64,000 bases of DNA from Bdellovibrionales bacterium. GTDB taxonomy: Bacteria > Bdellovibrionota > Bdellovibrionia > Bdellovibrionales > UBA1609. Positions within the stretch are counted from its first letter, which is position 1. Each line of letters starts with the position of its first letter. The position numbers and the translations under genes are program-made. Shown in pieces: positions 1 to 64,000 of the stretch. Where the stretch lies: positions 736,540 through 800,539 of the forward strand of contig OZ241911.1 in the NCBI GenBank assembly GCA_965203785.1, given 5' to 3'. The notes under the pieces are model-generated. The model was not told the DNA's origin and did not search any database. It saw nothing but the letters and a program-made list of their open reading frames with translations.

Positions 1-96
1 ATGAAAAGTAGTTGCAAAAAAGCTTTTCAACCTCCAAAATTGAATTGGCTCAAAAAAATTCGTAATTTTTCGATAAGTTTGTTTCAAAAATAATAG

Positions 97-170
97 TTGG
101 GATAAGCGGACTCGAACCGCTGACCTCTGCCATGTCAAGGCAGTGCTCTAACCAACTGAGCTATATCCCA
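97..170 (-). tRNA. tRNA-Val (anticodon GAC)
   Basis: The reverse complement folds as a cloverleaf: TGGGATA-TA-GCTC-AGTTGGTTA-GAGC-A-CTGCC-TTGACAT-GGCAG-AGGTC-AGCGG-TTCGAGT-CCGCT-TATCCCA-A. The core closely resembles bacterial tRNA-Val(GAC). No CCA is encoded, and the first pair is an unusual U1:A72. Confidence 0.85.
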
Positions 171-422
171 TAAACTTACAACTCTAACAACAATCTTCGT
201 AAAAAATCACAATCAAAAAGCAAAACAAATACAACATAGGCAAGCTGTGGAAAAGGGAGGGCAAAATTGAGTTTCGGATTTGTTCGAAAGATAATCGAAT
301 ATTGACCTTTCAAACAAAACGTATGTCTGAAATTTTGCCCTTTCTTTCCTATGGCTTGCTTCTTTACCATAATCTTATTGTTACTTAAAAAAACTAATCA
401 ACATAAAATCAATCCAAAATTG

Positions 423-2819
423 CTATAAATAACTAGTTGATTGGATATTTTTGAGTTGTTGTTTTAATGTTTTTAAATCGCTAGTTGGTAGCTGACATGC
501 TCCTTTTTCGCATATATAAACTGTGCTTTTATTTCCCATAACTTTTTTCCCAGCTAAGGGAGGTAGTAGTGTTGTGTATTTTTTAACTTCTGAATCCGAT
601 ACAAATACTTTTGCACTGTGTGGTAAATACCATTCATTAATTTCTCGAAATAAAGGGTCTTGAAACAAAAAATTTCGATCCGATAATGAGGCCGGAACAA
701 CTAATACAATTTCATACACTCGGCTATGGTAATAATCTAGGGCAATCATCCAGTCTGAATAACTCATTGGATGATTATTTAATCTAGAACCAATTAATCG
801 AAAAGCTCGTTCAGCTCTTTTCCGATATGATTTTTTTGCAGTCAATACATTTAAACGCAACAGATTTAAAATCGTTACAGAATTACCCGAAGGTTCTGCT
901 CCATCGTAGATTGGTTTTTCTCTTGCCATTAGAGTTTCATGTCTATGACTCGTCATAAAAAAACCACCATGAGTTTTATCTTCAAATTCTTTTTCTAATA
1001 CTTGATCTAAAATTATTGCTTTTTCTAACCATTGCAAATCTCCGCTCGCTACAAACAAATCTAATAAAGCTTGTAGAAAAAAAGCATAATCATCTAAATA
1101 ACCTGCAATGTAAGCTTTTTCTTCTTTCCAGCTATGGTATAAATTTCCGTTAGTTTGTAGGTTGTTCCAAATAAATTGAGCAGATGATAAAGCTTGATTA
1201 AAATATTTTTTATCGCCCAATGCTAAAAAGCCATGCACAAAAGCAGATATCATCAATCCATTCCAAGAAGTTAAAATTTTCTCATCCCTTAAGGGTAAAG
1301 CTCGTTGATTACGAACTTTATATAACTTTTCTCGTGCCGAATACAGTTGATTTTTAGCCTCTGAAACAGATAACTTAAGCTCTTTTGCTGGTAAAGATAA
1401 ATCTTTAGTTATATGTAAAATATTTCGGTTTTCAAAATTTCCCTCTTTTGTGATTCCATAATAGGATTTTACTAATTGAGCTTCTTGAGTATTTAAAGCT
1501 TTATCAATCTCATTCAGAGTCCAGGTAAAATAATAACCCTCCTCTTTTTTACCATTTAAGCTTGTGCTGTCTGCATCAGTGGCAGAATAGAAACCATGAT
1601 TTGGTGATTGCATATCGCGTGCAACATAGTCTAAAATTTGTTGTGCGGTTTCTTTAAAATTTTTATCTTTTAGTAAGTTAAATGCTTCTAAATAAGCTAA
1701 TGCTAACAAAGCTTGATCATAAAGCATTTTTTCAAAATGCGGAACAAGCCATTTTTTATCTGTAGAATAACGATGAAACCCTCCACCGACATGATCCCTT
1801 AACCCTCCGTTGGACATTCCTTTTAAAGATAATTGAATAGCATTTAAAGTGTCTGAATTTTTAGTTTTCAAGTAAGAACGCAAAAGAGCTCGGATAGGTA
1901 GGGAGCTTGGAAACTTAGGAGCTCCAAGTGTGCCTCCATAAGTAGTATCTAATCGATTTTGAACTTGTTTCTGTAATTTGTAAAAAATATCTTTTGAAGG
2001 AATTAATGACTCTTCACTCCCTATTGGAGTAGGAGCTAACATTTTTTGCACTTGCTGTTGTATTTGTATCCCTTGTTGTTTAATTTCATCTGCTTTGTCG
2101 TAATAAAGCTTATGGAGTGTTTTTAATAGAGGTAAAAAACCCATTGAGCGACCTCTATCTCCTGTTCGTGCTGGGAAATAAGTCCCTCCATAAAAAGGCT
2201 TTTTGTCTGCTGTTAGCCACACAGTCATAGGCCACCCCCCATGCCCTGTGGTCAGCTGAACAACACTCATGTAAATTGCATCAATATCGGGACGCTCCTC
2301 CCGATCCACTTTAATAGCTACATAATGTTCGTTTAAATAACGAGCAATTTCTAAATCTTCAAAAGACTCTTCTTCCATTACATGACACCAATGACAAGTG
2401 GAATACCCAATACTCAATAATACGGGGATATTTTTTTGTCGAGCCACTGCAAACGGCTCTTCTCCCCACGGATACCAATTGACCGGATTATGTGCATGTT
2501 GGAGTAAATAAGGACTCCGTTCTAAAAAAAGACGATTAGTAAATAAAGCTTGCCCACTTAAACTTAAATGACGAGTGCGAGGACGATAAGATAACCCACG
2601 CTGTTTTTTTATAACTTTAAATTGATTGATCAAATCTGAAGAAAGATGACTAACCCCAGGTAACCATTCTTTTTTCTCTGCCATGTTTTTTATCCAACCA
2701 CTGATCCATTCTCTATCTAACTTCCAACTAATAAACCAACTAGCACTTCCAACCGATAAAATGCTGATTATAATAATTACTATCCATTTGAATTGCCACA
2801 TTATCGCATAATGTAGCAT
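423..2819 (-). CDS. Thioredoxin-domain protein, DUF255/YyaL-like family, with N-terminal membrane anchor
   Basis: 798-aa ORF. It has the hallmark '[17 protein letters not shown]' motif after '[11 protein letters not shown]', followed by the long helical-repeat C-terminal region typical of this family. Confidence 0.85.
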
Positions 2820-3018
2820 AATTTTTTAAAACAACATACTAACTTGTGGTTTGTGTAAAATAAGTGCATAAAATAAGTTAGTTAAGTAAATACTGTTTGT
2901 AAATATGGCTCTTTACAATTTACAATCTGAAATGTGACCAAAGTATAAAGCTGTGACCAAAGTGTGAGGCAACAATATAAAGCTGAAATATAAAGCAAAA
3001 ATGTAAAGTAATTAAAGC

Positions 3019-3495
3019 ATGAAACAAAAACTCCAATTTGTTCAAATTTTTATCAAATTTTTGGTGGTATCTTTTGTCGTTATCGCTGGATGGGTTATTT
3101 TTTCTAACCATCTTATTTCTAAGCCATTTATCTCTAAGCCATCTATTTCTAATTCTAAGCCAGCTTCTTTAGGGGTTGTTCTCTGTCGAGAAACTCCCTC
3201 TGGTCAGTTGGTTTCTGGTTCTCAAACAATTCTTCCTATTTTTAAGAAAGACGGAAGCTTACAATGCAAAAATAAAAAAAATAACTCTCTCAAAATTATG
3301 ACCCAAAAACTCAAAAACTTAAATGTAAAAATAATCAAAAGCTCTAAGGGATACCTCATAGGTGGTCGAAAACCATCTGTTTGTGGTTTTCCCACTAATC
3401 ATATTAATATTTTCTATGTCCCTTCTCATCAAACCTCCTCACTACTAGAAAAAGGTTTTAAACTTTGTATCAAACCATCACAATCTCAAAATTGA
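3019..3495 (+). CDS. Hypothetical membrane-anchored/secreted protein
   Basis: 158-aa ORF with an N-terminal hydrophobic helix ('FLVVSFVVIAGWVIF') and an 'ISKPFISKPSISNSKP' repeat. No recognisable family. Confidence 0.35.
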   Translation: MKQKLQFVQIFIKFLVVSFVVIAGWVIFSNHLISKPFISKPSISNSKPASLGVVLCRETPSGQLVSGSQTILPIFKKDGSLQCKNKKNNSLKIMTQKLKNLNVKIIKSSKGYLIGGRKPSVCGFPTNHINIFYVPSHQTSSLLEKGFKLCIKPSQSQN

Positions 3496-3934
3496 ACCGG
3501 TCAATAGCATATACCTTACTTTAAAAAAATCTTATGAATAACGAAAATGTATAAATATTTTCGCAATGTATATTTACAAAAGTGATTTCACTTTTTTAAT
3601 CGAACTTAGCAGACAACTCCTGTTTTGTAAGGTTTTGGCAGATTTTCTTACAGAGAACCTGATTCAAAAAAATAATTAAATGTCAAGTCCTTGACTACAT
3701 ACTGTCATTTTTAAAGAATAGGTTAAAAGAGTAGAAAAATGAGCTGTGGGGGCGATGAAGACCAGGATGTTTAAGAGTTTTTAAGTTAAGGAGGATTAAC
3801 ATCGCCTCTTTTTTGTTTGTGGACAGATGATCAAATATCAGATAATTTATTGATTTTGGTGGAGTATTTGAATTTTAGGGCATTTTAATAACAGTGTATT
3901 TGGGATGAGATTTATTTAATGAGGGTTATATTTG

Positions 3935-4240
3935 GTGGCTAAAAAAAGTTTAATTGTAAAAAATAACAGACGAAGAACATTAGCTTTTAAGCATCAATCG
4001 TTGCGTGCAAAGCTTAGAAAGCAAGTATCTAATGTCAAATTATCGGATCAAGAGAGGTTATCTGCTGGTATTTCTTTACAAAAATTACCTAAAAATAGCT
4101 GTTTTGTGAGAGTGACTCATCGTTGTCAAATTACAGGTCGTCCGCGAGGTAATTTGCGTCGATTTGGGCTGTCGCGATTAATGTTTCGTCAATTAGCACA
4201 TCAAGGGAAAATCCCTGGTGTCATTAAATCCAGTTGGTGA
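3935..4240 (+). CDS. rpsN: 30S ribosomal protein S14
   Basis: It starts '(M)[13 protein letters not shown]' and has the C-terminal '[39 protein letters not shown]' typical of long-form S14. GTG at 3935 is the likely start; the ORF track begins one codon earlier at TTG 3932. The stop is TGA. Confidence 0.93.
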
Positions 4241-4295
4241 TCCGTTTTTTAACCTTTTTTTGTAGTTTTTTGGTAGTTATCGAAGGGTTGACTTT

Positions 4296-4859
4296 ATGAA
4301 GCATATTATTTCAGCCACTAATCGACCAGATTCTAATAGTTATCAAGTGGCTTTAATTTTGCAGAACATTTATAAACAATTGGGTCACACATTGGATATT
4401 ATTTCTTTAAAGCAAGTGCCTTTTGAGCTACTTATAAAAAAACCTTATCCACAAATATTACCTAAAGAAGTGCAAAATATTGTTGCGACACTTAATAGTT
4501 CGTCTGGTTTTGCGATTGTTTGTCCAGAATACAATGGCTCTTTCCCCGGCATTTTTAAATTTTTTATTGATCATTGGAGTTATCCGGCTACTTTTGAATA
4601 TCGTCCAATGTGTTTTGTAGGTTTGGGTGGGCGATTTGGTGGGCTCAGAGCTGTAGAACAATTGCAGCAAATTATGGGTTATCGAAATGCATTTATTTAT
4701 CCTCAAAGAATTTTCTTGCAAAATATTGAAGACATTTTACATAATCATGTGATTAAAGATCAAAATTTGATGGATTTGCTAGTCAAACAAGCTAAGGGTT
4801 TTTTAAAATTTGTTTCTGCATTGGAAGAAAAAAAATTAACTGCTAATTATTTGGTTTAA
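4296..4859 (+). CDS. NAD(P)H-dependent FMN reductase-family oxidoreductase (flavodoxin-like fold)
   Basis: 187 aa. 'CPEYNGSFPGIFKFFIDHW' matches the conserved SPEYNGS.PG.LKN.ID motif of the FMN_red family. Confidence 0.7.
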   Translation: MKHIISATNRPDSNSYQVALILQNIYKQLGHTLDIISLKQVPFELLIKKPYPQILPKEVQNIVATLNSSSGFAIVCPEYNGSFPGIFKFFIDHWSYPATFEYRPMCFVGLGGRFGGLRAVEQLQQIMGYRNAFIYPQRIFLQNIEDILHNHVIKDQNLMDLLVKQAKGFLKFVSALEEKKLTANYLV

Positions 4860-4860
4860 A

Positions 4861-5898
4861 ATGGCACTCACTGTTCAATCGTTAAAATCCCAACTGGAAG
4901 CTTTATTTCAGTCAGCTGAGAAAGATTTTCAATCGGCTCAGACTTCTGATGATTTATACCAACTCAAAGTTAAATATTTAGGGCTGAAAGGTTCTTTTCA
5001 AAAATTGATTAAAGAGATGAAACATTTACCTTCTTCGGATAAGCCAATTTTTGGAAAATTTCTTAATCAAAAAAAAAATAGTTTAGAAAATGTTTATATT
5101 CGGTTTCGTTCAGTTTTAAAAAAACAAGAATTAAATAAACGGGTTGAGGGTGAAAAATTAGATATGAGTTTACCGGGTGTGTCGTCCACTTCAGCTGGTA
5201 TTCATCCGGTTCGTCAGATTATTCAAAAAACAGTTAGTATTTTTAAAAAACTAGGTTACAGTGTTCGCACAGGACCTATGATTGAAAGCGATTGGAATAA
5301 TTTTCAGGCTCTTAATATTCCTAAAAATCATCCTTCTCGTGATTTGCAAGACACTTTTTACATCGACGATTTGAATGTTTTGCGAACTCATACTAGCCCC
5401 ATTCAAGTTCGAACCATGAAAGAAGAAAAACCTCCTTTAGCTATTTTAGCTCCTGGGAAAGTTTTCAGAAGGGATAACGATATTTCTCACTCTCCTACTT
5501 TTCATCAAGTGGAGGGAATGTTTATTGATCGTGAAGTTTCTATGGCTCATCTTAAAGGCACTTTGGCTTATTTTGTTCAAGAGTTGTTTGGATCTTCCAC
5601 TCGTGTCCGTTTTCGCCCCAGTTACTTTCCGTTTACAGAACCTTCAGCTGAATATGATTGTTCTTGTCCATTGTGTGGTGGGAAGTCTTGTTCGATGTGT
5701 AAACAAAGTGGCTGGATGGAGATTGGAGGGTGTGGGTTAATGCACCCAAAGGTGTTGCAACTTTCTGATATTGATCCATCTCAATGGGAAGGATTTGCCT
5801 TTGGTCTGGGAGTTGAGAGACTAGCGATTGTCTATTACGGCATCCCTCACATTCGTTTATTTTTTGAAAACGATATACGGTTTTTACAACAATTCTAA
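4861..5898 (+). CDS. pheS: Phenylalanine--tRNA ligase alpha subunit
   Basis: 345 aa with an N-terminal coiled-coil region and class II motifs 'FRRDNDISHSPTFHQVEG' and 'GFAFGLGVERLA'. No pheT follows it. Confidence 0.95.
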   Translation: MALTVQSLKSQLEALFQSAEKDFQSAQTSDDLYQLKVKYLGLKGSFQKLIKEMKHLPSSDKPIFGKFLNQKKNSLENVYIRFRSVLKKQELNKRVEGEKLDMSLPGVSSTSAGIHPVRQIIQKTVSIFKKLGYSVRTGPMIESDWNNFQALNIPKNHPSRDLQDTFYIDDLNVLRTHTSPIQVRTMKEEKPPLAILAPGKVFRRDNDISHSPTFHQVEGMFIDREVSMAHLKGTLAYFVQELFGSSTRVRFRPSYFPFTEPSAEYDCSCPLCGGKSCSMCKQSGWMEIGGCGLMHPKVLQLSDIDPSQWEGFAFGLGVERLAIVYYGIPHIRLFFENDIRFLQQF

Positions 5899-5953
5899 AA
5901 TATTAAATAGAAAGTTGACTATAAAAATTAAGGCATCAATAATAAAAATCATT

Positions 5954-7801
5954 ATGAAATATTTGTTATGTATAGGGAGTGTGTGGTTTTTTAGTTATTC
6001 TGTTATTTCTAAAGCAGACGACAGCCTACCGTTTTATGAAACATGTAACTGGAAAAATGCAGCTTTTACAAATCAGTTAGTTAAAGATACTGAGCAATTT
6101 CTCTATGGTTCGACACAAATGAAATCTTTGTGTACAAAATGTTTAAAAGATAAAATTTTTTTAGATCAAAATACTCGTTCACTTTCGGAAGTAATGGAGC
6201 ATACAGGTCGAATTCCTCCTATTTGTTTTTTAGCTGCTGGTTTGAGGAGTGTAGGGGTTTATCAATCCAAAAGAGTGAAAAAAAAATCTTATTATTATTG
6301 CGAAAGCTCTAAGGCTTCTCGTCCAGAATCATTAATGCCTTTTGTCCGATGTAATAATAAATCTGGTAAAAAAACTAATTGTTTAAATAAGAATAAAAGA
6401 AAGCGAGCAACTAACAAAATATATCCTAACAAACCTTGTTTAAGCTCTGAGTATATTCGTGCTACGGCAAAAGCTTTTAATGATATGGCTGATTGTTTTA
6501 ACTTTTCCAGTTTGGAAGACAAAAAACATTTATTTGCTCTTTTTAATCATCAATCGGCATTTTTATTAAATAAAAGAGGATCGATGCCTGATGATTCAAT
6601 ACCAGAAGATTTATCCAAACAAAACTCTTGTTATGGGCAAGTCAGTAACGAGCAAGTTATGGATATTAATGTAGATATTCGTTATCCCACAGAGGTTTGG
6701 GGAGGGAAGTCTGGTCACTTTATTTATCGATCTGCAATAAAGAAATGTCCACATCTTAAAAATCGGATTCCACTTCTCAAATTTTGTCGTCAAAAAAAGA
6801 AAAAAGGCAAGAAAACTGTAGAACAGAAGAGAGAGCAATATCGTGCTTGCTTAGAAAAGAATCATAGTGGTGCTATGGCTTGTAATGTATCTCATAATCC
6901 TTATTCATGCTTATTTTATTCTTTATTTCAAATTCAGAAAGATAAATCACGATTTGCTATAGAAACAACCAGACAAGATTTAGCTTTGGCTGCGATTTAT
7001 AGAGAAAAAATTAATCAGTTACAAACTCAAAAAACAGGCTTAAGTTTTCTCGAAAAACTAACTGCTTATTTAGGGATAGATGTAGTGGGTGATATAGAGA
7101 AACAAAAAAAAACACAATTACGAATTGTTCGATTATTAACAAGAAAATTTAAACTACCAGTTTTATCTAATGAGATGTTGTCAGTTCATGTTGATACTTT
7201 TCATAAAACAAGAGGTGAAGAAAAAACAAAGCGTATTTTTAACAATTTATCAGAGGTACATAGTTTTTTTACAGATCCTAATCTTTTTTATGATGAGAAA
7301 ACTTTGCGAGTAAAAAAAACAAAAATTTTTAAAGAGCGGGATTTCAACTGGGCGTTTGTGCATTGGTTAAGACAGCCAGGGATTCATTTATCTGTTGACA
7401 ATATTCCTTATTTTATGGGGTATGTTAAGAGTCGTATTCAAACAGATAGCCGTTACAGAGATTCTATTTTATCTGGTCAGTCTTTGGCATTATCAGATTT
7501 GAGCAAGGAGTTTGATCAATATGCGAAAGAAAACGATATATACAGTCGAAACTACCCTCAATCTAATGGTTTTTTAAGAGCAATAGATAAAAATCTTGGT
7601 TATTTATTCAACAAAGACAATCAATTAAAAAGAGATTTAAAAAGTATGCATAGAGATCGTCCTCTTACAGAAGGTCAGGTGAATAATTTTTTACAACGAG
7701 TGCGTTTTTCTTGTCCCACTGGGTTGCTTAAACAGGTAGAGGAACAAAAGAGAGATTCTTACAAAAAAAGTAAATCTTTCAAAAACAAGATATATTTATA
7801 G
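5954..7801 (+). CDS. Secreted Lys/Cys-rich hypothetical protein
   Basis: This is the long ORF 5828..7801. ATG 5954 is the likely start and gives the signal peptide 'MKYLLCIGSVWFFSYSVISKA'; starting there also removes the overlap with pheS. No recognisable family. Confidence 0.5.
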   Translation: MKYLLCIGSVWFFSYSVISKADDSLPFYETCNWKNAAFTNQLVKDTEQFLYGSTQMKSLCTKCLKDKIFLDQNTRSLSEVMEHTGRIPPICFLAAGLRSVGVYQSKRVKKKSYYYCESSKASRPESLMPFVRCNNKSGKKTNCLNKNKRKRATNKIYPNKPCLSSEYIRATAKAFNDMADCFNFSSLEDKKHLFALFNHQSAFLLNKRGSMPDDSIPEDLSKQNSCYGQVSNEQVMDINVDIRYPTEVWGGKSGHFIYRSAIKKCPHLKNRIPLLKFCRQKKKKGKKTVEQKREQYRACLEKNHSGAMACNVSHNPYSCLFYSLFQIQKDKSRFAIETTRQDLALAAIYREKINQLQTQKTGLSFLEKLTAYLGIDVVGDIEKQKKTQLRIVRLLTRKFKLPVLSNEMLSVHVDTFHKTRGEEKTKRIFNNLSEVHSFFTDPNLFYDEKTLRVKKTKIFKERDFNWAFVHWLRQPGIHLSVDNIPYFMGYVKSRIQTDSRYRDSILSGQSLALSDLSKEFDQYAKENDIYSRNYPQSNGFLRAIDKNLGYLFNKDNQLKRDLKSMHRDRPLTEGQVNNFLQRVRFSCPTGLLKQVEEQKRDSYKKSKSFKNKIYL

Positions 7802-7966
7802 CATATTTTTAAATTATTTATTTTTTTCTATTTTATCTAATTTTATCTAAAAATTCGTATAGAATAAGCTTATTTCGGGTTAAGTGTGTAAAATTTACAG
7901 TGATTGATTAAAAAAATGTAAAATAATGTTTTATTTTTTGTTCATTTAATTGTAAAAAGTTATTTA

Positions 7967-7986
7967 TATGTATGTATGTATGTATG
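7967..7986. repeat. (TATG)5 tetranucleotide microsatellite
   Basis: Five perfect tandem TATG units lie directly upstream of the HEAT-repeat gene. Confidence 0.9.
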
Positions 7987-8041
7987 AACTGTCTCTATGA
8001 CTTATATAGGTTTTTTAATTGGAGCATATCAGTTAGAGAAT

Positions 8042-10042
8042 ATGAAATCATTTATTGGCGGTATTTTTGTTCTTATTGTTTCTGTGTGTGGAGTATGGGC
8101 TGAAACACCACCAACTGACACACCCCCAACTGAAACACCGCAGTTAGATGTAGACAGTTTAATTTATCCTCCCGATTGGTTAAAAGAATATACAAGTGTG
8201 CGTTCTTCCAATCAAAAAATTACCTCTTTGCATTTTTTAGATGTTGCTTGGCGATCTTTACAATCGAATCCTGTTGTAGCTTCTGATCCAAAACTTTTTG
8301 CAAAAGCTAAGTCGAATTTTGTCCCTCTATTACTAAATTTTTTAGATAACTCGAGTACACCTGTTCGTTTAGAGGCAATTCATGTTTTAAAGCAATTGAA
8401 TAATCCTCCTAAAGAAATGTGGAGAAAAATAGCTGAAATAGCTCTTTCTGATTCAGCTTTTATTTTACGCACAGAAGCTTTTGTTGCTTTAGATTCTGCT
8501 GAATTTTTAGATTATTCGGTACAAGAATATTTATCTTCCGGTTTACAAAATCAATTATTAGCCTTTCGTAAAAAAACTTATCGAATTTTATCTAAGCAAG
8601 AGTATTTGTCTCCTTCAGTGGAACAAAAATTAAAACAAGCTTTTGAGAAAGAAAAATATCTTAAAACAAAATCTTTTTCTGAAATAGAACATTACTATCA
8701 AAAAGCACAAGGTAACAAATCTCTTCAGATGTTTCTTTCTAGAATACAAGATTTTGATCGATCCAGCATGGAAGTATCTGAATTTTTAGGTAATACTTTG
8801 CAAAAAAAACTATCTCATGATGATTTATTAAAAACCATTCAAACAGTTAGAGAATTAAAAATGTTTGATTCGAATACTATTGATCCAATGTTGTCTATGT
8901 TACCTCATGTAGAAGAAGAGATTCAAAAAGAAATTATTCGAGCACTTATACAAACTCGATCCATTTGGGATTTTAGTATTTTTAATAGAATTACCAATGT
9001 TTTATTTTATTTACACTATCGATCACAGTTAGAAACCTATTATCTGTTAGAAAAATTATTGTGGTCTAATCCAAAAGTGCAAAAAAGTATGGAGACTATT
9101 TTATATAGCAACCAACCATTGCATAGTGATTTGAGGAATTTGGTGTTTTCTCCTCATTCTCGTTATAGATTAGCAGGTCTTTGGTTTTTGAGTGAGATCC
9201 CTAGTTTATCAAAAGAAGACTTTAAACAAAAATTATTGCATTTTTTTTCGGGATATTCTCTTTTTAAACAAGCGATGTCTTTTTTCGGATTGCCATATTT
9301 GTTTTCTATAAATCAAGATATAGAAATACAAAAAACTCTAATCCATCAGATAAAACACAATCATTCACCTATGGTTCGCACATTTATTATCCATTGTTTT
9401 AAAAATCTGAAAATTACCGATTTTTCTATCATAAAAGATATATTTCGTGTTCTACACTCTGATATTTCAGCGAGTGTTCGATCCAATGCGACTTATGCTT
9501 TAGGATTAATTAATTGGGGTCATGATTCACTTTCATTAGATCTAAAAAATCAATTTATAGAGTATTTAATAAAAATTGTAAAAACTCAATTAGCTATTGA
9601 TCGAATAACTTATCAGAAGCAATCTCAGAAGCAAAAAACAGCTAATAAAAATATTTCTATGCATGTAACTATGAATGAAGTAAAAGCAGCTATATGGGTT
9701 CTTGGTCAAATTCGTCCTCAAGAATTGGTGGCACATCAGGTATTAACAGGTTTTTTAAAAAGCTCTAGTCGTGAAAATCAGCGATTAGCTTACCGTGCTT
9801 TACAAAAGATCGGTCCTTCCGACCCTTTGGTTTTACAACAAATGAAGCAAATCGAGTCCTATATGGAAAACTGGCTACCAGTAGCTAAAGTAGAAAAAGA
9901 ACAGAATTTAACCGAAGAAGAATTATTGACTGAAACTCATACAGAAACTCATAAAGATATTGATATAGAAACCAACATAAAAAACCCAAAAGAAAGTCAA
10001 AAAACAGCTACGAGTTCTTGTAAAAAAACTTTTGAAAAATAA
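8042..10042 (+). CDS. Secreted HEAT-repeat protein
   Basis: ORF 7997..10042. Met at 8042 gives the signal peptide 'MKSFIGGIFVLIVSVCGVWA'. HEAT-like helical repeats recur ('TPVRLEAIHVLKQL', 'SPMVRTFIIHCF', 'ASVRSNATYALG', 'ENQRLAYRALQKIG'). Confidence 0.6.
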   Translation: MKSFIGGIFVLIVSVCGVWAETPPTDTPPTETPQLDVDSLIYPPDWLKEYTSVRSSNQKITSLHFLDVAWRSLQSNPVVASDPKLFAKAKSNFVPLLLNFLDNSSTPVRLEAIHVLKQLNNPPKEMWRKIAEIALSDSAFILRTEAFVALDSAEFLDYSVQEYLSSGLQNQLLAFRKKTYRILSKQEYLSPSVEQKLKQAFEKEKYLKTKSFSEIEHYYQKAQGNKSLQMFLSRIQDFDRSSMEVSEFLGNTLQKKLSHDDLLKTIQTVRELKMFDSNTIDPMLSMLPHVEEEIQKEIIRALIQTRSIWDFSIFNRITNVLFYLHYRSQLETYYLLEKLLWSNPKVQKSMETILYSNQPLHSDLRNLVFSPHSRYRLAGLWFLSEIPSLSKEDFKQKLLHFFSGYSLFKQAMSFFGLPYLFSINQDIEIQKTLIHQIKHNHSPMVRTFIIHCFKNLKITDFSIIKDIFRVLHSDISASVRSNATYALGLINWGHDSLSLDLKNQFIEYLIKIVKTQLAIDRITYQKQSQKQKTANKNISMHVTMNEVKAAIWVLGQIRPQELVAHQVLTGFLKSSSRENQRLAYRALQKIGPSDPLVLQQMKQIESYMENWLPVAKVEKEQNLTEEELLTETHTETHKDIDIETNIKNPKESQKTATSSCKKTFEK

Positions 10043-10081
10043 ATCTGGTATAATGGGTGTCTTTATTTTATTATTTAACTG

Positions 10082-11587
10082 ATGAGTACATCCAGCGAGA
10101 GAAAAATTAGTGTAAATTTAGAAAAAACTGCACAGTTTTTAAATGGGTTGCTATTTACAGTTTTTATAGTATCTAGTATTTGTGCATTTTTTTTTAGTAT
10201 CAAATGGTTTTATCTCGCATTATTTTTATCTGTCATTAATCTTTTTAATTTTTACTATCTTTATGTTCAAAAAAAACATGCATTGCTTGCCAATTTTGGT
10301 TTGTTGGCTTTGTTTCGTTATTTGGTTGAAAGCATTGGTCCAGAGTTTCGTCAATATCTTTATTCTGGTGATATGGAAGAAAGACCATTCAGTCGGGTTG
10401 AGAGAACAGATGTTTATAAAATTGCAAAAAACATGGATAAAACTTCTGCCTTTGGCTCACTTCTTAAGTTTGATGGAACAAGTTTTAAACTGCAACATTC
10501 TTTTTATCCGGTTTCTTTAAAAAAAATTCAGCCATTCTCTTTATGTTTTGGCAGTGAAAATAATTTAAAAAATGCTTATACTATTAACAAACCGATTATG
10601 GTTGGAGCTATGAGTTTTGGGGCTTTGGGGAAAAGAGCTGTGCAGGCTTTATCTTATGGAGCTAAAAAAGCGGACATTGCTCTTAATACAGGGGAAGGTG
10701 GTTATCCCAAGTATCATTTAATGGGTGGAGCAGATTTAATTTTTCAGATTGGTACTGCCAAGTTTGGCGTGAGAAACAAAGACGGTTCTTTTAATGCCGA
10801 TTTGTTAGAAAAAATCGCTCAGCTTCCAGCAGTCAAAATGATTGAAATTAAATTTTCACAAGGGGCTAAACCGGGTAAAGGGGGTATTTTACCAAAAGAA
10901 AAAATCACAGAAGAGATTGCTGAACTGAGGGGGGTTCCGATGGGAGCGGATGTGATTTCTCCGGCAGGTCATTGTGAATGTTCATCACCTGCTCACACTG
11001 TGCGGTTTATTCAAAAACTTCAAGAAATATCTCAACTTCCGGTGGGTATTAAATTTTGTCTTGGTTCTATTAAAGAATTGGGGGAAATGCTTACAGAGAT
11101 GAAAAATCAAAATTACTTTCCCGATTATATGGCTTTAGATGGTTCGGAGGGGGGGACGGGTGCAGCTCCTAAAACTTTTATGGATGACTTAGGTTATGCT
11201 TTATTTCCGGCGATAAAAAAAGTGTTTCAATTATTAGAAGAACGACAAATTCACCGAAAGTTAAAATTAGTAACTTCGGGAAAACTAATCAGTGCTGGTC
11301 GGCAGATGATTGCATTATCCTTAGGTGCTCATGCCATATATACGGCTCGTGGATTTATGCTGGCTTTAGGATGCATTCAAGCTCTTAGGTGTAACAACAA
11401 CACCTGTCCAGTGGGTATTACCACCCATTCTCATAAACTCCAACATGGGCTAGATATTGAAGAAAAATCCAATCGAGTAAAAAATTATGTCCTCAATATC
11501 ACTCATCATCATTATGAGCTGTTGGCTGCGATGGGAAAAACCCGCTTTACTGACTTAAGTCCCGATAACTTAATTTTTCCTCATTGA
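10082..11587 (+). CDS. FMN-binding glutamate synthase-family protein (GltB domain-2-like, membrane anchored)
   Basis: 501 aa with N-terminal TM helices. Conserved motifs are 'KFSQGAKPGKGGILP', 'DGSEGGTGAAP' and 'CNNNTCPVGITT'. Confidence 0.85.
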   Translation: MSTSSERKISVNLEKTAQFLNGLLFTVFIVSSICAFFFSIKWFYLALFLSVINLFNFYYLYVQKKHALLANFGLLALFRYLVESIGPEFRQYLYSGDMEERPFSRVERTDVYKIAKNMDKTSAFGSLLKFDGTSFKLQHSFYPVSLKKIQPFSLCFGSENNLKNAYTINKPIMVGAMSFGALGKRAVQALSYGAKKADIALNTGEGGYPKYHLMGGADLIFQIGTAKFGVRNKDGSFNADLLEKIAQLPAVKMIEIKFSQGAKPGKGGILPKEKITEEIAELRGVPMGADVISPAGHCECSSPAHTVRFIQKLQEISQLPVGIKFCLGSIKELGEMLTEMKNQNYFPDYMALDGSEGGTGAAPKTFMDDLGYALFPAIKKVFQLLEERQIHRKLKLVTSGKLISAGRQMIALSLGAHAIYTARGFMLALGCIQALRCNNNTCPVGITTHSHKLQHGLDIEEKSNRVKNYVLNITHHHYELLAAMGKTRFTDLSPDNLIFPH

Positions 11588-11622
11588 TTGTTTGTCTGTT
11601 ATGAGATACTTTAAAGGTACTT

Positions 11623-11877
11623 ATGGCTAAAATAGTAATTTATTCTAAAACTTCTTGTCCGGCTTGTATAACAGCTAAAGATATTTTTAACCAAAAAGGG
11701 GCTGAATACGAAGAAATTATATTAGACAACAAGCCAGAGGATATTCAACAACTCACCAACCGCACAGGGGTTAGAACCGTCCCTCAAATTTTTATTAACG
11801 GAGAATTTATTGGTGGATGCTCTGACTTGATAGATTTAGATCGGCAAAAAAAATTAGATACTCTTTTGCAGATATAG
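11623..11877 (+). CDS. grxC: Glutaredoxin (GrxC-like)
   Basis: 84 aa with active site 'CPAC' and a 'TVPQIFINGEFIGGCSDL' motif closely resembling Grx3. Confidence 0.85.
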   Translation: MAKIVIYSKTSCPACITAKDIFNQKGAEYEEIILDNKPEDIQQLTNRTGVRTVPQIFINGEFIGGCSDLIDLDRQKKLDTLLQI

Positions 11878-11927
11878 GTAATGTGTATTCAATTCTAGTA
11901 GTATAATTATCTAGGCAAGTTTACAAT

Positions 11928-13055
11928 ATGAAAAATAAGCTTTCACAAATTAAAATTGGCATTTTAGGAGGAGGGCAGTTAGCTCGGATGTTAGCTCTTA
12001 AAAGTCACGAACTGGGTCTTCATCCTTATATTTTAAGTGCTAAAAAAACAGATCCAGCTGGAATGGTTACCAGCTTTCATGTGGAGGGAGATCTTAATTC
12101 TAAAAAAGATTTAAAAAAATTTTTAAAGTTAGTAGATGTTGTTACTTTTGAAAATGAGTTTTCAGATACAAAGCTTTTACAAAAAGTGGCATTAGAAACC
12201 CACACTCCCATTCACCCCAAGCCACAGGTGATGGGGTTGTTGCAAGATCGCCTTAAACAGAAGCAACTTTTACAATCTTGTAAAATTCCCACTGCTTATT
12301 ATATTTCTGGTGAAATAGAAAAACAAGTACCTAATTTTAAGCGATTATTTCCAGATGGAGTGGTTCTTAAAAAAAGGCGAGCGGGATACGATGGTTATGG
12401 AGTTTGTATTGTTAAAAATATTTTCAAAGATTTAGAAGCTCAGAAGTTTTTTTCAAAAAATTCAGGTCAATTAATTGCTGAAGAATGGATTCCTTTTAAA
12501 AAAGAGTTAGCTTTAATTTTGATCAGAAATAGAAAAAAACAAATTGTGGAGTTACCGCTGGTAGAAACAAAGCAAGAATCAGCTTGTTGCGTATGGGTGA
12601 AAGGTCCTTGTCAACATAAGAATAAAGATTCTTTAGTTAAAAAGTTAAAAAATTTAATGAATCAAATTGATTATGAAGGAGTTATGGCTTTTGAACTATT
12701 TGAAACCAAAAAAGGTAATCTATTAGTAAACGAATTAGCACCAAGAGTGCATAATTCTGGGCATTACACTTTATCTGCTTTGAGTGAAGATCAGTTTTCT
12801 CTTCATATTAAAGCAATTTTAAATTTAGATCTCGTAGAGCCAAATTTACACACAGGAGGTTTTGCAATGTTAAATTTATTAGGTAGTAAAGCAAACTTCC
12901 CTTGGAGTAATAAAAAACATCATCCCCTACAGTTTTATTGGTATGGGAAGACTCTTTTTCGGACTGGACGCAAAATGGGACATGTCAATTTATTGGATAC
13001 AACACCTAATAAAGCTTTCAATCGATTATTAAAATTAAAAAAAGATTTATTATAA
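11928..13055 (+). CDS. purK: 5-(carboxyamino)imidazole ribonucleotide synthase
   Basis: 375-aa ATP-grasp protein with 'IGILGGGQLARM', 'ELAPRVHNSGH' and 'GRKMGHV'. It is followed by purE. Confidence 0.9.
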   Translation: MKNKLSQIKIGILGGGQLARMLALKSHELGLHPYILSAKKTDPAGMVTSFHVEGDLNSKKDLKKFLKLVDVVTFENEFSDTKLLQKVALETHTPIHPKPQVMGLLQDRLKQKQLLQSCKIPTAYYISGEIEKQVPNFKRLFPDGVVLKKRRAGYDGYGVCIVKNIFKDLEAQKFFSKNSGQLIAEEWIPFKKELALILIRNRKKQIVELPLVETKQESACCVWVKGPCQHKNKDSLVKKLKNLMNQIDYEGVMAFELFETKKGNLLVNELAPRVHNSGHYTLSALSEDQFSLHIKAILNLDLVEPNLHTGGFAMLNLLGSKANFPWSNKKHHPLQFYWYGKTLFRTGRKMGHVNLLDTTPNKAFNRLLKLKKDLL

Positions 13056-13108
13056 TAATGTATTATAATAAAAAGTTATCAATCAAATAAAAAATAAATA
13101 GGCAAAAG

Positions 13109-13591
13109 ATGAGTGTGGTGAAAAATAAAGTTTTAGTATCTGTTATTATGGGGAGTCGATCGGATGAGCCAGTTATGGATATGACCGGACAAGTATTAAA
13201 AAAGTTTAGTGTTCCTTACGAAACAAAAATAGTTTCAGCACACAGAACTCCTCGGTTTATGCAGAGCTATGCATTAAATTGCCATAAAAGGGGTGTGCAG
13301 GTGATTGTTGCAGGTGCTGGAGGAGCGGCTCATTTACCTGGGATGGTGGCATCTCTTACGCGTCTTCCGGTAATTGGAGTGCCAGTGATGACTAAAACTT
13401 TAAAAGGGTTAGATTCTTTACTTTCTATAGTTCAGATGCCCAAGGGGGTTCCGGTGGCTGGTGTAGCTGTGGATAATGCCTATAATGCTGGTTTATTGGC
13501 TCTTAGGATACTTGCTCTTTCCCGACCAATATTAGCTCGAAAAATAAATACTTATATAAAAGAACAAGCAATAAAAAGTAAAAACAGCTAA
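13109..13591 (+). CDS. purE: N5-carboxyaminoimidazole ribonucleotide mutase
   Basis: 160 aa with 'IMGSRSD' and '[13 protein letters not shown]' motifs. Confidence 0.95.
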
Positions 13592-14793
13592 TGACAAAAT
13601 TTGGAATTGAAGTTTTACTTCAAGAAACAAAATGGCAAAGTCAGTTAGAAAATAAACGGTTAGCTTTTTTAGGTCATTCTGCTAGTGTGGATTCTAAATT
13701 ACAAAACTCTTTGAATCTGATTTTACAACATACATCTTTAAAATTTTCTTGTGTTTTAAGTCCACAGCATGGTTTTCAAAATACAGAGCAGGCGAATATG
13801 ATTACTACAGAAAATTCATATTTTCATTTTTCTAAAAATAAAATTCCTTTATTTAGTTTATATTCTTCTCACACTCGAAGATTAACAAAAGAAATGTTAT
13901 CTTGTTTTGATGGAATCATTATCGACTTACAAGATACAGGTTGCCGTGTTTACACTTATCTGACGACATTATTTTATGTGTTAGAAGATTGCTGTCAGGC
14001 TGGTAAAGAAGTATGGATATTAGATCGTCCCAATCCAGCTGGGCGAAAAGTAGAAGGCAGTGTATTAGACCCCAATTTTATGAGTTTTGTAGGAGCTGGC
14101 CCTTTGCCAATGCGACATGGGTTAACCTTGGGGGAAATCGCTCTTTGGTATTGTGCTTTAAAAAAATTAGATTTTTTGGTTCAAGTTATTTACATGCAAA
14201 ATTATCAACCTGAAAAAAATCCTTGGCCTAACAATTTTGCATGGGTATGCCCCAGTCCTAATATGGTAGATGAAGAATGTACTCGTTGTTACACGGGGAC
14301 TGTGTTATTGGAAGGGACTACTATATCAGAAGCTCGTGGAACTGTTTTCCCTTTAAAAGCTTTTGGTTTTCCCAAAATGGATACCAAACTAATTCTAAAG
14401 AAAATGGCTCAATATGCTCCGCATTGGATGGCGGGTTGTCAGTTAAGAGAAGAATTTTTTAAACCTATGTTTGATAAATTTCAAAACCAAGTTTGTTCAG
14501 CTATTCGATTGTATGCGACATCTCCTTTTTATGATTCGAATCTTTTTTATCCTTATCGTTTAGTGAGTTTATTTTTAAAATGTGTAAAAGAAACATATTC
14601 AGATTTTAATATTTGGCAACCACCTCCTTATGAGTATGAAGAAATAAAACCTCCGATTGATATTTTATCTGGGGATGATTTTTTACGCCATTGGATAGAA
14701 GATACTCAAGCAGTTGTTCAGGATTTAGAAAATAAATTAAAAAAAGATGAACTTCAGTGGCAAGCTGCCAGAAAGCCTTTTATGGTTTACTAA
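13591..14793 (+). CDS. DUF1343 family protein (NamZ-like exo-beta-N-acetylmuramidase)
   Basis: 400 aa. 'IIDLQDTGCRVYTY' and 'ILDRPNPAGRKVEG' match the DUF1343 signature. Its start overlaps the purE stop by 1 nt. Confidence 0.8.
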   Translation: MTKFGIEVLLQETKWQSQLENKRLAFLGHSASVDSKLQNSLNLILQHTSLKFSCVLSPQHGFQNTEQANMITTENSYFHFSKNKIPLFSLYSSHTRRLTKEMLSCFDGIIIDLQDTGCRVYTYLTTLFYVLEDCCQAGKEVWILDRPNPAGRKVEGSVLDPNFMSFVGAGPLPMRHGLTLGEIALWYCALKKLDFLVQVIYMQNYQPEKNPWPNNFAWVCPSPNMVDEECTRCYTGTVLLEGTTISEARGTVFPLKAFGFPKMDTKLILKKMAQYAPHWMAGCQLREEFFKPMFDKFQNQVCSAIRLYATSPFYDSNLFYPYRLVSLFLKCVKETYSDFNIWQPPPYEYEEIKPPIDILSGDDFLRHWIEDTQAVVQDLENKLKKDELQWQAARKPFMVY

Positions 14794-14828
14794 TTGTTTG
14801 TTTTTTGAATCATTTGAGCTTGTAACAA

Positions 14829-14854
14829 CTAATGAGCTTGCAACAACTCATTAG
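14829..14854. terminator. Possible bidirectional hairpin between convergent genes
   Basis: Inverted repeat CTAATGAG-N10-CTCATTAG sits between the DUF1343 gene and recG and overlaps the recG stop codon. It is AT-rich with no clear U-run. Confidence 0.25.
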
Positions 14855-16983
14855 CCCGGGAGAAGTTGAGTGTTTAATTTTTGGATTTCTTTTTTAAGTA
14901 ACTTTAGATTGGGATGAGCTAAAAAGGGGTCTTGTTGGATCATTTGGAAGGCTGATTTTTTAGCTTGTTGAAGAATTTTGATATCTCTAATAAGGTTTGC
15001 AATTTTAAATTCTGAAATACCAGATTGTTTAATCCCTAAAAATTCGCCGGGACCTCTTAACTCTAAATCAGCTTCTGCAATTTTAAATCCATCTTGAGTT
15101 GTTTCCATTATCGACACTCTTTGTAAAGCTTCTTTAGAAGCTTTTTTAGATAATATTAGGATACAATAACTTTTGTAACTTCCTCTACCTATTCGTCCTC
15201 TCAGTTGATGCAGTTGCGACAGACCAAATCGTTCGGCATTTTCTACAATCATTACAGATGCATTAGCTACATCTACACCGACTTCAATAATAGTTGTGCT
15301 AACTAATATTTGAGTGGTTCCTTCTACAAACTGAGACATAATTGTTTGCTTTTCTGTTGCATTCATTTGCCCATGCAATAATCCAATTTGAAAATCAGGA
15401 AATATTTTTTTAAGTTGTTCATATTCTTCTATTGCATTCTTTAAATCAATATGTTCACTTTCTTTAACTAGTGGGTACACAATATAAGCTTGCCGACCTG
15501 TTTGAATTTCGTTTTTTAAAAAATCTAAAACTTTATAACGGTTAGAATGGGTAGTTTTTTTAGTTATAATTGTTTTTCTACCTGGTGGCATTTCATCAAT
15601 TACGGATACATCTAAATCTCCATAAACTGTCATGGCTAAACTTCTGGGGATCGGGGTAGCTGTCATTACTAAAAAATGAGGTTGGTAGCCTTTTTCTTTT
15701 AATCGACCTCTTTGATGCACTCCAAATCGATGTTGTTCATCAATAATTACCAATCCCATTTTATGAAACTGCACAGATTCTTGAATCAAAGCATGAGTTC
15801 CAATACATAGATTAGCCACTCCAGTTTTTAGTTTTTCTAAGATAGTTTTTTTTTCACGAGTTTTAGTTTTCCCTGTTAGCAGTACAATTTCTACATTATA
15901 AGGTTTAAGCAAAGTGGACATATTTTGATAATGTTGCTCAGATAAGATTTCTGTTGGAGTCATGATTGCACATTGGAAACCATTTTCAATGACCTGACAG
16001 CAAGCCAGTAAGGCTACAATAGTTTTTCCACACCCAACATCTCCTTGGATTAAGCGATACATAGGGGTGTTTTTAGATAAATCTTGGCAAATTTCGTTTA
16101 GAACTTTTTTTTGTGCTGAAGTGAGTTCGAAAGGTAAACTTTTTTTAATTTGATTGATTAGAGTAGAATGTTGATTCATTGGTTGAATGTGTTGTTTTTT
16201 AAAGCCAGCTTTTTTTAAACCTAAGTAAAGTTGTAAGAGAAAAAATTCTTCAAAAATAAGTCTTTTTTGTGCAGGAGATTGAAAGCTTAAATAATCTTGT
16301 GCATACTTTACTATCGGCTGATGAATTTGTTTTAAAGCAGACAATTTATCTATCAGTTGGTTTTCTTTTCTGATTGAAAGGGGTAGAGGGTCTTCTACAA
16401 AATTTGAGTCTTGTTCTAAAACTGTGAGAGTTGAATCGATAATTTTTTTAATTTTATGTTGGCTGATTTTTTCTAATTCTGTATAGATGGGGATCAGTTG
16501 ATCGGTGTGTTCTTCTTCTTTATGTAGCGGAAAGATATCTGGATGATGCAATTCTGGTTGATTGTGATAAAAACCTACTCGTCCAGATACTTTAACTTTT
16601 TGGTTTATCTTAAGTCCATCAAAATAACTACGATAAGGTAGTCGAAAGTATTTACACGCAATCCACTCACTGGGAGTTTGGATAATTATTTCGTAAATTC
16701 TTCTCTTACTACTTGTGGTTATTACTTTTTTTTGTGCTATGTATCCATAGAGAGTGACTTGTGCACCGTTACTTAGAAGAGAAAAATCATGGACTGCTTT
16801 TTGACTTTGGTAAGTTCGAGGATACCAGTTAATTAAATGTTTTAAAGTTTGAATGTTTTTTTTTTGGAACACGGCTGCTAGTTGAGGACCAACTCCTTTT
16901 AAATAGCGAAGGGGAGTGTCTGCATTCAGAACTGGTTTTGGTTTTAAGTTGGAGTTGATTAATTGCTTTTTAGGTAAGGTCAA
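14851..16983 (-). CDS. recG: ATP-dependent DNA helicase RecG
   Basis: 710 aa with helicase motifs 'GDVGCGKT', 'DEQHRFG', 'TATPIPR' and 'QLHQLRGRIGRG', plus an N-terminal wedge region. Confidence 0.95.
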   Translation of the reverse strand: MTLPKKQLINSNLKPKPVLNADTPLRYLKGVGPQLAAVFQKKNIQTLKHLINWYPRTYQSQKAVHDFSLLSNGAQVTLYGYIAQKKVITTSSKRRIYEIIIQTPSEWIACKYFRLPYRSYFDGLKINQKVKVSGRVGFYHNQPELHHPDIFPLHKEEEHTDQLIPIYTELEKISQHKIKKIIDSTLTVLEQDSNFVEDPLPLSIRKENQLIDKLSALKQIHQPIVKYAQDYLSFQSPAQKRLIFEEFFLLQLYLGLKKAGFKKQHIQPMNQHSTLINQIKKSLPFELTSAQKKVLNEICQDLSKNTPMYRLIQGDVGCGKTIVALLACCQVIENGFQCAIMTPTEILSEQHYQNMSTLLKPYNVEIVLLTGKTKTREKKTILEKLKTGVANLCIGTHALIQESVQFHKMGLVIIDEQHRFGVHQRGRLKEKGYQPHFLVMTATPIPRSLAMTVYGDLDVSVIDEMPPGRKTIITKKTTHSNRYKVLDFLKNEIQTGRQAYIVYPLVKESEHIDLKNAIEEYEQLKKIFPDFQIGLLHGQMNATEKQTIMSQFVEGTTQILVSTTIIEVGVDVANASVMIVENAERFGLSQLHQLRGRIGRGSYKSYCILILSKKASKEALQRVSIMETTQDGFKIAEADLELRGPGEFLGIKQSGISEFKIANLIRDIKILQQAKKSAFQMIQQDPFLAHPNLKLLKKEIQKLNTQLLPG

Positions 16984-18036
16984 TCAATCCTCAATTTCAC
17001 AGATGGTTTTTAAAATACGAGCAAACACTTGATAAGGGTCTGCATTGGCTCCGGGGCGTCTATCTTCTAAGTATCCACATTTGTTTTGGTGGACGGATAG
17101 GGGAATTCGAATAGAAGCTCCACGATCTGCCGATCCAGATTTAAATTCGCTGATATGACAAGTTTCGTGTAAACCAGTTAAACGTTCCGACAGGCGATGT
17201 CCGTAGACTTCAATATGTTGGTTGTGTTTTTTTTCTAATAAAGTGATTATTTTTTGGATCACTTTCCAACCCTCTTTTGGATTTCTCATGGATTTTGTGG
17301 AAAAGTTGGTGTGTTGCCCAGCCCCATTCCAATCACCTTGCATTGGCTTAGGATCTAATGTGACTGCAATTCCAAAATCTTCACCTAAGCGATAAAGTAA
17401 CCATCGTGCAAGCCAAGTATGATCAGCTACTGATAAAGGGTCTGGAGAGTCCTCTTTGAATCCACGATATCCCACTTGAAACTCCCATTGACCGGGCATA
17501 ACTTCCGCATTGACTCCAAAAATCATCAATCCGGCTTTAATAGCCATTTTAGCATGTTTGTCTACTAATTCTCTTCCAAATACTTCGTTAGCACCCACCC
17601 CACAATAAAAAGGTCCTTGTGGTGCCGGGTAACCTCCGTCTGGCCAACCCATTGGGGCCTGACCTTTAAACAAAGTATATTCTTGTTCAGAACCAAACCA
17701 AGGTTCTTCTTTTTCTGCTCCGGCAGATAAAACTTGTCGCAATTTTGCTCTTGTATTAGAAGGGTGAGGAGAACCATCTGGGTTGAGTACTTCACACATA
17801 ACAATAAAATGTTTCATGCCTCTCAGTGGGTCTCTAATAAAATTAATAGGTTTTAAAATTAAATCGGAATCGCCCCTTTGAGCCTGATAAGTGGACGAGC
17901 CGTCAAAAGTCCAACTGGGAAATTGATTAATTGAGATGTCTTCTTTGGGAACAATACGGACCATTTTTGTTTTAGAGCGTAATTTTTGTGTAGGCGTTGC
18001 TCCATCCATCCATACATATTCGCACATTCGTATCAT
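16984..18036 (-). CDS. glnII: Glutamine synthetase type II (eukaryote-like GSII)
   Basis: 350 aa with 'GDWNGAGQHTNFST', 'DRGASIRIP' and 'LEDRRPGANADPY'. The length and motifs fit GSII, not GSI. Confidence 0.9.
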   Translation of the reverse strand: MIRMCEYVWMDGATPTQKLRSKTKMVRIVPKEDISINQFPSWTFDGSSTYQAQRGDSDLILKPINFIRDPLRGMKHFIVMCEVLNPDGSPHPSNTRAKLRQVLSAGAEKEEPWFGSEQEYTLFKGQAPMGWPDGGYPAPQGPFYCGVGANEVFGRELVDKHAKMAIKAGLMIFGVNAEVMPGQWEFQVGYRGFKEDSPDPLSVADHTWLARWLLYRLGEDFGIAVTLDPKPMQGDWNGAGQHTNFSTKSMRNPKEGWKVIQKIITLLEKKHNQHIEVYGHRLSERLTGLHETCHISEFKSGSADRGASIRIPLSVHQNKCGYLEDRRPGANADPYQVFARILKTICEIED

Positions 18037-18249
18037 TGATTGTTTGTTCCTACCTTATTTAAGTTTTTTTTAACCCTTTTTTAGTGGGTAAGATGTTAAT
18101 AATGTATTGTTAGTTTTAATAATGTTTGTTTGTCAAGCCCTTAGTTGGTAATCCGTCTATTGCAAAAAATTTGGACATTTCTTTAAAAATAGAAGAAATT
18201 GGAAAACAAAAAAAACACAATACAAGAGCATATATAACTGGGATTTTTT

Positions 18250-19287
18250 TTAAATTCTGTGGAGACTTTTTTTTCTGATGTTCCATTGCTCAAGAGCAAA
18301 TTTTCTCATATCTTCTACCGAGTCAAATTCATCTACTATTTCTACACCTAATAAAGTTTCGATGGCATCTTCTAAAGTTACTAAGCCTGTAAGAACTCCA
18401 TAAGAGTCTACAGCAATAAAAATATGTTCTTTTCTTTTAATAAATTGATCCAAAATGGCGGCTACAGAGATTTGATCGGGGATCGAATGGATTGGTTTCA
18501 TATATTCTTCTAAACTAATATTAAATAAGTCATGAGAATAAGCTTCTAAAATTTTGTAGCGGTGAATCATCCCCACAACATGATCTAAACTGCCATCATA
18601 TAAAGGAACACGAGAAAAACGAATAGGTTGGCGTAAATCCATAACTTCTTTGATTTTCATTTTTTTATCAAAAGCGACAATAACCGTGCGGGGCGTCATA
18701 ATTTCTGACACTTTAAGAGTTTTCAACATGAGGAGGTTTTTAATCATTCGGCTTTCTTTTTGTCCGATTGTGCCTTCGCTGGCCCCCATTTCAGCGGTGA
18801 CAATCATATCTTCGCGAGTGATAGCTATGCTTTTTTTTCTAGAAAGCAGGCTATAGAGTTTTTCAGACATCCATACAAATGGATAGGTGAAAAGGATTAA
18901 GGCTCTTACAATATAGGCTACAAAGGGGGCAAGGGTTCTCCAATAAGAGGCTCCAACTGTTTTAGGTATAATTTCTGATACAACTAAAATTACAAAAGTT
19001 AGGATTCCAGAAGCAGCTGTTACATAAGAGCTACCGTAGAGAACATGCACTTGGGCTCCTACACCAGTTGCTCCAGCGGTATTGGCGATTGTATTGAGGG
19101 TCAGGATAGCAGCAAGTGGGCGGTCCATCTTATTTTTTAAAGATTTTAAAACAAATCCATAGTTTTTCTTTTTTTTGATGGTTGCTCGCACATAAACAGA
19201 AGTAATAGAAAGCATGACGGCTTCTAAGAGAGAGCAAATAAAAGAAACAAAAACTGCCAGAAAAAAATAAAAAAGCAATAATCCCAT
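18250..19287 (-). CDS. DUF21 (CNNM) + tandem CBS domain membrane protein (hemolysin/CorB family)
   Basis: 345 aa with N-terminal TM helices, 'TLNTIANTAGATG', then a CBS pair ('VSEIMTPR', 'VDSYGVLTGLVTLEDAIETLLG'). No CorC_HlyC C-terminal domain is apparent. Confidence 0.8.
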   Translation of the reverse strand: MGLLLFYFFLAVFVSFICSLLEAVMLSITSVYVRATIKKKKNYGFVLKSLKNKMDRPLAAILTLNTIANTAGATGVGAQVHVLYGSSYVTAASGILTFVILVVSEIIPKTVGASYWRTLAPFVAYIVRALILFTYPFVWMSEKLYSLLSRKKSIAITREDMIVTAEMGASEGTIGQKESRMIKNLLMLKTLKVSEIMTPRTVIVAFDKKMKIKEVMDLRQPIRFSRVPLYDGSLDHVVGMIHRYKILEAYSHDLFNISLEEYMKPIHSIPDQISVAAILDQFIKRKEHIFIAVDSYGVLTGLVTLEDAIETLLGVEIVDEFDSVEDMRKFALEQWNIRKKSLHRI

Positions 19288-19377
19288 TATTTAACAGACC
19301 CCGATGCTAACAAAGTTTGCAGAACAAGGGCAGTTTTTTTTCTGTGGATTTTTATAAAAAAGGGGTTTTTAAGGTTT

Positions 19378-19929
19378 TTAGGTTTTTTTTGCATGTATGT
19401 TTTCTGAATCCATAAAGATTCGTGTGCCAGTCACTCCTTTTTGACCCTGATATTTACCCGTGTAGGGTTGAGTAGTTTTTTGATCCATTTTACAAAACAC
19501 CATTTGGCAGATTCTTCGACCAGCACATAAACGAATGGGTAAAGTATTGGCGTTATAGAGTTCTAAAGTGAGTTGACCTTCGAAGCCCGGGTCTACCCAC
19601 CCTGCATTTTGAATAAAAAGCCCCATTCGACCAACAGAACTGCGTCCTTCTACAAAAGCTGTTAAATCATCGGGTAATTTTATTTTTTCCATAGTAGTTG
19701 CTAACACAAAAGAGTGAGATGGGACAATAAACTCTTTAGCTATAATTTTTTGATAATTGGGAGCTGAATTAAAATCTAAAACTCCTGTATTCCAATGGGT
19801 AATGGTTACAAATTCACCACCTAATCGCAAATCTACAGAAGCCGGTTGTATTAAAGAGAGATTTTCTGGTTCAATAGATAGTTCTTTATTATGAATTCGT
19901 TTTTTAATACCTTTATCAGAAAGGATCAT
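19378..19929 (-). CDS. dcd: dCTP deaminase
   Basis: 183 aa. '[10 protein letters not shown]...ASVDLRLG' and '[15 protein letters not shown]' are typical of Dcd. It overlaps the fusA stop by 4 nt. Confidence 0.9.
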
Positions 19930-22034
19930 GTTTTTTTCTTTTCTTTGCTTTGTTTCGAATATTTTTTAATTAGTTCTTCTTGGACACTGTTCGGCACAGG
20001 TGCATATTGAGAAAATTCCATTGTGAACTCTCCCTTTCCTTGAGTGGCAGAGCGTAATTCTGTGGAGTAACTAAACATTTCTGCTAAGGGGACTTCTGAT
20101 TCAATTGTGACAAATTGGTTTTGTGAGTGAGTATTTTTGATCACCCCTCTCCTTTGATTGATCTGACCAATCACATTCCCTTGAAATTCATCTGGAGCAG
20201 ATACTTCTAACTTCATTATTGGTTCTAAAATAATAGGTTTAGCTTTAGGGAAAAACTCTCGGAAAGCTGTGCTTCCACAAATTTTAAAGGCTAATTCACT
20301 GGAATCGACATCATGATAAGCTCCGTCTGATAAGATGGCTTGGACACCTACAATGGGAAAGCCAATTAAAGGTCCTTTTTGCAGTTGCTCTTGAAATCCT
20401 CTGTCCACAGCTGGAATGTATTCTTTAGGTATACGTCCTCCGGTGATTTTGCTGATAAATTCATAAGGTTTTTCAGCGTTCATTGGGAGAGGGCTGAATT
20501 TTCCAACTACTTTAGCAAATTGACCAGCTCCACCTGTTTGTTTTTTATGAACATAGTCAAAATCTATTGATCGAGTGATGGTTTCTCGATAAGCCACTTG
20601 AGGTTGCCCGGCCTTGACCTCACATTTGAATTCTCTTTTCATTCGTTCAATGTAAATATTTAGGTGCAATTCTCCCATACCTGAAATTACCGTTTGCCCA
20701 GATTCTTCATCTCGATGGACACGAAAGGTGGGATCTTCTCGATTAAACTTTGCTAAAGCCTTACTAAAATTACCAGTGGCTGTCCGATCTTTTGGTTCAA
20801 TTGCCAAGGAGATTACAGCAGATGGAACAAACATAGAAGTCATTGTGTATTGTATTTTTTCAGAGCAAAAAGTGTCTCCCGAAGCACAGTCCACTCCAAA
20901 GAAAGCGACAATGTCTCCTGCCTCTGCAGAAGAAATGTCTTCCATTTCGTTAGCATGCATGTAAACAATACGCGGAATTTTAACTTTCTGATTTGTGCGA
21001 GTGTTAAAAATAAAATCGCCCTTATTGATACGACCTTGATAGAGTCTCATGTAAGTTAGCTGTCCAAAGCGAGTATCTTCTAATTTAAAAGCTAGCCCTA
21101 CAAATGGTTTTTCTGTGTCACAAGATAAAACCACAGGTTTTTCGTTTGCTTGTTGATCCAATGCAATGTTTTCAACTTCTCCCGGATGAGGGAGGTAATC
21201 AGTGACAGCGTTTAGAACGGGCTGAACTCCTTTATTTTTAAAAGCGGAACCCATAAAAACTGGAGTAATATCTAAAGATACAACTGCCTTTCTCACAGCT
21301 TGTTTAATTTGTTCTTCAGTGGGTTCTTCTTCGTTAAGAAATTTTTCTGCTAAAAAATCGTCAAAATCGGATAGTGCTTCGATCATTTTTAGACGATATT
21401 GTGTGGCTTGCTCTGTTAGATTTGAAGGAATTTTTTGATAAGAGACTTTTTCTCCTTCTGATCCTTCAAAGTAAATGGCTTTCATGGTGATTAAGTCCAC
21501 TACTCCCTTGTGTTGACTTTCTAAACCGATAGGAATTTGCATGAGAATGGCATGATGACCTAGTTTTTCTTTTAACATCTTGCTTACGCGAAAAGGATCT
21601 GCACCCGCTCGATCCAACTTATTGATGAAAGCAATGCGAGGAACTTTGTAGCGACGCATCTGCCTATCTACTGTAATAGATTGAGATTGGACTCCGGCAA
21701 CACCACATAAAACTAAAACGGCTCCATCTAATACTCTCAAAGATCGTTCTACTTCAATTGTGAAGTCGACATGTCCTGGGGTGTCAATAATGTTAATGGC
21801 ATGATCTTGCCATTCCACATTAGTGGCCGCCGATTGAATAGTAATGCCTCGTTCTTTTTCCAACTCCATCGAGTCCATTTTGGCACCTACGCCATCTTTA
21901 CCGCGAACATCGTGAATTGCATGGATTCGCCCTGTGTAAAATAGCACTCGCTCGGTTAGGGTGGTTTTTCCAGAATCAATATGTGCAGAAATTCCGATAT
22001 TTCGGACTTTCTGAACACTCCATTTTTTACTCAT
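19926..22034 (-). CDS. fusA: Elongation factor G (mitochondrial/'spd' EF-G1-like subtype)
   Basis: 702 aa with G motifs 'AHIDSGKTT', 'DTPGHVDF' and 'NKLD'. The insertion '[31 protein letters not shown]' resembles mtEF-G1. Confidence 0.95.
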
Positions 22035-22139
22035 TAAAGTTCCTTTTGTATTTTTTACACTCCTACTTTAGTCGTATCAATCAAGGCTTGGTAGATTTAA
22101 ACTGACCTATTTTGATTCGAAAAGTGGTGATAAAAAGAC

Positions 22140-22164
22140 AATCTATATAAAGATAATCTATATA
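22140..22164. repeat. Two AATCTATATA motifs 15 bp apart upstream of fusA
   Basis: Copies sit at 22140-22149 and 22155-22164. The same octamer is arrayed upstream of tRNA-Ala. Confidence 0.5.
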
Positions 22165-22411
22165 TATGAAAATAACTATTTATAAGTTTAGAATCAAGCT
22201 TGGATAGTAAAAAAAACTATTCTGACTGAAATATTTAATATTTTATTTACAAATACTCAATATATATATTATAGAGTGTTGTATGTTCTGAAAGTACATG
22301 ATTTATGGACTCATAAATCGATTAAAGCTATTTAATTTAAAAGAATTTGTAAAAAAAATAAAATTCATTAAAAAGCTCATTAATTAAAAGAGATTTTTTT
22401 TGGGGAGGAGA

Positions 22412-25400
22412 ATGATGAATTGGCGGGGTTTTTATATTTTTTGGTTTTCTATTTTGGGTTATTTCTATCCTCATTTTTTGTATGCGGAAGGAGGAGGGGA
22501 TAAATGTCAAAAAGTTTTTAGTGATGAGGTTTTTAACGATGAGGTTTTTTCTAAAGAGAATCAAAACATTCATCCTTCGCGGTTATATTACGAAAAAAAA
22601 GCCACACAATTAGCTCAAGGACACAAAAAATTTCATTCTGAATTTACAGATGTTATTAAAGATCATGAATTACAAAACTCGTGGAGAGAAGAGCCAGATA
22701 CTCCAACTCTTCTTAAAGTGTTTCTTCCGCCTCATACACATTTTATAGGTCATCAGTTGTTTCTTCCGGGGTCTATGACTGCTGTAAAGATGAGTCAACC
22801 TGGGCATGCGTTGATGATTAGAGCTTATTATCAATATAAGGCTCAACGTTTGGGAACAAATGTGGCTTTTAATATTAAAGCTTTAGAAAGTAACATGAAC
22901 AATTCAGATGGTAACAAGTGGTTAGTGCGAAATGATGCTCAAGCTGCTATTTTATTTTTGCACGGAGGAGGGAGTAAATCTGCCGGAGCACATGTGGCTG
23001 AACACATGATTAGTCACTTTAGCAGTTATAATATTGATGTGGTGGCTCCTGATCTTCCTTGGCATGCGGAAGGTCACCGTGAGTTTTTGGGTTCTTTTGT
23101 AGATGAAATCAAAGCTTTAGGTGTTTTTGCTAAAAAATATATTCCTTCTCATATTCCCTTGTTTGTTTGGGGTCATAGTTTGGGATCTTTATTTGCGGAA
23201 CAAATTATGAGGATGTCTGATCAATCCGAAAAATTATTTTTTTTTCATAACAATTTAAAAGGGGTGATGATTTTTTCCACAGCTGTAGATGCAGCTCCTG
23301 GAAAGCCAGTTATAGATAAAGTTAATGCCTATACCGATCGACATAGGAAAGCATTTCTTAAAACCGATCAATTTGCTGAAAGTGAAGCCAATTTGTGGTC
23401 CAGCATTGTAGAAGATGGAAAAACCAGTCTGCTTGGTTCTTTTTTTGGTATGTGGACTATTGTTCAAAATGATCAGACTCTACCTGATCACAAAGGAGAT
23501 AAATACATTCCTGCCTTAATGGCAGTTGGTCAGTTTGATCCTATAGTTTATATTGGATTTGAAGATTTATTTCACAATTTTTATGATAAACTCACTAATG
23601 TTGAAACACATTATCTGACAAAACTTCCTTATTTCACAAACCCCAATGGTCCTCCTCAAAGAGTAGGGCATTTGCTCGGAGATTATTTAGATAAATCTAC
23701 CAGAGATCCTGTGCATTATGTTTTAGCACAGAATTTTATTAAAAAGCACTTGCATTTGCACACACTAAAAAAAGTGAAAGAAAGTCGCCCCACATCTCCA
23801 CTGATCGTTCTCACTCAGTTATTTGCTAATGATTTGGCTTTTCGAGAGTTTTTGGACGATTTTCATTTTTTTAAAGAGAAGAAGACGGGAAATTTTGTTC
23901 AATTGTATCAAAAGACTATGCAAGAGACAATGGATCAAATTCGAAAAATCCTCTACCCTTATAGAAATTGGTCTTCTCGAGTATATTATTTATTAAACGA
24001 ACTTTCTTCAGCTCATTCTAAAAGTAAGGTTATACAATATAAAAAAGAGTTAGATAATCTCATCAATTACTACGATACTACTCTCTCTAAAGATCATCAT
24101 TTTAAGCTTATCCAGTTTTTAAATAAGTTAAGAGATGAAATGGAGTTTTTCTTATCTAATCAATATTTTGCAGGAGTAAACTTTCTATCAACAGAAATAA
24201 AAAATGAATTTAATAGATATTTTGCAAGTCAAAGTAAAAATATATATTCTTCTTTTATTCAACAAATTTTAGTGGCTGAAGATTATGATTCAGGTCTATC
24301 TATTCTTTATAAAGAGAATTTACCATCTTATGTATTAAAGCAAGCACTTCCTTTTATTGAAAAATACTTTACTGTTAAGCAAATTATGGATGGACACTAT
24401 ATTCCTACCAGAAAGCAATTAAGAAAAAGGGCATGGATTCAATCAAAAAGTTTCGAAAAACAAACTCAAAAAAATAAAATTCATCTCATTTTAGAAGATA
24501 TATCTAAAAATGTAAATGGTAGGATATTTTTTCAGACAAGGATTAGCGATTTATTGAGGCAAAAAGAACGACTCTCTAAAGAATACAATCAATTATTTAT
24601 TAAATCTCAAAAACAAATCAAATTAATTAAAGTAGCTTTGGTAGATGCTCTTTCAAATCCTCCTTTTCAGTTAAGAGATTCTTACAATCAAAGTTATAAA
24701 AAATTTCAAGCTTTGGAACAAACTTCTAATAATTTAACACAAATGATGGAAGAGTTAACTATTCCTGTCCTTATCAATAAGGAGGGTCTTTCTATCAAGA
24801 GTGCCGATCAATTGATTCGGACTTATCAATCAGATGTGGATCAGTTGAATCAACAATATAGAGATTATATTGATAATAGGCGACAGATTAGAGAACAGTT
24901 AATATCTGTTATTAGTCGTAATGGTTGGAAAGATTATAAATATCAACAAGCGGTATGGGATATTTATGGCAAACCAAATGAGGAAGTAACCGATAAATCA
25001 TCGACTCATAATTTGTTTTTTAAATTAACAGACACATTAAACCAGTTAGCTGAAACGGAGGCAAAACTGTATCATTTAAAGGAGCAATATACAGAACAGT
25101 TAAAAAATTATCAAATTTATATGGACGATTTAGGGCGATTGGTTGGTTCGGCAGAAGGTGATATAGATTGGATTTTTCAAGCTACCAATACTCATCAATT
25201 TGATCGGGTTGTTGTTAAAGATGTTTTAAATCCAAAATTTCTCTCTAAGAAAAATATTTTTGATCAGAATAGAAATGTGTATGCTCCTTTTGGTTGGGAG
25301 AATAACTATTTTAATCAAGATCGAGATTCAATACAAGAATACATTAGTAAAAAAAATGAATCCATTAAACAGATTCTTACAATATGGCATCAAATGCATT

Positions 25401-25459
25401 CTAAATCTTTACCCTTGGTTCCGGTGGTTGTGCCGACAGAAATAAAACATAGAGATTAA
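22412..25459 (+). CDS. Secreted alpha/beta-hydrolase (lipase/esterase-like) fused to a long coiled-coil region
   Basis: ORF 22400..25459 has a GGAGG just upstream of ATG 22412/22415 and the signal-like N-terminus 'WRGFYIFWFSILGYFYPHFLYA'. 'LFLHGGG' and the nucleophile elbow 'WGHSLGS' mark the hydrolase. The C-terminal ~650 aa are K/E/Q-rich and helical. Confidence 0.6.
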   Translation: MMNWRGFYIFWFSILGYFYPHFLYAEGGGDKCQKVFSDEVFNDEVFSKENQNIHPSRLYYEKKATQLAQGHKKFHSEFTDVIKDHELQNSWREEPDTPTLLKVFLPPHTHFIGHQLFLPGSMTAVKMSQPGHALMIRAYYQYKAQRLGTNVAFNIKALESNMNNSDGNKWLVRNDAQAAILFLHGGGSKSAGAHVAEHMISHFSSYNIDVVAPDLPWHAEGHREFLGSFVDEIKALGVFAKKYIPSHIPLFVWGHSLGSLFAEQIMRMSDQSEKLFFFHNNLKGVMIFSTAVDAAPGKPVIDKVNAYTDRHRKAFLKTDQFAESEANLWSSIVEDGKTSLLGSFFGMWTIVQNDQTLPDHKGDKYIPALMAVGQFDPIVYIGFEDLFHNFYDKLTNVETHYLTKLPYFTNPNGPPQRVGHLLGDYLDKSTRDPVHYVLAQNFIKKHLHLHTLKKVKESRPTSPLIVLTQLFANDLAFREFLDDFHFFKEKKTGNFVQLYQKTMQETMDQIRKILYPYRNWSSRVYYLLNELSSAHSKSKVIQYKKELDNLINYYDTTLSKDHHFKLIQFLNKLRDEMEFFLSNQYFAGVNFLSTEIKNEFNRYFASQSKNIYSSFIQQILVAEDYDSGLSILYKENLPSYVLKQALPFIEKYFTVKQIMDGHYIPTRKQLRKRAWIQSKSFEKQTQKNKIHLILEDISKNVNGRIFFQTRISDLLRQKERLSKEYNQLFIKSQKQIKLIKVALVDALSNPPFQLRDSYNQSYKKFQALEQTSNNLTQMMEELTIPVLINKEGLSIKSADQLIRTYQSDVDQLNQQYRDYIDNRRQIREQLISVISRNGWKDYKYQQAVWDIYGKPNEEVTDKSSTHNLFFKLTDTLNQLAETEAKLYHLKEQYTEQLKNYQIYMDDLGRLVGSAEGDIDWIFQATNTHQFDRVVVKDVLNPKFLSKKNIFDQNRNVYAPFGWENNYFNQDRDSIQEYISKKNESIKQILTIWHQMHSKSLPLVPVVVPTEIKHRD

Positions 25460-25475
25460 AAATGAAAGTTATAGT

Positions 25476-25871
25476 ATGAAAGAAAAGCTAACAAAAAAAG
25501 CTGTGATAACAAAGTGTGCACCAGCTCCTGTGGGAGCTTATTCTCAAGCTGTTCAAATGGGGCAATGGTTATTTTTATCTGGTCAAATTCCTTTAAGTGT
25601 TGAAACTCAAAAGATGGTTGTTGGAGATATGGGTGTTCAAACTGAGCAAGTGATGAAGAACATACAAGAAGTGCTTCAATCTGTTGGAGCGAGTTTTTCG
25701 AATGTTGTGAAAGTCACTATTTTTTTAAAAGATATGAAGCATTTTCCACAAGTTAATGATGTATACAGCCAATACTTTAAAAGCCCTTTCCCTGCTAGGT
25801 CTTGTGTAGCTGTGCGAGACCTACCCAAAGGTGCTGAATTAGAAATAGAAGCCATCGCCTACTTGGATTAA
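25476..25871 (+). CDS. ridA: RidA/YjgF family reactive-intermediate deaminase
   Basis: 131 aa with 'APAPVGAYSQAV' and 'ARSCVAVRDLPKGAELEIEAIA'. Confidence 0.9.
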   Translation: MKEKLTKKAVITKCAPAPVGAYSQAVQMGQWLFLSGQIPLSVETQKMVVGDMGVQTEQVMKNIQEVLQSVGASFSNVVKVTIFLKDMKHFPQVNDVYSQYFKSPFPARSCVAVRDLPKGAELEIEAIAYLD

Positions 25872-25893
25872 ATTATAATCATTTAAATTGGAT

Positions 25894-26610
25894 TCAGTCG
25901 CCTCTATTATAGAGGGCATCATTACTATTATGAATAGCTTTGTCAATAGTTGCTTTACTACAAATGAAAGTACTTGTAGCCCCTATTGCTGCTACTATAA
26001 AACCATTGATAAACAAAGAATTAAAGCTCATTCTTTTGCCAAATAGTGCTAATAATGGAATACCCATAAGAGAACCAGTAAGACTTCCAGTTATTATTGT
26101 TGAATCTTTAAGATTAAGAAGATTTGGGTCTAAAACTACATCATCACGATATACCCTTAAGGCTGTGTCTGCATCTATAAAGCCTATAAGACATCCCAAA
26201 CTTGCTGAAGCAATATTTGCCATTGCAATCGCTGGAAGTACCACTTTTGTGACTTTAAAAGAATTGTTTTCATTATTTAGATATTCAAGAGCCATATTAT
26301 TTATTGCTGGCATGTCTTCATTACTGCATTTTGCGACAGATTTTTTATATTGTGTCAATAGATTATTTTGATCTTCTTGATCTTGTGAGCCTGGTTGACT
26401 TTCAAAATCTGCCATGCAGACTGTTCCATCTTCTTTTAAATAAAGTGCATGGGATAGTGGTAAAATCTGATCTTGCATGTTTTGATTTTTCATATTTTGA
26501 TCTTTCATATATTGATAAGACATTCCACTTGCAAAACTAAAATTTTGAAATAGCATTACAAAACTCACAGCTATTAATATTGGATACTTTATTTTTAAAA
26601 ATTTTTTCAT
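25894..26610 (-). CDS. Secreted/membrane hypothetical protein, family 'A' (paralog of 43813..44487)
   Basis: 238 aa. It shares the N-terminus 'MKK.L...FQNFSFA..SY.YMKDQNM...LPLSHALYLKEDGTVC' with the paralog. The C-terminus is Gly-rich and hydrophobic ('GSLTGSLMGIPLLALFG'). Confidence 0.55.
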   Translation of the reverse strand: MKKFLKIKYPILIAVSFVMLFQNFSFASGMSYQYMKDQNMKNQNMQDQILPLSHALYLKEDGTVCMADFESQPGSQDQEDQNNLLTQYKKSVAKCSNEDMPAINNMALEYLNNENNSFKVTKVVLPAIAMANIASASLGCLIGFIDADTALRVYRDDVVLDPNLLNLKDSTIITGSLTGSLMGIPLLALFGKRMSFNSLFINGFIVAAIGATSTFICSKATIDKAIHNSNDALYNRGD

Positions 26611-26774
26611 AATTTAAGTTTCATTTTATTATTTATTTTACTTTATTATGTTTTTTTTAAATAGACTACATATTTAACACACACTATAAGTGCTTAGAAA
26701 GAATATTATACAATTTAGGCACAATTTAATGGATTATCGTGTAATATTTACATTCATCTAAAAAACATAAAAAT

Positions 26775-27326
26775 TTAAAACTTGCAAGGATGATTTTCAT
26801 CAATAAATAAACAAGATTTTATAAAATCACCAGCACCATTGTTAGCATAATTTAAATTTCCATTATCATCATAATCAGTTTGTGTTACGGATACTATTTT
26901 ATCAAATCGATACTGTACCAGTAAAACTTCATTATCCGATATATCTTTAACCAATGTGTCCGAATCTCTCTCTAATAATACCAAAACTCCAATACCACCA
27001 TCGATAAAACTCACTTTCACTGTTTGGTCAGAATTAACAGTAATAGAGCAAGGTTTATTTGTAAATTCCATACCTTCAATTTGAGGTTTTTTTCCCTTCC
27101 ATGGAACGAGTTCACACCCATGGTAAGTTTTTATTTTTAACTCAGGAGCAGACCAAGGTGCTGTGCGAATAGTTTGCATAATGTAGTTTTTGTTAAGCAC
27201 TTCAGAACGCCCTTGTACAGCCATTTGTGGATTTCGCATATCCATTACAGAACTGCAATTAATAAAAGCTACAAACAAGGCTCCTATAATAATACTTGTT
27301 ATAACAATCGTTATTTTTTTAGTCAT
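26775..27326 (-). CDS. Hypothetical exported protein
   Basis: 183 aa with N-terminal signal/anchor 'ITIVITSIIIGALFVAFINCSS'. No recognisable family. Confidence 0.45.
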   Translation of the reverse strand: MTKKITIVITSIIIGALFVAFINCSSVMDMRNPQMAVQGRSEVLNKNYIMQTIRTAPWSAPELKIKTYHGCELVPWKGKKPQIEGMEFTNKPCSITVNSDQTVKVSFIDGGIGVLVLLERDSDTLVKDISDNEVLLVQYRFDKIVSVTQTDYDDNGNLNYANNGAGDFIKSCLFIDENHPCKF

Positions 27327-27361
27327 TAAGATCTCCTTTCATGAAGACAAAAATTCTAACC

Positions 27362-28108
27362 TTAATCAATAGTAGAAAAATCTTTTGGTTTAAAATTAGC
27401 TTTGTTCGTAATACAAGCACTGTCACCTGTAGCCTTTATCACAAATAAACCTTTTTTTGTTGCATATAAATCAGCATTTTGATAAAGCTTTAAATAGGCT
27501 ATAGCTCCATAAATTTTTCGATCTTTATATTCTGGAAAAAACACAGTAAATTGCTTTAATGTTTCTAAAAAACGATCAACTGCATGAGCCCCTAAAGTAG
27601 ATTTTACCTCTGTAGCTACTAACTCGTGACCATTTCTGGCAATAATGTCAACCTCGCAACGCTTGCCTTTAATAGAATATGTTGCTTGATAATTAGGAAA
27701 TATACCTGTAACCTCGATACCTCTTTCTTGCAAAATCCTTAACAAACAACCTGATACTAGACTTTCTACTAACTCACCCCACTTGTTGCTAAATAAGTGC
27801 CTTAATTTTTTATCCTCTTTTGCCAATTCTTTTATCATACGATCAGTCTCTTGCATTCGACGATCGGTTTCTTTTTGGATTGCTCGTATTTCGAGTATGT
27901 CTTGATCATGTTTTTTTCGTGCTAAAGCGTTTTCCTGCTCATGTTTTTTTCGTGCTAAAGCGTTTTCCTGCTCATATTTTTTATGTGCAAGAGCAGTTTC
28001 TTGCTGATACTTTTTATGTGCAAGAGCAGTTTCTTTTAAAATAGAATAAATTTCATCAAAAGAAGGGGTTGTTTGTGGCATATTCTTAATACTCCTTATA
28101 AATAACAA
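27362..28108 (-). CDS. PD-(D/E)XK nuclease-fold protein with N-terminal coiled coil (DUF3782-like), family 'B'
   Basis: 248 aa with the nuclease-like core 'CEVDIIARNGHELVATEVKS'. It is a paralog of 44777..45418, sharing the C-terminus 'KKGLFVIKATG...ITNKANFKPKDFST'. Confidence 0.6.
   Translation of the reverse strand: MLFIRSIKNMPQTTPSFDEIYSILKETALAHKKYQQETALAHKKYEQENALARKKHEQENALARKKHDQDILEIRAIQKETDRRMQETDRMIKELAKEDKKLRHLFSNKWGELVESLVSGCLLRILQERGIEVTGIFPNYQATYSIKGKRCEVDIIARNGHELVATEVKSTLGAHAVDRFLETLKQFTVFFPEYKDRKIYGAIAYLKLYQNADLYATKKGLFVIKATGDSACITNKANFKPKDFSTID
27907..28038. repeat. 4 x 33-bp in-frame tandem repeat inside the family-B gene
   Basis: Units at 27907, 27940, 27973 and 28006 fall into two subtypes (2+2). 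They encode 'ETALAHKKYQQ/ETALAHKKYEQ/ENALARKKHEQ/ENALARKKHDQ'. Confidence 0.9.
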
Positions 28109-28280
28109 TTACTTTATAATACTTAATTTATAACTCTATATAATGTATTTTGCAAGTCAAAATCAAGCAAATGGGTCTTTCAAAACCTTTATTTATTGGC
28201 TTTATCTAGCCACTTTAATTGTTAACATATACAATTGAATGGGCCATTATAATAATTACATTTTTTCTTTATTAAAATTT

Positions 28281-29420
28281 TTACAAAAAATTAGACATTT
28301 TTTTTAAAAAAGATTGGACAGGTAAAATTTGGATATTGTTTAAAGTATAACTTTTGTTTCCTGTATAGAGTAAAAAAGCTTTTGTTTGAGGATAGTCATT
28401 CATAAAAGTTAAAAGACTTTTTTGATCTTCTGTTCTAATCCGATTAGATGATTTAACTTCAAAAGCTTTTAAACCTCTTTCTCCATACAGTATAAAATCT
28501 ACTTCTTTTTTATGATCTTGTGTATGCCAGTAAAAAAAGTCATAATTCCAATTTTTATAACTATTTTGTGCTTTCATTTCTTGAAAGATTAAAGTTTCTA
28601 AAGCTACTCCAGCTCTTGCCTGAAAGGAATCCAACGGTCCAGCAGGTCTCAAAGTTTGAAATACACCTACATCAAAAAAATAAAACTTCATACTTTGGAT
28701 CAGTTTTCTTTTACTTTTTTTTGTCCAGGGCTTTAATTCATAAGAAAGCAAAGTATCTCTTAGAATAGCAAAATAATCCGACACCACTTTACGATGAACT
28801 GAACATTCTCTGGCAACATTATTGATATTGAGCAAAGAGCCTTGAGAAAAGCTGGCAGATTCTAAAAAGCGAGCAAAGGCAGGAAGATTTCTGGTTAAAC
28901 TTTCCTGTTGTACTTCTTCTTTTAAATAAGTATGAACATAACTGCTTAGAAATTTTTTTGGATTCGAAGCTTGGCAAGCCATAGGCAAGTGACCATATTT
29001 TAAAGATTTAGTTAAAGAAAAATCTTTACCTAATTCTTCTACTGTGAGAGGGTAGAAATACTCTGTTAAAGCTCGACCAGCGAGTAAATTAACTTGTTTT
29101 GATTTGAGCTTTCGTGCACTGGAACCAGTTAGAACAAATTTTATTTTTCTTTTTTCAATTAGACGGTGTACTTCATTTAAAAGTGATGGGATTTTTTGAA
29201 TTTCATCAATCACTACCCATTGTTTAAAAGAGTGAGGGATATAATTCGATAGACGGCTGGGATCAGCTATAAACTGGGTGTAAATTTGAGAATCTAATAG
29301 ATCAAAAAACAAAGCTTTTTTTTGATATTTATGTTCTACAAAACAAGATTTTCCCACACCTCTGGGACCTAATAAAAAATAGCTTTGTGTAGAAGATGGC
29401 TTTAGTGTGCGAGGATACAT
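28281..29420 (-). CDS. AAA ATPase with C-terminal DUF4143 (PD-(D/E)XK-like) domain
   Basis: 379 aa with Walker A 'GPRGVGKS', Walker B 'WVVIDEIQ' and C-terminal 'EVDFILYGERGLKAFEVKSS'. Confidence 0.75.
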   Translation of the reverse strand: MYPRTLKPSSTQSYFLLGPRGVGKSCFVEHKYQKKALFFDLLDSQIYTQFIADPSRLSNYIPHSFKQWVVIDEIQKIPSLLNEVHRLIEKRKIKFVLTGSSARKLKSKQVNLLAGRALTEYFYPLTVEELGKDFSLTKSLKYGHLPMACQASNPKKFLSSYVHTYLKEEVQQESLTRNLPAFARFLESASFSQGSLLNINNVARECSVHRKVVSDYFAILRDTLLSYELKPWTKKSKRKLIQSMKFYFFDVGVFQTLRPAGPLDSFQARAGVALETLIFQEMKAQNSYKNWNYDFFYWHTQDHKKEVDFILYGERGLKAFEVKSSNRIRTEDQKSLLTFMNDYPQTKAFLLYTGNKSYTLNNIQILPVQSFLKKMSNFL

Positions 29421-29480
29421 GTAGGTTATTTTAAAAGATTTATTAGCAAAAATAAAGAAATTTTAACCTCATATCTCCAA

Positions 29481-29510
29481 AAATCAACAAAAATAGGAGT
29501 TTTTAACTCC
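29481..29510 (-). terminator. Candidate weak intrinsic terminator downstream of the Res pseudogene
   Basis: Hairpin GGAGTT-TTT-AACTCC at 29496-29510 is followed on the minus strand by TATTTTTGTTGATTT. The stem is short. Confidence 0.3.
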
Positions 29511-29603
29511 ATTTTTACTCTTAGACAGTAAAAAAACTAATAATAGTAAAAAACCAATTAAGTATCTCAACTTATTAAAAAATCTGATTATTTACTGGAT
29601 TTT

Positions 29604-31604
29604 TTAAGAGGTATTTTTGCAAAAAAGGTTTTTTAATTGAGAAAATCTAGAAGGTTTGTATTTTTCATACTCTTCTTGTTTAATGTAGAGTCCCATAAAT
29701 TTTATCTTTTTTTGAGCTTGGTTTATATCAGTGCACCACTGATACAGTCTTTCTATTTTTTTAATATCATCTAAGTCTTCTCTTCCTTTAGTTTCTACAA
29801 TATAAATTTCTTTTTCAGATGTTTTTATTAAAAAATCAGGATAGTAATCTTTTATCTCTCCATTAGTGGTTTGGTAGTCAATTTTAAAATGAACAGAAAA
29901 ATAATTTTTAGCATAAGATATAATGTCATCACAATTTTTAAGAAAGCTTGCAAATTCTAATTCAAAATGACTGTCACCTACTATTTTATTAAATGCACTT
30001 TTTTTTGGGACAACAAAGCTTTGTTCTTTAATAACAAATGGGCGGGATTTACTAATTTTAATATAATCTCTAATTTCTACATCTCCTTTATCAACAACAG
30101 TCAGGTTATTTATTTCTTTCTTAAAGTTTTCAATAATTGTTTTTGTGACTTCTAATTCAGAAAGATTACGGAGAATATTCAAATTATCTAATTTAATTTT
30201 TTTTGTAAAAAGATAATTTATTATAAATTCTTTTACTTTTCCATATAAGATATCATGACTTCCAAATAACCGAAGTTCTTTTCTTATAGTTTCTGCAAAA
30301 TACCCAATAACACTTGAATAAGAAGGAATAAAATTACTATCAAATAAAGTTTTATGTGTTATTTCTCCAGATGTAATATCTCGAAATACAATTTCTTTTT
30401 TTTCTTCTTCACTAAATTGTTTTATTTCTATTTTTTTATGAGAGAATTGACTAGGATTTAATTCCGATAATTTTTTGTACTCTCTGCATATTCTTGGAGA
30501 TAAAATAGGGATTTCAATATCTAATTTTTGAATATCTTTTTTTATATTTTTCTCATCTATCTCTATAAGCAAAGGAGCATTTGGTTCTGTGCCTTCACCC
30601 ATTCTTTTGGTTTCTAATTCTACTCCTTCATGCTGTATAGATTCTACAAAATCCATAAAAGCAGGAGTGCCAACAACACTAACATATTCTGTAATATCTT
30701 CTCGTCCCCAATACATTCTTCTTAATCCTCTTCCTAAAGTTTGTTCTGGTAAAATATTACTTTGTGCAGTATAAGCTCGAAGACCTACAATGGTTGTAAC
30801 ATTTTTTACATCCCACCCTTCCTTTAGCATTAAAACAGATACAATAGCTTTATAAGGGCTTTGTTCTTTACTGGTATAAATACGTTGAATATTTGTAAGA
30901 AAAATGTTTCCAGTTTTTTTAACTAAACCAATGTTATCTTGTAAATGTAAGTTTAACTGAAAGTCATTTTTCCAGTTTTGCCCTTCAAAACCATTTTCTG
31001 GTAAAATAGGATCGTTAAAAAATATTTTAAGCCCTTCAAAGTCAGATCGAATACGATCTAAAACAATAATATTAGGTGTGATAATTAAAAAGTTTCTTGC
31101 CAGAGTGGAATGAGCTTCATAAAGTTTATGAAAAAAACTCCAAGCAACAAGTAAGCTTAGTACTTTTGTTTTACCTGTTCCTGTAGCCATCTTAATTACC
31201 ATTCTTAACCATTCTTCAGAAAATTGGCTTGAAGAAACAACACCAGAACTATCGTATCGAATGAGATCATATTTATTTTTAGCTTTAGCTACTTCGTAAA
31301 GAAAAATTACTGTTTCAATTGCTTCTCTTTGAGCAAAGTAATATTGAAAGTTAATTATACCTTCTTCTGTTTTTATAGGATGTTTTGTTTGAAATCACCA
31401 TTTAAGTAAGGTTTTGCTGGTGACACTTGCTCCTTCATATTGGCAATTTCTCCACTTTTTTATTTTCTGACGAAGTTTATGTACTAAAGGTGGTAGGAGT
31501 TTCCCATAGCCCCTTTGTCTTAAATCTTCATCTGCTGGAAACCAGCGAATGTCAGGATTCAGTATTTCATAAGGAGATTTTGGAAAATTTTTATGTAACG
31601 CCAT
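29604..31604 (-). pseudogene. Type III restriction Res-subunit-like DEAD/DEAH helicase, degraded
   Basis: ORFs 31395..31604 and 29604..31202 are in one frame, and the stretch 31203..31394 is open. They are interrupted only by TGA at 31395-31397, within '...SKTLLKW*FQTKH...FQYYFAQREAIETVIFLYEV...MATGTGKTKV'. Walker A is present, but no DExH box is visible before 'KAIVSVLMLKEGWDVKNV...QTLGRGLRR'. Confidence 0.75.
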
Positions 31605-32080
31605 TAGCTTTTAGTCTTTGCTGTAAATTCTATTTTTAATTCTTTAACAAATTCATAAATATTAATACACAGTATATTTTCTTTTTCACAAACATCAGGA
31701 ATTTTAATTTTTTTAGGTGCTTTTTGTTCTGCAGTAACCACTATAGCATTGTCACACTTAGCATGAGCTATTACCCAAGGGTCAGCCATAGACCTACCTT
31801 TTTGTTGATTAACCAATTGTGGATATGTTTTCATAATTTTTCTTAAATAAATTTGAACAGATTCATCAGGTTCTTTAAAAAGATCTGAAGTGTTAGTGAT
31901 CCATTTCAAAAGATCATCATCAATTTTTTTAATCTCATCTTTAACTTGCTTTGTGGCAAAAATTATACCTTTTTTACCTAAATTTTTAAGTAATTCCCAA
32001 TATCCTTTTGTAAATTGGGGAGAGTAGTATTTTGTCCAAGGTTCTATAAAAACATTGGTATCCAGGCAGTATTTTATCAT
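31604..32080 (-). CDS. DUF4411 PIN-like nuclease
   Basis: 158 aa. 'YCLDTNVFIEPW', 'ADPWVIAHAK' and 'AIVVTAEQ' are typical of DUF4411. It overlaps the upstream gene by 4 nt, and its stop overlaps the Res ATG by 1 nt. Confidence 0.75.
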   Translation of the reverse strand: MIKYCLDTNVFIEPWTKYYSPQFTKGYWELLKNLGKKGIIFATKQVKDEIKKIDDDLLKWITNTSDLFKEPDESVQIYLRKIMKTYPQLVNQQKGRSMADPWVIAHAKCDNAIVVTAEQKAPKKIKIPDVCEKENILCINIYEFVKELKIEFTAKTKS

Positions 32081-33297
32081 ATTGCACCTGTTGTTTTAAT
32101 AAGTTGATCTTTTATAGCTTTTTCCAAACTGTTAAGTTTCATGTCTAAGAGATTTGAAGCTTCTCTTCCAGTTAAGGTTCCTTCTTTATACGAGAAAAAT
32201 ACAATTTTTGTAAAACTTTCCCCATTGGCACGAATTTTTAAAAGGCTGGCATGAGGTCCACCTTTGTTTGTTTTCATTTTCTTCTCTAATTCATTTCTAT
32301 AGTGAGCAGATTCTTTGATATATTCTTTTTTAAGAGTTTCAAAAATACGAGGCTTTATAAGAGATAGGCTTTTTAATCTAATGAGCAAAGCCAGGCTACT
32401 CACTTTTAATTTTTTACAATTTAAATTTATAAATTCTTTTAATTTTTTATCTGTAAAATTACTTAATTTTGGAAAAGTTTTTATTTTTTTTTGTGGCATT
32501 AGTATTTCACCTGCTACTTGATTGCAAAAATATTCTGTATTTGATTTTTGAGCATTATTTTTTGGTAAAAAATGGTTAGGTACACCAGAAACATCTAACC
32601 ACAAGTGAGCTAGTTCGTGTAAAAGTGTAAATAATTTTGCACTATCAGAATCTTTTGAGTTAACAAAGATAAAAGGAGCATAAGGATCTGAAATAACAAA
32701 ACCCCTTGCTTCTTCAACTGGTATGGGGTTATGAGAATTTAAATTACTGGTGCGAGAAATAAAAATACCTTTTTTTTCACATTGATCGACCCAGTGGTTA
32801 AAAAGCACTCCTGTATTATTAATATCAGCTAACAATTTACAGTAGGTTTTTTCATTTTCCCAAATGGTATTTATAATATTTTGTGCGGTTTTTCTGACAG
32901 AAGATTTAATATTCATTGAGCCAATAAATGAAAGTTTATTATGTCCCTGTTCTTGTAAATATTGACTAAGCCAGGCTTGGCGTTCTTGTGTATGTCTCAT
33001 AAAGAATACTAATGGGGGACTATACTTAGGTTCTTTACCTCCCACAGTACGAAAATCTTTGAGCAAAGGAAAATCTCTTGGAGGGTGAGGAAGATAAAAA
33101 GCTGCCAGTGGTCTTCTATACACTTTTGACATTTTTTCAGCTTGTGCGAAGCTTGGTTTACTGATTCCTTGTTCCCAATCTTTTAATATATCTTCTGAAA
33201 TTCCTATTTTTTTAGAAGCTTCAGTAATAGAGTAGTGAGCTTTTTCTCTGGTCCATTTAATAACAGAAGGAGTAATAAGTGCTTTTTGTGTTTTCAT
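32077..33297 (-). CDS. XRE-type HTH fused to ImmA/IrrE (COG2856) zinc metallopeptidase
   Basis: 406 aa with the N-terminal HTH region 'ITEASKKIGISEDILKDWEQGISKPSFAQAEKMSKVY' and the HEXXH motif 'LLHELAHLWL'. Confidence 0.75.
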   Translation of the reverse strand: MKTQKALITPSVIKWTREKAHYSITEASKKIGISEDILKDWEQGISKPSFAQAEKMSKVYRRPLAAFYLPHPPRDFPLLKDFRTVGGKEPKYSPPLVFFMRHTQERQAWLSQYLQEQGHNKLSFIGSMNIKSSVRKTAQNIINTIWENEKTYCKLLADINNTGVLFNHWVDQCEKKGIFISRTSNLNSHNPIPVEEARGFVISDPYAPFIFVNSKDSDSAKLFTLLHELAHLWLDVSGVPNHFLPKNNAQKSNTEYFCNQVAGEILMPQKKIKTFPKLSNFTDKKLKEFINLNCKKLKVSSLALLIRLKSLSLIKPRIFETLKKEYIKESAHYRNELEKKMKTNKGGPHASLLKIRANGESFTKIVFFSYKEGTLTGREASNLLDMKLNSLEKAIKDQLIKTTGAI

Positions 33298-33479
33298 ATT
33301 CTTATTTCGATTACTTTCATTGTATCATTTCCAAAAATATCTACAATCTTAATAGCAATTTTTCTTCGACCTTTTTTTTAAATATTCGTGAAGAATATTT
33401 AATAACATCTCTTTTTTCCGCTTCCGTCAAATTCATTTTCATAATCTTTTTTCTCTAAAATAAAAAATTATTTCATCCA

Positions 33480-34643
33480 TTAAAAAGGAAGATCATCATA
33501 TTTTTGTTTTTTATTAGTTTTTTGTTTTTTAGCAATTAGTGTTTGGCTATCTATAATTTCAAAATGACTTTCTCCATTAATTTTTTGTATGGAATATCTA
33601 TTTTGGGTATGTTGAGATAAAATTTTGTCATTAAGTAACTCTGCATAATATCGACATTTGTTATTTTGTAATTGCTTTAAATGTTCTTCACTAATCCGAT
33701 CATATTTTGAACTAAAAGATAATAATACTGTAAGCTGGTTATTGTTTTCTGGATCTTTAATTGCAGTTACAATTTCTTCAATTTCTTGATCATTAAATTT
33801 AAAGTGTATTATATTCATCAATACTTGTCTTGCCCAATTAAAATCACTACCCTTAGCTTTAAGAAATTGATTTAAAAAATGCTTTTTAACAGACGAGTAT
33901 TGAGAAAACTCTTTTGTAATTAATCTAATTATATCACTAGTATTTGATTCAAGTTTTTTTACATCTAATGACATAGCTTGTATTTCACTTATAAACCCTT
34001 TTGGATCATAATTACCCAACTTTATGGGAATAATAGGAATATTTCTGGCTAATGCAAAACCAATTTCTTGATTCACCCACAAGCTTTTACAAGAATTTTC
34101 AGTAATGAGACAGAACATTATTTCCATTGAATTTAAAGCTTTTTTAATTTCCTGTTGCCATTGTTTTGCTGGTTCAATATCCTTATGAGCTACAAAACAG
34201 GAAAGATTATATCTTTTAAGATGGTCTTTTAATTTCTTTGCAATATCATAATTTTTTACAGAATGACTGATAAAAACTCTCAAACAATTTTTATCCCAAA
34301 AATCTGGAATTTTAGTATTCATAATTTTATTTTCTTTATAGATATTAAGATCAGCTTTGTATTCTAAAAATTCTTTTTTAGCTTCTTCAGGAAACAAATA
34401 TTGATACATGTCATACATTATTGTATTATCTAAGTTTTTAATAAGATTTAATATATTTTCATAAGAAAAATGTATATGATACGAATTACCAAAATCATCA
34501 TCTGTATAAAGTAAATCTTCAATTGAATCTTTGTCTTTTATATATTCTTCAATAAAAAAGAAGCCATTAGTTTTACCCATTTCTATAATTTTTTCTGTAA
34601 TTTTTGGGATAAATTCAAATCTTTGCTTCTTCGTTAAATTCAT
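33480..34643 (-). CDS. TIR-domain protein with unassigned N- and C-terminal regions
   Basis: 387 aa. Residues ~121-225 ('RVFISHSVKNYDIAKKLKDHL...CFVAHKDIEP...SLWVNQEIGFA') look like a TIR/DUF1863 fold with a candidate catalytic Glu193. An AAGGAG RBS precedes the ATG. The protein ends 'KYDDLPF'. Confidence 0.7.
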   Translation of the reverse strand: MNLTKKQRFEFIPKITEKIIEMGKTNGFFFIEEYIKDKDSIEDLLYTDDDFGNSYHIHFSYENILNLIKNLDNTIMYDMYQYLFPEEAKKEFLEYKADLNIYKENKIMNTKIPDFWDKNCLRVFISHSVKNYDIAKKLKDHLKRYNLSCFVAHKDIEPAKQWQQEIKKALNSMEIMFCLITENSCKSLWVNQEIGFALARNIPIIPIKLGNYDPKGFISEIQAMSLDVKKLESNTSDIIRLITKEFSQYSSVKKHFLNQFLKAKGSDFNWARQVLMNIIHFKFNDQEIEEIVTAIKDPENNNQLTVLLSFSSKYDRISEEHLKQLQNNKCRYYAELLNDKILSQHTQNRYSIQKINGESHFEIIDSQTLIAKKQKTNKKQKYDDLPF

Positions 34644-34680
34644 TTTTTTTCTCCTTACAAAATACTGCGTGTATTACTTT

Positions 34681-35553
34681 CTAAAAACTCATCTTCCAAT
34701 TATTAATTAGTTTATCTTCTTCATTATTGATTACTTCCTCTATATCTCCAGAATAACTTAAAACAGTCAATAATTTTCCATAAGAACCAAGACTCTGAAC
34801 TTCCTCCTTAACCTGGAGCAATTTATTTCCACTTAACCAGTTTCTAACATCAATTTCGTCTTCTTCATGTTCTATTTGAGAAAAGTATTTTTGATTTTTA
34901 TTGATTTTTGCTGTTAGTGAATTGGTTGGTACTGGGGATTTTTTGGTCGGCCAAACTAATTCTGGTAGAGATTTCATAGATTGAGACAGAAAACAAAAAT
35001 CTACTTTCATTCCCTTACTTACTATAACAGCGACAGCATCTTCAGATAAAGAAGTGTATCTAATAGCAGAAGAGATAAGAGAAGTTTTACAAGATTCTGC
35101 AATTTTTTTTATAGCGGAAAGTCCTGAAATATTTTTTCTAATTATAGGTTGAATTAAATTACTCGGCATTAACAAACCAGAGGCAAAATAATCTGCTTCC
35201 ATTTCATAAGAATCACTAGACACAAATCCAGAAGAAGATTGATGAGTACCATCTCCTTCATCAGGTAAAATATGATCCAAATGCCCTTCAAGAAAATAAT
35301 GACCTAATTCATGAGCAATAGAAAATCTTTGAAAACCTTCACTTTTAATATAAGTAGAATACATAATACCAAAAGAATTTCCATGTCGGAGCAATATACC
35401 TGATACACCTAAAGGGCAGACTTTTGGTTCAATCAGAATATTATGTTTATCGGCTACAGCTAATAAATCAATAGGTAAAGAATTATCTCCAGATTTTTTT
35501 GCAATATTTTCACCTTTTTGTGTTGCTATTTTTAGTTTAAAATTTTGATTCAT
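34681..35553 (-). CDS. ImmA/IrrE-family zinc metallopeptidase (CapP-like)
   Basis: 290 aa with HEXXH motif 'IAHELGHYFLEGH'. It overlaps the upstream HTH gene by 4 nt and is divergent from the CBASS operon. Confidence 0.75.
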   Translation of the reverse strand: MNQNFKLKIATQKGENIAKKSGDNSLPIDLLAVADKHNILIEPKVCPLGVSGILLRHGNSFGIMYSTYIKSEGFQRFSIAHELGHYFLEGHLDHILPDEGDGTHQSSSGFVSSDSYEMEADYFASGLLMPSNLIQPIIRKNISGLSAIKKIAESCKTSLISSAIRYTSLSEDAVAVIVSKGMKVDFCFLSQSMKSLPELVWPTKKSPVPTNSLTAKINKNQKYFSQIEHEEDEIDVRNWLSGNKLLQVKEEVQSLGSYGKLLTVLSYSGDIEEVINNEEDKLINNWKMSF

Positions 35554-35915
35554 GAATCTCGTTTTTTTGTGGCTTGTGAAGATTTATTCCGCTTTACCAA
35601 CATTTTGATAAAATCTTTAGCTAGTTTTAGATCATTTCCAGTTAGTTTGCTAAAATTTCTAAACAGAGGATCACCAAATGCAGACATTTCAGGATTATCA
35701 ACACGACCTAGTAGATAATCAGTAGTTACATTCAAAGCTATTGCCAATCGTCGCAAATTATCAAAAGAGGGTTTTCTTGAGCCAATTTCAAAGTGGGCAA
35801 TAGAACTTAGAGGCAAATTTGCATTTTTAGCTAACTCGCTCTGGTTCCATTGACGCACTACTCTGGCTATTTTAAGCCGTTTTTGGAACTTTTCAGAAGG
35901 TTTACTGTTACTCAT
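35550..35915 (-). CDS. XRE-family HTH transcriptional regulator (CapH-like)
   Basis: 121 aa. 'WNQSELAKNANLPLSSIAHFEIGSRKPSFDNLRRLAIALNVTTDYLLG' is a classic HTH_3 domain. Confidence 0.8.
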   Translation of the reverse strand: MSNSKPSEKFQKRLKIARVVRQWNQSELAKNANLPLSSIAHFEIGSRKPSFDNLRRLAIALNVTTDYLLGRVDNPEMSAFGDPLFRNFSKLTGNDLKLAKDFIKMLVKRNKSSQATKKRDS

Positions 35916-35938
35916 AATAAAAAATCGCCATAAAAAAA

Positions 35939-35976
35939 ATGTCTAACTTGACATATTATATTTTTGTTCCTAAATT
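35939..35976 (+). promoter_or_regulatory. Candidate CBASS promoter with overlapping inverted-repeat operator
   Basis: Inverted repeat ATGTC-N6-GACAT lies at 35939-35954. The plus-strand promoter is -35 TTGACA (35948-35953), a 17-nt spacer, then -10 TAAATT (35971-35976). A perfect TATAAT on the minus strand (35960-35955) faces the HTH gene. Confidence 0.45.
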
Positions 35977-36087
35977 ACCTCTAAAATGTAAATAATAAAA
36001 TGACGAAATCGCCAAGTCAATAGGAGTTATGAAAAATGTATGTATTATTACGAAGTGGTAATTTTTTAATAGTAGGAAGGAAGTATT

Positions 36088-37185
36088 ATGGATCAAAATA
36101 AGCCTTATAGAGTTCTCTCATTAGATGGAGGAGGTATGAGGGGTCTATATACAGCATCTGTCCTGCAATCTCTGATGAATTGCTTTTCCCAGTGTTCAAA
36201 TAGAGAAAACAAAGATATTGGAAAAGGTTTTGATCTAATAGTTGGAACGAGTACAGGAGGAATCTTAGCTTGTGGATTAGTCGCAGGTATTCCTATTAAT
36301 AAAATGATAGAGCTTTATTCTAAAAAAGGAAACAAGATATTCACTAATCCTTTTCCTTCTAAAGGAATTTTCAAAACATTACGTTGGATATTTAAGAATA
36401 GCTGTAAAACTGCAAACTCCAATAATATTCTAATCCAAGAATTACAAAATATATTCCACAATAAAACAATGGAACAAATCTATAATGAGAGGCAAGTTGG
36501 ATTATGTATTACTGCTGTTAATTTAATGGATCATTCCCCTAGGGTTTTCAAAACTCCCCATGATCCATTAAAAAATGTGGACAATAATAGAAAGTTAACG
36601 GATATATGTTTAGCTACTTCTGCTTTTCCTATATTACTTCCTATTGCACATATTCCTGATCCAGGAGGAAATAATATTTACGAAGATTTTGTAGATGGTG
36701 GTTTATGGGCAAACAGTCCTATTTTAGTGGCTTTAGTGGAAGCTATAACCTGCTCTAAAAAAGAGCAACCAATAGAAATTATATCTATTAGTTCTTGCTC
36801 TCCTTCAAAAGGTCAAACAGTTTTGGAAAGAGATATAAATAAAGGTTTGAAAGGATGGCGAGCTGGCATTCAACCTTTGGAGCTTTCAATGGATGCTCAA
36901 TCAAAATCTAATCATTTTGTTAGCGACTTTTTATGTACTCAATTAAATAAATTAGGGAAATATATTACAGTTGATCGTTTAAAGCAAAAATCTCCTTCTG
37001 CAGAGCAAGTAGATTTTTTTTCTATGGATCGAGCAGATGAACACACTTGCTCAATGTTAATAAAATGGGGAAAAAAAGATGCAGAAGAAATTTATGGGAC
37101 AATAATCAGAGAAAATAAATATAATATATTAAAAGCAATTTTTACTAATTTACCAAATCTAAAAGGAGGAAATAATCATGGCTAA
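36088..37185 (+). CDS. Patatin-like phospholipase, CBASS effector (CapV/CapE-like)
   Basis: 365 aa with oxyanion 'DGGGMRG', nucleophile 'GTSTGG' (Ser55) and the Asp dyad in 'FVDGGLWANSP'. An AGGAAGG RBS precedes it, and it overlaps the next gene by 8 nt. Confidence 0.85.
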   Translation: MDQNKPYRVLSLDGGGMRGLYTASVLQSLMNCFSQCSNRENKDIGKGFDLIVGTSTGGILACGLVAGIPINKMIELYSKKGNKIFTNPFPSKGIFKTLRWIFKNSCKTANSNNILIQELQNIFHNKTMEQIYNERQVGLCITAVNLMDHSPRVFKTPHDPLKNVDNNRKLTDICLATSAFPILLPIAHIPDPGGNNIYEDFVDGGLWANSPILVALVEAITCSKKEQPIEIISISSCSPSKGQTVLERDINKGLKGWRAGIQPLELSMDAQSKSNHFVSDFLCTQLNKLGKYITVDRLKQKSPSAEQVDFFSMDRADEHTCSMLIKWGKKDAEEIYGTIIRENKYNILKAIFTNLPNLKGGNNHG

Positions 37186-38185
37186 TATACAAAAACAATT
37201 AGAGGTATTCCATAAAAATATCAAAGTTGAATCCAGCGAATTAAGAGAAAAAAGAGATATTATTTTAAATAAAATAAGAAAATCTCTTTCTGAAGATAAA
37301 AAACCTATCCCAGAAGTTCTAAATCAAGGAAGTTATATATATGGAGTGGGAATCAAACCTGTTTCAGAAGAGGACTATGATATTGATGTAGGACTTGATT
37401 TTAATATTAAATCTTCAGACTACAATGCGGAAGCAGTTAGAAAATGGGTTTATGATGCAATCAAAAAACATACAGATAAAGTGCAAAGTAAAGGACCTTG
37501 TATTCGGGTTATATATCAAATAGGTTATCATGTTGATCTTGTATGTTATGCCAGATATAAAGATAATGATCTAACTGAGAATTTTCAATTAGCCCATAAA
37601 AACGGTTTATGGATGCCATCTGATCCTAAAAAAATAAAATATCATATTCAAAAAGCCAGAGAAAAGTTTAAAGACACAAAAGACAGTAGTGGTTCAGATC
37701 AATTACAAAGAATAGTCCGATATTTTAAAAGGTGGAATGACTTAATGATTGTAGCTGAATCTAATGACAAACCTATTGGTTTGGCAATTTTGCTTTATTG
37801 CATTGAAACATTGCCATTCTCTACTTGTGATTCTAAAGGTGATTTAGATGACTTACAAGCTCTTATAATTATTTCTGAAAAAGCGAAACACAGTACCAGA
37901 ATTTGTGTCAAAAAACCAGATACTGAAGAAGATGTCTTTAGTAAAATAAGCGAAAAAGGAATGACAGAGCTTATCATTAAATTTCACAAATTATATGAAG
38001 CTTTATTAAATGCAAGAAATTCTGATTGTTTGGAGGACGCTTGTAAAATAATGAGAGAGCAATTTGGAGATGATTTTCCATTGGAAAAAAATGATGAAGA
38101 TAAAAATAAAACAAAAGCTTCTCTTTTATCAGCAACAGTTTCAAGTTACTCAACTTCCTTTAAACCTTATGGACAAACAAAATGA
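37178..38185 (+). CDS. CD-NTase (cGAS/DncV-like nucleotidyltransferase, SMODS)
   Basis: 335 aa with the Pol-beta NTase signature 'QGSYIYGVGIKPVSEEDYDIDVG' (G51-S52, D68, D70). 'YHVDLV' supplies a third acidic residue (D120). It overlaps the next gene by 4 nt. Confidence 0.8.
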   Translation: MANIQKQLEVFHKNIKVESSELREKRDIILNKIRKSLSEDKKPIPEVLNQGSYIYGVGIKPVSEEDYDIDVGLDFNIKSSDYNAEAVRKWVYDAIKKHTDKVQSKGPCIRVIYQIGYHVDLVCYARYKDNDLTENFQLAHKNGLWMPSDPKKIKYHIQKAREKFKDTKDSSGSDQLQRIVRYFKRWNDLMIVAESNDKPIGLAILLYCIETLPFSTCDSKGDLDDLQALIIISEKAKHSTRICVKKPDTEEDVFSKISEKGMTELIIKFHKLYEALLNARNSDCLEDACKIMREQFGDDFPLEKNDEDKNKTKASLLSATVSSYSTSFKPYGQTK

Positions 38186-38865
38186 CTTTACCTTGGTGGA
38201 TAATAAAAAAAGAACTTTATAAGCAAGTTATCAAAGATGTTAGTCAATACCATGGGCTACGTTATTGTATAGAGTACAACAAATTTATAATTTGTGGTGC
38301 TTGGCCAGTATATGGTGGACCTATAAGAAAAGTCCACCTTGAAGATTTTTTGATAAAGATTGTTTTTCCTAATAATTACCCAGATGACCTTCCAAAAATA
38401 TATGAAACAGGTAATAGGATAAAAACAAAAAATGCAGATACTCACTTTTATATAGATGGTTCTGCTTGTTTATTTTTTCCCACGGAGAGATATTTACATT
38501 TTCCAAAAGGCAAGGTTTTTCAATTAAAGAATTTTTTAGACGGACCAGTTAACAGCTTTTTTTTCTCACAATTACATTATATTTGTCACAAAAAATGGCC
38601 ATTTGGTCAGCGTTCACATGATATAGCAGGTTTATTAGAATTTTATGGGGAAAATTTAAGTATACCATGTAATCAAAAAAGTGTTTTAGAGGCTTTATCT
38701 TATTTATTAAAACCACAAATAAAAGGACATTGGCCTTGTCCTTGTGGGAGTGACAAAATAAGAAAATGTCATGTTAAAAACTTCAGATTGTTAAACGAAA
38801 AAATTCCTAAAAAAAATGTCATGCGAGATATAAAGTTTTTAGAAAAAAAATCTATTACGATATAG
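38182..38865 (+). CDS. E2 (UBC-fold) ubiquitin-conjugating-like protein, E2-only Cap2-type, with C-terminal SEC-C-like motif
   Basis: 227 aa. 'LIKIVFPNNYPDDLPKIYETG' followed by 'THFYIDGSACLFFP' resembles the UBC core (His88, candidate catalytic Cys96). The C-terminus carries 'HWPCPCGSDKIRKCH'. No E1 or JAB domain is present. Confidence 0.65.
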   Translation: MTLPWWIIKKELYKQVIKDVSQYHGLRYCIEYNKFIICGAWPVYGGPIRKVHLEDFLIKIVFPNNYPDDLPKIYETGNRIKTKNADTHFYIDGSACLFFPTERYLHFPKGKVFQLKNFLDGPVNSFFFSQLHYICHKKWPFGQRSHDIAGLLEFYGENLSIPCNQKSVLEALSYLLKPQIKGHWPCPCGSDKIRKCHVKNFRLLNEKIPKKNVMRDIKFLEKKSITI

Positions 38866-38969
38866 AAAAACACATTAGGAATTAGTAGTTTATTTTTAAA
38901 AAATATTGCATCTCTCAAAAAAGATATTTATAATAAAACAGAATTTACAATAAAAAGAAACTTAGAAAA

Positions 38970-39974
38970 ATGACAGTAAAAAATAAACAACAATTAGACA
39001 ATATTTCTATAAAAAAACTAGCTAGTCCACATGATAGATTTTTTAAAGGTGCTTATTCTAAACTTGAATTTGTGGTTGAGATTTTTAAACTTATTTTCTC
39101 TAAAAAGGAATTTAATGCTTGTAATTGGAAATTGCTAAAAACAGAAAAAGATAGTTTCAAAGATAAAAGAGCAGATCTTGTCTTTTCTGTCCCACTTAAG
39201 AACACTCCAAAAACTAACTTAAGAATTTTTATTCTGTTAGAGCATAAATCCAGTTATAATCCTCAACTCTTTACCCAACTACTTAACTACCAGACTTATA
39301 TCCATGAGCAAACTCTTAAAGAATCTGGTCGTCCTCAACCTGTTATCCCTGTTTTGTTCTACCATGGGAAGACAGTTTGGAAGTGGAAACTCTCTTTCCA
39401 AGAGGCTTTTTTTGGGGAGTTTTTTGCTAAAATTCCTGTTGATTTTCGAAAAAATATGCTAAACTACAGATTGAAATTATTGGATGTTCAAGATCCGAAA
39501 GTAAACAAGGTTTTAAGAGATAAGAGTTTTAAAAGCCGTGGGATTTTGAATTTATTTAGGAATATTTGGTCTCTAAAAATGAATGAGGCTGAGTTGTTGA
39601 AGATTTTACTTTTGTTTGGTAGGTTTTTAAATAAAGATGATGATTTAGTATTAAATTTGTTGGATTATTTTAAGGCTTTTGGGATGAGCCGTGTATTATG
39701 GCAAAAAGTAGAAAGATCGGCTGTTCAAAAGGGGATATTTCAAAGAGGAGGCTACATGGATATAAAAGAACATTTTAAAGAAGAAGGTCGATTGGAAGGC
39801 ATACGAAAAGGCAGACAAGAAGGTAGACAAGAAGGCAGACAAGAAGGTCGTCAAGAGTGCAGGCAAGAGGTTATTTTAAATATGCTAAAAGAAAAAGCAG
39901 ATATTACTTTTATTTCTCAAGTAACAGGGTTATCTAAGAAAGAAATAAAGAAGCTAAAAAATAGCTCAAAGTAG
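38970..39974 (+). CDS. Rpn-family recombination-promoting nuclease / putative transposase (YhgA-like PD-(D/E)XK)
   Basis: 334 aa. 'PHDRFFKG', 'RADLVFSVPL' and 'ILLEHKSS' are typical of the Transposase_31/Rpn N-terminal nuclease domain. The C-terminal tail has a GRQE repeat. Confidence 0.8.
   Translation: MTVKNKQQLDNISIKKLASPHDRFFKGAYSKLEFVVEIFKLIFSKKEFNACNWKLLKTEKDSFKDKRADLVFSVPLKNTPKTNLRIFILLEHKSSYNPQLFTQLLNYQTYIHEQTLKESGRPQPVIPVLFYHGKTVWKWKLSFQEAFFGEFFAKIPVDFRKNMLNYRLKLLDVQDPKVNKVLRDKSFKSRGILNLFRNIWSLKMNEAELLKILLLFGRFLNKDDDLVLNLLDYFKAFGMSRVLWQKVERSAVQKGIFQRGGYMDIKEHFKEEGRLEGIRKGRQEGRQEGRQEGRQECRQEVILNMLKEKADITFISQVTGLSKKEIKKLKNSSK
39810..39869. repeat. 5 x 12-bp in-frame tandem repeat (GRQE)n in rpn
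   Basis: The units are ggcagacaagaa / ggtagacaagaa / ggcagacaagaa / ggtcgtcaagag / tgcaggcaagag. Confidence 0.9.
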
Positions 39975-40067
39975 AGAAAAATACTAACTTTTAAAACTAT
40001 AGACAAAACTTATTATTGCTTTGCATTTTATTTTGATCTTTTCTGTTTTTTATTATAGAAATACTTT

Positions 40068-40262
40068 ATGGTTACTAATAAAAATTACAAAAAGAAAAGT
40101 TACAAAAAGGATCGAGATATTCTCTCATTTTTTCAAAAAAATCAGGAAGAGGTGATTTTTCATGGAGATTGCTTAAAATTTCTTAGTCAAATACCAAATG
40201 CATCCATAAACTAATAGTAACTTCTCCACCTTATAACATAGGGAAAGAGTATGAAAATAAAT
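40068..40262 (+). pseudogene. N4/N6 DNA methyltransferase N-terminal fragment (frameshifted, truncated)
   Basis: It reads 'MVTNKNYKK...EVIFHGDCLKFLSQIPNASIN' then stops. In the next frame it continues 'KLIVTSPPYNIGKEYENKL' (SPPY motif IV). It ends at a junction with a family-B fragment. Confidence 0.65.
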
Positions 40263-40378
40263 TAACTTTGTTCGTAATGCGAGAACTATTGCCAGTTGCT
40301 TTTATCACAAATAACCCCTTTTTTTTCAGCATACTTGCCTGCTCCTGCTTATATTTTTAAATAAGCCATAGGAGGAGA
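40262..40378 (-). pseudogene. 3'-end fragment of a family-B (DUF3782-like) gene
   Basis: About 115 bp closely match 44806-44925 and encode '...GLFVIKATGNSSRITNKVN'. Similarity stops abruptly at 40370. Confidence 0.7.
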
Positions 40379-40547
40379 GAGAGAGGGGGGGGCACCGGGG
40401 CACCAAAAGCACAAGCACAAGCACAACCTAGCCAACACCATTTAGTATTACCACCAATTTACACTTCTAACGAAGGGTTTACGGAATACAGGTTTTTAAT
40501 AAACCCAGTTGGTGCGATACGGTCGACAATACAATTATCTAATGTCT

Positions 40548-40947
40548 CTAAAGGTCAAAAACTTTTTTACACTTTAATGTTTTAGACTTTAAGTGGTCAT
40601 CTATTAATGCATTTGTTGTACTCCAGTTATTGTGCATCTGTGCAATAGTTAATGGGATATTACCCTGATTATTTTTGATATTCTTATCTGCTCCTTGTTG
40701 TAATAATTGTCTTATTTTATCAGCACCACCATGTAGTGTTACTATATGTAGAGGTGTGTTCCCGTTATAATCTTTAAAATTGACATCAGCTCCATGTTTT
40801 AAAAGTATTGGTATTATATACTTAGACCAAGATGCAGTTCGATAGCCAACAGTTGAATGGAGTGTTGCATGACCATTTTTACCAACTTGTAAATTCAGGT
40901 TTGCTCCTTTTTCAATAAGAAAAAACCATTTATTGCTCTTTTTTTAG
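40548..40947 (-). pseudogene. Ankyrin-repeat gene fragment (C-terminal part, no start codon)
   Basis: An open frame without Met reads '...LIEKGANLNLQVGKNGHATLHS...LLKHGADVNFKDYNGNTPLHIVTLHGGADKIRQLLQQGADKNIKNNQGNIPLTIA...', ending at TAG 40548-40550. Confidence 0.6.
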
Positions 40948-41064
40948 CTCTTTATCCCACATGCTAAGTTCACATGCCGTTACATGGGATTTGTTTAAAA
41001 TACTATTATAGCGTATGTTTCCAATCTATGCCCAAAATGAACCACTTTTGACGCTCAAGGGCTA

Positions 41065-41185
41065 GGCTTTTGGGATGAGTCGTGTATTATGGCAAAGAGT
41101 AGAAAGATCAGTTGTTAAAAAAAGGGGATATTTTAAAAAGGAGGTTACATGAATATAAAAAAATATTTTAAAGAAGAAAATCATA
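41065..41185 (+). pseudogene. Degenerate internal fragment of an rpn gene
   Basis: This stretch aligns by eye to 39671-39790 ('AFGMSRVLWQKVERSAVQKGIFQRGGYMDIKEHFKEEG') but carries stops and frameshifts. It is preceded at 41041-41065 by ~25 bp matching the family-B gene at 45285-45307. Confidence 0.6.
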
Positions 41186-41224
41186 GATGCATTTTAAAAA
41201 AACATATTGGATGGAAACACATAA

Positions 41225-41932
41225 TTGTATAATTTAGAACAGACTAAAATAAAAAATATTATAATATTTTTTATAGTAATTGTTTTTTTACCAGCTTGCT
41301 TTGGTAGAAGAAATAATAATGCTCAACAGGGAAACTCTCAACCACAAAGAACCTCTCAAAACATACCTAATACACAAACTCGAACTGTCACTAACACTAC
41401 ACAACCTATTCAACCCAATCAATTTGGTCAAAGGAATGTTGCTGGAGTGGCTAATACACAATTTAACAATCCTCGTACTCGTATGAACACTACCTGTAGC
41501 TGGGGTTTTGTAGGACCTAAAAGATTTAATTGTTTAAATAACACTTATGTTTATGGTTCTGTAATGTGTGGTGTAAATGTCAGACAAGCGTTTTGTGAGC
41601 AACGTTTTAGTCACGATGTTTCTACTTGCATAGCAGACAATTCACCAAACACTCAATCGTGCAATCAACAAATGCAAAGACAAAGAACGTCATCAACAAC
41701 AGATGGATCAGTTATTCCGGATCCAACTTGTAATTTTGGTTCTATAGGACCAAGGTTTGTTAGCTGTGATGGTAAAGATTATGCGTATATTGGTTCTGCA
41801 ATATGTAATTTACAAATTTATAACCGTATATTTTGTGAGAGAAGACTTATTAGCAATATTCAATCTTGTATAGCAGATAATAGAGCGGATACTTTGCTTT
41901 GTTTAGGGCAACATTTTCCAAATGGATTTTGA
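41225..41932 (+). CDS. Exported Cys-rich protein with an internal domain duplication (possible lipoprotein)
   Basis: 235 aa with a TTG start and the signal 'IIIFFIVIVFLPAC'. A Q/N/T-rich linker is followed by two ~60-aa six-Cys repeats ('TCSWGFVGPKRFNC...CIADNSPNTQSC' and 'TCNFGSIGPRFVSC...CIADNRADTLLC'). Confidence 0.5.
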   Translation: MYNLEQTKIKNIIIFFIVIVFLPACFGRRNNNAQQGNSQPQRTSQNIPNTQTRTVTNTTQPIQPNQFGQRNVAGVANTQFNNPRTRMNTTCSWGFVGPKRFNCLNNTYVYGSVMCGVNVRQAFCEQRFSHDVSTCIADNSPNTQSCNQQMQRQRTSSTTDGSVIPDPTCNFGSIGPRFVSCDGKDYAYIGSAICNLQIYNRIFCERRLISNIQSCIADNRADTLLCLGQHFPNGF

Positions 41933-41974
41933 TTAGTATATATTTATTAAAAAAACTGTAACTGTATAATCAGA

Positions 41975-43186
41975 TTAAATTTTCTGGCAAACAATAATAT
42001 ATTCTGTATGCATAGTGTTCACCTTTTTTCCAACAACATTTGTGGGGGAGTTTTGGGCAGGCATAGTTTTTGATGAAATCAATCGTTCATAAGTGAGAAC
42101 ATGTGTAAAACCATTTTTTTCAAATTGTTCTGCAATAAATTGATCAGTTGGCAAAGTAATATTTTTAACAGTTCTGTTGCCAACCACATAAATAGAAAAT
42201 CCTTTATTTGTAATACTTTGAGAAACCTCTTTAATAGATTTTTCTAAATCTATATAAAAAGAAGAAACCTCTAAAGCTCTTTTATAGTTAATGTTACTTA
42301 TTTTTTTAATAGGTGAAGATAAAACTCCTTTGTTATATAAATTTTTAGCTTTCTTTCCTCCCATTAGTTGAGAATCAATTTTTCTGGCACTTGGGAAACC
42401 AATCCACTCATTAGAAAGAGTGGAAAATTGTCCATAAGCTACCGTTGTTTTACTATCTCCATAAGGTGGACTAGTTAATACAGCATCATATTTGTTTTTT
42501 TGGCATATAAATTCCCTATTATAAAAATAAAACTTTTGTTTTTTAAGCAAAGATAGATACACTTCTGTATAATTAGTTAAAATTTTATCTAAATTTTTGA
42601 AATACAATTCAAATACATCTGGATTAAAAAGTTTTCTCTTTTCTTCTGTCATCCTATAAAGCTTAAATTCACTATTTCTGGTATAAGAAACAAATCGGAC
42701 TGTTTCAGAAAAAGCAAGCCAAAATAAAAGTTGGTATTTTTTGTTATCCACTTCTTCCAATATAGAGTGTCTGATAATTGATAAATCTTTAATTATTCTA
42801 TTAGAGAACCAAAAGTTAATGTTTGTTACAAAAGGGGGTAAAATGTTTTCTTCTTCATAATAAATAGCATATTCTATATTTTTTCTGTATTCAGAAAGTT
42901 TTTTTGTATTAAGTTTTGTATATTTTGCTTTGGCAATCAAAATAGCTAATGGGTTTATGTCGAAACCATGAAATTCTGAAAAACCAGAAGCAATCCCCGC
43001 CAATACAGAAGAACCTGTGCCACAATAAGGATCTAATAAGTAATTTTTATTGATTTTTAATTCTTTAAAAAGTTCAATACCAATTTGAGGTAACATGGTT
43101 GCCGGATATTTATGAAGATTAGGGAATCGAGTAGAATAACTTTCCCCTTTAAAATCATAACTATTATTTATTTGCATCTCATACAT
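41975..43186 (-). CDS. DNA methyltransferase (N6-adenine or N4-cytosine), apparently orphan
   Basis: 403 aa. The AdoMet motif I 'LLDPYCGTGSSVLAG' (aa ~50) and catalytic motif IV 'LTSPPYGDS' (aa ~238) are separated by ~185 aa. No adjacent endonuclease-sized ORF is present. Confidence 0.75.
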   Translation of the reverse strand: MYEMQINNSYDFKGESYSTRFPNLHKYPATMLPQIGIELFKELKINKNYLLDPYCGTGSSVLAGIASGFSEFHGFDINPLAILIAKAKYTKLNTKKLSEYRKNIEYAIYYEEENILPPFVTNINFWFSNRIIKDLSIIRHSILEEVDNKKYQLLFWLAFSETVRFVSYTRNSEFKLYRMTEEKRKLFNPDVFELYFKNLDKILTNYTEVYLSLLKKQKFYFYNREFICQKNKYDAVLTSPPYGDSKTTVAYGQFSTLSNEWIGFPSARKIDSQLMGGKKAKNLYNKGVLSSPIKKISNINYKRALEVSSFYIDLEKSIKEVSQSITNKGFSIYVVGNRTVKNITLPTDQFIAEQFEKNGFTHVLTYERLISSKTMPAQNSPTNVVGKKVNTMHTEYIIVCQKI

Positions 43187-43600
43187 AATTAATTATAATG
43201 CTATTTCTAGTATATTTGAAAATAAATTAATTAGTTTATTTGCTTTAACTCTGAAACCTGTTCCATGGTTTCTTGCCATGGTTGTTTTATTATGTAATCT
43301 TAAATCTATTACCAAATCTCCTAGTTGGTCCTTTTCTTTTAGATCGAATAAAACCTTTATTTTTTATATTTTTTAATTTTTTTTGAAACTCTGTGATTTT
43401 CATAATTTCTTTCTTTTTATTTTTGTTGAGTCAAGTGAACAACTTTTCTTCTGACATCACGCACAAAATTTTTCTTTCTCAAGCATTTTTATTTAATGTG
43501 TAACAACTAGATTTTTCCTAAAAATTTAACTTATTAATTATTTTTTTTAATAAATTTAATCTTAAATCTGTTATGTTTTTTTCTCATTATAATAGCTTAC

Positions 43601-43735
43601 TTTTAAAAAATGTTGCATCTCTCAAAATAGGTTATTTTAAATATGCTGAAAGAAAAAGCAGATATTAACTTTATTTCTCAAGTAACAGGTTTGTCTAAGA
43701 AAGAAATAAAGAAGCTAAAAAATAGCTCAAAGTAG
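43601..43735 (+). pseudogene. Deletion derivative of rpn: promoter-like region joined to the last ~100 bp
   Basis: 43601-43628 matches 38893-38920 upstream of the intact rpn ('ttaaaaaatRttgcatctctcaaaa'). 43631-43735 matches 39870-39974 almost base for base. It retains the ORF ATG 43643..43735 'MLKEKADINFISQVTGLSKKEIKKLKNSSK'. Confidence 0.7.
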
Positions 43736-43812
43736 AAATAAAAGCTTCTTGCTATTTATTTCATTTAGTTTTCTCTAAATATTTAAAACTAACTGTTTTT
43801 TTATATTAAAAA

Positions 43813-44487
43813 CTATTGATTTAAAATATTCTGTTCCGCTTTTTGTTCTATTGCTACTTCCTTTAATGCATAAGTGAATATATGACAAAAAACAGCAGCT
43901 GAAGCTCCTAATAATGGTATCGAAAGACCAGCAATTCCTTTAAGTGTCATAGAGCTTTTTAATCCACCATTTATGAGGAATATAGGAATCCCTATAAGTG
44001 AACCAAACAGAGTACCCAATATTGCTGAATTTTTCTCATCGATAAAGTGACCTTTTAAAAATAGATGATAATCCTGTGGTTCAATAGATTTTAAGATACG
44101 TCTTGTTTCTATACCACCTATAATACACGCAAGACCTACTGAAGCAGCACCTGCTAATGGAAGTGATACTTTTTTTTTAACCAAAGAATTTTCTTTATTA
44201 TTTAAGTATTCACTGGCTATGTTATTTATTATTTGTGTATCTTCATTGTTACATTTTGTAACAGAGTTTTCATATTGTGCTGATATATTGTTTTGATCTT
44301 TTAGGTTTTCAAAATCTGTTATACAAACTGTTCCATCTTCTTTTAAATACAACGCATGAGATAGTGGTAAATTATAATCTTCCATGTTTTGATCTTTCAT
44401 ATAGTGGTAAGATAGCCCAATTGCAAAACTAAAATTTTGAAACAATATTATAAAACTTGTAGCACTTAGTATTAAATATTTTTTCAT
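43813..44487 (-). CDS. Secreted/membrane hypothetical protein, family 'A' (paralog of 25894..26610)
   Basis: 224 aa. It shares the N-terminal ~70 aa and the Gly-rich hydrophobic C-terminus ('GTLFGSLIGIPIFLING') with the paralog. Confidence 0.55.
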   Translation of the reverse strand: MKKYLILSATSFIILFQNFSFAIGLSYHYMKDQNMEDYNLPLSHALYLKEDGTVCITDFENLKDQNNISAQYENSVTKCNNEDTQIINNIASEYLNNKENSLVKKKVSLPLAGAASVGLACIIGGIETRRILKSIEPQDYHLFLKGHFIDEKNSAILGTLFGSLIGIPIFLINGGLKSSMTLKGIAGLSIPLLGASAAVFCHIFTYALKEVAIEQKAEQNILNQ

Positions 44488-44776
44488 AATTTGTACCTCA
44501 TTTTTTGATTATTATTAAAAAACTGCATAAATTTAAAAACTACATAATTAAAAAAAAAATACAACATTAAAATAAAAAAAATGTAAGTTAATATCAATTT
44601 TTTTATACGCATTTACATTTTAAACCATTAAATAGTGTAATTATTACACTATTTCTTTAGTGATTCTTTTATAAGAAAGTTCATTTAAAAGGAGATATAA
44701 CTTTTTTCTTTGTAACAGTTGTGCTTTTCTTTGTATGTAATCTTGAAGTATACATTATATTGAGTTTTAATAATTT

Positions 44777-45418
44777 TTATGCAGTAGAAAAATCCTTTGG
44801 CTTAAAATTAGCTTTGTTCGTAATACGAGAACTATTACCAGTTGCTTTTATTACAAATAACCCTTTTTTTTCAGCATATTTGTCTGCTCCTTTTTGTATC
44901 CTTAAATAAGCCATAGCACCATATACTACCTTGTCTCTATACTCCCTAAAATAACGAGTAAAATCCTTTAACACATCTAAAAAATCGTTTACATCTTGTT
45001 TGTTGCAATCACTTTTGACTTCTACAGCTACTACCTCTTTACCGTTACGAGCTAAAATGTCAATCTCACATTCTTTATCTTCCTCACGAGCTTTAGTGGC
45101 TTTAATAACCCCTTGTAACCTTCTTGTTGTACCATCAATTTGAATACCTTTTTCTGCTAACCTCTTTAATAAATCCCCCTCTACTAAACTCTCTACTAAC
45201 TTACCCCAGTTGTTACTAAAAGTACCAAAAGCTTTGTCTATTTTTTTATCAGTTGCCTTTTGAATCTCTTGCATCTCTTGCTCCCACTTTTTACGCTCAA
45301 GGGCTAGCTCTTTTGTATACTTTTTACGATCCAGAGTAATCTCTTTTAAAATACGTCTAATTTCTGCAAAAGTAGGTGCAGATTGAGCCATTTGTATTCT
45401 CCTTTTTTTTTGTTCCAC
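44777..45418 (-). CDS. PD-(D/E)XK nuclease-fold protein (DUF3782-like), family 'B'
   Basis: 213 aa with core 'CEIDILARNGKEVVAVEVKS'. It is a paralog of 27362..28108 and lacks the expanded 33-bp repeat. Confidence 0.6.
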   Translation of the reverse strand: MEQKKRRIQMAQSAPTFAEIRRILKEITLDRKKYTKELALERKKWEQEMQEIQKATDKKIDKAFGTFSNNWGKLVESLVEGDLLKRLAEKGIQIDGTTRRLQGVIKATKAREEDKECEIDILARNGKEVVAVEVKSDCNKQDVNDFLDVLKDFTRYFREYRDKVVYGAMAYLRIQKGADKYAEKKGLFVIKATGNSSRITNKANFKPKDFSTA

Positions 45419-45497
45419 TTCTGTTTTGTAATAATAGTGTGCTTAATCTTTTTAGCACTTATTTAAGTGTACAATTTATTGATTAAAAAAGCAAATT

Positions 45498-45572
45498 TAA
45501 AAACAAACAAAAAGTAGACAATATTCCTATAAAAAAACTGGCTAGTCTACTAGCTATAGATTCTTTAAAAGA
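45498..45572 (+). pseudogene. 5'-end fragment of an rpn gene next to the tRNA-Ala 3' end
   Basis: The fragment 'aaaaacaaacaaaaagtagacaatattcctataaaaaaactggctagtc...' aligns to 38981-39055, the N-terminal codons of the intact rpn ('KQQLDNISIKKLASPHDRFF'). It has no start codon and lies ~15 bp from the tRNA. Confidence 0.6.
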
Positions 45573-45587
45573 ACTTGTATCACTTAA

Positions 45588-45663
45588 TGGTGGAGGTGAC
45601 AGGACTTGAACCTGCAACCTTCTGAATGCAAATCAGATGCTCTACCAGTTGAGCTACACCCCC
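45588..45663 (-). tRNA. tRNA-Ala (anticodon UGC)
   Basis: The reverse complement reads GGGGGTG-TA-GCTC-AACTGGTA-GAGC-A-TCTGA-TTTGCAT-TCAGA-AGGTT-GCAGG-TTCAAGT-CCTGT-CACCTCC-A-CCA. The G3:U70 Ala identity pair is present and CCA is encoded. Confidence 0.9.
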
Positions 45664-45701
45664 CCCCTCTCATATCTTCTCGTACTCCCTTTTGTGGTGT
45701 G

Positions 45702-45764
45702 ATCTATACTCATTTTTCTACATATAATCTATAATTGCATCAATCTATACACATACAATCTATA
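45702..45764. repeat. Array of four (A)ATCTATA motifs upstream of tRNA-Ala
   Basis: Copies are at 45702-45708 (ATCTATA), 45726-45733, 45742-45749 and 45757-45764, with 15-24 bp spacing. On the tRNA-coding strand the motif reads TATAGATT. Confidence 0.5.
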
Positions 45765-45814
45765 TATTACTTTGTGCAATTCTTTTGCAAATAAATCTCT
45801 TTACATAATCATTT

Positions 45815-46744
45815 TTAACTTTGCAAACGATCAAATAATCGCCGTAAAAATAAGGGCGGACAAAACAACACATAAGCACACATCACAATTAAAGAAAAGA
45901 AATATAAACCAAAAGATATGGCAATTAATATGTGAAATAACACACCCAAAATTAATAAGGGAGATCTTAATCTGGGGATCCAAATTAAAACTGGAAAATA
46001 AATCTCAAACAATACAATAAAACAAGTTAATACTCCCGCTATTACAGGTAGAGATAATAAAAAAGCAATATCCATACCAGCTTTGTCGTAAGATAACAAA
46101 GCTTCTTTTAAAGCAGTTCCGTTCCACCAAGCACCTTCACGCAATTTTGTTAATCCTGAAAAAAAATACACTACGCAAAGCTGAATTTGTATTAAACGCA
46201 AAGCCAATGTATTCCACCAAGAATGAGCTAGTCTACGATCAGATACTAAACCCTGTTTTCTCTTGTTCTTAAAATAATCCACCCACTGAATTTGCCCGTT
46301 CGTATTGGCAAAAATTAGATAAAATAACCAAAAAACAGTGATCGCATCTGCCCCATATACAATGCTTGGATTTCTCTGAATAAATACCAAATGTAAAATA
46401 AAAGCGATCGCCACAAGCCACCGACTAGCAAAACCCAATGCCAATGCTAATAAAATTACTAAAAAAGATAAATAGGCAAAATAAAGCAATAAATCAGAAG
46501 ATAATATAAAATGCAAAACATGACTTACCTGAAGCTTGTGAAACATTTTAGCACTTGAACTGCTCATTAAACCCGATTCGTAAAAAAACATGCGGATATC
46601 AAAAAAACGCATAGAATATAAAATAAATAAAAACGAACATAACAAAAAACGAAACCCCGCCAAAGGGAAAACATCCACCGGCTTAAACCAAAAGTGATCC
46701 CACGCTTTAATAAATTGATTAAATCGAATGTTAATAAATTTCAT
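45815..46744 (-). CDS. HTTM-domain (vitamin K-dependent gamma-carboxylase-like) polytopic membrane protein
   Basis: 309 aa. 'WDHFWFKPVDVFPLAGFRFLLCSFLFILYSMRFF' is a typical HTTM N-terminus, and the protein has multiple TM helices. Confidence 0.65.
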   Translation of the reverse strand: MKFINIRFNQFIKAWDHFWFKPVDVFPLAGFRFLLCSFLFILYSMRFFDIRMFFYESGLMSSSSAKMFHKLQVSHVLHFILSSDLLLYFAYLSFLVILLALALGFASRWLVAIAFILHLVFIQRNPSIVYGADAITVFWLFYLIFANTNGQIQWVDYFKNKRKQGLVSDRRLAHSWWNTLALRLIQIQLCVVYFFSGLTKLREGAWWNGTALKEALLSYDKAGMDIAFLLSLPVIAGVLTCFIVLFEIYFPVLIWIPRLRSPLLILGVLFHILIAISFGLYFFSLIVMCAYVLFCPPLFLRRLFDRLQS

Positions 46745-46792
46745 ATTTTATATTTACTCCCAATTGTTTACTCCTTATTTTATTCCTCACCA

Positions 46793-47377
46793 TTACTGCC
46801 CTTGAATAATGTTGTTAATCATACGCTCTGTTTTCCTTCTTTCTTTTCTGCAAGAAGAATAACCAATCAACCACTCTCGCTGCTTTGGCTTCTTAGCACT
46901 AAAAGAAAAAGAACTGAGAGGAGCTTTTTTTGAATAAGAATGCTTTTTTAAAAGAACCCGTAACGATATTTCTTCAGCCGAAGGATGCAAACGGCATAAA
47001 TAAGGAAGAAAAGCTCTTCTAATATACCTTTTACGGATATTTAAAAAAAATCGGCTATGAGCAATTAAACGATTGTGATTAAAAAATACCCTTTTAGATT
47101 CTTTTCGAGAAGGAGGCCATTGATAAGTCTCTATAGAATTTTTTCTGGTTACATCATATTCTAAATAAAAATATCTACCTGGATCTAATGTATCACTTTT
47201 CCAATTTGAATCCATAGACAAAGACCTTGCATAAGAAGTTAAATAAGGACGAAAGAACAAATACGATGGGGATTGCTTATGAGGCATAATGATAATCACT
47301 AATAAATGATACACAATCCATAAAGATAAGATGATTTTTAAAAAAGGAATACTAGTTTTTAAGTTCTTTTTTTTCAC
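46793..47377 (-). CDS. Hypothetical membrane-anchored protein upstream of the HTTM gene
   Basis: ORF 46793..47473 overlaps scpB by ~90 nt. A GTG at 47377 sits 10 nt after a GGAG and just past the scpB stop, giving '(M)KKKNLKTSIPFLKIILSLWIVYHLLVIIIM...'. Confidence 0.4.
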   Translation of the reverse strand: MKKKNLKTSIPFLKIILSLWIVYHLLVIIIMPHKQSPSYLFFRPYLTSYARSLSMDSNWKSDTLDPGRYFYLEYDVTRKNSIETYQWPPSRKESKRVFFNHNRLIAHSRFFLNIRKRYIRRAFLPYLCRLHPSAEEISLRVLLKKHSYSKKAPLSSFSFSAKKPKQREWLIGYSSCRKERRKTERMINNIIQGQ

Positions 47378-47381
47378 TCTT

Positions 47382-48158
47382 TTAAGGCTCCTTTTGTGTA
47401 GTAGAATCTTGTGGAGTAGAGTTTTTGATAATCGGATTAGATATGGATACAGAACGAATTTTTTCAGAAACATATTTTAATTCACTGGCTGTGTTTTGTT
47501 GCTCCTGTTTTAGATGGTTTATAGTTTTTTGTGTGGGTAATTTTTTTAAAACAGAAGAAGATTCACTCTCAGTGAGTAATAAATCTTTTGTGTCTTCTAA
47601 AGAAGGTAAATCCTTAATTGTTTTTAAGCCAAAGATTTCTAAAAAACGAGAAGTGGTTTTGTAAGTAATCGACCGACCAGGTAACGAACTCTTAGGACCA
47701 AAACCAACTAACCCCTTCTCCATAAGAGTTTTTAACAAATGCCCCGATTCAACCCCACGCACATCATCAATGTCCACTTTTCGGCACGGCTGTTGATACG
47801 CCACAAAAGCTAATACCTCTAATGCTGGTGCAGATAACTGAAACACCCGCCCCTTAATTAGTCGGCGAATGTAATCTTTGTTTTCTTCTTTAGTTCTTAT
47901 TTGCCAACCCCCAGCTGTTTCTTGTAACTTTAATCCACTTGTTGCCAACTCATACTTTTTTGCTAAAGACAATAAAACTTTCTTAATAGTAGAAGTAGAT
48001 ACTTTTTCTATATGAAATAAGCGACAAAAATCGCGCATACTCATCGGTCGATCAAAAGTAAATAATGCACTCTCCATAATGGACATTAAATCTTGGTTCG
48101 ATAAAACCGAATTTTTTACAAAATCGTTTTTGGAATTTGACTCGTTTCCCATTTCCAC
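47382..48158 (-). CDS. scpB: Segregation and condensation protein B
   Basis: 258 aa with 'ESALFTFDRPMS', 'GGWQIRTK', 'LSAPALEVLAFVAYQQPCRKVDIDDVRGV' and 'LPGRSITYKTT'. Confidence 0.85.
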   Translation of the reverse strand: MEMGNESNSKNDFVKNSVLSNQDLMSIMESALFTFDRPMSMRDFCRLFHIEKVSTSTIKKVLLSLAKKYELATSGLKLQETAGGWQIRTKEENKDYIRRLIKGRVFQLSAPALEVLAFVAYQQPCRKVDIDDVRGVESGHLLKTLMEKGLVGFGPKSSLPGRSITYKTTSRFLEIFGLKTIKDLPSLEDTKDLLLTESESSSVLKKLPTQKTINHLKQEQQNTASELKYVSEKIRSVSISNPIIKNSTPQDSTTQKEP

Positions 48159-49018
48159 TCCCTTATATCCTTTATAACAGAAATTATAATATCTGAGAAA
48201 TGACTATCTTGACGCAAAGATACTATTCCCAAACGACTTAACTCCAATAAAGATAAAAAAACGACTAAAGTCTGAGAAAATACATTTTTACGCTCTGTTC
48301 CATCAATTAATTGGCTCATTTTCCATTGACTTCCAGCTGTGAGAAGCGAGCGAATGGCACGAATACTATCAGAAACAGATGGTATAGGTTGAGTAATTGA
48401 TACAATAGAACTCTGTTTAGATATTTGTGTTTTTTGATAAACTTTTAATAAATTCAAAGTCGAAAATGGTGTGTTTGGGGATAAATTATCTGATGATTGA
48501 CTGTCCGATGATTGGCTATCTGATGATTGAGAATTTAAGTTAATTGTTGGCATTTTTAAAACAGTTGGTATTCCTAAAGAATCATTTTTAGAATTACTTT
48601 TTTTGTTTTTTAAGTTATTAGACAAGGATAAAATGCTTTGCCTACTCCATACATCTCTTCCTAAAAGCGGGTGTTGGTATAAATGTTTAGCTATTTTTTG
48701 TAATTTTTGAACTCGTAAAAGATTTTTAACTAACTCTTGCTTAGGATCTGTTTGCATATCTTCCTCTTCTTCTTCACAAAGGTTTGTTGATACATCATTC
48801 GGGAGAAGACTTTTGGACTTAATGTAAATTAAAGTTGCTGCCATCTTAATAAAATCACCAGCAGAGTCTAAATCTGGTAGAGTTTGTGTTTCGATAAAAG
48901 TTAAGTATTGATGAGTAATTTTGTGAATATCTATATCCAAAATATCCATTTCTTCTCGTCGAATTAACTGCAACAAAAGGTCTAAAGGACCTGTAAATTC
49001 TTTAATTTGAACTTGCAC
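48116..49018 (-). CDS. scpA: Segregation and condensation protein A
   Basis: 300 aa with a GTG start and the typical ScpA N-terminus 'FTGPLDLLLQLIRREEMDILDIDIHKIT'. It carries an internal S/Q/D-rich insertion. Confidence 0.85.
   Translation of the reverse strand: MQVQIKEFTGPLDLLLQLIRREEMDILDIDIHKITHQYLTFIETQTLPDLDSAGDFIKMAATLIYIKSKSLLPNDVSTNLCEEEEEDMQTDPKQELVKNLLRVQKLQKIAKHLYQHPLLGRDVWSRQSILSLSNNLKNKKSNSKNDSLGIPTVLKMPTINLNSQSSDSQSSDSQSSDNLSPNTPFSTLNLLKVYQKTQISKQSSIVSITQPIPSVSDSIRAIRSLLTAGSQWKMSQLIDGTERKNVFSQTLVVFLSLLELSRLGIVSLRQDSHFSDIIISVIKDIREWKWETSQIPKTIL
48489..48533. repeat. 3 x 15-bp in-frame tandem repeat in scpA (SQSSD)3
   Basis: The plus-strand units are tctgatgattgactg / tccgatgattggcta / tctgatgattgagaa. 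Confidence 0.85.
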
Positions 49019-49261
49019 AAACTCTCCTATGTGGTGCTAATTTGTTGATTAAACTTTTATGATCTAAGAATAATCAAAAAATTGCTAAAGAGAAAGCAAA
49101 AGCTTTCTAAAAATAGATTTTTTATTCCATAAATCTGCTCTATTAGGCAATAAAAGCTCTATTAGTCAAATAAAATAGAATAGCTTGAATAAACTTTTTA
49201 AGTCAATTAAGATAAGTAACCACTTGGTGTTAGAGCTGCTGTGGAATTAATTCAGAAAACC

Positions 49262-49335
49262 GCGGGTGTAGCTCAGATGGCTAGAGTGCAACCTTGCCAA
49301 GGTTGAGGTCGTGGGTTCGAATCCCATCACCCGCT
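49262..49335 (+). tRNA. tRNA-Gly (anticodon GCC)
   Basis: It reads GCGGGTG-TA-GCTC-AGATGGCTA-GAGT-G-CAACC-TTGCCAA-GGTTG-AGGTC-GTGGG-TTCGAAT-CCCAT-CACCCGC-T. No CCA is encoded. Confidence 0.9.
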
Positions 49336-49479
49336 TTTAAGTATTTTTTTTATACCAACCTTTTATACTAAGCATCTTTACTAATCACCTTTAAATATTT
49401 TACAATCAAGTTTAATTTACCCCTAAAATAGATAAAGAAAAATGTAGATAAAGAAAAATGGTGGCAATCGAGTGGTAAG

Positions 49480-49893
49480 TTATAAAACAAAAAATCGATA
49501 AATACGAGTGACAAAAGAGCTACCTTTAAAGCTTTTGAACCGTGTTCGATTTAATACAGATAAAGCACATTGCAAAAATATTGGATCTTTTAATTCTGTA
49601 CTCACTAAACGAGTTTGTACTTTTCCTTTAGACGAAACCTCTACTTCAATCAACATAAAACCAGTTTCTTCACTTGTTTTGGTTTTTAAACATTTTTGGG
49701 TAATAAAATGCTTTTTTTTGTGTATCACTCGATCCATATAAGAGACTGATAAAAACTTTTGAGCTGTTTTTTTATAGAACTTAGAAGTGATGGTCAGGTT
49801 TTTGGTAGTGGTGGTAGCCATGCTTGTGGATGGTATAATAAAAAACATAATGGTTATATATAATAAAAAAATCACAATATAATAAAAACTCAC
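49480..49893 (-). CDS. Hypothetical exported protein
   Basis: 137 aa with N-terminal hydrophobic segment 'YYIVIFLLYITIMFFIIPSTSMA'. No family is assigned. Confidence 0.35.
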   Translation of the reverse strand: MSFYYIVIFLLYITIMFFIIPSTSMATTTTKNLTITSKFYKKTAQKFLSVSYMDRVIHKKKHFITQKCLKTKTSEETGFMLIEVEVSSKGKVQTRLVSTELKDPIFLQCALSVLNRTRFKSFKGSSFVTRIYRFFVL

Positions 49894-49957
49894 AACATAA
49901 TAACAACCAGTAACATATTTTTTTTAATTATTTTAGAGAAATGCTTCTGGCTGGCAC

Positions 49958-50515
49958 TCATCGAGAAGTGGAGTTTGAGTCGGAATCTTTTGAAGGAGGT
50001 TGGTTAGATCGAGATGATGGGGATTGTTGTTGGGATGATTTTTTTGTAGGTGATTGAGTAGGTGATTGAGTAGTGGATTGATTTTTAGAACTATCAGCTG
50101 GTTCCTCAGATTGAGGAGATTGAGAAGATTTTGAGTTAATTTGTTTGTTGTTTGAGGATGTTTTTTTTACAGATTGATTTGACGAATCTGAAGGGGCCGA
50201 CGAGTCAGCAGGAGGAGCAGATGATCCAGAAGAAGGGGCAGGTGAAGTTTGATCTGGTATGAATTGATCAATCACACTGGTATTTTTTTGAGAGCTTAAA
50301 CTTGCTAAACAAATAGAAGTTATGGCAAAAATAATTGCTGACCACTTGGTCACATTAACCAAAAACTGGTTGGCACCAGAACTACCAAACAAGCTTTTAG
50401 TGCCACTAGATCCGATGAGTCCAAAAGCTCCTCCTCCTTTTGGGTCTTGAAGGAGAATAAACGCCACCATAATCAAAGATGCCAATAAATGAATAACAGC
50501 TAAAAAAGTAAACAT
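49958..50515 (-). CDS. secG: Preprotein translocase subunit SecG with long S/P/Q-rich C-terminal extension
   Basis: 'MFTFLAVIHLLASLIMVAFILLQDPKGGGAFG...FLVNVTKWSAIIFAITSICLA' is a typical SecG two-TM core (~75 aa), followed by ~110 aa of low complexity. The ORF track starts 12 codons earlier, at 50551. Confidence 0.8.
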   Translation of the reverse strand: MFTFLAVIHLLASLIMVAFILLQDPKGGGAFGLIGSSGTKSLFGSSGANQFLVNVTKWSAIIFAITSICLASLSSQKNTSVIDQFIPDQTSPAPSSGSSAPPADSSAPSDSSNQSVKKTSSNNKQINSKSSQSPQSEEPADSSKNQSTTQSPTQSPTKKSSQQQSPSSRSNQPPSKDSDSNSTSR

Positions 50516-50657
50516 CCTCCTCTTAAATAAATCTTTTAATAAAAAAGTCAACTGACTTTATTTCCATTTGAGTATTTTTTTGGTAAAATGTCGTAGAATG
50601 TTTTTAAGCTAATCCGAAGGGGCTTTTAATCTGAAAGGTTTTTAAAGGGTTTTAATT

Positions 50658-51686
50658 ATGTCTTTATCTAAATCTTCTTTTCGTCGACCTGTGAAGTTTA
50701 CAGAAGATGTTTACAATATGCCGATTATGGAGTTAGTGCATCGGGCACATCATGTTCATCGTAAACATTTTGATCCAAATAAGATACAGACCAGCAAACT
50801 TCTTTCTATTAAAACGGGTGGCTGTCCAGAAAATTGTTCTTATTGCCCTCAATCTGCTCATTATAAAACGGGTGTTCAAAAAGAAAAACTAATGGATACT
50901 TCAGAAGTGGTGTCAGCTGCTAAGAAGGCTAAACAACAAGGAGCTACTCGGTTTTGTATGGGTTCTGCTTGGAGAGAAATCCCCAATGGTCCCTTGTTTG
51001 ATCGTGTTTTAGAGATGGTGTCGGCTGTGCGAGATATTGGAATGGAAGTTTGTTGTACTTTGGGGATGCTTTCACAAAATCAAGCTTTTCGCCTTAAACA
51101 AGCGGGTCTTTATGCCTACAATCACAATATTGATACTTCAAAAAATTTTTATCCAAATATTATTACAACTCGTAAATATGAAGATCGTATTCAAACAATT
51201 CATTATGTGAGAAAAGCGGGAATTACAGTCTGCACTGGTGGTATTATAGGAATGGGAGAAACTCATCAAGATAGGATAGAGTTTCTTCACCAATTAGCAG
51301 ATTTTCAGCCTCAACCAGAAAGTGTAACCATTAATAAACTTATTCCCATTCCCGGAACACCTCTTGCTCGTCAAAAACCTTTACCTCCTTTAGAAGTGGT
51401 TCGTGTTATTGCGAGTGCTCGGGTGATTATGCCACAATCTATGATTCGACTCAGTGCAGGTCGGACAGGAATGAGTGATCTGGATCAATTTTTATGCTTT
51501 TTTGTTGGAGCTAATTCTATTTTTATTGGAGAAAAGCTACTCACATCTGCTAATCCTCAGTTGGTAAATGATCAAAAAATGTTTCAACGATTGGGTCTGT
51601 CTGCCCAAAACGATAAACAACAATCTGATACACAATCTATGTTAAAAGTTTATAATCATGATGAAAGTTTTAGTCACAGGAGCTAG
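50658..51686 (+). CDS. bioB: Biotin synthase
   Basis: 342 aa with radical-SAM 'CPENCSYCPQS' and 'YNHNIDTS', typical of BioB. Confidence 0.93.
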   Translation: MSLSKSSFRRPVKFTEDVYNMPIMELVHRAHHVHRKHFDPNKIQTSKLLSIKTGGCPENCSYCPQSAHYKTGVQKEKLMDTSEVVSAAKKAKQQGATRFCMGSAWREIPNGPLFDRVLEMVSAVRDIGMEVCCTLGMLSQNQAFRLKQAGLYAYNHNIDTSKNFYPNIITTRKYEDRIQTIHYVRKAGITVCTGGIIGMGETHQDRIEFLHQLADFQPQPESVTINKLIPIPGTPLARQKPLPPLEVVRVIASARVIMPQSMIRLSAGRTGMSDLDQFLCFFVGANSIFIGEKLLTSANPQLVNDQKMFQRLGLSAQNDKQQSDTQSMLKVYNHDESFSHRS

Positions 51687-52629
51687 TGGTTTTTTAGGTC
51701 AATGGTTGTGCCAGGCTTTGGTGAGGGAAAAATATGAGGTGCATGCCTTAGTGCGACCCCACAGTTTGACACAAACTTTGCAATCTTTATCGGTGACTTT
51801 GCATACAGGGGATGTGACAGATTTACATTCTTTTTCTAAAGCAGCTCAAGGTATGGATGGGTTATTTCATTTGGCTGGATTAGTGGCTTATTCAGAAAAA
51901 CTTCGATCTCGTATGCAAGAAGTTAATGTTCAGGGGACAGCCCATGCTGTGGAAATTTGTAGACGGCAAGGGATTCGTCTCGTGTATATGAGTTCGGTTG
52001 TGGCAGTGGGAGCCAGTTCTACTCCACAGGTTTTGAATGAGCAATCTGATTATAAAATGGACTCTTTTCGTTTTGGTTATTTTGACACTAAAAAAGAGGC
52101 AGAAACATTGGTTCAAACAGCTTGTCAGAAGGGGGATTTATCTGCAGTCATTCTCAATCCCTCTAATGTATATGGAGCTGGGGATATGAGAAAATCTAGT
52201 AGAAAAACCCATATATGGGTGGCACGGGGATTGTTTCCCTTTTACACCGTTGGTGGCTTAAGTGTTGTGGATGTCGAATCGGTTACTGAAACAACTGTGA
52301 GAGCTATGAGTCAAGGTCGAATAGGGGAGCGATATATTTTAAGCGGAGACAATATTAGTATTAAAGAGTTATTTCATATAATCGCAAATTGCACAGGTGT
52401 TACCCCTCCATTTGTTTGTTTAGGAGATAAAAGCTTAAAAATAATTGGATGGATCAGTAAACTTTCCACTAGGTTGAGTAAAAAATCTTTTTTAGATAAG
52501 GATATTCGATTAGGGTGTTTGTATCATTGGTTTGATCATACAAAAGCTAGTCAAGAATTAGGTTTTTCTCCTCAACCAGCTCGTGCAGCCATCGAAAACT
52601 CTGTTCATTGGTGGAAAAACAACCAATGA
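51658..52629 (+). CDS. NAD-dependent epimerase/dehydratase (extended SDR) family protein
   Basis: 323 aa with Rossmann motif 'KVLVTGASGFLG' and the active-site region 'YFDTKKEAE' (YxxxK). Confidence 0.8.
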   Translation: MMKVLVTGASGFLGQWLCQALVREKYEVHALVRPHSLTQTLQSLSVTLHTGDVTDLHSFSKAAQGMDGLFHLAGLVAYSEKLRSRMQEVNVQGTAHAVEICRRQGIRLVYMSSVVAVGASSTPQVLNEQSDYKMDSFRFGYFDTKKEAETLVQTACQKGDLSAVILNPSNVYGAGDMRKSSRKTHIWVARGLFPFYTVGGLSVVDVESVTETTVRAMSQGRIGERYILSGDNISIKELFHIIANCTGVTPPFVCLGDKSLKIIGWISKLSTRLSKKSFLDKDIRLGCLYHWFDHTKASQELGFSPQPARAAIENSVHWWKNNQ

Positions 52630-52641
52630 GGATTAAATAAA

Positions 52642-54429
52642 ATGAAATCAGATATTTTTTTTATCGATTCTTTTACAAAAAATGTATGTGACGATCTTTC
52701 AAATACAATCCATAAGCTATTTAAAGTTACACTTTCATCATCTGAAGTGGCTCAACATTTTACTTCTCCCCCTCATCCGGATTGGGGTCATTGGGCATTT
52801 CCTTGTTTTTTCTTAAGTCGTTTAGTTAAAAAAAAACCTAACATTATTGCAGATCAAATAGCTTGTTCTTACAGACAACCTTCCTATTTGTTTAAAAAAG
52901 TAGTGAATCAAGGGGGTTATGCTAATTTTTTTTTTCAACCCTCTTTTTTAACTCAAGCTTTATTACTGCCCATCATTCAGGGTGAATTATTTAAAGTACC
53001 TATTAAATCGTGTGGATTACAGTTGATTGAATACTCTCAACCCAATACTCATAAAGAATTACATATTGGTCACTTAAGAAATTTATGTTTTGGTTTGGCA
53101 TTAACTCGTCTTTTAAAAAAAAGAGGTTGGTTGGTTACGACTTGCACTTTCCCCGGAGATATTGGAACTCATGTGGCTAAGTGTTTGTGGTATTTAAAAT
53201 ACCATAATCAAGAATCTCCTCCTCAAAAAGAAACACACCCTCCTTTTATACGCCGAGGTCAATGGCTTGGAAAAATTTATACGCAAGCTTGTTTAAAATT
53301 TGATGAAGATTTAAAAAATACTGAAAAAGCTCAACAAAACAAACAACATATTACAAAAATCCTACAAGACTTAAAAAATAAACAAGGTGAATTTTATTCT
53401 CTTTGGAATCAAACTAAACAATGGAGTTACGAATTAATTTTAGCTGTTTATGAATGGATAGGAGCAGATTTTGACAAATGGTACTGGGAATCAGAAGTGG
53501 ATCAACCATCTGTCGAGTGGGTTCAGCAACTGTATAAAAAACATAAGCTAGAAATGTCTGAGTCAGCTATTGGTCTAGACCTTAAGGAGTTAGGTTTTTG
53601 TCTTTTGTTGAAATCAGATGGTAACGGACTCTATGCAACCAAAGATTTATATTTGGCACAGCAAAAAATGAAAGATTTTAATCCCAAAGAAAACATTTAT
53701 GTTGTGGATCAAAGGCAAGAAACACATTTTCAGCAAGTGTTAGCTGTGTTGAAACATATTGGTTGTGATAAAACGGCTAGTTGTTTTCAGCATTTAAAGT
53801 ATAATTTTGTAGAATTACCATCTGGACCAATGAGCTCTAGGGCTGGCAATATCTTGCCCGTTATGGAGTTAATTCAAGACATGACTATCTATGCAAAAAA
53901 AAACTTTCTTCAAAAATATCAAAACACATGGGCAAATCATGAAATCCAACAAACTGCTGAATTGGTTACTCAAGGAGCTATTAAGTATGGGATGAATGAG
54001 CAAGATTTGAATAAAAAAATTATTTTTAACAGAAAAGAATGGCTGAACTGGAATGGAAGATCAGGACCTTATATTCAATATGCATACGCCAGGTCTTGTT
54101 CTTTATTAGAAAAATTTGGTGTTCTTAATCAATCGATTGCTTGCCCTCCGGCACTGTTAGACACTCGAGAAGAACAACAGCTTCTTTTACATTTGTCTTG
54201 GTTTAACTTGATTACAGAAAAAGCTGCCATTTATAAAAAAACTTCACCATTATGTAATTATTTATTTGAGCTGGCTAAAAAATTCTCCCAATTTTATCAA
54301 AACTGTCCGATCGGAAATCTCAAAGACCAACAGAAAAGAAATTTTCGCCTGTCTTTATCTCAAGCCACCAGAATGACACTCAGAGAAGGATTGTCTTATT
54401 TATCGATTCCTGCTCCCAAAAAAATGTAA
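52642..54429 (+). CDS. argS: Arginine--tRNA ligase
   Basis: 595 aa with 'NTHKELHIGHLRN' (HIGH), 'GNGLYATKDL' and a C-terminal DALR-type anticodon-binding region ending in Met. Confidence 0.9.
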   Translation: MKSDIFFIDSFTKNVCDDLSNTIHKLFKVTLSSSEVAQHFTSPPHPDWGHWAFPCFFLSRLVKKKPNIIADQIACSYRQPSYLFKKVVNQGGYANFFFQPSFLTQALLLPIIQGELFKVPIKSCGLQLIEYSQPNTHKELHIGHLRNLCFGLALTRLLKKRGWLVTTCTFPGDIGTHVAKCLWYLKYHNQESPPQKETHPPFIRRGQWLGKIYTQACLKFDEDLKNTEKAQQNKQHITKILQDLKNKQGEFYSLWNQTKQWSYELILAVYEWIGADFDKWYWESEVDQPSVEWVQQLYKKHKLEMSESAIGLDLKELGFCLLLKSDGNGLYATKDLYLAQQKMKDFNPKENIYVVDQRQETHFQQVLAVLKHIGCDKTASCFQHLKYNFVELPSGPMSSRAGNILPVMELIQDMTIYAKKNFLQKYQNTWANHEIQQTAELVTQGAIKYGMNEQDLNKKIIFNRKEWLNWNGRSGPYIQYAYARSCSLLEKFGVLNQSIACPPALLDTREEQQLLLHLSWFNLITEKAAIYKKTSPLCNYLFELAKKFSQFYQNCPIGNLKDQQKRNFRLSLSQATRMTLREGLSYLSIPAPKKM

Positions 54430-54475
54430 TAAAGGTATTGATTCTAAGATTTCATTAGCCGATAAGACAAACACT

Positions 54476-56410
54476 ATGGCTATTAAAATTCTAATTCTAG
54501 AAGACGATACAAATCTGGGGAACAGTTTAAAGGATTTTTTTACTCACCAAAAAGGAGCTGATGTTCATCTGGCCAGCGATGTAGAAATGGCTGAATATTA
54601 TATGATGTGGGATATGTATGATTTGTTAATTGTCGATTTAGTAATGCCTCAAGTAAATGGGTTGGATTTTTTAAAAAGGATTATTTCTAAAAATTATTTA
54701 TTAGACTGTTGTAAGGTATGGTGCATTTCTGGTGTTTTAGATAATAGTATTTTATCAGCTTCTTTAAATAAGCATGTGAGTCGCTTTTTTAAAAAACCTT
54801 TAGATATTCAGCAAATTTCTCAGATATTTTCGGATGACTTTGATTTAGAAAAATATAAAAAATATTTTCGATTTTTCTATATGGAAAAAGATTTTAATTT
54901 ATCTTGTTCAAATGTACTCAATCAGTGCAAATCGATTAGTAATCACCACTTGGTATTTCTTTATCTGTATTTGTTTGTTAAAAAATTTAATGGGACATTG
55001 GATATTACAGGTAGTGGAAAAAACGGTACAGATAAGTTATATTTTGAAAATGGTAAAATATGTGCATTAAGGTCTTCTAAATTAGATAGGGAATCTTATC
55101 TTGGCAATTTACTTGTAAAAAATCAAATGATTTCATCTCAAGATGTTAAAGAAGCCATGGAGAAAAAAGGAGATCAATTACTGGGAGATTATTTGGTTAA
55201 TCAGTGTCTTGTGTCTCCACATGTTATAAGCAATGAGCTCAAACGACAGATCATTATTCGTTTAAATCAAACAATAGACTGCCCTCAAGTGAATATTTCT
55301 TTTTCTGATATGGAAATAAAAACACAATCGGACGACAGTATTTTTGTACACTTAGATGATCTAATGCCTTCTTTAGAAGATTGGATCTTCTCTAAAGTAT
55401 CATTGAAATGGATTCGAAATTTTTTTAAAAATAGATCCGATATGATTTTACAGCCATCTAATAATAAAGCTATTAATTATAAAAAAGGACAATCTAATAT
55501 GTTTGAATTAGTTGCAGTTAATCCTATAAAAAATAAAATTAATGTTTATGAGTTAATTGATCAACCAGTGTTTCAAAGTGATAAGTATATTTACGAATTA
55601 TATTATCGTTTGTTAATTAAAGATATTTATTTATCGGTTAAAGATCCAAACACTATAGATGAATATTCTTTTAGAAGAACTGCTTATATGAAAGCTAAAC
55701 TAACAAATTTTATTAAAGAATCAACTTCTAAAAGTTTTTTTGAGCTATTGGGTGTATCCAAAAATTCGACTAAAGAGCAATTGAGCTTAAAATATAGGAT
55801 AGCTATGAGTATTTTTCATCCAGATTATCGATCTAAAAACATATCTTTAGATTTACACAAATTATACGATAAAATTTTTTCAATTGTTAATCAAGCTCAT
55901 AGTGTATTAAGTGATCGAGAAAAAAGACAATCGTATCTATTAAAATTCATGTCTAAAGAAAAAGAGAAAGAATTAGATATAGAAACAAAATATAAACAAA
56001 GTTTAGAGTTTTTAAAACTAGAGCAATATGAAGAAGCTTTTCGTGGTTTGGAAGAGGTTTTACAACATAAAGGCAACTCTCATGCAGGTGTTATTTATTG
56101 GATTTGGTCGACTTTAAAAAAAGGTTCGTCATCAATCAGCAAGGTGCAAACTAATAAATTACTTTTGATGTTAGATAAACTCCCAGAGAATTTAAAAAAA
56201 GCAGATTTCTTTTTTGTTCAAGGAATGTTGAGAAGAAGGTCTGGAGATAAAAAATCCGCCAAGGTGTTTTTTGAAAAAGCTTTATCTCTTAACCCTCATT
56301 TAGTGCCGGCTAAACAAGAAATGTATTCTATGAATTTAGAGAACTCTGCTGAAACGAATAAGAAAAAAAAGAAATCATTTTGGGGCAATTGGCGAAAATC
56401 ATCTGCTTAA
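54476..56410 (+). CDS. Response-regulator receiver + DUF4388-like + DnaJ (J) domain + TPR-like protein
   Basis: 644 aa. REC is marked by 'ILILEDD...DLLIVDLVMPQVNGLDFL' and the DUF4388-like segment by 'GTLDITGSGKNGTDKLYFENGKICAL'. The J domain is 'FFELLGVSKNSTKEQLSLKYRIAMSIFHPD' with the HPD motif. Confidence 0.7.
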   Translation: MAIKILILEDDTNLGNSLKDFFTHQKGADVHLASDVEMAEYYMMWDMYDLLIVDLVMPQVNGLDFLKRIISKNYLLDCCKVWCISGVLDNSILSASLNKHVSRFFKKPLDIQQISQIFSDDFDLEKYKKYFRFFYMEKDFNLSCSNVLNQCKSISNHHLVFLYLYLFVKKFNGTLDITGSGKNGTDKLYFENGKICALRSSKLDRESYLGNLLVKNQMISSQDVKEAMEKKGDQLLGDYLVNQCLVSPHVISNELKRQIIIRLNQTIDCPQVNISFSDMEIKTQSDDSIFVHLDDLMPSLEDWIFSKVSLKWIRNFFKNRSDMILQPSNNKAINYKKGQSNMFELVAVNPIKNKINVYELIDQPVFQSDKYIYELYYRLLIKDIYLSVKDPNTIDEYSFRRTAYMKAKLTNFIKESTSKSFFELLGVSKNSTKEQLSLKYRIAMSIFHPDYRSKNISLDLHKLYDKIFSIVNQAHSVLSDREKRQSYLLKFMSKEKEKELDIETKYKQSLEFLKLEQYEEAFRGLEEVLQHKGNSHAGVIYWIWSTLKKGSSSISKVQTNKLLLMLDKLPENLKKADFFFVQGMLRRRSGDKKSAKVFFEKALSLNPHLVPAKQEMYSMNLENSAETNKKKKKSFWGNWRKSSA

Positions 56411-56441
56411 ATATAAATAAAATGATAAGGTAAAAAATAAT

Positions 56442-57599
56442 ATGGATTTTCGTTTAACTCAAGATCATAAGGCATTTCAAAAGTTAGCTCGGGAGTTTGC
56501 AAAAAAAGAGATTACTCCTAAAGCTGGTGAATGGGATGAAAAAAAGTTTTTCCCTAGGGATGTTATTCAAAAATCTGCTGAACAAGGTTTTTTAGGACTT
56601 TATTTAAAAGAAGACTATGGAGGTATGAATCGTTCTCGCTTAGATACAACTTTAATTTTAGAAGAGTTGGCAGCTGCTTGTCCTTCTACGGCGGCTTATA
56701 TTTCTATTCATAATATGACTGCTTGGATGATTGACGAATTTGGAAATGATTCAATTAGAAAATATTTTATTCCTCAAATGAGTTGCGGAAAGTGGTTGGG
56801 CTCTTATTGTTTAACTGAGCCTGGGTCGGGGTCCGATTCTGCAAGTCTTAAGACTTCTGCTGTTAAAAAAAATGGAGAATGGATTTTAAATGGAACTAAA
56901 TCTTTTGTATCAGGAGCTGGTCAAACAGAAGTATTAGTTGTTATGGCCCGAACAGGTGAGCATAAAACAAGGGGAATTTCTAGTTTTGTAGTGCCTGCTC
57001 AAACAAGTGGTATTTCTTATGGCAAAAATGAAAAAAAAATGGGTTGGAACAGTCAACCCACTCGTATTGTAAATTTAGATGGTGTTAAAATTCCGGAAGA
57101 GAATATTTTAGGTCGACCAGGGGATGGATTTAAAATTGCTATGAAGGGTTTAAATGGAGGTCGTATTAATATCGGTGCTTGTTCTGTAGGTGCTGGGCAA
57201 TCAGCTCTCCAATATGCCACAAATTATATGAGAGAAAGAGAACAATTTGGAAAAAAACTGAGCCGGTTTCAGGTACTTCGCTTTAAGATTGCCAAAATGG
57301 CTGTGGATGTAAGTGTTTCTCGACAAATGATTCGGTTAGCTGCATTTAAGATAGATCAAAACGACCCCAATTGTTCTGTTTATTGTGCAATGGCTAAAAA
57401 AGAATCTACAGATCGATGCTTTGAAGTATGCAATAGTGCTATTCAGATTTATGGAGGTTATGGTTACACTCGGGATTATCCAGTAGAGCGTTTAATGAGG
57501 GATGCACGAGTGCATCAAATTTTAGAGGGAACTAACGAAATTATGAATGTCATTATTGCTCGTTCTATTTTAGAACATAACATAACTTATTTTTCTTAA
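56442..57599 (+). CDS. Acyl-CoA dehydrogenase (short/branched-chain, isobutyryl-CoA dehydrogenase-like)
   Basis: 385 aa with 'CLTEPGSGSD' and 'YGGYGYTRDYPVERLMRDARVHQILEGTNEI'. Confidence 0.88.
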   Translation: MDFRLTQDHKAFQKLAREFAKKEITPKAGEWDEKKFFPRDVIQKSAEQGFLGLYLKEDYGGMNRSRLDTTLILEELAAACPSTAAYISIHNMTAWMIDEFGNDSIRKYFIPQMSCGKWLGSYCLTEPGSGSDSASLKTSAVKKNGEWILNGTKSFVSGAGQTEVLVVMARTGEHKTRGISSFVVPAQTSGISYGKNEKKMGWNSQPTRIVNLDGVKIPEENILGRPGDGFKIAMKGLNGGRINIGACSVGAGQSALQYATNYMREREQFGKKLSRFQVLRFKIAKMAVDVSVSRQMIRLAAFKIDQNDPNCSVYCAMAKKESTDRCFEVCNSAIQIYGGYGYTRDYPVERLMRDARVHQILEGTNEIMNVIIARSILEHNITYFS

Positions 57600-57621
57600 A
57601 AGGCTAAATAAAGATTAAATA

Positions 57622-58746
57622 ATGAATGTTGCATTATCTGATAAAGTTATTTTTAAAGAACGACAAAAACCAAACGGGGAGTTGATAGGGGATATTCAAT
57701 TAAATTGCCCTTTAAGTCTTAACGCTTTAGATCTGGATATGGTTCGAGCAATAGAGAATCAACTTAAAAAATGGAGGGAGTACTCTTTAATAAAGGCAAT
57801 TTTTTTACATGGAAAAGGGGAAAAATCTTTTTGTGCAGGTGGGGATGTTAAAAAAATTTACTCAATTATTATATCTAAAAAATTAAGCCATCGCGATATT
57901 CAACCATTTGTTCAACCTTTTTTTGAAACAGAATATCGGTTAGATTATCTATTGCATACTTACCCTAAACCAGTAGTAGTATGGGGAAATGGCTGGGTAA
58001 TGGGAGGTGGAATGGGATTATTTTTAGGAGGATCCCACTCCATTGTAACAGAAAATACTTACTTGTCTATGCCAGAAATTATGATTGGTTTTTTTACAGA
58101 TGTGGGAAGTTCTTATTTTTTAAGTCGTATGCCTTACTCTATTGGTTGGTATATAGCTTTAACTGCTTACCGTATAAATTTTGTAGAAATTTTATGGCTT
58201 ATGAGTTTTTTTAAAAACAAAAAAACTTTTTACTTTCAGAATTTGCATAAAGAAAGTGTTATTCAAACATTAGTGAATGCTTCTTTTAGCAATAAAAAAG
58301 AGTTAACCCAAATTTTATTAGATCTTCAAAATAAAGAAACTAAAAAATCAAGTTATTTGCATAAAAATTGGCTCAAAGAAAATAAAGATTTTATTTCCAA
58401 ACTTTTTCTATCGCAAGAGTTAAAAGCTATATATCGAGTAATTAATACAGCGACTTCCACAGACTCTGTATTTCAAGAAAATAAGCAAAATTTTTTAAAA
58501 GGTTCTCCTTCTTCTTTAGGAGTTATATGTGAATTACTTAAAAGAGCTAGAGAACAAACTTTAGAAGAAGTATTTCAGACAGATTTAACACTTGCTTTGA
58601 ATGTTGCTCACCAGCCTGATTTTATTGAAGGAGTGCGTGCTGTATTAGTGGATAAAACAAATCAACCAAAATGGAATCCATCCTCGATTTCAGCCATTAC
58701 TTCAGAGGCAGTGCAAAAGTATTTTAATAAGAGAAATAAGAGATAA
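57622..58746 (+). CDS. 3-hydroxyisobutyryl-CoA hydrolase-like enoyl-CoA hydratase/isomerase family protein
   Basis: 374 aa with 'FCAGGDVK', and the long C-terminal domain carries 'FIEGVRAVLVDKTNQPKWNP', typical of the HIBCH (ECH_2) family. Confidence 0.8.
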   Translation: MNVALSDKVIFKERQKPNGELIGDIQLNCPLSLNALDLDMVRAIENQLKKWREYSLIKAIFLHGKGEKSFCAGGDVKKIYSIIISKKLSHRDIQPFVQPFFETEYRLDYLLHTYPKPVVVWGNGWVMGGGMGLFLGGSHSIVTENTYLSMPEIMIGFFTDVGSSYFLSRMPYSIGWYIALTAYRINFVEILWLMSFFKNKKTFYFQNLHKESVIQTLVNASFSNKKELTQILLDLQNKETKKSSYLHKNWLKENKDFISKLFLSQELKAIYRVINTATSTDSVFQENKQNFLKGSPSSLGVICELLKRAREQTLEEVFQTDLTLALNVAHQPDFIEGVRAVLVDKTNQPKWNPSSISAITSEAVQKYFNKRNKR

Positions 58747-58815
58747 AATTCATTTGCAATAATCTATTTAATGTGCGATAATCCTCAAAAAAAGGGGGTA
58801 AAAAAGGAGGTAAAT

Positions 58816-59682
58816 ATGATTAACCAATTATTTTTAGTAACCATAACATTTTTTGTACTACAGCTTTCACTTGTTTTTGCACAAGAAAACTCTGATTGTC
58901 TTTCTGTTCCGACTAAAGAAATAATGAAAAAAGATTTTCCAGAAGAAGAAAGTTTTTATAAAAATTTTCAACAAGAATCTATAGAATGCCAAAAACAAAT
59001 TTTTCAAAAAATAGCAGAAGATGTAGACCGTTACGAAACCGATTCAACCTCCAATGGAGATACAGAAAAAAGTTTCTCGACTATAATTTGGACAGAATTT
59101 GACAAATTTAAAAGAAGAGCGTCAAGCAGTGTAGATAGTGCATCTGATAGCTTAGGTAATGTTCTTTTTTGGTCTGTAGAAAAATCTAGAGAAGCTAAAA
59201 ATTCTATTGCTGAATCTGAAGAATACTTACAATTAAAAAAAAGAATGTTAAACGGTGTAAATAGTGCATCTGATGGTTTAGATAAGGCGTCCAAATGGTC
59301 TACAGAAAAATATAAACAATCTAAAGATCTTACTTCTAAAGGCTTAGATAAGGCGTCCAAATGGTCTATAGAAAAATATAAACAATCTAAAGATCTTACT
59401 TCTAAAGGCTTAGATAAGGCGTCCAAATGGTCTACAGAAAAATATGAACAATCTAAAGATCTTCCTGCTAAATCTTATGACTACTTCAGAAAGCGAATTG
59501 ATAGATTACTGAGTATCAGTGAATCTAAAATACTTGCTCTTGTAGAAAAAGTAAGTTCTGATGTAAGTACAGAGGCTGGGTCAGACTGTGTTTCATGTGT
59601 AGAAGACGATTCAAACCATCCCAAAGATCAAAATATTCAAAACCTAAACGAAGCCATTAATTCTTTAAATAAAGAACCTTAA
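58816..59682 (+). CDS. Secreted repeat protein
   Basis: ORF 58771..59682. AAGGAGG precedes ATG 58816, giving the signal peptide 'MINQLFLVTITFFVLQLSLVFAQ'. It contains three 22-aa repeats. Confidence 0.55.
   Translation: MINQLFLVTITFFVLQLSLVFAQENSDCLSVPTKEIMKKDFPEEESFYKNFQQESIECQKQIFQKIAEDVDRYETDSTSNGDTEKSFSTIIWTEFDKFKRRASSSVDSASDSLGNVLFWSVEKSREAKNSIAESEEYLQLKKRMLNGVNSASDGLDKASKWSTEKYKQSKDLTSKGLDKASKWSIEKYKQSKDLTSKGLDKASKWSTEKYEQSKDLPAKSYDYFRKRIDRLLSISESKILALVEKVSSDVSTEAGSDCVSCVEDDSNHPKDQNIQNLNEAINSLNKEP
59275..59472. repeat. 3 x 66-bp in-frame tandem repeat
   Basis: Near-identical units at 59275, 59341 and 59407 encode 'GLDKASKWS(T/I)EKY(K/E)QSKDL(T/P)(S/A)K'. Confidence 0.9.
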
Positions 59683-59706
59683 AATTACACAGAATAAAAT
59701 GTAATA

Positions 59707-60507
59707 ATGAATTTTAAATATTTGCAATTTGAACAATCAGAAAATATAGCTACTTTAACTATTAATCGTCCCAGAGCTCTTAATGCTCTCAATCAACAGA
59801 CTTTAACTGAATTAAAAAATTTAGTTTCATCTATCCACAAACAAAAAAAATTAAGGGCTTTAATTATTAGAGGTGCAGACGAAAAAGCTTTTTCAGCAGG
59901 AGCTGACATTAAAGAAATGCTCTCTTTTGACTCTCAACAGGCATGTCAATTCTCTCAAACCGGTCAACAAGTATTCTCTCAAATCGAATCCTTACCCATC
60001 CCAGTTATTGCCAGTGTTTATGGGTTTGCCTTAGGGGGAGGATTAGAATTAGCCCTTGCCTGTGACATTATCCTTATTAGTGATCATGCTAAATTGGGTC
60101 TTCCAGAAACCAGTATTGGATTGCTACCCGCTTTTGGGGGGACACAACGATTATTGCGTGCTGTCGGGTTTTATAAGGCTAAAGAGATGATTTTTTCTGG
60201 TCAAATATATCCAGCTAAAATTGCCCTCTCTATCGGATTGGCTAATCAAATAAGCCCTCAAAAAGATCTGATGACCACCGCTTGGGAATTGGCAAAAAAT
60301 ATCGAACAAAAAAATTTCGAAGCTGTTAGAGCTTGTAAAACTCTTATCCACCAGTTAGAAAATCAAACCTTTCAAAAGCGTTTGCAAAACGAAGCCCAAG
60401 CCTTCGGAAAGCTTTTTGATTCCCCCAACGCCAAAGAAGGAATAAAAGCTTTTATAGAAAAACGCCCTCCTCATTTCAAATCTACCGAAAATCATTCAAC
60501 TTCTTAA
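59707..60507 (+). CDS. Enoyl-CoA hydratase (crotonase)
   Basis: 266 aa with 'FSAGADIKEM' and 'GFALGGGLELALACD'. Confidence 0.9.
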   Translation: MNFKYLQFEQSENIATLTINRPRALNALNQQTLTELKNLVSSIHKQKKLRALIIRGADEKAFSAGADIKEMLSFDSQQACQFSQTGQQVFSQIESLPIPVIASVYGFALGGGLELALACDIILISDHAKLGLPETSIGLLPAFGGTQRLLRAVGFYKAKEMIFSGQIYPAKIALSIGLANQISPQKDLMTTAWELAKNIEQKNFEAVRACKTLIHQLENQTFQKRLQNEAQAFGKLFDSPNAKEGIKAFIEKRPPHFKSTENHSTS

Positions 60508-60558
60508 TTTGACTAAAACCACTATCAGTGTTACATAATTTTAAAGGGGGTGGGTGAT

Positions 60559-61506
60559 ATGTCGTCTCAATCATTTTTAAGCATTGACGATCTTAGTTCA
60601 AAAGATATTCAAAGTATCTTAAACAATACCCAACTGTTTAAAGAAGTTTTTGAAAAAACAGGTCGTATTATTGAATGTATTTCTTCAGATCAAACCCGTG
60701 GTTTGGTGGTGCAACTTTTATTTATGCAACCAAGTACTCGTACTCGTGTTTCTTTTGAAACAGCTTGTGGACGGCTGGGCATTGCTACAGCTAATTTGTG
60801 GAATACGCATGTTTCTTCTATGGCTAAGGGAGAAACATTGGAAGACACCATTCATTGTCTTGCAGCTCTTAAACCCAATATGATTGTTCTACGCTGTCAG
60901 TGCAAAACTTCGGATCCATTTTTGCAAAATAGCCCAATTCCAATTGTCAACGCCGGCTTAGGAGTAGAAGAACATCCCACTCAAGCTCTCATAGATGCTT
61001 TTACTATTCAGCAAATTAAAGGTCATGTAAAAAATGTAAAGATATTAATTGTAGGAGATGTTTTACACTCCCGTGTTGCTAATTCTAATTTAAAACTTCT
61101 GGTTCGTTTGGGTGCAGAATTGGGTTTTTGTGCTCCAGAAGAACTCACCCCTAAAGAAAGCAAAACATGGTCAAAAGTAGAAAAATTCGAATCGCTGGAA
61201 CATGGAATTAAATGGGCAGATGTCATGATGTGTCTCAGAGTGCAAAAAGAGCATCATTCTTTAAGAAGCTTTGGTTTCTCTATGGCAGAATATAGAGATA
61301 AGTATTATATTGGTGAAGAGCGAATGGATATTTTTAAAAAAGATGGAATTTTACTTCATCCAGGGCCAGCTGTGCGAGGAGTGGAAATTGACTCTAAAGT
61401 ATTAAATGACCCTCGTTGCCACATTATTACCCAAGTGGAAAATAGCACTTATGTTCGATCAGCTGTTACCTGCCATGTTCTTAAACTAGATGTTCATCGT
61501 CCATGA
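60559..61506 (+). CDS. pyrB: Aspartate carbamoyltransferase catalytic subunit
   Basis: Motifs 'STRTR', 'HPTQAL' and 'LHPGP' are present. ATG 60559 lies 8 nt after AGGGGG; the ORF track starts at GTG 60550. Confidence 0.9.
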   Translation: MSSQSFLSIDDLSSKDIQSILNNTQLFKEVFEKTGRIIECISSDQTRGLVVQLLFMQPSTRTRVSFETACGRLGIATANLWNTHVSSMAKGETLEDTIHCLAALKPNMIVLRCQCKTSDPFLQNSPIPIVNAGLGVEEHPTQALIDAFTIQQIKGHVKNVKILIVGDVLHSRVANSNLKLLVRLGAELGFCAPEELTPKESKTWSKVEKFESLEHGIKWADVMMCLRVQKEHHSLRSFGFSMAEYRDKYYIGEERMDIFKKDGILLHPGPAVRGVEIDSKVLNDPRCHIITQVENSTYVRSAVTCHVLKLDVHRP

Positions 61507-62659
61507 TCAAAACAAACAATTAGAACAAATGATTAAGACAACAACTCAATCTAATAAATTCCAACACAATTATTTTCCGTCTGGTGGGTTTCTTGTTTTA
61601 GAATCTGGAGAAGTTTTTAAAGGATGCTTTTTAGGAGGTATGGAATGTGCCGGAGAAGTGGTGTTTAATACTTCCCACAGTGGTTACGAAGAAATCGCAA
61701 CTGACCCTTCTTATTTTCATCAAATTATTGTAATGACTTCCCCCATGCAAGGCAATTATGGGCAAAACAATAATGTTTGGGAATCAGATAAAATTCATAT
61801 TCAAGGACTCATCTGTGTAGAAATGCAATATTCGTTAAGAGATCAATCTTGGGGAAACAAACTGTTAGATTATGGAGTTCCTATTTTATCACAAGTGGAT
61901 ACCAGACAACTCACCCTCCATTTGAGGCAACAAGGGAGTGTGTGGGGAGCTTTAGTTCGATCTGAAAAAGAAAAAGAAGCTTTAAAAAAAGCCACTCGTT
62001 TAATAAAAAATGTTCAACAACAATCAACGGATTGGCCTTTTATGGTTGCGAAACCATCTGTCCAAACTCTATCGGGCAAAAAACCCAAAGGACCTGTGCT
62101 AGCTGTTATAGATTTTGGCGTTAAGCAAAGTATTATTCAACAACTTTTAAAAAGATGTTCTCAGTTGTGGTTATTTCCTCCACGAACCCATTCAAAAGAT
62201 ATTCTAAAAATAAAACCAGACGGAATATTACTTTCTAACGGACCAGGTGACCCAATGAATGTTAAACAATCTGTAAAAACAGTTCGAGATCTATTAGGGA
62301 AAGTATTTATTTTTGGTATATGTATGGGACATCAAATTTTAGCTTTAGCTTTAGGAGGTAAAACATATAAACTCAAATTTGGACATCGAGGTAGCAATCA
62401 CCCCGTACGCGATCAACTTCTGAATATTATTTCTGTAACCAGTCAAAATCACGGTTATGCTGTTAAAGCCAATACATTACCCTCTCATGTTCGAATCACC
62501 CATACCAATTTAAATGATCAAACAGTAGAAGGTTTTTTCTCTAAAAAAGATCGATGCATGGGTATTCAGTTTCATCCAGAAAGTTCCCCAGGACCTCATG
62601 AATCTCGTTCTCTGTTTGATGTTTTTATTAAACAACTAAAAAAAACTGCAAATAAATAA
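61490..62659 (+). CDS. carA: Carbamoyl-phosphate synthase small (glutaminase) subunit
   Basis: It has 'LVLESGEVFKG', the catalytic 'GICMGHQ' and 'IQFHPES'. The true start may be Met at 61529, which avoids overlap with pyrB. Confidence 0.93.
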   Translation: MFIVHDQNKQLEQMIKTTTQSNKFQHNYFPSGGFLVLESGEVFKGCFLGGMECAGEVVFNTSHSGYEEIATDPSYFHQIIVMTSPMQGNYGQNNNVWESDKIHIQGLICVEMQYSLRDQSWGNKLLDYGVPILSQVDTRQLTLHLRQQGSVWGALVRSEKEKEALKKATRLIKNVQQQSTDWPFMVAKPSVQTLSGKKPKGPVLAVIDFGVKQSIIQQLLKRCSQLWLFPPRTHSKDILKIKPDGILLSNGPGDPMNVKQSVKTVRDLLGKVFIFGICMGHQILALALGGKTYKLKFGHRGSNHPVRDQLLNIISVTSQNHGYAVKANTLPSHVRITHTNLNDQTVEGFFSKKDRCMGIQFHPESSPGPHESRSLFDVFIKQLKKTANK

Positions 62660-62661
62660 AA

Positions 62662-64000
62662 ATGCCAATTAGAAAAGATATTAAAAAAGTAGTCGTTTTA
62701 GGAAGTGGTCCCATTATGATTGGTCAAGCTTGTGAATTTGACTACTCTGGCACACAAGCTTGTAAAGCTCTTATGCAAAAAGGACTACCTGTTGTGTTGA
62801 TTAACTCCAACCCGGCAACTATTATGACTGATCCAGAAACAGCAACTCATGTTTATATCGAACCTCTTACTTGCACTTCTGTAGAGCGTGTTTTATATAA
62901 AGAAAAACCAACCCATCTCATCCCTACTCTTGGTGGGCAAACGGCTCTGAACTTAGCCCTAGAACTCGATCAAAAAAAAATACTCAATAAATTGGGTATT
63001 CGACTCTTAGGTGCACAACCTCAAGTGATTCAAAAAGCAGAAAATCGAGAAAAATTTAGACAATTGTTAGAAGAAATTGGCGTTCATTATCCACAAAGCG
63101 AATTGGTTAAAAACTTTAAGCAAGGTTTGAAAGTAGCCAAATCTATACCTTTTCCGTTAGTGCTGAGACCCAACTACACTTTAGGTGGTTGGGGAGGGGG
63201 AGTAGCACATTCTATGGAAGAATACGAAGCAAAATTAGCACTTGCTCTTAGGGTTAGCCCATCGGGGGAGGTGTTAGTAGAAAAAAGTTTGTTAGGGTGG
63301 AATGAATTTGAATTAGAAGTCATGCGAGATAAAAGTGGCACTTTTTGTGTAGTGTGTTCTATAGAAAACATGGACCCATGTGGAGTGCATACAGGAGATA
63401 GTTGTTCGGTATCTCCTCAACAAACTTTGTCCGATCGAGAATATCAAGATATGCGTAATGAAGCTAGAAAAATTATACAAGCAGTTGGAGTAGAAACAGG
63501 AGGTGCTAATATCCAATTTGCACTACACCCCCAAACCAGACAGCGAATGGTGATCGAAATGAATCCACGAGTAAGTCGCTCATCCGCCTTAGCCAGTAAA
63601 GCGACAGGCTTTCCGATTGCTAAAGTAGCAGCCCTAGTGGCTGTGGGTTTTACTATGGACGAAATTCAAAACGATATTACTCAGGCTACTCCATCTTGTT
63701 ACGAGCCAGCTTTAGATTATATTGTGTTTAAAGTCCCTCGATTTGATTTTGAAAAATTTGAAGGTTCTAAAGATGTTCTCAACACTCAAATGAAAAGCGT
63801 AGGGGAAGTCATGGGTATGGGACGAGTGTTTTTAGAAGCTTGTATTAAAGCACTTGTATCTTTAGAAAAAAACGAAAAACTGTTAGTTCATACTGATTTT
63901 TCAGAAAAACAACTCACTTATCCAAATAGCAAAAGGCTTTATAGTATTTTTCAAGCCTTCAGAGAAGGGTATTCGATTCAACAAGTTCAAGAGTGGACGC
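62662..64000 (+). CDS. carB: Carbamoyl-phosphate synthase large subunit (5' part; continues beyond the window)
   Basis: The frame is open from ATG 62662 to the window end, so it is absent from the ORF track. It reads 'MPIRKDIKKVVVLGSGPIMIGQACEFDYSGTQACKAL...' and 'IEMNPRVSRSSALASKATGFPIAKVAA'. Confidence 0.95.
   Translation, partial: MPIRKDIKKVVVLGSGPIMIGQACEFDYSGTQACKALMQKGLPVVLINSNPATIMTDPETATHVYIEPLTCTSVERVLYKEKPTHLIPTLGGQTALNLALELDQKKILNKLGIRLLGAQPQVIQKAENREKFRQLLEEIGVHYPQSELVKNFKQGLKVAKSIPFPLVLRPNYTLGGWGGGVAHSMEEYEAKLALALRVSPSGEVLVEKSLLGWNEFELEVMRDKSGTFCVVCSIENMDPCGVHTGDSCSVSPQQTLSDREYQDMRNEARKIIQAVGVETGGANIQFALHPQTRQRMVIEMNPRVSRSSALASKATGFPIAKVAALVAVGFTMDEIQNDITQATPSCYEPALDYIVFKVPRFDFEKFEGSKDVLNTQMKSVGEVMGMGRVFLEACIKALVSLEKNEKLLVHTDFSEKQLTYPNSKRLYSIFQAFREGYSIQQVQEWT

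Follow-up and report, generated by a model that had tools for sequence, protein, structure and literature searches.

The locus

The window, by which we mean the whole 64-kb stretch of Bdellovibrionales DNA that was analysed, carries a minus-strand series of genes in which a regulator pair, capH-capP, is followed by a gene for a TIR-domain protein and by the remains of a type III restriction-modification (R-M) array. A CBASS operon lies on the other side of capH, on the plus strand. The features are as follows.

29604..31604, minus strand: type III res pseudogene, with an internal deletion of ~230 codons and a broken frame
31604..32080, minus strand: DUF4411 (PIN-like) protein, 158 aa, overlapping the RmrA-like gene (Pfam DUF4411, 3.9e-43)
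32077..33297, minus strand: fused XRE-HTH and M78 peptidase, 406 aa, RmrA-like / spr1629-like antitoxin-repressor (Pfam HTH_3 and Peptidase_M78; PADLOC RmrA, 9e-20)
33303..33377, minus strand: type III mod remnant, last ~25 codons (tblastn with two Mod proteins of the lineage)
33480..34643, minus strand: TIR effector gene, 387 aa (Pfam TIR_2, alignment invariants, AF2 models, Foldseek)
33483-33500, minus strand: tail YDDLPF-COOH of the TIR protein, after a K/Q-rich linker (translation)
33549-33962, minus strand: C-domain, aa ~228-365, helical plus a beta-hairpin, family-specific (AF2 models)
33963-34283, minus strand: TIR domain, aa ~121-227 (Pfam TIR_2, 4.5e-20 over aa 123-227)
34065-34067, minus strand: codon of the catalytic Glu, E193 of SLWVNQEIG (alignment)
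34299-34643, minus strand: N-terminal region of the TIR protein, aa 1-~115, lineage-restricted and poorly modelled
34644-34680, minus strand: capP-TIR spacer, 37 nt, with AAGGAG and no terminator (ORF list, terminator scan, folding)
34681..35553, minus strand: capP, M78/ImmA-IrrE Zn-peptidase, 290 aa, HELGH motif (Pfam Peptidase_M78, 3.1e-10; PADLOC capP, 3e-59, full length)
35550..35915, minus strand: capH, XRE-type HTH repressor, 121 aa (Pfam HTH_3, 2.8e-10; PADLOC capH, 8e-23)
35916..36087, no strand: shared capH/CBASS promoter region (alignment of four syntenic loci)
36088..38865, plus strand: type II-short CBASS, three genes (PADLOC and Pfam)
36088-37185, plus strand: CBASS patatin effector (PADLOC phospholipase effector, 1.3e-91; Pfam Patatin)
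37178-38185, plus strand: CBASS CD-NTase (PADLOC cyclase, 3.9e-82; Pfam DncV-like NTase)
38182-38865, plus strand: CBASS E2 (PADLOC E2, 2.4e-49)

CapH/CapP and the divergent CBASS

An earlier note, made from the sequence alone, had described the first two genes as a CapH/CapP pair that overlap by 4 nt and stand divergent to a CBASS. All of this is borne out: the ORF list gives the overlap (35915..35550 and 35553..34681), the PADLOC capH profile is covered at 101 of its 103 positions, and the divergent operon has the patatin, CD-NTase and E2 genes of a type II-short CBASS. According to Lau et al., the operon that capH/capP control is always divergent to the pair, which sits upstream of it on the other strand. 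Here the upstream operon on the opposite strand that shares the capH promoter region is CBASS (36088-38865), and the TIR gene lies instead downstream of capP on the same strand. Because Lau et al. place the pair opposite to its target, CBASS and not the TIR gene is the operon that CapH/CapP are positioned to control, and capH-capP is the known DNA-damage-responsive regulator pair of this CBASS.

The shared promoter region contains a palindrome, ATGTCAAGTTAGACAT, at 35939-35954 and the motif TTGGCGATTTCGTCA at 36001-36015, both conserved across four genomes, together with a second copy of GGCGATTT. Judged by sequence, the palindrome and the GGCGATTT repeats are candidate CapH operators. Exact copies of either intergenic motif occur nowhere else in the 64-kb window, the surroundings of the TIR gene included. 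The pair thus matches CapH/CapP of CBASS (Lau et al. 2022; Calloji et al. 2026 preprint) in its HTH repressor and M78 peptidase, its overlapping genes, the divergent CBASS operon and the conserved motifs of the shared promoter region. It differs only in that more defence genes come after capP on the same strand; the pair itself is ordinary.

A TIR protein with a family-specific C-domain

The TIR fold and catalytic glutamate proposed for the centre of the next protein are both upheld. AlphaFold gives a confident model for aa 111-370, and Foldseek matches the TIR core to the TIR domains of AbTir, BtpA and SARM1 (prob 1.0, TM-target 0.6-0.77). E193 is invariant among 34 homologs and nearly invariant among 40 more distant ones, and it aligns with the Glu of SLWMPWELG in the solved TIR chain 8btn_B. 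Pfam and PADLOC return no SAVED, STING, cNMP-binding or P-loop match in the flanks, as expected from the note, which had seen no SAVED, STING or Walker motifs there; the PADLOC SAVED_TIR match is confined to the TIR core (aa 121-193).

Structure prediction of the flanks, a check that the note had proposed, went differently on the two sides. The C-domain alone is modelled at pLDDT 82 but has no fold match (best E 0.57 in the PDB and 0.23 in BFVD), and a profile search of PDB sequences with it found no match either. The N-terminal region is modelled at a pLDDT of only ~50; its 115 residues have no Pfam match and a homolog search with them returned nothing. This region is presumably the sensor. 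Across the family the N-termini are interchangeable, with AbiJ_NTD3 in this place in one homolog (P0028). Out of 1.84 billion representatives, only 55 clusters at 50% identity have the C-domain; of the 40 scanned, 34 contain TIR_2 and none another effector domain. The TIR gene is a member of a rare family of single-polypeptide TIR effectors, with a variable N-terminus, a TIR domain and a C-domain confined to the family.

Weak similarity to ThsB (PADLOC 1.2e-9) and ThcB4 (NCBIfam 1.2e-14) raises the alternative of a Thoeris-like signal synthase, in which a nucleotide signal made by the TIR domain would act on an effector that is not linked or has escaped recognition. However, the ThcB4 match reaches 54 bits against a cutoff of 220, and no SIR2, SLOG, Macro or other conserved partner was found in the window or in more than 80 loci. 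The scan of neighbouring genes likewise bears out the note's remark that no ThsA-type SIR2/Macro-SLOG partner is nearby. We therefore regard a Thoeris-like role as very improbable. Thoeris ThsB and the CBASS/Pycsar TIR effectors share with this protein a TIR_2-type domain with an SxW..(Q)E motif; a sensor domain of the SAVED, STING or cNMP-binding type is lacking here, as is an effector of the ThsA type, and the scores against both the ThsB and the ThcB4 models stay below threshold.

The capP-TIR junction

The TIR gene starts after the 37-nt spacer on the same strand, with AAGGAG 8 nt ahead of its ATG, and the coordinates agree with those given before. The reported lack of a hairpin also stands: the terminator scan found no terminator-like site in or near the spacer, and the spacer with its flanks (-4.8 kcal/mol, z 0.34) folds no better than shuffles. 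The same junction measures 19 nt in two related loci (L004 and L084) and 136 nt in a third (L008), a locus with an N-terminally truncated TIR gene. Homology of the window to the 19-nt junctions stops at the capP stop codon, which indicates that the junction has been rebuilt by recombination. A promoter scan, uninformative in DNA of 28-33% GC, gave 40 matches against 45 expected; matches are no commoner than in shuffles and speak neither for nor against an internal TIR promoter.

A short spacer with a ribosome-binding site and no terminator is what would be seen if, in this lineage, capH-capP-TIR and the genes behind formed one transcript from the CapH-repressed promoter. CapP activated by ssDNA would then induce both the divergent CBASS and, as a damage-switched second effector, the TIR protein. 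The 19-nt junctions in L004 and L084 point the same way, as does the co-directional run from capH through res, with short gaps, in L084. However, described CapH/CapP systems regulate the opposite-strand operon, no CapH-operator-like motif was found near the TIR gene, most TIR homologs have no capH/capP, and the junction in the window is a rebuilt one. We consider this arrangement, the first of the two options in the note, plausible, if somewhat below an even chance. It is compatible with our preferred reading of two independent elements (below), as a regulatory add-on. The tight spacing (19-37 nt), which is conserved in three genomes, makes a functional coupling to CapH/CapP possible in this lineage.

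The conserved partner in the lineage is a type III array

The lineage census comprises ten Bdellovibrionales loci; for five further homologs (P0003, P0005, P0023, P0032 and P0017) no contig record was found. CapH/capP stand ahead of the TIR homolog in 2 of 80 genome loci (L004 and L008), and also in L084 and the window. They are absent from 6 of the 10 lineage loci and from the other 78 genome loci. Neither the closest full-length homolog (P0002, in L001) nor the paralogs in L005, L006, L007, L085 and L088 have them. The loci that combine the pair with the TIR gene are one syntenic Bdellovibrionales locus type, with CBASS always on the other side. The neighbourhood survey suggested in the earlier note confirmed co-occurrence in L004, L008 and L084 and found it nowhere else, the conserved partner in this lineage being type III mod/res.

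This bears directly on the proposal that HTH, peptidase and TIR genes form a self-contained three-gene system that had not been described before. In its favour, the genes adjoin with short spacers in the window, L004, L008 and L084. Against it, the trio was never seen without CBASS on the other side, and no locus beyond a single syntenic lineage has it. The full-length matches to the PADLOC models of capH and capP also count against it, and the TIR gene does without the pair in the lineage and genome loci counted above. We give a module of this kind almost no credence, and the second option of the note is not sustained.

The partner that is conserved in the lineage is a type III R-M array with the order TIR-mod-(variable cassette)-res. 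A type III mod or res gene lies downstream of the TIR gene in L006, L007, L008, L084, L085 and L088, and the TIR-mod junction is kept in five Bdellovibrionales loci despite differing upstream neighbours. Remnants of mod are found in the window (last 25 aa), in L004 (first 45 aa) and in L088. The remnant in the window was detected by tblastn with the Mod proteins of L008 (residues 709-733) and L084 (residues 732-757), at 54-60% identity and E 2e-4. With the 906-aa Res of L008, residues 1-243 align to 31604..30870 and residues 476-904 to 30863..29616, and the res ORFs of the window are split into 69 aa and 532 aa. In the window and in L004, mod (and res) have been lost and the TIR gene is intact with all invariant residues.

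In the window the cassette between mod and res is the RmrA-like gene, whose 406-aa product also matches NCBIfam antitox_spr1629 below cutoff (7.7e-12), and the DUF4411 gene, which probably encodes its toxin partner. The TIR gene is adjacent to this pair in the window, in L004, in L001 (which has neither capH/capP nor CBASS) and in a Sumerlaeales locus (L048), as it would be if the three made up a toxin-antitoxin-type unit, RosmerTA-like, with TIR as a second toxin. However, a Mod gene of 736-758 aa separates TIR from the pair in L008 and L084, and Mod remnants sit at the intervening position in the window and L004. Different cassettes take the place of the pair in L006, L085 and L088, 77 of the 80 genome loci do not have it, and in L048 it is a further insert in a type I operon. 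Such a unit is thus quite improbable, and the recurrence of the pair after the TIR gene in L001 and the distant L048 could be more than chance.

Wider distribution and linkage to restriction-modification

Type I hsd genes lie within 6 kb of the TIR gene in 21 of the 80 genome loci and type III genes in 6; about two thirds of the loci have no R-M gene within that distance. In at least nine loci hsdS ends 30 nt or less from the TIR start or overlaps it, often in the order hsdM-hsdS-TIR-hsdR. The immediate neighbours are otherwise heterogeneous: 70 upstream and 68 downstream genes were compared, and the commonest family reaches no more than 6 of 70. Stand-alone copies are present on one Megaira plasmid and one Klebsiella IncFIA plasmid, and solitary copies also on 19 viral or prophage contigs. 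Such lone copies, and those nested in type I operons, belong to distant relatives. RhuM, SocA/Panacea and KilA-N, like the RmrA-like/DUF4411 pair, are also found between mod and res here; R-M operons serve widely as insertion sites for defence cassettes.

By analogy with PrrC and RloC, the neighbouring type I or III restriction enzyme might hold the TIR protein latent by contact, and TIR would fire once a phage anti-restriction protein disables the enzyme or restriction products appear. The hsdM-hsdS-TIR-hsdR order with its overlapping or nearly overlapping hsdS/TIR junctions is the position of prrC in hsdM-hsdS-prrC-hsdR, and the conserved TIR-mod junction in five Bdellovibrionales loci also speaks for a guard of this type. 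Yet the TIR gene is still intact in the window and L004 after the loss of mod (and res), about two thirds of the loci have no R-M gene within 6 kb, the plasmid and viral copies are solitary, and the other cassettes land in R-M operons just as well. We consider such guarding unlikely, while the recurrent linkage may mean that the TIR protein is not fully autonomous. It shares with the PrrC/RloC anticodon nucleases a presumed abortive-infection-type effector role and the niche hsdM-hsdS-X-hsdR or a type III R-M link. However, those proteins combine an ABC-ATPase with an ACNase and the TIR protein is unrelated to them, with TIR-type Pfam matches only. Its R-M linkage is moreover not obligatory, and the copy in the window has outlived its R-M genes.

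Probably two independent defence elements side by side

The reading that we prefer, with a probability of about 0.6, is that two independent defence elements lie side by side, namely the CapH/CapP pair of CBASS and a self-contained TIR NADase acting as an abortive-infection effector. On this reading the TIR family has no obligate partner gene and moves as a cassette that tends to lodge in R-M operons. In this lineage the gene heads the type III array, set against capP, and in the window the array has decayed by deletion of mod and breakage of res, with the TIR gene left intact. An infection cue, received through the N- and C-terminal regions, would release TIR self-association, followed by NAD+ hydrolysis, and the infected cell would be arrested or die. 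In this genome part at least of the TIR transcription would probably come from polymerase reading through from the capH-capP promoter, and DNA damage may in this way also raise the TIR level, as a lineage-specific by-product of adjacency and not as a defining feature.

Stand-alone TIR proteins are likely NAD+-depleting effectors according to a recent systematic TIR study, and single-protein TIR systems that protect E. coli have been documented (TIR-V/-VI/-IX, Nat Commun 2024). Like these and SpbK of B. subtilis ICEBs1, the protein is one TIR polypeptide with a catalytic Glu and no dedicated partner, carried on mobile elements and in defence islands, with presumed NAD+ depletion and abortive infection. 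The family is found in R-M, TA and CBASS surroundings and as solitary plasmid and viral copies. It differs from the TIR systems just named in having no detectable sequence relationship beyond the TIR core, its own C-domain, interchangeable N-termini and a tail that resembles the tip of SSB.

Attractive as it is, a CapHP-TIR unit is a misreading, and no catalogue should enter the TIR gene as part of one. What is defined instead is a small, phylogenetically scattered family of TIR effectors with its own C-domain, modular N-termini and recurrent lodging in type I/III R-M operons, which extends to TIR proteins the theme, known from PrrC/RloC, of suicide effectors housed within restriction loci. 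Literature searches of incomplete coverage, on TIR with an SSB tail, CapH/CapP with TIR and TIR in R-M operons, found no description of it. The Klebsiella IncFIA plasmid member (WP_086540592.1) makes the family amenable to direct test in E. coli. It had no megablast nucleotide match in 5,426 complete E. coli genomes, a nucleotide-level comparison only, which suggests that the tested E. coli TIR systems do not include it.

An SSB-tip-like tail

The TIR protein of the window ends in YDDLPF, in line with a pattern in which [ILMV]-P-F comes after acidic residues and closes the protein. Many family members end in [DE][DE][ILV]PF-COOH, resembling the C-terminal tip of SSB. Such endings are found in 24 of 83 TIR ORFs of the genome loci, where none of the 2,333 remaining ORFs of 100 aa or more has one, in 13 of 19 viral-contig copies and in many cluster representatives; roughly half to two thirds of the family members have no such tail. 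A protease degron and a beta-clamp-binding motif (QL[SD]LF) were considered as alternatives, but by its pattern the acidic-[IL]PF-COOH tail seems much closer to the SSB tip. The likeness to the bacterial SSB tip (…DFDDDIPF-COOH) lies in the acidic run and the [ILV]-P-F that ends the protein, with a low-complexity linker ahead of them, whereas the TIR protein, which has no OB fold, is not itself an SSB. The 64-kb window contains no SSB gene for comparison.

A preprint on DRT10 describes FDDDIPF as the C-tip of SSB, on which host factors for DNA processing, SbcB among them, are docked. From its sequence, we tentatively propose that the [DE][DE][ILV]PF-COOH tail might be a functional mimic of the SSB tip that couples the TIR NADase to the SSB interactome, an idea that we rate as doubtful but worth pursuing. 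The tail could be bait for phage proteins that need to bind host SSB, among them recombinases, exonucleases and replication factors; oligomers of these proteins would then cluster the TIR domains and switch on NAD+ depletion. It could also be a tether to partners of host SSB at damaged or foreign DNA, or an SSB-like autoinhibitory tail that is displaced by ssDNA. If true, SSB-tip mimicry would be a new infection-sensing route for a bacterial immune effector and would fit the adjacency of the family to DNA-cutting R-M and, here, to the ssDNA-sensing CapP. The tail is a new lead and gives an inexpensive experimental entry to the question of how DNA replication or repair events might be read by a TIR protein that stands alone. 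Other tails in the family are DFDDEIPF, PFDDDDIPF and ELDDDIPF, and the Klebsiella plasmid homolog ends in ESDDIPF.

The TIR protein and its family

The 387-aa TIR protein is probably a single-protein TIR effector, set apart by the C-domain (the family-specific region C-terminal to its TIR domain), by the nesting of family members in restriction-modification (R-M) operons and by an SSB-tip-like tail. It has few relatives, with 38 matches among 5.8 billion clusters. The TIR gene and the genes upstream of it are:

34643..33480, minus strand: TIR gene, 387 aa; TIR_2 domain at aa 123-227 (4.5e-20)
35553..34681, minus strand: capP, 290 aa, HELGH motif; full-length match to the PADLOC capP model (3e-59); Pfam Peptidase_M78
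35915..35550, minus strand: capH, 121 aa; full-length match to the PADLOC capH model (8e-23); Pfam HTH_3
Divergent from capH, plus strand: type II-short CBASS (patatin effector, CD-NTase, E2-only protein)

The AlphaFold model of the TIR protein is confident for aa 111-370, and Foldseek superposes the TIR core on the TIR domains of AbTir, BtpA and SARM1 (probability 1.0). E193, in the motif SLWVNQEIG (codon 34065-34067), does not vary among 34 homologs and hardly varies among 40 remote ones; it aligns with the motif's Glu in the solved TIR chain 8btn_B. The domain looks catalytically competent, and the earlier note's proposal of a central TIR fold with its catalytic Glu in this motif holds. The fold search which that note called for on the flanking regions returned nothing for the C-domain: this domain was modelled with confidence (pLDDT 82), and we found no structural neighbour in PDB or BFVD and no sequence match in PDB. 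Across the family, the TIR domain and the ~135-aa C-domain, which is helical with a beta-hairpin, are conserved. In a search of 1.84 billion representatives, a C-domain profile matched just 55 clusters; of 40 scanned C-domain clusters 34 carry TIR_2 and none another effector domain. The N-terminal ~110-140 aa fall into several unrelated types, among them AbiJ_NTD3 in the homolog P0028; the type found in the window is common to only 5 of 33 aligned homologs (P0002, P0026, P0027, P0030 and P0032). At the capP-TIR junction the sequence of the window departs from its syntenic relatives at the capP stop codon and beyond, which indicates that another N-terminal type was brought in by recombination.

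CapH/CapP, CBASS and the TIR gene

CapH/CapP and CBASS in the window are known systems, and the ORF coordinates agree with the 4-nt overlap that the earlier note saw joining the HTH and peptidase genes. The full-length PADLOC matches likewise bear out its view of a CapH/CapP-type pair divergent from CBASS, and all that it observed in the sequence stands. According to the preprint of Lau et al., capH/capP is always found upstream of its target operon and in the opposite orientation, which makes CBASS the operon regulated by this pair. The capH/CBASS intergenic region contains the palindrome ATGTCAAGTTAGACAT at 35939-35954 and TTGGCGATTTCGTCA at 36001-36015, the latter accompanied by a second copy, GGCGATTT, near capH. 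All are conserved in four genomes, exact copies of the ATGTCAAGTTAGACAT and TTGGCGATTTCGTCA motifs were found nowhere else in the 64-kb window, and both ATGTCAAGTTAGACAT and the TTGGCGATTTCGTCA/GGCGATTT pair are candidate CapH operators.

The TIR gene follows capP after a 37-nt spacer with AAGGAG 8 nt ahead of the ATG. As the earlier note had it, the spacer is free of a hairpin: no terminator-like site was found in it, and it is not predicted to fold more stably than shuffled sequence (-4.8 kcal/mol, z 0.34). Read-through from the capH-capP promoter probably reaches the TIR gene in this genome, so that CapP, activated by ssDNA, could raise the level of the TIR protein. Any such effect would follow from gene adjacency and be specific to this lineage. 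Functional wiring of the TIR gene into the CapH/CapP switch, to which we give somewhat less than even odds, is compatible with the explanation we prefer.

To place this arrangement we collected 80 loci with a TIR homolog from one-genome-per-species contigs, others via exact-protein look-up and 19 loci on viral contigs, and searched all their ORFs with the window proteins and with R-M proteins. Among the collected loci, only three have capH/capP upstream of a TIR homolog: L004 (which is the same place as L003), L008 and L084. All are Bdellovibrionales MAGs syntenic with the window, and all have the same CBASS beyond capH. The closest full-length homolog, P0002 of locus L001 (53% identity), has an AbiEii gene upstream instead, and the lineage paralogs in L005, L006, L007, L085 and L088 are without the pair. 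No adjacent capH/capP pair was found in more distant loci; in L068 there is a lone capP-like M78 gene, ~1 kb downstream of the TIR gene on the opposite strand. Judged by these neighbourhoods, the three-gene HTH-peptidase-TIR "module" is a juxtaposition. The suggestion that it forms a self-contained system does not survive the locus census, which contradicts it and leaves it highly improbable.

A decayed type III R-M array

In the related Bdellovibrionales loci L006, L007, L008, L084 and L085 a type III mod methyltransferase gene lies directly 3' of the TIR gene, with the res helicase-nuclease gene farther downstream and a variable cassette in between:

L008 and L084: RmrA-like HTH-M78 + DUF4411
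L006: RhuM
L085: SocA/Panacea plus M78 + TPR
L088: KilA-N + DUF488

Within the R-M operon, the mod-res gap appears to be a hotspot at which TA-like or defence cargo inserts. The upstream neighbour of the TIR gene differs within the lineage (capP, a methyltransferase, a CNNM transporter or an unknown protein), which makes TIR-mod the conserved junction. Read against these relatives, the window contains the TIR-mod-cassette-res array in a decayed state:

33377..33303, minus strand: mod remnant, last ~25 codons, matched by L008 and L084 Mod in tblastn; it falls within the 183 nt that separate the TIR stop codon from the RmrA-like gene
31604-33297: fused XRE-HTH/M78 protein (406 aa, RmrA-like, spr1629-like) overlapping a DUF4411 PIN-like gene
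29604-31604, minus strand: res pseudogene, its frame broken and ~230 internal codons deleted (tblastn with L008 Res: aa 1-243 at 31604..30870, aa 476-904 at 30863..29616)

L004 retains the first ~45 codons of mod and the window its 3' end, so two different deletions have occurred. In L088 one mod gene is in pieces around the TIR gene: downstream it is internally deleted (L088:8365-9348, mod aa 3-70 plus 500-733), and a fragment of it stands upstream (L088:6803-6943, mod aa ~100-147), which suggests rearrangement or TIR-cassette insertion within mod. Although its R-M neighbours are lost or broken, the window TIR gene keeps all invariant residues, which argues for a protein working on its own. 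In the window the TIR, RmrA-like and DUF4411 genes could be taken as a unit, but in fuller loci mod stands between the first and the other two, and we consider this trio very unlikely. The RmrA-like + DUF4411 pair recurs in L048, a Sumerlaeales MAG, where it lies behind a distant TIR homolog within a type I R-M operon; in L001 DUF4411 is split into two ORFs.

Genomic contexts of the wider family

Type I hsd genes occur within 6 kb of the TIR gene in 21 of the 80 genome loci and type III genes in 6. In at least 9 of the 80 the end of hsdS overlaps the TIR start or lies within 30 nt of it, typically as hsdM-hsdS-TIR-hsdR, and one viral contig, L102, is nested in the same way. Among immediate neighbours the commonest Pfam families are Methylase_S upstream (6/70 loci) and HSDR_N downstream (4/68); they are otherwise heterogeneous. 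The slot is that of prrC in its own operon, hsdM-hsdS-prrC-hsdR, and RloC genes were first noted beside type I or III R-M genes (PMC3014915). By analogy, a PrrC-like guard of the neighbouring restriction enzyme would be plausible for nested members, but two plasmids, one of Megaira and one, IncFIA, of Klebsiella, carry solitary copies, and the window TIR gene survives R-M decay; as an account of the family we find it doubtful.

The Klebsiella pneumoniae copy (L087/L089) is a 310-aa member, WP_086540592.1, alone beside IS26 on the conjugative IncFIA plasmid NZ_CP118040.1, which encodes its own SSB, ArdA and other anti-restriction genes; it would be a convenient experimental model. The earlier note had missed no ThsA-type partner: no conserved ThsA-like or other effector partner was found across the family loci. 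A Thoeris-like signalling role, for which there is no partner at all and for which the TIR protein scores far under threshold against Thoeris models, is very improbable.

An SSB-tip-like tail

The window TIR protein ends in ...KKQKYDDLPF (YDDLPF codons 33483-33500), and the extreme C-terminus of the family is very often [DE][DE][ILMV]PF-COOH. Examples are ELDDDIPF, DFDDEIPF, FDDDIPF and VDDDLPF, PFDDDDIPF and NVDDDLPF on viral contigs, and MDDDIPF and DLDDEIPF among cluster representatives; WP_086540592.1 (L087:4848-5780) ends ESDDIPF. Of the 83 TIR ORFs in the genome loci, 24 have [ILMV]PF as their last three residues; the corresponding count for the 2,333 other ORFs with a length of 100 aa or more is 0. 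The tail is present in 13 of 19 viral-contig copies, and tailed members include L022, L033, L049, L078, L087 and L097-L103. Members nested in type I operons are mostly without it, the protein stopping right after the C-domain hairpin.

This sequence pattern is characteristic of the SSB C-terminal tip: FDDDIPF closely resembles the E. coli SSB C-tip that docks host factors such as SbcB (2026 preprint), and the SSB of NZ_CP118040.1 ends ...PPMDDDAPF. We found no literature description of a TIR protein with such a tail. It is conceivable, if on balance unlikely, that the tail functionally imitates the SSB tip and couples activation of the NADase to phage or host proteins that bind SSB.

Proposed mode of action

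Stand-alone bacterial TIR proteins are NAD+-depleting abortive-infection effectors, triggered by phage proteins via their non-TIR regions. Single-protein TIR systems protecting E. coli have been reported, and in a systematic TIR study the stand-alone proteins are put aside as likely NAD+ depleters. The present family has no obligate partner and moves among defence contexts. The window TIR protein would be a stand-alone effector of this kind, with its variable N-terminus, C-domain and tail controlling TIR self-association.

Possible island borders and other genes

Two signal-peptide/membrane protein paralogs (25894-26610 and 43813-44487, both minus strand; 48% identical, BLASTP E 2e-58) bracket a ~17-kb block with all the defence genes and may mark island borders or a duplication. 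The next gene after CBASS E2, at 38970-39974, is Rpn/YhgA-like (Transposase_31) and contains a fourfold GRQE repeat. L005 has a member of the same family upstream of its TIR gene, and L003 a PDDEXK_2/Rpn-type gene at its edge; the Rpn/YhgA-like gene is possibly involved in island shuffling. At the possible island edge, a 403-aa ORF (41975-43186) has weak methyltransferase-like matches only (N6_N4_Mtase, 1.4e-3) and no adjacent nuclease; it may be a degenerate or orphan methyltransferase. Two further island genes encode a protein with tandem 'QETALAHKKY/EQENALARKKH' repeats whose match to an Hjc/AHJR-like nuclease fold is weak (27362-28108) and an AAA_14 + DUF4143 ATPase (28281-29420), and the related loci L001 and L003 are flanked by genes similar to these two.

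What the first reader, a model, noticed from the sequence alone, without database searches (positions are those of the whole stretch)
36088..38865. CBASS operon of the E2-only ('type II short') class with a patatin effector
Seen: three start/stop-coupled genes (8-nt and 4-nt overlaps). The first is a patatin phospholipase (GGGMRG, GTSTGG, DGG). The second is a CD-NTase (GS...DID...D signature). The third is a 227-aa UBC-like protein (H88...C96 in 'THFYIDGSACLF'). No E1/adenylation domain or JAB peptidase gene is present. Established: effector-cyclase-Cap2(-Cap3) is the V. cholerae capV-dncV order. E2-only variants were catalogued as type II short CBASS, and their regulation is much less studied than full Cap2/Cap3 systems.
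Basis: partly seen in the sequence, partly recalled or inferred. Interest (0 to 1): 0.65.

Follow-up and report, generated by a model that had tools for sequence, protein, structure and literature searches.

The report
E2-only CBASS operon with CapH/CapP regulators
This is an intact, ordinary anti-phage CBASS system (membrane-destroying lipase, signal-making cyclase, small ubiquitin-type E2 helper).

Summary
Three translationally coupled genes (8-nt and 4-nt overlaps) encode a CapV-type patatin phospholipase, a CD-NTase with an intact GS/DxD/D active site, and a 227-aa UBC-fold E2. No E1 or JAB similarity occurs anywhere in the 64-kb window.

- A divergent capH–capP regulator pair lies directly upstream (34681-35915, minus strand), so the conserved module is 34681-38865.
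- The cyclase is clade B (closest to DwCdnB and BfCdnB). It is not clade G, the clade of the only characterised E2-CBASS (Serratia marcescens).
- The E2 belongs to a separate, large lineage: a UBC core, a WPFGxRSH motif and a C-terminal SEC-C zinc motif.
- Cyclases partnered with this E2 lineage, across several cyclase lineages, end in [K/R]-P-[W/Y/H]-x plus a 1-8-residue tail. A same-clade cyclase followed by Cap2/Cap3 ends in ...SSSA.

The operon sits in a low-GC defence island of a small-genome bacterium whose nearest relatives are labelled Bdellovibrionales. Every component is already covered by PADLOC models, so this is a new member of a known kind. Interest is modest.

The parts
36088..37185 (+). 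capV: patatin-like phospholipase effector (365 aa). GGGMRG 14-19, nucleophile Ser55 in GTSTG, Asp203 in DGG.
   Evidence: Pfam Patatin 5.8e-26. PADLOC CBASS phospholipase effector PDLC00758 1.3e-91. NCBIfam CBASS_lipase 225 bits, cutoff 200. Solved CapV 8zr9 7.7e-30 over residues 6-337. Motifs.
37178..38185 (+). CD-NTase, clade B-like (335 aa). Active site G51-S52, D68, D70, D120. Flexible C-terminal tail from about residue 301, ending K329-P330-Y331-G332-QTK.
   Evidence: Pfam DncV-like_NTFase, SMODS and DncV_C. PADLOC cyclase PDLC00795 3.9e-82. PDB sequence hits: DwCdnB 3.4e-38, BfCdnB 7LJO 2e-17, DncV 2.7e-6. AF2 model pLDDT 88.9, with residues 301-335 at 64 falling to 43. Foldseek: DwCdnB TM 0.8, E 1e-22. 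Tail motif statistics.
38182..38865 (+). E2 (UBC fold) with a C-terminal SEC-C-type zinc motif (227 aa). H88, C96, W139-PFGQRS-H146, C186-P-C188-G...C196-H197.
   Evidence: PADLOC E2 PDLC00865 2.4e-49; no Pfam or NCBIfam hit. Invariant and near-invariant residues in 34 homologues. AF2 pLDDT 92.9. Foldseek top hits all UBC/UEV. Family profile against PDB: E2 2h2y 2.7e-5 and SecA zinc motif 1ozb 6.8e-5.
35550..35915 (-). capH: HTH (Xre-type) repressor, 121 aa. Candidate CapP cleavage site F85|R86 in DPLFRNF.
   Evidence: PADLOC capH 8e-23. Pfam HTH_3 2.8e-10. F/Y-R is conserved in the four homologues read (L007, L009, L003, L041) and matches the mapped F82|R83 site of E. coli MS115-1 CapH. Numbering.
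34681..35553 (-). capP: M78/IrrE-type zinc metallopeptidase, 290 aa. HELGH 81-85. Overlaps capH by 4 nt.
   Evidence: PADLOC capP 3e-59. Pfam Peptidase_M78 3.1e-10. Solved CapP 7T5T 7.3e-6 with HExxH aligned. Motif.
35916..36087 (.). Divergent control region. Promoter-like site on + (TTGACA 35948-35953, 17-nt spacer, TAAATT 35971-35976). Promoter-like site on - (TTGACT 36020-36015, 17-nt spacer, TATTAT 35997-35992). Palindrome ATGTC-N6-GACAT at 35939-35954 overlaps the + strand -35 and is a candidate CapH operator. Direct repeat AAATCGCCA at 35922 and 36006.
   Evidence: the consensus scan is not above shuffled background for the region as a whole. The block ATGTCTAACTTGACATATT is all but invariant in the two closest loci, with one substitution in L009. 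GACAT-like repeats recur in intergenic regions of more distant CapH-bearing loci L003, L041 and L050. Operator function is inferred, not shown.
33480..34643 (-). TIR-domain gene (387 aa; TIR 123-227; putative catalytic E193). It lies 37 nt downstream of capP on the same strand and has its own RBS. It may be co-transcribed with capH-capP. Membership in the system is uncertain.
   Evidence: Pfam TIR_2 4.5e-20. PADLOC ThsB-like 1.2e-9. 8btn 2e-4. A homologue (1e-77) is in the same position in L007, but in L009 one sits elsewhere (5e-45, downstream of E2 on the opposite strand), and other relatives have none in the DNA fetched. Sequence of the junction.

Best explanation
This is a complete type II-short (E2-only) CBASS anti-phage module under CapH/CapP transcriptional control.

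Proposed mechanism, step by step:
1. CapH (an HTH dimer) sits on the shared divergent promoter region and keeps capV-cdn-E2 at a low level. This is inferred by homology.
2. DNA damage or ssDNA activates the CapP metallopeptidase. CapP cuts CapH at F85|R86 and derepresses the operon. This is inferred from the E. coli MS115-1 system.
3. The clade-B CD-NTase makes a cyclic dinucleotide, most likely a 3'3'-cGAMP-type signal. The inference is weak. It rests on the effector passing NCBIfam's 'cGAMP-activated phospholipase' cutoff and on the cyclase's sub-threshold cGAS-family score.
4. The E2 primes or regulates the cyclase without any E1. By analogy with S. marcescens E2, Cys96 (helped by His88 and possibly His146) attacks the peptide bond after G332 in the flexible K-P-Y-G|QTK tail. 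The short tail is released, a cyclase~E2 thioester forms, and the cyclase is then passed to a lysine. The energy comes from the peptide bond rather than from ATP, which would explain why partner cyclases in every case examined keep a short leaving tail after the motif. This step is inferred.
5. The nucleotide signal activates the CapV patatin phospholipase. CapV degrades membrane phospholipids and kills the infected cell before phage release (established for CapV homologues).

Shown here: gene identities, intact catalytic motifs, predicted folds, conserved synteny and the tail-motif association. Everything enzymatic is inferred. The confidence of 0.85 applies to the identity of the system (type II-short CBASS with CapH/CapP). 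For the specific covalent E2 mechanism in step 4 I would give about 0.5.
For: The catalytic residues are intact and invariant in homologues. The UBC fold is supported. Clade B assignment rests. No E1/JAB similarity exists in the window.

The same layout, capP-capH divergent from capV-cdn-E2, occurs in every Bdellovibrionales relative examined (L001/L009, L002, L006, L007, L008, L050) and in Legionella septentrionalis (L003).

The E2 lineage always follows effector-cyclase, with at least four different PADLOC cyclase models and two effector types.

106 of 118 full-length cyclase homologues carry [K/R]-P-[W/Y/H] within the last 14 residues, against about 0.007 expected, and always with at least one residue after the following position. 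The motif is also seen in 27 of 28 partner cyclases in the related loci, which belong to several different cyclase lineages.

A 48%-identical same-clade cyclase ending ...AIITSSSSA is instead followed by Prok-E2_B+ThiF and JAB.

C96, H88 and H146 parallel the functionally mapped C101, H87 and H152 of SmE2 (Cys-to-second-His spacing 50 vs 51). The CapH F|R site is conserved.
Against: No experiment was done. The nucleotide product is unknown, and clade B enzymes are poorly characterised. The cyclase scores 134 bits on NCBIfam cGAS, below the 150 cutoff.

The window's E2 showed no hit to SmE2 or Cap2 in the PDB sequence searches (one search returned only 5 hits at E<=1; one search listed only the best 60 of 138), so the mechanistic analogy is across lineages. 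No lysine sits at the position equivalent to SmE2 K159.

In other partner cyclases the residue after the aromatic is not always small: R in 14 of 106, and L, M or V in acidobacterial loci. In SmCdnG, G406V and G406L abolished linkage. The cleavage or attachment site may therefore differ, or the tail may only be bound and not conjugated.

The Ub-like helix/beta-sheet element that recruits SmE2 is absent. The promoter-like hits are not enriched over shuffles.
Confidence: 0.85

Rival explanations
1. The third protein is a non-covalent adaptor or regulator. It would use its UBC-like groove and/or SEC-C zinc knuckle to bind the [K/R]-P-[W/Y/H] tail of the cyclase, for example holding it inactive or localising it, without forming a thioester or isopeptide.
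For: The residue after the aromatic is variable (G, A, S, C, R, L, M, V), which is unlike a ubiquitin-type Gly/Ala attachment site. There is no lysine at the SmE2 K159-equivalent position. UEV domains, which are non-catalytic, are among the top fold hits. The Ub-like recruiting element of SmCdnG is absent.
Against: C96 is invariant and H88 nearly invariant in 34 diverse homologues, and C96 aligns with the catalytic Cys of true E2s. UEVs lack that Cys. An invariant H146 sits at the SmE2 H152-like spacing. A leaving tail is present in all 106 motif-bearing homologues, which fits cleavage.
Confidence: 0.2
2. The functional unit is larger. CapH/CapP would control two defence arms from one divergent promoter: CBASS on one side and the TIR-domain gene (33480-34643), co-transcribed with capH-capP, on the other.
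For: The TIR gene is 37 nt downstream of capP on the same strand, with no terminator-like site between them. A homologue (1e-77) occupies the same position in L007, and a more distant one (5e-45) lies 1.3 kb downstream of E2 in L009. The putative catalytic Glu is present.
Against: The gene downstream of capP differs in other relatives: an unknown 277-aa gene in L001, HsdM in L002, and a divergently oriented S24 repressor in L003. The TIR protein has no recognised SAVED, STING or other cyclic-nucleotide sensor domain. Defence genes cluster anyway, so adjacency is weak evidence.
Confidence: 0.25
3. The operon is a full type II CBASS whose E1 and JAB functions are supplied in trans from elsewhere in the 1.4-Mb genome, or it is a decaying remnant that is no longer functional.
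For: Only 64 kb of the genome was available. The island contains clearly degraded genes (a broken type III restriction-like gene at 29604-31604) and a transposase-like gene next to E2.
Against: All five genes are full length against their models with intact catalytic residues. The same E1-less layout is conserved in many genomes from several phyla. Cyclases that do pair with Cap2/Cap3 have a different C-terminus.
Confidence: 0.05

Closest known systems
Serratia marcescens E2-CBASS (SmCdnG-SmE2; PDB 8HSB/8YJY; Yan et al. bioRxiv 10.1101/2022.05.25.493364; Xiao et al. mLife 2026, PMC12948482)
   Same: E2-only accessory with no E1 or JAB. The E2 has a UBC fold with a catalytic Cys, an upstream His and a second His about 50 residues downstream. 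The cyclase ends in aromatic-Gly followed by a short leaving tail (Y405-G406-E407 in Sm, Y331-G332-QTK here).
   Different: The cyclase here is clade B and 335 aa, not clade G and 407 aa. Its C-terminus is a low-confidence flexible tail without the helix plus three-stranded sheet that recruits SmE2. The E2 is 227 aa with WPFGxRSH and a SEC-C zinc motif, against about 18 kDa for SmE2. SmE2 was not among the hits returned in the PDB sequence searches. There is no K159 equivalent. The Sm papers read here do not state the effector class of that operon, so effectors were not compared; the one here is a patatin.
Vibrio cholerae capV-dncV-cap2-cap3 (type II CBASS)
   Same: Gene order effector-cyclase-E2. 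A CapV patatin effector, with NCBIfam CBASS_lipase above its cutoff. The cyclase has a disordered C-terminal tail.
   Different: There is no E1 (ThiF) domain and no Cap3/JAB. The cyclase is clade B, not A (DncV only 2.7e-6). The tail keeps extra residues after the putative attachment residue.
CapH/CapP regulators of E. coli MS115-1 and Thauera sp. K11 CBASS (Lau et al., bioRxiv 10.1101/2022.04.27.489752; PDB 7T5T)
   Same: A divergently transcribed HTH plus M78 peptidase pair. HExxH is present. An F|R site lies at the start of the CapH C-terminal domain. Association with type II CBASS and phospholipase effectors has already been reported.
   Different: Low sequence identity to the solved CapP (E 7e-6). 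In this window a TIR gene follows capP.
Deinococcus wulumuqiensis DwCdnB (8YSC-8YSS) and Bacteroides fragilis BfCdnB (7LJO)
   Same: Closest solved cyclases: 30% and 24% identity, TM about 0.8. The active-site motifs align.
   Different: The window's protein matches the DwCdnB 'Ear-cut' mutant slightly better than the wild type, which suggests it lacks that insertion. I found no paper on DwCdnB, so its product and partners are unknown to me.

Membership tests
CBASS (any type) | CD-NTase with the GS...[DE]xD...D nucleotidyltransferase active site | tested here: met
   G51-S52, D68, D70 and D120. They align to DwCdnB and are invariant in 37 homologues. Pfam DncV-like_NTFase, SMODS and DncV_C are above their gathering scores.
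CBASS (any type) | Adjacent effector gene of a recognised CBASS class in the same operon | tested here: met
   Patatin/CapV, PADLOC 1.3e-91, NCBIfam CBASS_lipase 225 bits above the 200 cutoff. It overlaps the cyclase gene by 8 nt.
CBASS (any type) | Confers phage resistance through cyclic-nucleotide-activated cell death | not testable with these tools
   Needs plaque assays and nucleotide analysis.
Type II-short (E2-only) CBASS | Accessory gene with a UBC/E2 fold and a catalytic cysteine | tested here: met
   AF2 pLDDT 92.9. Foldseek top 50 hits are all UBC/UEV. C96 is invariant and aligns with the E2 catalytic Cys. PADLOC E2 2.4e-49.
Type II-short (E2-only) CBASS | Absence of an E1 (ThiF/adenylation) domain and a JAB/Cap3 peptidase | tested here: met
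   The E2 is 227 aa with no ThiF hit. A six-frame phmmer search of the whole window with Cap2 and Cap3 from L049 gave no hit at E<=10. The rest of the genome was not available.
S. marcescens-type CdnG-E2 system | Clade G CD-NTase | tested here: not met
   Closest to clade B (DwCdnB, BfCdnB). SmCdnG ranks 39-40 by fold, and CdnG gives no sequence hit at E<0.01.
S. marcescens-type CdnG-E2 system | C-terminal helix plus three-stranded beta-sheet on the cyclase that recruits E2 | tested here: not met
   Residues 301-335 are low confidence (pLDDT 64 falling to 43), with only a weakly predicted helix and no sheet.
S. marcescens-type CdnG-E2 system | Conserved C-terminal Gly followed by removable residue(s); E2 Cys plus His catalytic pair | tested here: met
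   Y331-G332-QTK. C96, H88 and H146 are conserved. The comparison is by motif and spacing only.
S. marcescens-type CdnG-E2 system | Covalent cyclase-E2 thioester and isopeptide (K159) linkage | not testable with these tools
   There is no Lys at the equivalent spacing after H146. Biochemistry is needed.
CapV (cGAMP-activated patatin phospholipase) | Patatin Ser-Asp dyad with a GGGxRG oxyanion motif | tested here: met
   GGGMRG 14-19, GTSTG 53-57, DGG 203-205. Aligns to solved CapV 8zr9 over residues 6-337.
CapV (cGAMP-activated patatin phospholipase) | Activation by 3'3'-cGAMP | not testable with these tools
   Supported only by the family score. A cUMP-AMP-activated relative (9iom) also matches, at 2e-12.
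CapH/CapP regulator pair | HTH repressor plus M78/IrrE-type HExxH peptidase, encoded divergently upstream of the immune operon | tested here: met
   PADLOC capH 8e-23 and capP 3e-59. HELGH 81-85. Solved CapP 7T5T 7.3e-6. Divergent, with a 172-nt intergenic region.
CapH/CapP regulator pair | CapP cleavage site (aromatic|Arg) at the start of the CapH C-terminal dimerisation domain | tested here: met
   F85-R86 in DPLFRNF. F/Y-R is conserved in L007, L009, L003 and L041, against F82|R83 in E. coli. The motif is present; cleavage itself was not tested.
CapH/CapP regulator pair | ssDNA- or DNA-damage-stimulated cleavage and derepression | not testable with these tools
   Needs in vitro cleavage and reporter assays.
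CD-NTase clade B | Groups with CdnB reference enzymes rather than clades A or C-H | tested here: inconclusive
   The best sequence and fold matches are DwCdnB and BfCdnB (CdnB04), by wide margins. No phylogeny with the full Whiteley reference set was built.

The most novel reading that the evidence does not exclude
The UBC + WPFGxRSH + SEC-C E2 lineage may be a distinct, E1-independent conjugation or processing enzyme. It would recognise a portable C-terminal tag, [K/R]-P-[W/Y/H]-x plus a 1-8-residue leaving tail, that has been acquired by several unrelated CD-NTase lineages. It would act by transpeptidation at residues that are often not Gly or Ala, so it would not be simply a longer copy of the S. 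marcescens E2. The SEC-C zinc knuckle would add a function that SmE2 lacks, such as localisation or substrate capture.
Probability: 0.3. Interest if true: 0.55.

Novelty: new member of a known kind. Interest (0 to 1): 0.33.

Why it matters
As a system this is a routine CBASS annotation: each component matches an existing PADLOC model, so standard defence-finding tools should recognise it. Its value is as a clean, intact example of the minority class of E2-only CBASS (clade B cyclase, SEC-C-bearing E2, CapH/CapP control). All current mechanistic knowledge of E2-only CBASS comes from one clade-G system with a different E2 and a different recruiting element. The tail-motif/E2 association found here gives a simple testable prediction: mutate Y331 or G332, delete QTK, or mutate C96, H88 or H146. 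That would show whether E1-free 'self-priming' of CD-NTases is general across E2 lineages. It also adds a small-genome lineage labelled Bdellovibrionales to the hosts of CapH/CapP-controlled CBASS.

Tried and rejected
- An exact look-up of the window's E2 in the contig index found nothing. Organism identity therefore rests on relatives, which are 'Bdellovibrionales bacterium' MAGs at 55-73% E2 identity.
- The first genome scan with the 34-sequence alignment failed for lack of a conserved stretch. It was repeated with an 11-sequence subset.
- Searches for the papers behind PDB 8YSC-8YSS (DwCdnB) and for BfCdnB products found nothing usable, so the nucleotide product remains unassigned.
- A search for 'SEC-C' with 'CBASS' returned only unrelated lactococcal work.
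- I considered the Rpn/YhgA gene downstream of E2 as part of the system and rejected it, because the gene after E2 differs in every relative.
- I considered hidden Cap2/Cap3 genes in the window and rejected that.
- Operator definition: only a 5-bp-arm palindrome and GACAT-like repeats were found. The promoter scan is not enriched over shuffles, so these stay candidates.
- I could not measure C96/H88/H146 distances, because model coordinates are not exposed.
- The Rfam scan found only three tRNAs.


Full report
**1. Observation**

The three ORFs exist exactly as described: 36088-37185 (365 aa), 37178-38185 (335 aa) and 38182-38865 (227 aa), all on the + strand. The junctions overlap by 8 nt and by 4 nt (ATGA). 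Shine-Dalgarno-like sequences precede the first two genes, and the third is start/stop coupled.
- Patatin: GGGMRG 14-19, GTSTG 53-57, DGG 203-205.
- Cyclase: G51-S52, D68-I-D70, D120.
- Third protein: H88...C96.

**2. Identity of the three genes**

Gene 1 is a CapV-type patatin phospholipase.
- Pfam Patatin scores 5.8e-26, and the PADLOC CBASS phospholipase effector model scores 1.3e-91.
- NCBIfam 'CBASS cGAMP-activated phospholipase' scores 225 bits against a curated cutoff of 200.
- The closest solved structure is CapV 8zr9 (7.7e-30, residues 6-337).

Gene 2 is a CD-NTase.
- Pfam DncV-like_NTFase, SMODS and DncV_C are all above their gathering scores, and the PADLOC cyclase model scores 3.9e-82.
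- The active-site residues align with the Deinococcus wulumuqiensis CdnB crystal sequence and are invariant in 37 homologues.

Gene 3 has no Pfam or NCBIfam hit, but it matches the PADLOC E2 model PDLC00865 at 2.4e-49.
- An AlphaFold2 model built on 34 homologues is confident (pLDDT 92.9, pTM 0.85) and has the helix / four-strand / helix order of a UBC domain.
- All of the top 50 Foldseek matches in the PDB are UBC or UEV proteins, such as UFC1, TSG101-UEV and UBE2A.
- A profile of the family hits eukaryotic E2s with C96 aligned to the catalytic cysteine (2.7e-5). Separately, it hits the C-terminal zinc-binding peptide of SecA (6.8e-5).

The 'no E1, no JAB' statement also holds for the whole window. 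A Cap2 (Prok-E2_B+ThiF) and a Cap3 (Prok-JAB) from a related system (L049) find nothing in any reading frame at E<=10.

**3.

Two genes lie directly upstream on the minus strand, separated from capV by a 172-nt intergenic region.
- 35550-35915 encodes a 121-aa HTH protein (PADLOC capH 8e-23).
- 34681-35553 overlaps it by 4 nt and encodes a 290-aa M78 peptidase (PADLOC capP 3e-59) with HELGH at 81-85. It matches the solved CapP 7T5T at 7.3e-6.

CapH/CapP is a described CBASS regulator. CapH represses the operon, and ssDNA-activated CapP cleaves CapH between F82 and R83 in E. coli MS115-1. The pair has already been reported with type I, II and III systems and with phospholipase effectors.

The window's CapH has F85-R86 in DPLFRNF, and an aromatic-Arg pair is conserved at that place in the four homologues read.

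The intergenic region contains face-to-face promoter-like hexamers for both directions. As a set, such hits are not enriched over shuffles. There is also a palindrome, ATGTC-N6-GACAT (35939-35954), overlapping the -35 of the CBASS-side promoter. The block ATGTCTAACTTGACATATT is all but invariant in the two closest loci, with one substitution in L009. GACAT-like repeats recur in more distant CapH-bearing loci. I treat this as a candidate operator only.

**4. Conservation of the module**

The E2 has 61 detectable homologues in the word-indexed database. In the exhaustive search of 50%-identity representatives it has 3042 at E<=1e-3, 2259 at E<=1e-10 and 955 at E<=1e-30. It is a large family.

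Its nearest relatives (55-78% identity) are in 1.3-3.0 Mb assemblies, and those named in the genome collection are labelled 'Bdellovibrionales bacterium'. The window's own contig is 1.41 Mb.

In every one of those relatives, and in Legionella septentrionalis, the layout is capP-capH divergent from capV-cyclase-E2.

In more distant genomes (Acidobacteriota, Alphaproteobacteria, Thermodesulfobacteriota) the same E2 lineage still follows effector-cyclase, but with other partners:
- a roughly 300-aa cyclase (PADLOC 00803) with a Cap4-like SAVED endonuclease;
- a roughly 415-aa cyclase (00770/00780) with a patatin;
- a 00783-type cyclase.

The E2 is therefore a portable CBASS accessory. The conserved unit in this window is 34681-38865.

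**5. How this differs from the characterised E2-only CBASS**

The only E2-only system with biochemistry and structures is Serratia marcescens CdnG-E2.
- Its E2 (about 18 kDa) trims E407 from the cyclase and links G406 to C101 as a thioester, or to K159 as an isopeptide.
- H87 is essential and H152 modulates the reaction.
- The 407-aa clade-G cyclase carries a C-terminal helix plus three-stranded sheet that recruits the E2.
- About 74% of catalogued E2-CBASS cyclases are clade G.

Here the cyclase is clade B by both sequence and predicted fold.
- DwCdnB scores 3.4e-38 by sequence, and Foldseek E 1.4e-22 with TM about 0.8.
- BfCdnB (7LJO, CdnB04) scores 2e-17, and DncV scores 2.7e-6.
- SmCdnG ranks only 39-40 by fold.

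Its last 35 residues are a low-confidence flexible tail with no sheet.

The E2 is 227 aa. Its conserved residues are:
- invariant: C96, G142, H146, C186-P-C188-G189 and C196;
- nearly invariant: H88, W139, P140 and H197.

This amounts to a UBC core, a WPFGxRSH motif and a SEC-C-type zinc knuckle. Neither SmE2 nor Cap2 appeared among the hits returned in sequence searches of the PDB (one search returned 5 hits at E<=1; one search listed the best 60 of 138).

The constellation C96, H88 and H146 mirrors C101, H87 and H152 of SmE2 (Cys-to-second-His spacing 50 vs 51). There is no lysine at the K159-equivalent position.

**6. A C-terminal tag on partner cyclases**

The window's cyclase ends ...F-K329-P330-Y331-G332-Q-T-K.

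Among 118 full-length homologues, 106 have [K/R]-P-[W/Y/H] within the last 14 residues. The same dipeptide occurs at 0.0006 per position elsewhere in these proteins, so about 0.007 occurrences are expected. The next residue is G, A, S, C or T in 84 of the 106, and it is always followed by 1-7 more residues.

The same ending appears in 27 of 28 partner cyclases in the related loci, which belong to several different cyclase lineages. Examples are ...KPWMDLT...RPWLPEE...QPWAK and ...APWCDKG.

Eight of the 12 exceptions end in ...SSSA or ...GRFA with no extension. One of them, 48% identical to the window's cyclase, is followed by Prok-E2_B+ThiF and JAB genes (L049). A 'TERPWRNK' variant is followed by a divergent SEC-C E2.

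Within one cyclase clade, then, the two tail types checked for context each go with a different accessory gene.

My reading, which is inference, is as follows. An E1-dependent Cap2 needs a free C-terminal carboxylate. An E1-less E2 must take its acyl group from a peptide bond, so it needs a leaving tail. The non-small residues at the +1 position in some lineages are the main caveat, and they keep a non-covalent 'tail-binding' rival alive.

**7. Most likely mechanism**

1. CapH represses the operon.
2. DNA damage or ssDNA activates CapP, which cuts CapH at F85|R86 and derepresses it.
3. The E2 processes or conjugates the cyclase tail at or near G332 through C96 and H88, which primes the enzyme.
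4. The clade-B cyclase makes a cyclic dinucleotide, probably of the cGAMP type.
5. CapV is activated and destroys the membrane, giving abortive infection.

Steps 1-2 rest on homology to E. coli CapH/CapP. Step 3 rests on analogy to SmE2 plus the tail statistics. The product in step 4 rests only on family scores. The trigger that reports phage infection to the cyclase is unknown.

**8. Context**

The operon lies in a low-GC stretch (0.297, against 0.343 in the flanks). The stretch sits between core genes: EF-G, RecG and GlnII on one side, and ScpA, BioB and ArgS on the other. It is packed with defence-type genes:
- a PDC-S01-type AAA_14/DUF4143 gene;
- a broken type III restriction-like gene;
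- a DUF4411(PIN) + HTH-M78 pair;
- a TIR gene;
- the CBASS module;
- an Rpn/YhgA transposase-like gene;
- a type II methyltransferase.

tRNA-Ala and tRNA-Gly lie at the far edge.

The TIR gene sits 37 nt after capP on the same strand, and a homologue occupies the same position in one relative (L007). That raises the possibility that CapH/CapP control a second arm. Other relatives carry unrelated genes in that position.

**9. Verdict**

The finding is real and correctly interpreted. Each component matches an existing PADLOC model, CapH/CapP association with type II CBASS is published, and E2-only CBASS now has a mechanistic paradigm.

What remains open is whether that paradigm transfers to this different and widespread E2 lineage and its [K/R]-P-[W/Y/H] tag. 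I rate it a new member of a known kind, with interest about 0.33.

Noticed in passing
window 33480-34643 (-): A 387-aa TIR-domain protein (TIR_2 4.5e-20; ThsB-like; putative catalytic E193) with uncharacterised N- and C-terminal regions. It lies 37 nt downstream of capP on the same strand. A homologue is in the same position in L007 and elsewhere in L009. No ThsA-like partner was seen among the neighbouring genes scanned.
   Followed up: partly
window 31604-33297 (-): A 4-nt-overlapping pair: an HTH_3 + Peptidase_M78 protein (406 aa; PADLOC RmrA-like 9e-20) followed by a DUF4411/PIN-like protein (158 aa, 3.9e-43). This looks like a toxin/antitoxin-style or defence pair, and it is a second IrrE-type peptidase within 3 kb of CapP.
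   Followed up: partly
window 29604-31604 (-): A type III restriction-like gene (ResIII + RE_endonuc) that appears degraded. The 532-aa ORF starts at the Walker A motif, a 69-aa fragment lies about 190 nt upstream, and the helicase core looks internally shortened.
   Followed up: no
window 28281-29420 (-): An AAA_14 + DUF4143 ATPase matching the PADLOC candidate defence gene PDC-S01 (9.3e-57).
   Followed up: no
window 38970-39974 (+): An Rpn/YhgA-family (Transposase_31) gene immediately after the E2, with a GRQEGRQEGRQEGRQE repeat near its C-terminus. It is not conserved next to the E2 in relatives.
   Followed up: partly
window 41975-43186 (-): A type II DNA methyltransferase (PADLOC MTase_II 1.4e-100; no Pfam hit) with no obvious cognate endonuclease nearby. 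It may be an orphan.
   Followed up: no
window 27362-28108 (-) and 44777-45418 (-): Two proteins with weak PADLOC matches to CARF/PD-(D/E)xK and Csx1-type models (about 1e-5). Function unknown.
   Followed up: no
L001/L009 (L001 5834-6850): In the closest named relative (OZ241877.1) a DDE_3 transposase is inserted at the 3' end of capV, leaving a short capV fragment before the cyclase gene. That copy of the system is probably disrupted.
   Followed up: no
protein P0280 (637 aa): A natural fusion of this E2 lineage (residues 4-218) to a SAVED-type sensor domain (PADLOC SAVED/effector models around 1e-27 to 1e-32). This suggests the E2 can be physically linked to the nucleotide-sensing side of CBASS.
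   Followed up: partly
proteins P0074, P0080-P0085, P0088, P0090-P0092, P0115; locus L050: A subgroup of close cyclase homologues ends in ...TERP[W/Y]R(x)K, with Arg after the aromatic. It pairs with a much more divergent SEC-C E2 (30% identity to the window's E2), again with CapH/CapP and a patatin.
   Followed up: partly
window 41225-41932 (+): A 235-aa ORF with an N-terminal hydrophobic segment and two internally repeated Cys-rich halves. It may be a secreted or lipoprotein-like protein. It was not analysed.
   Followed up: no
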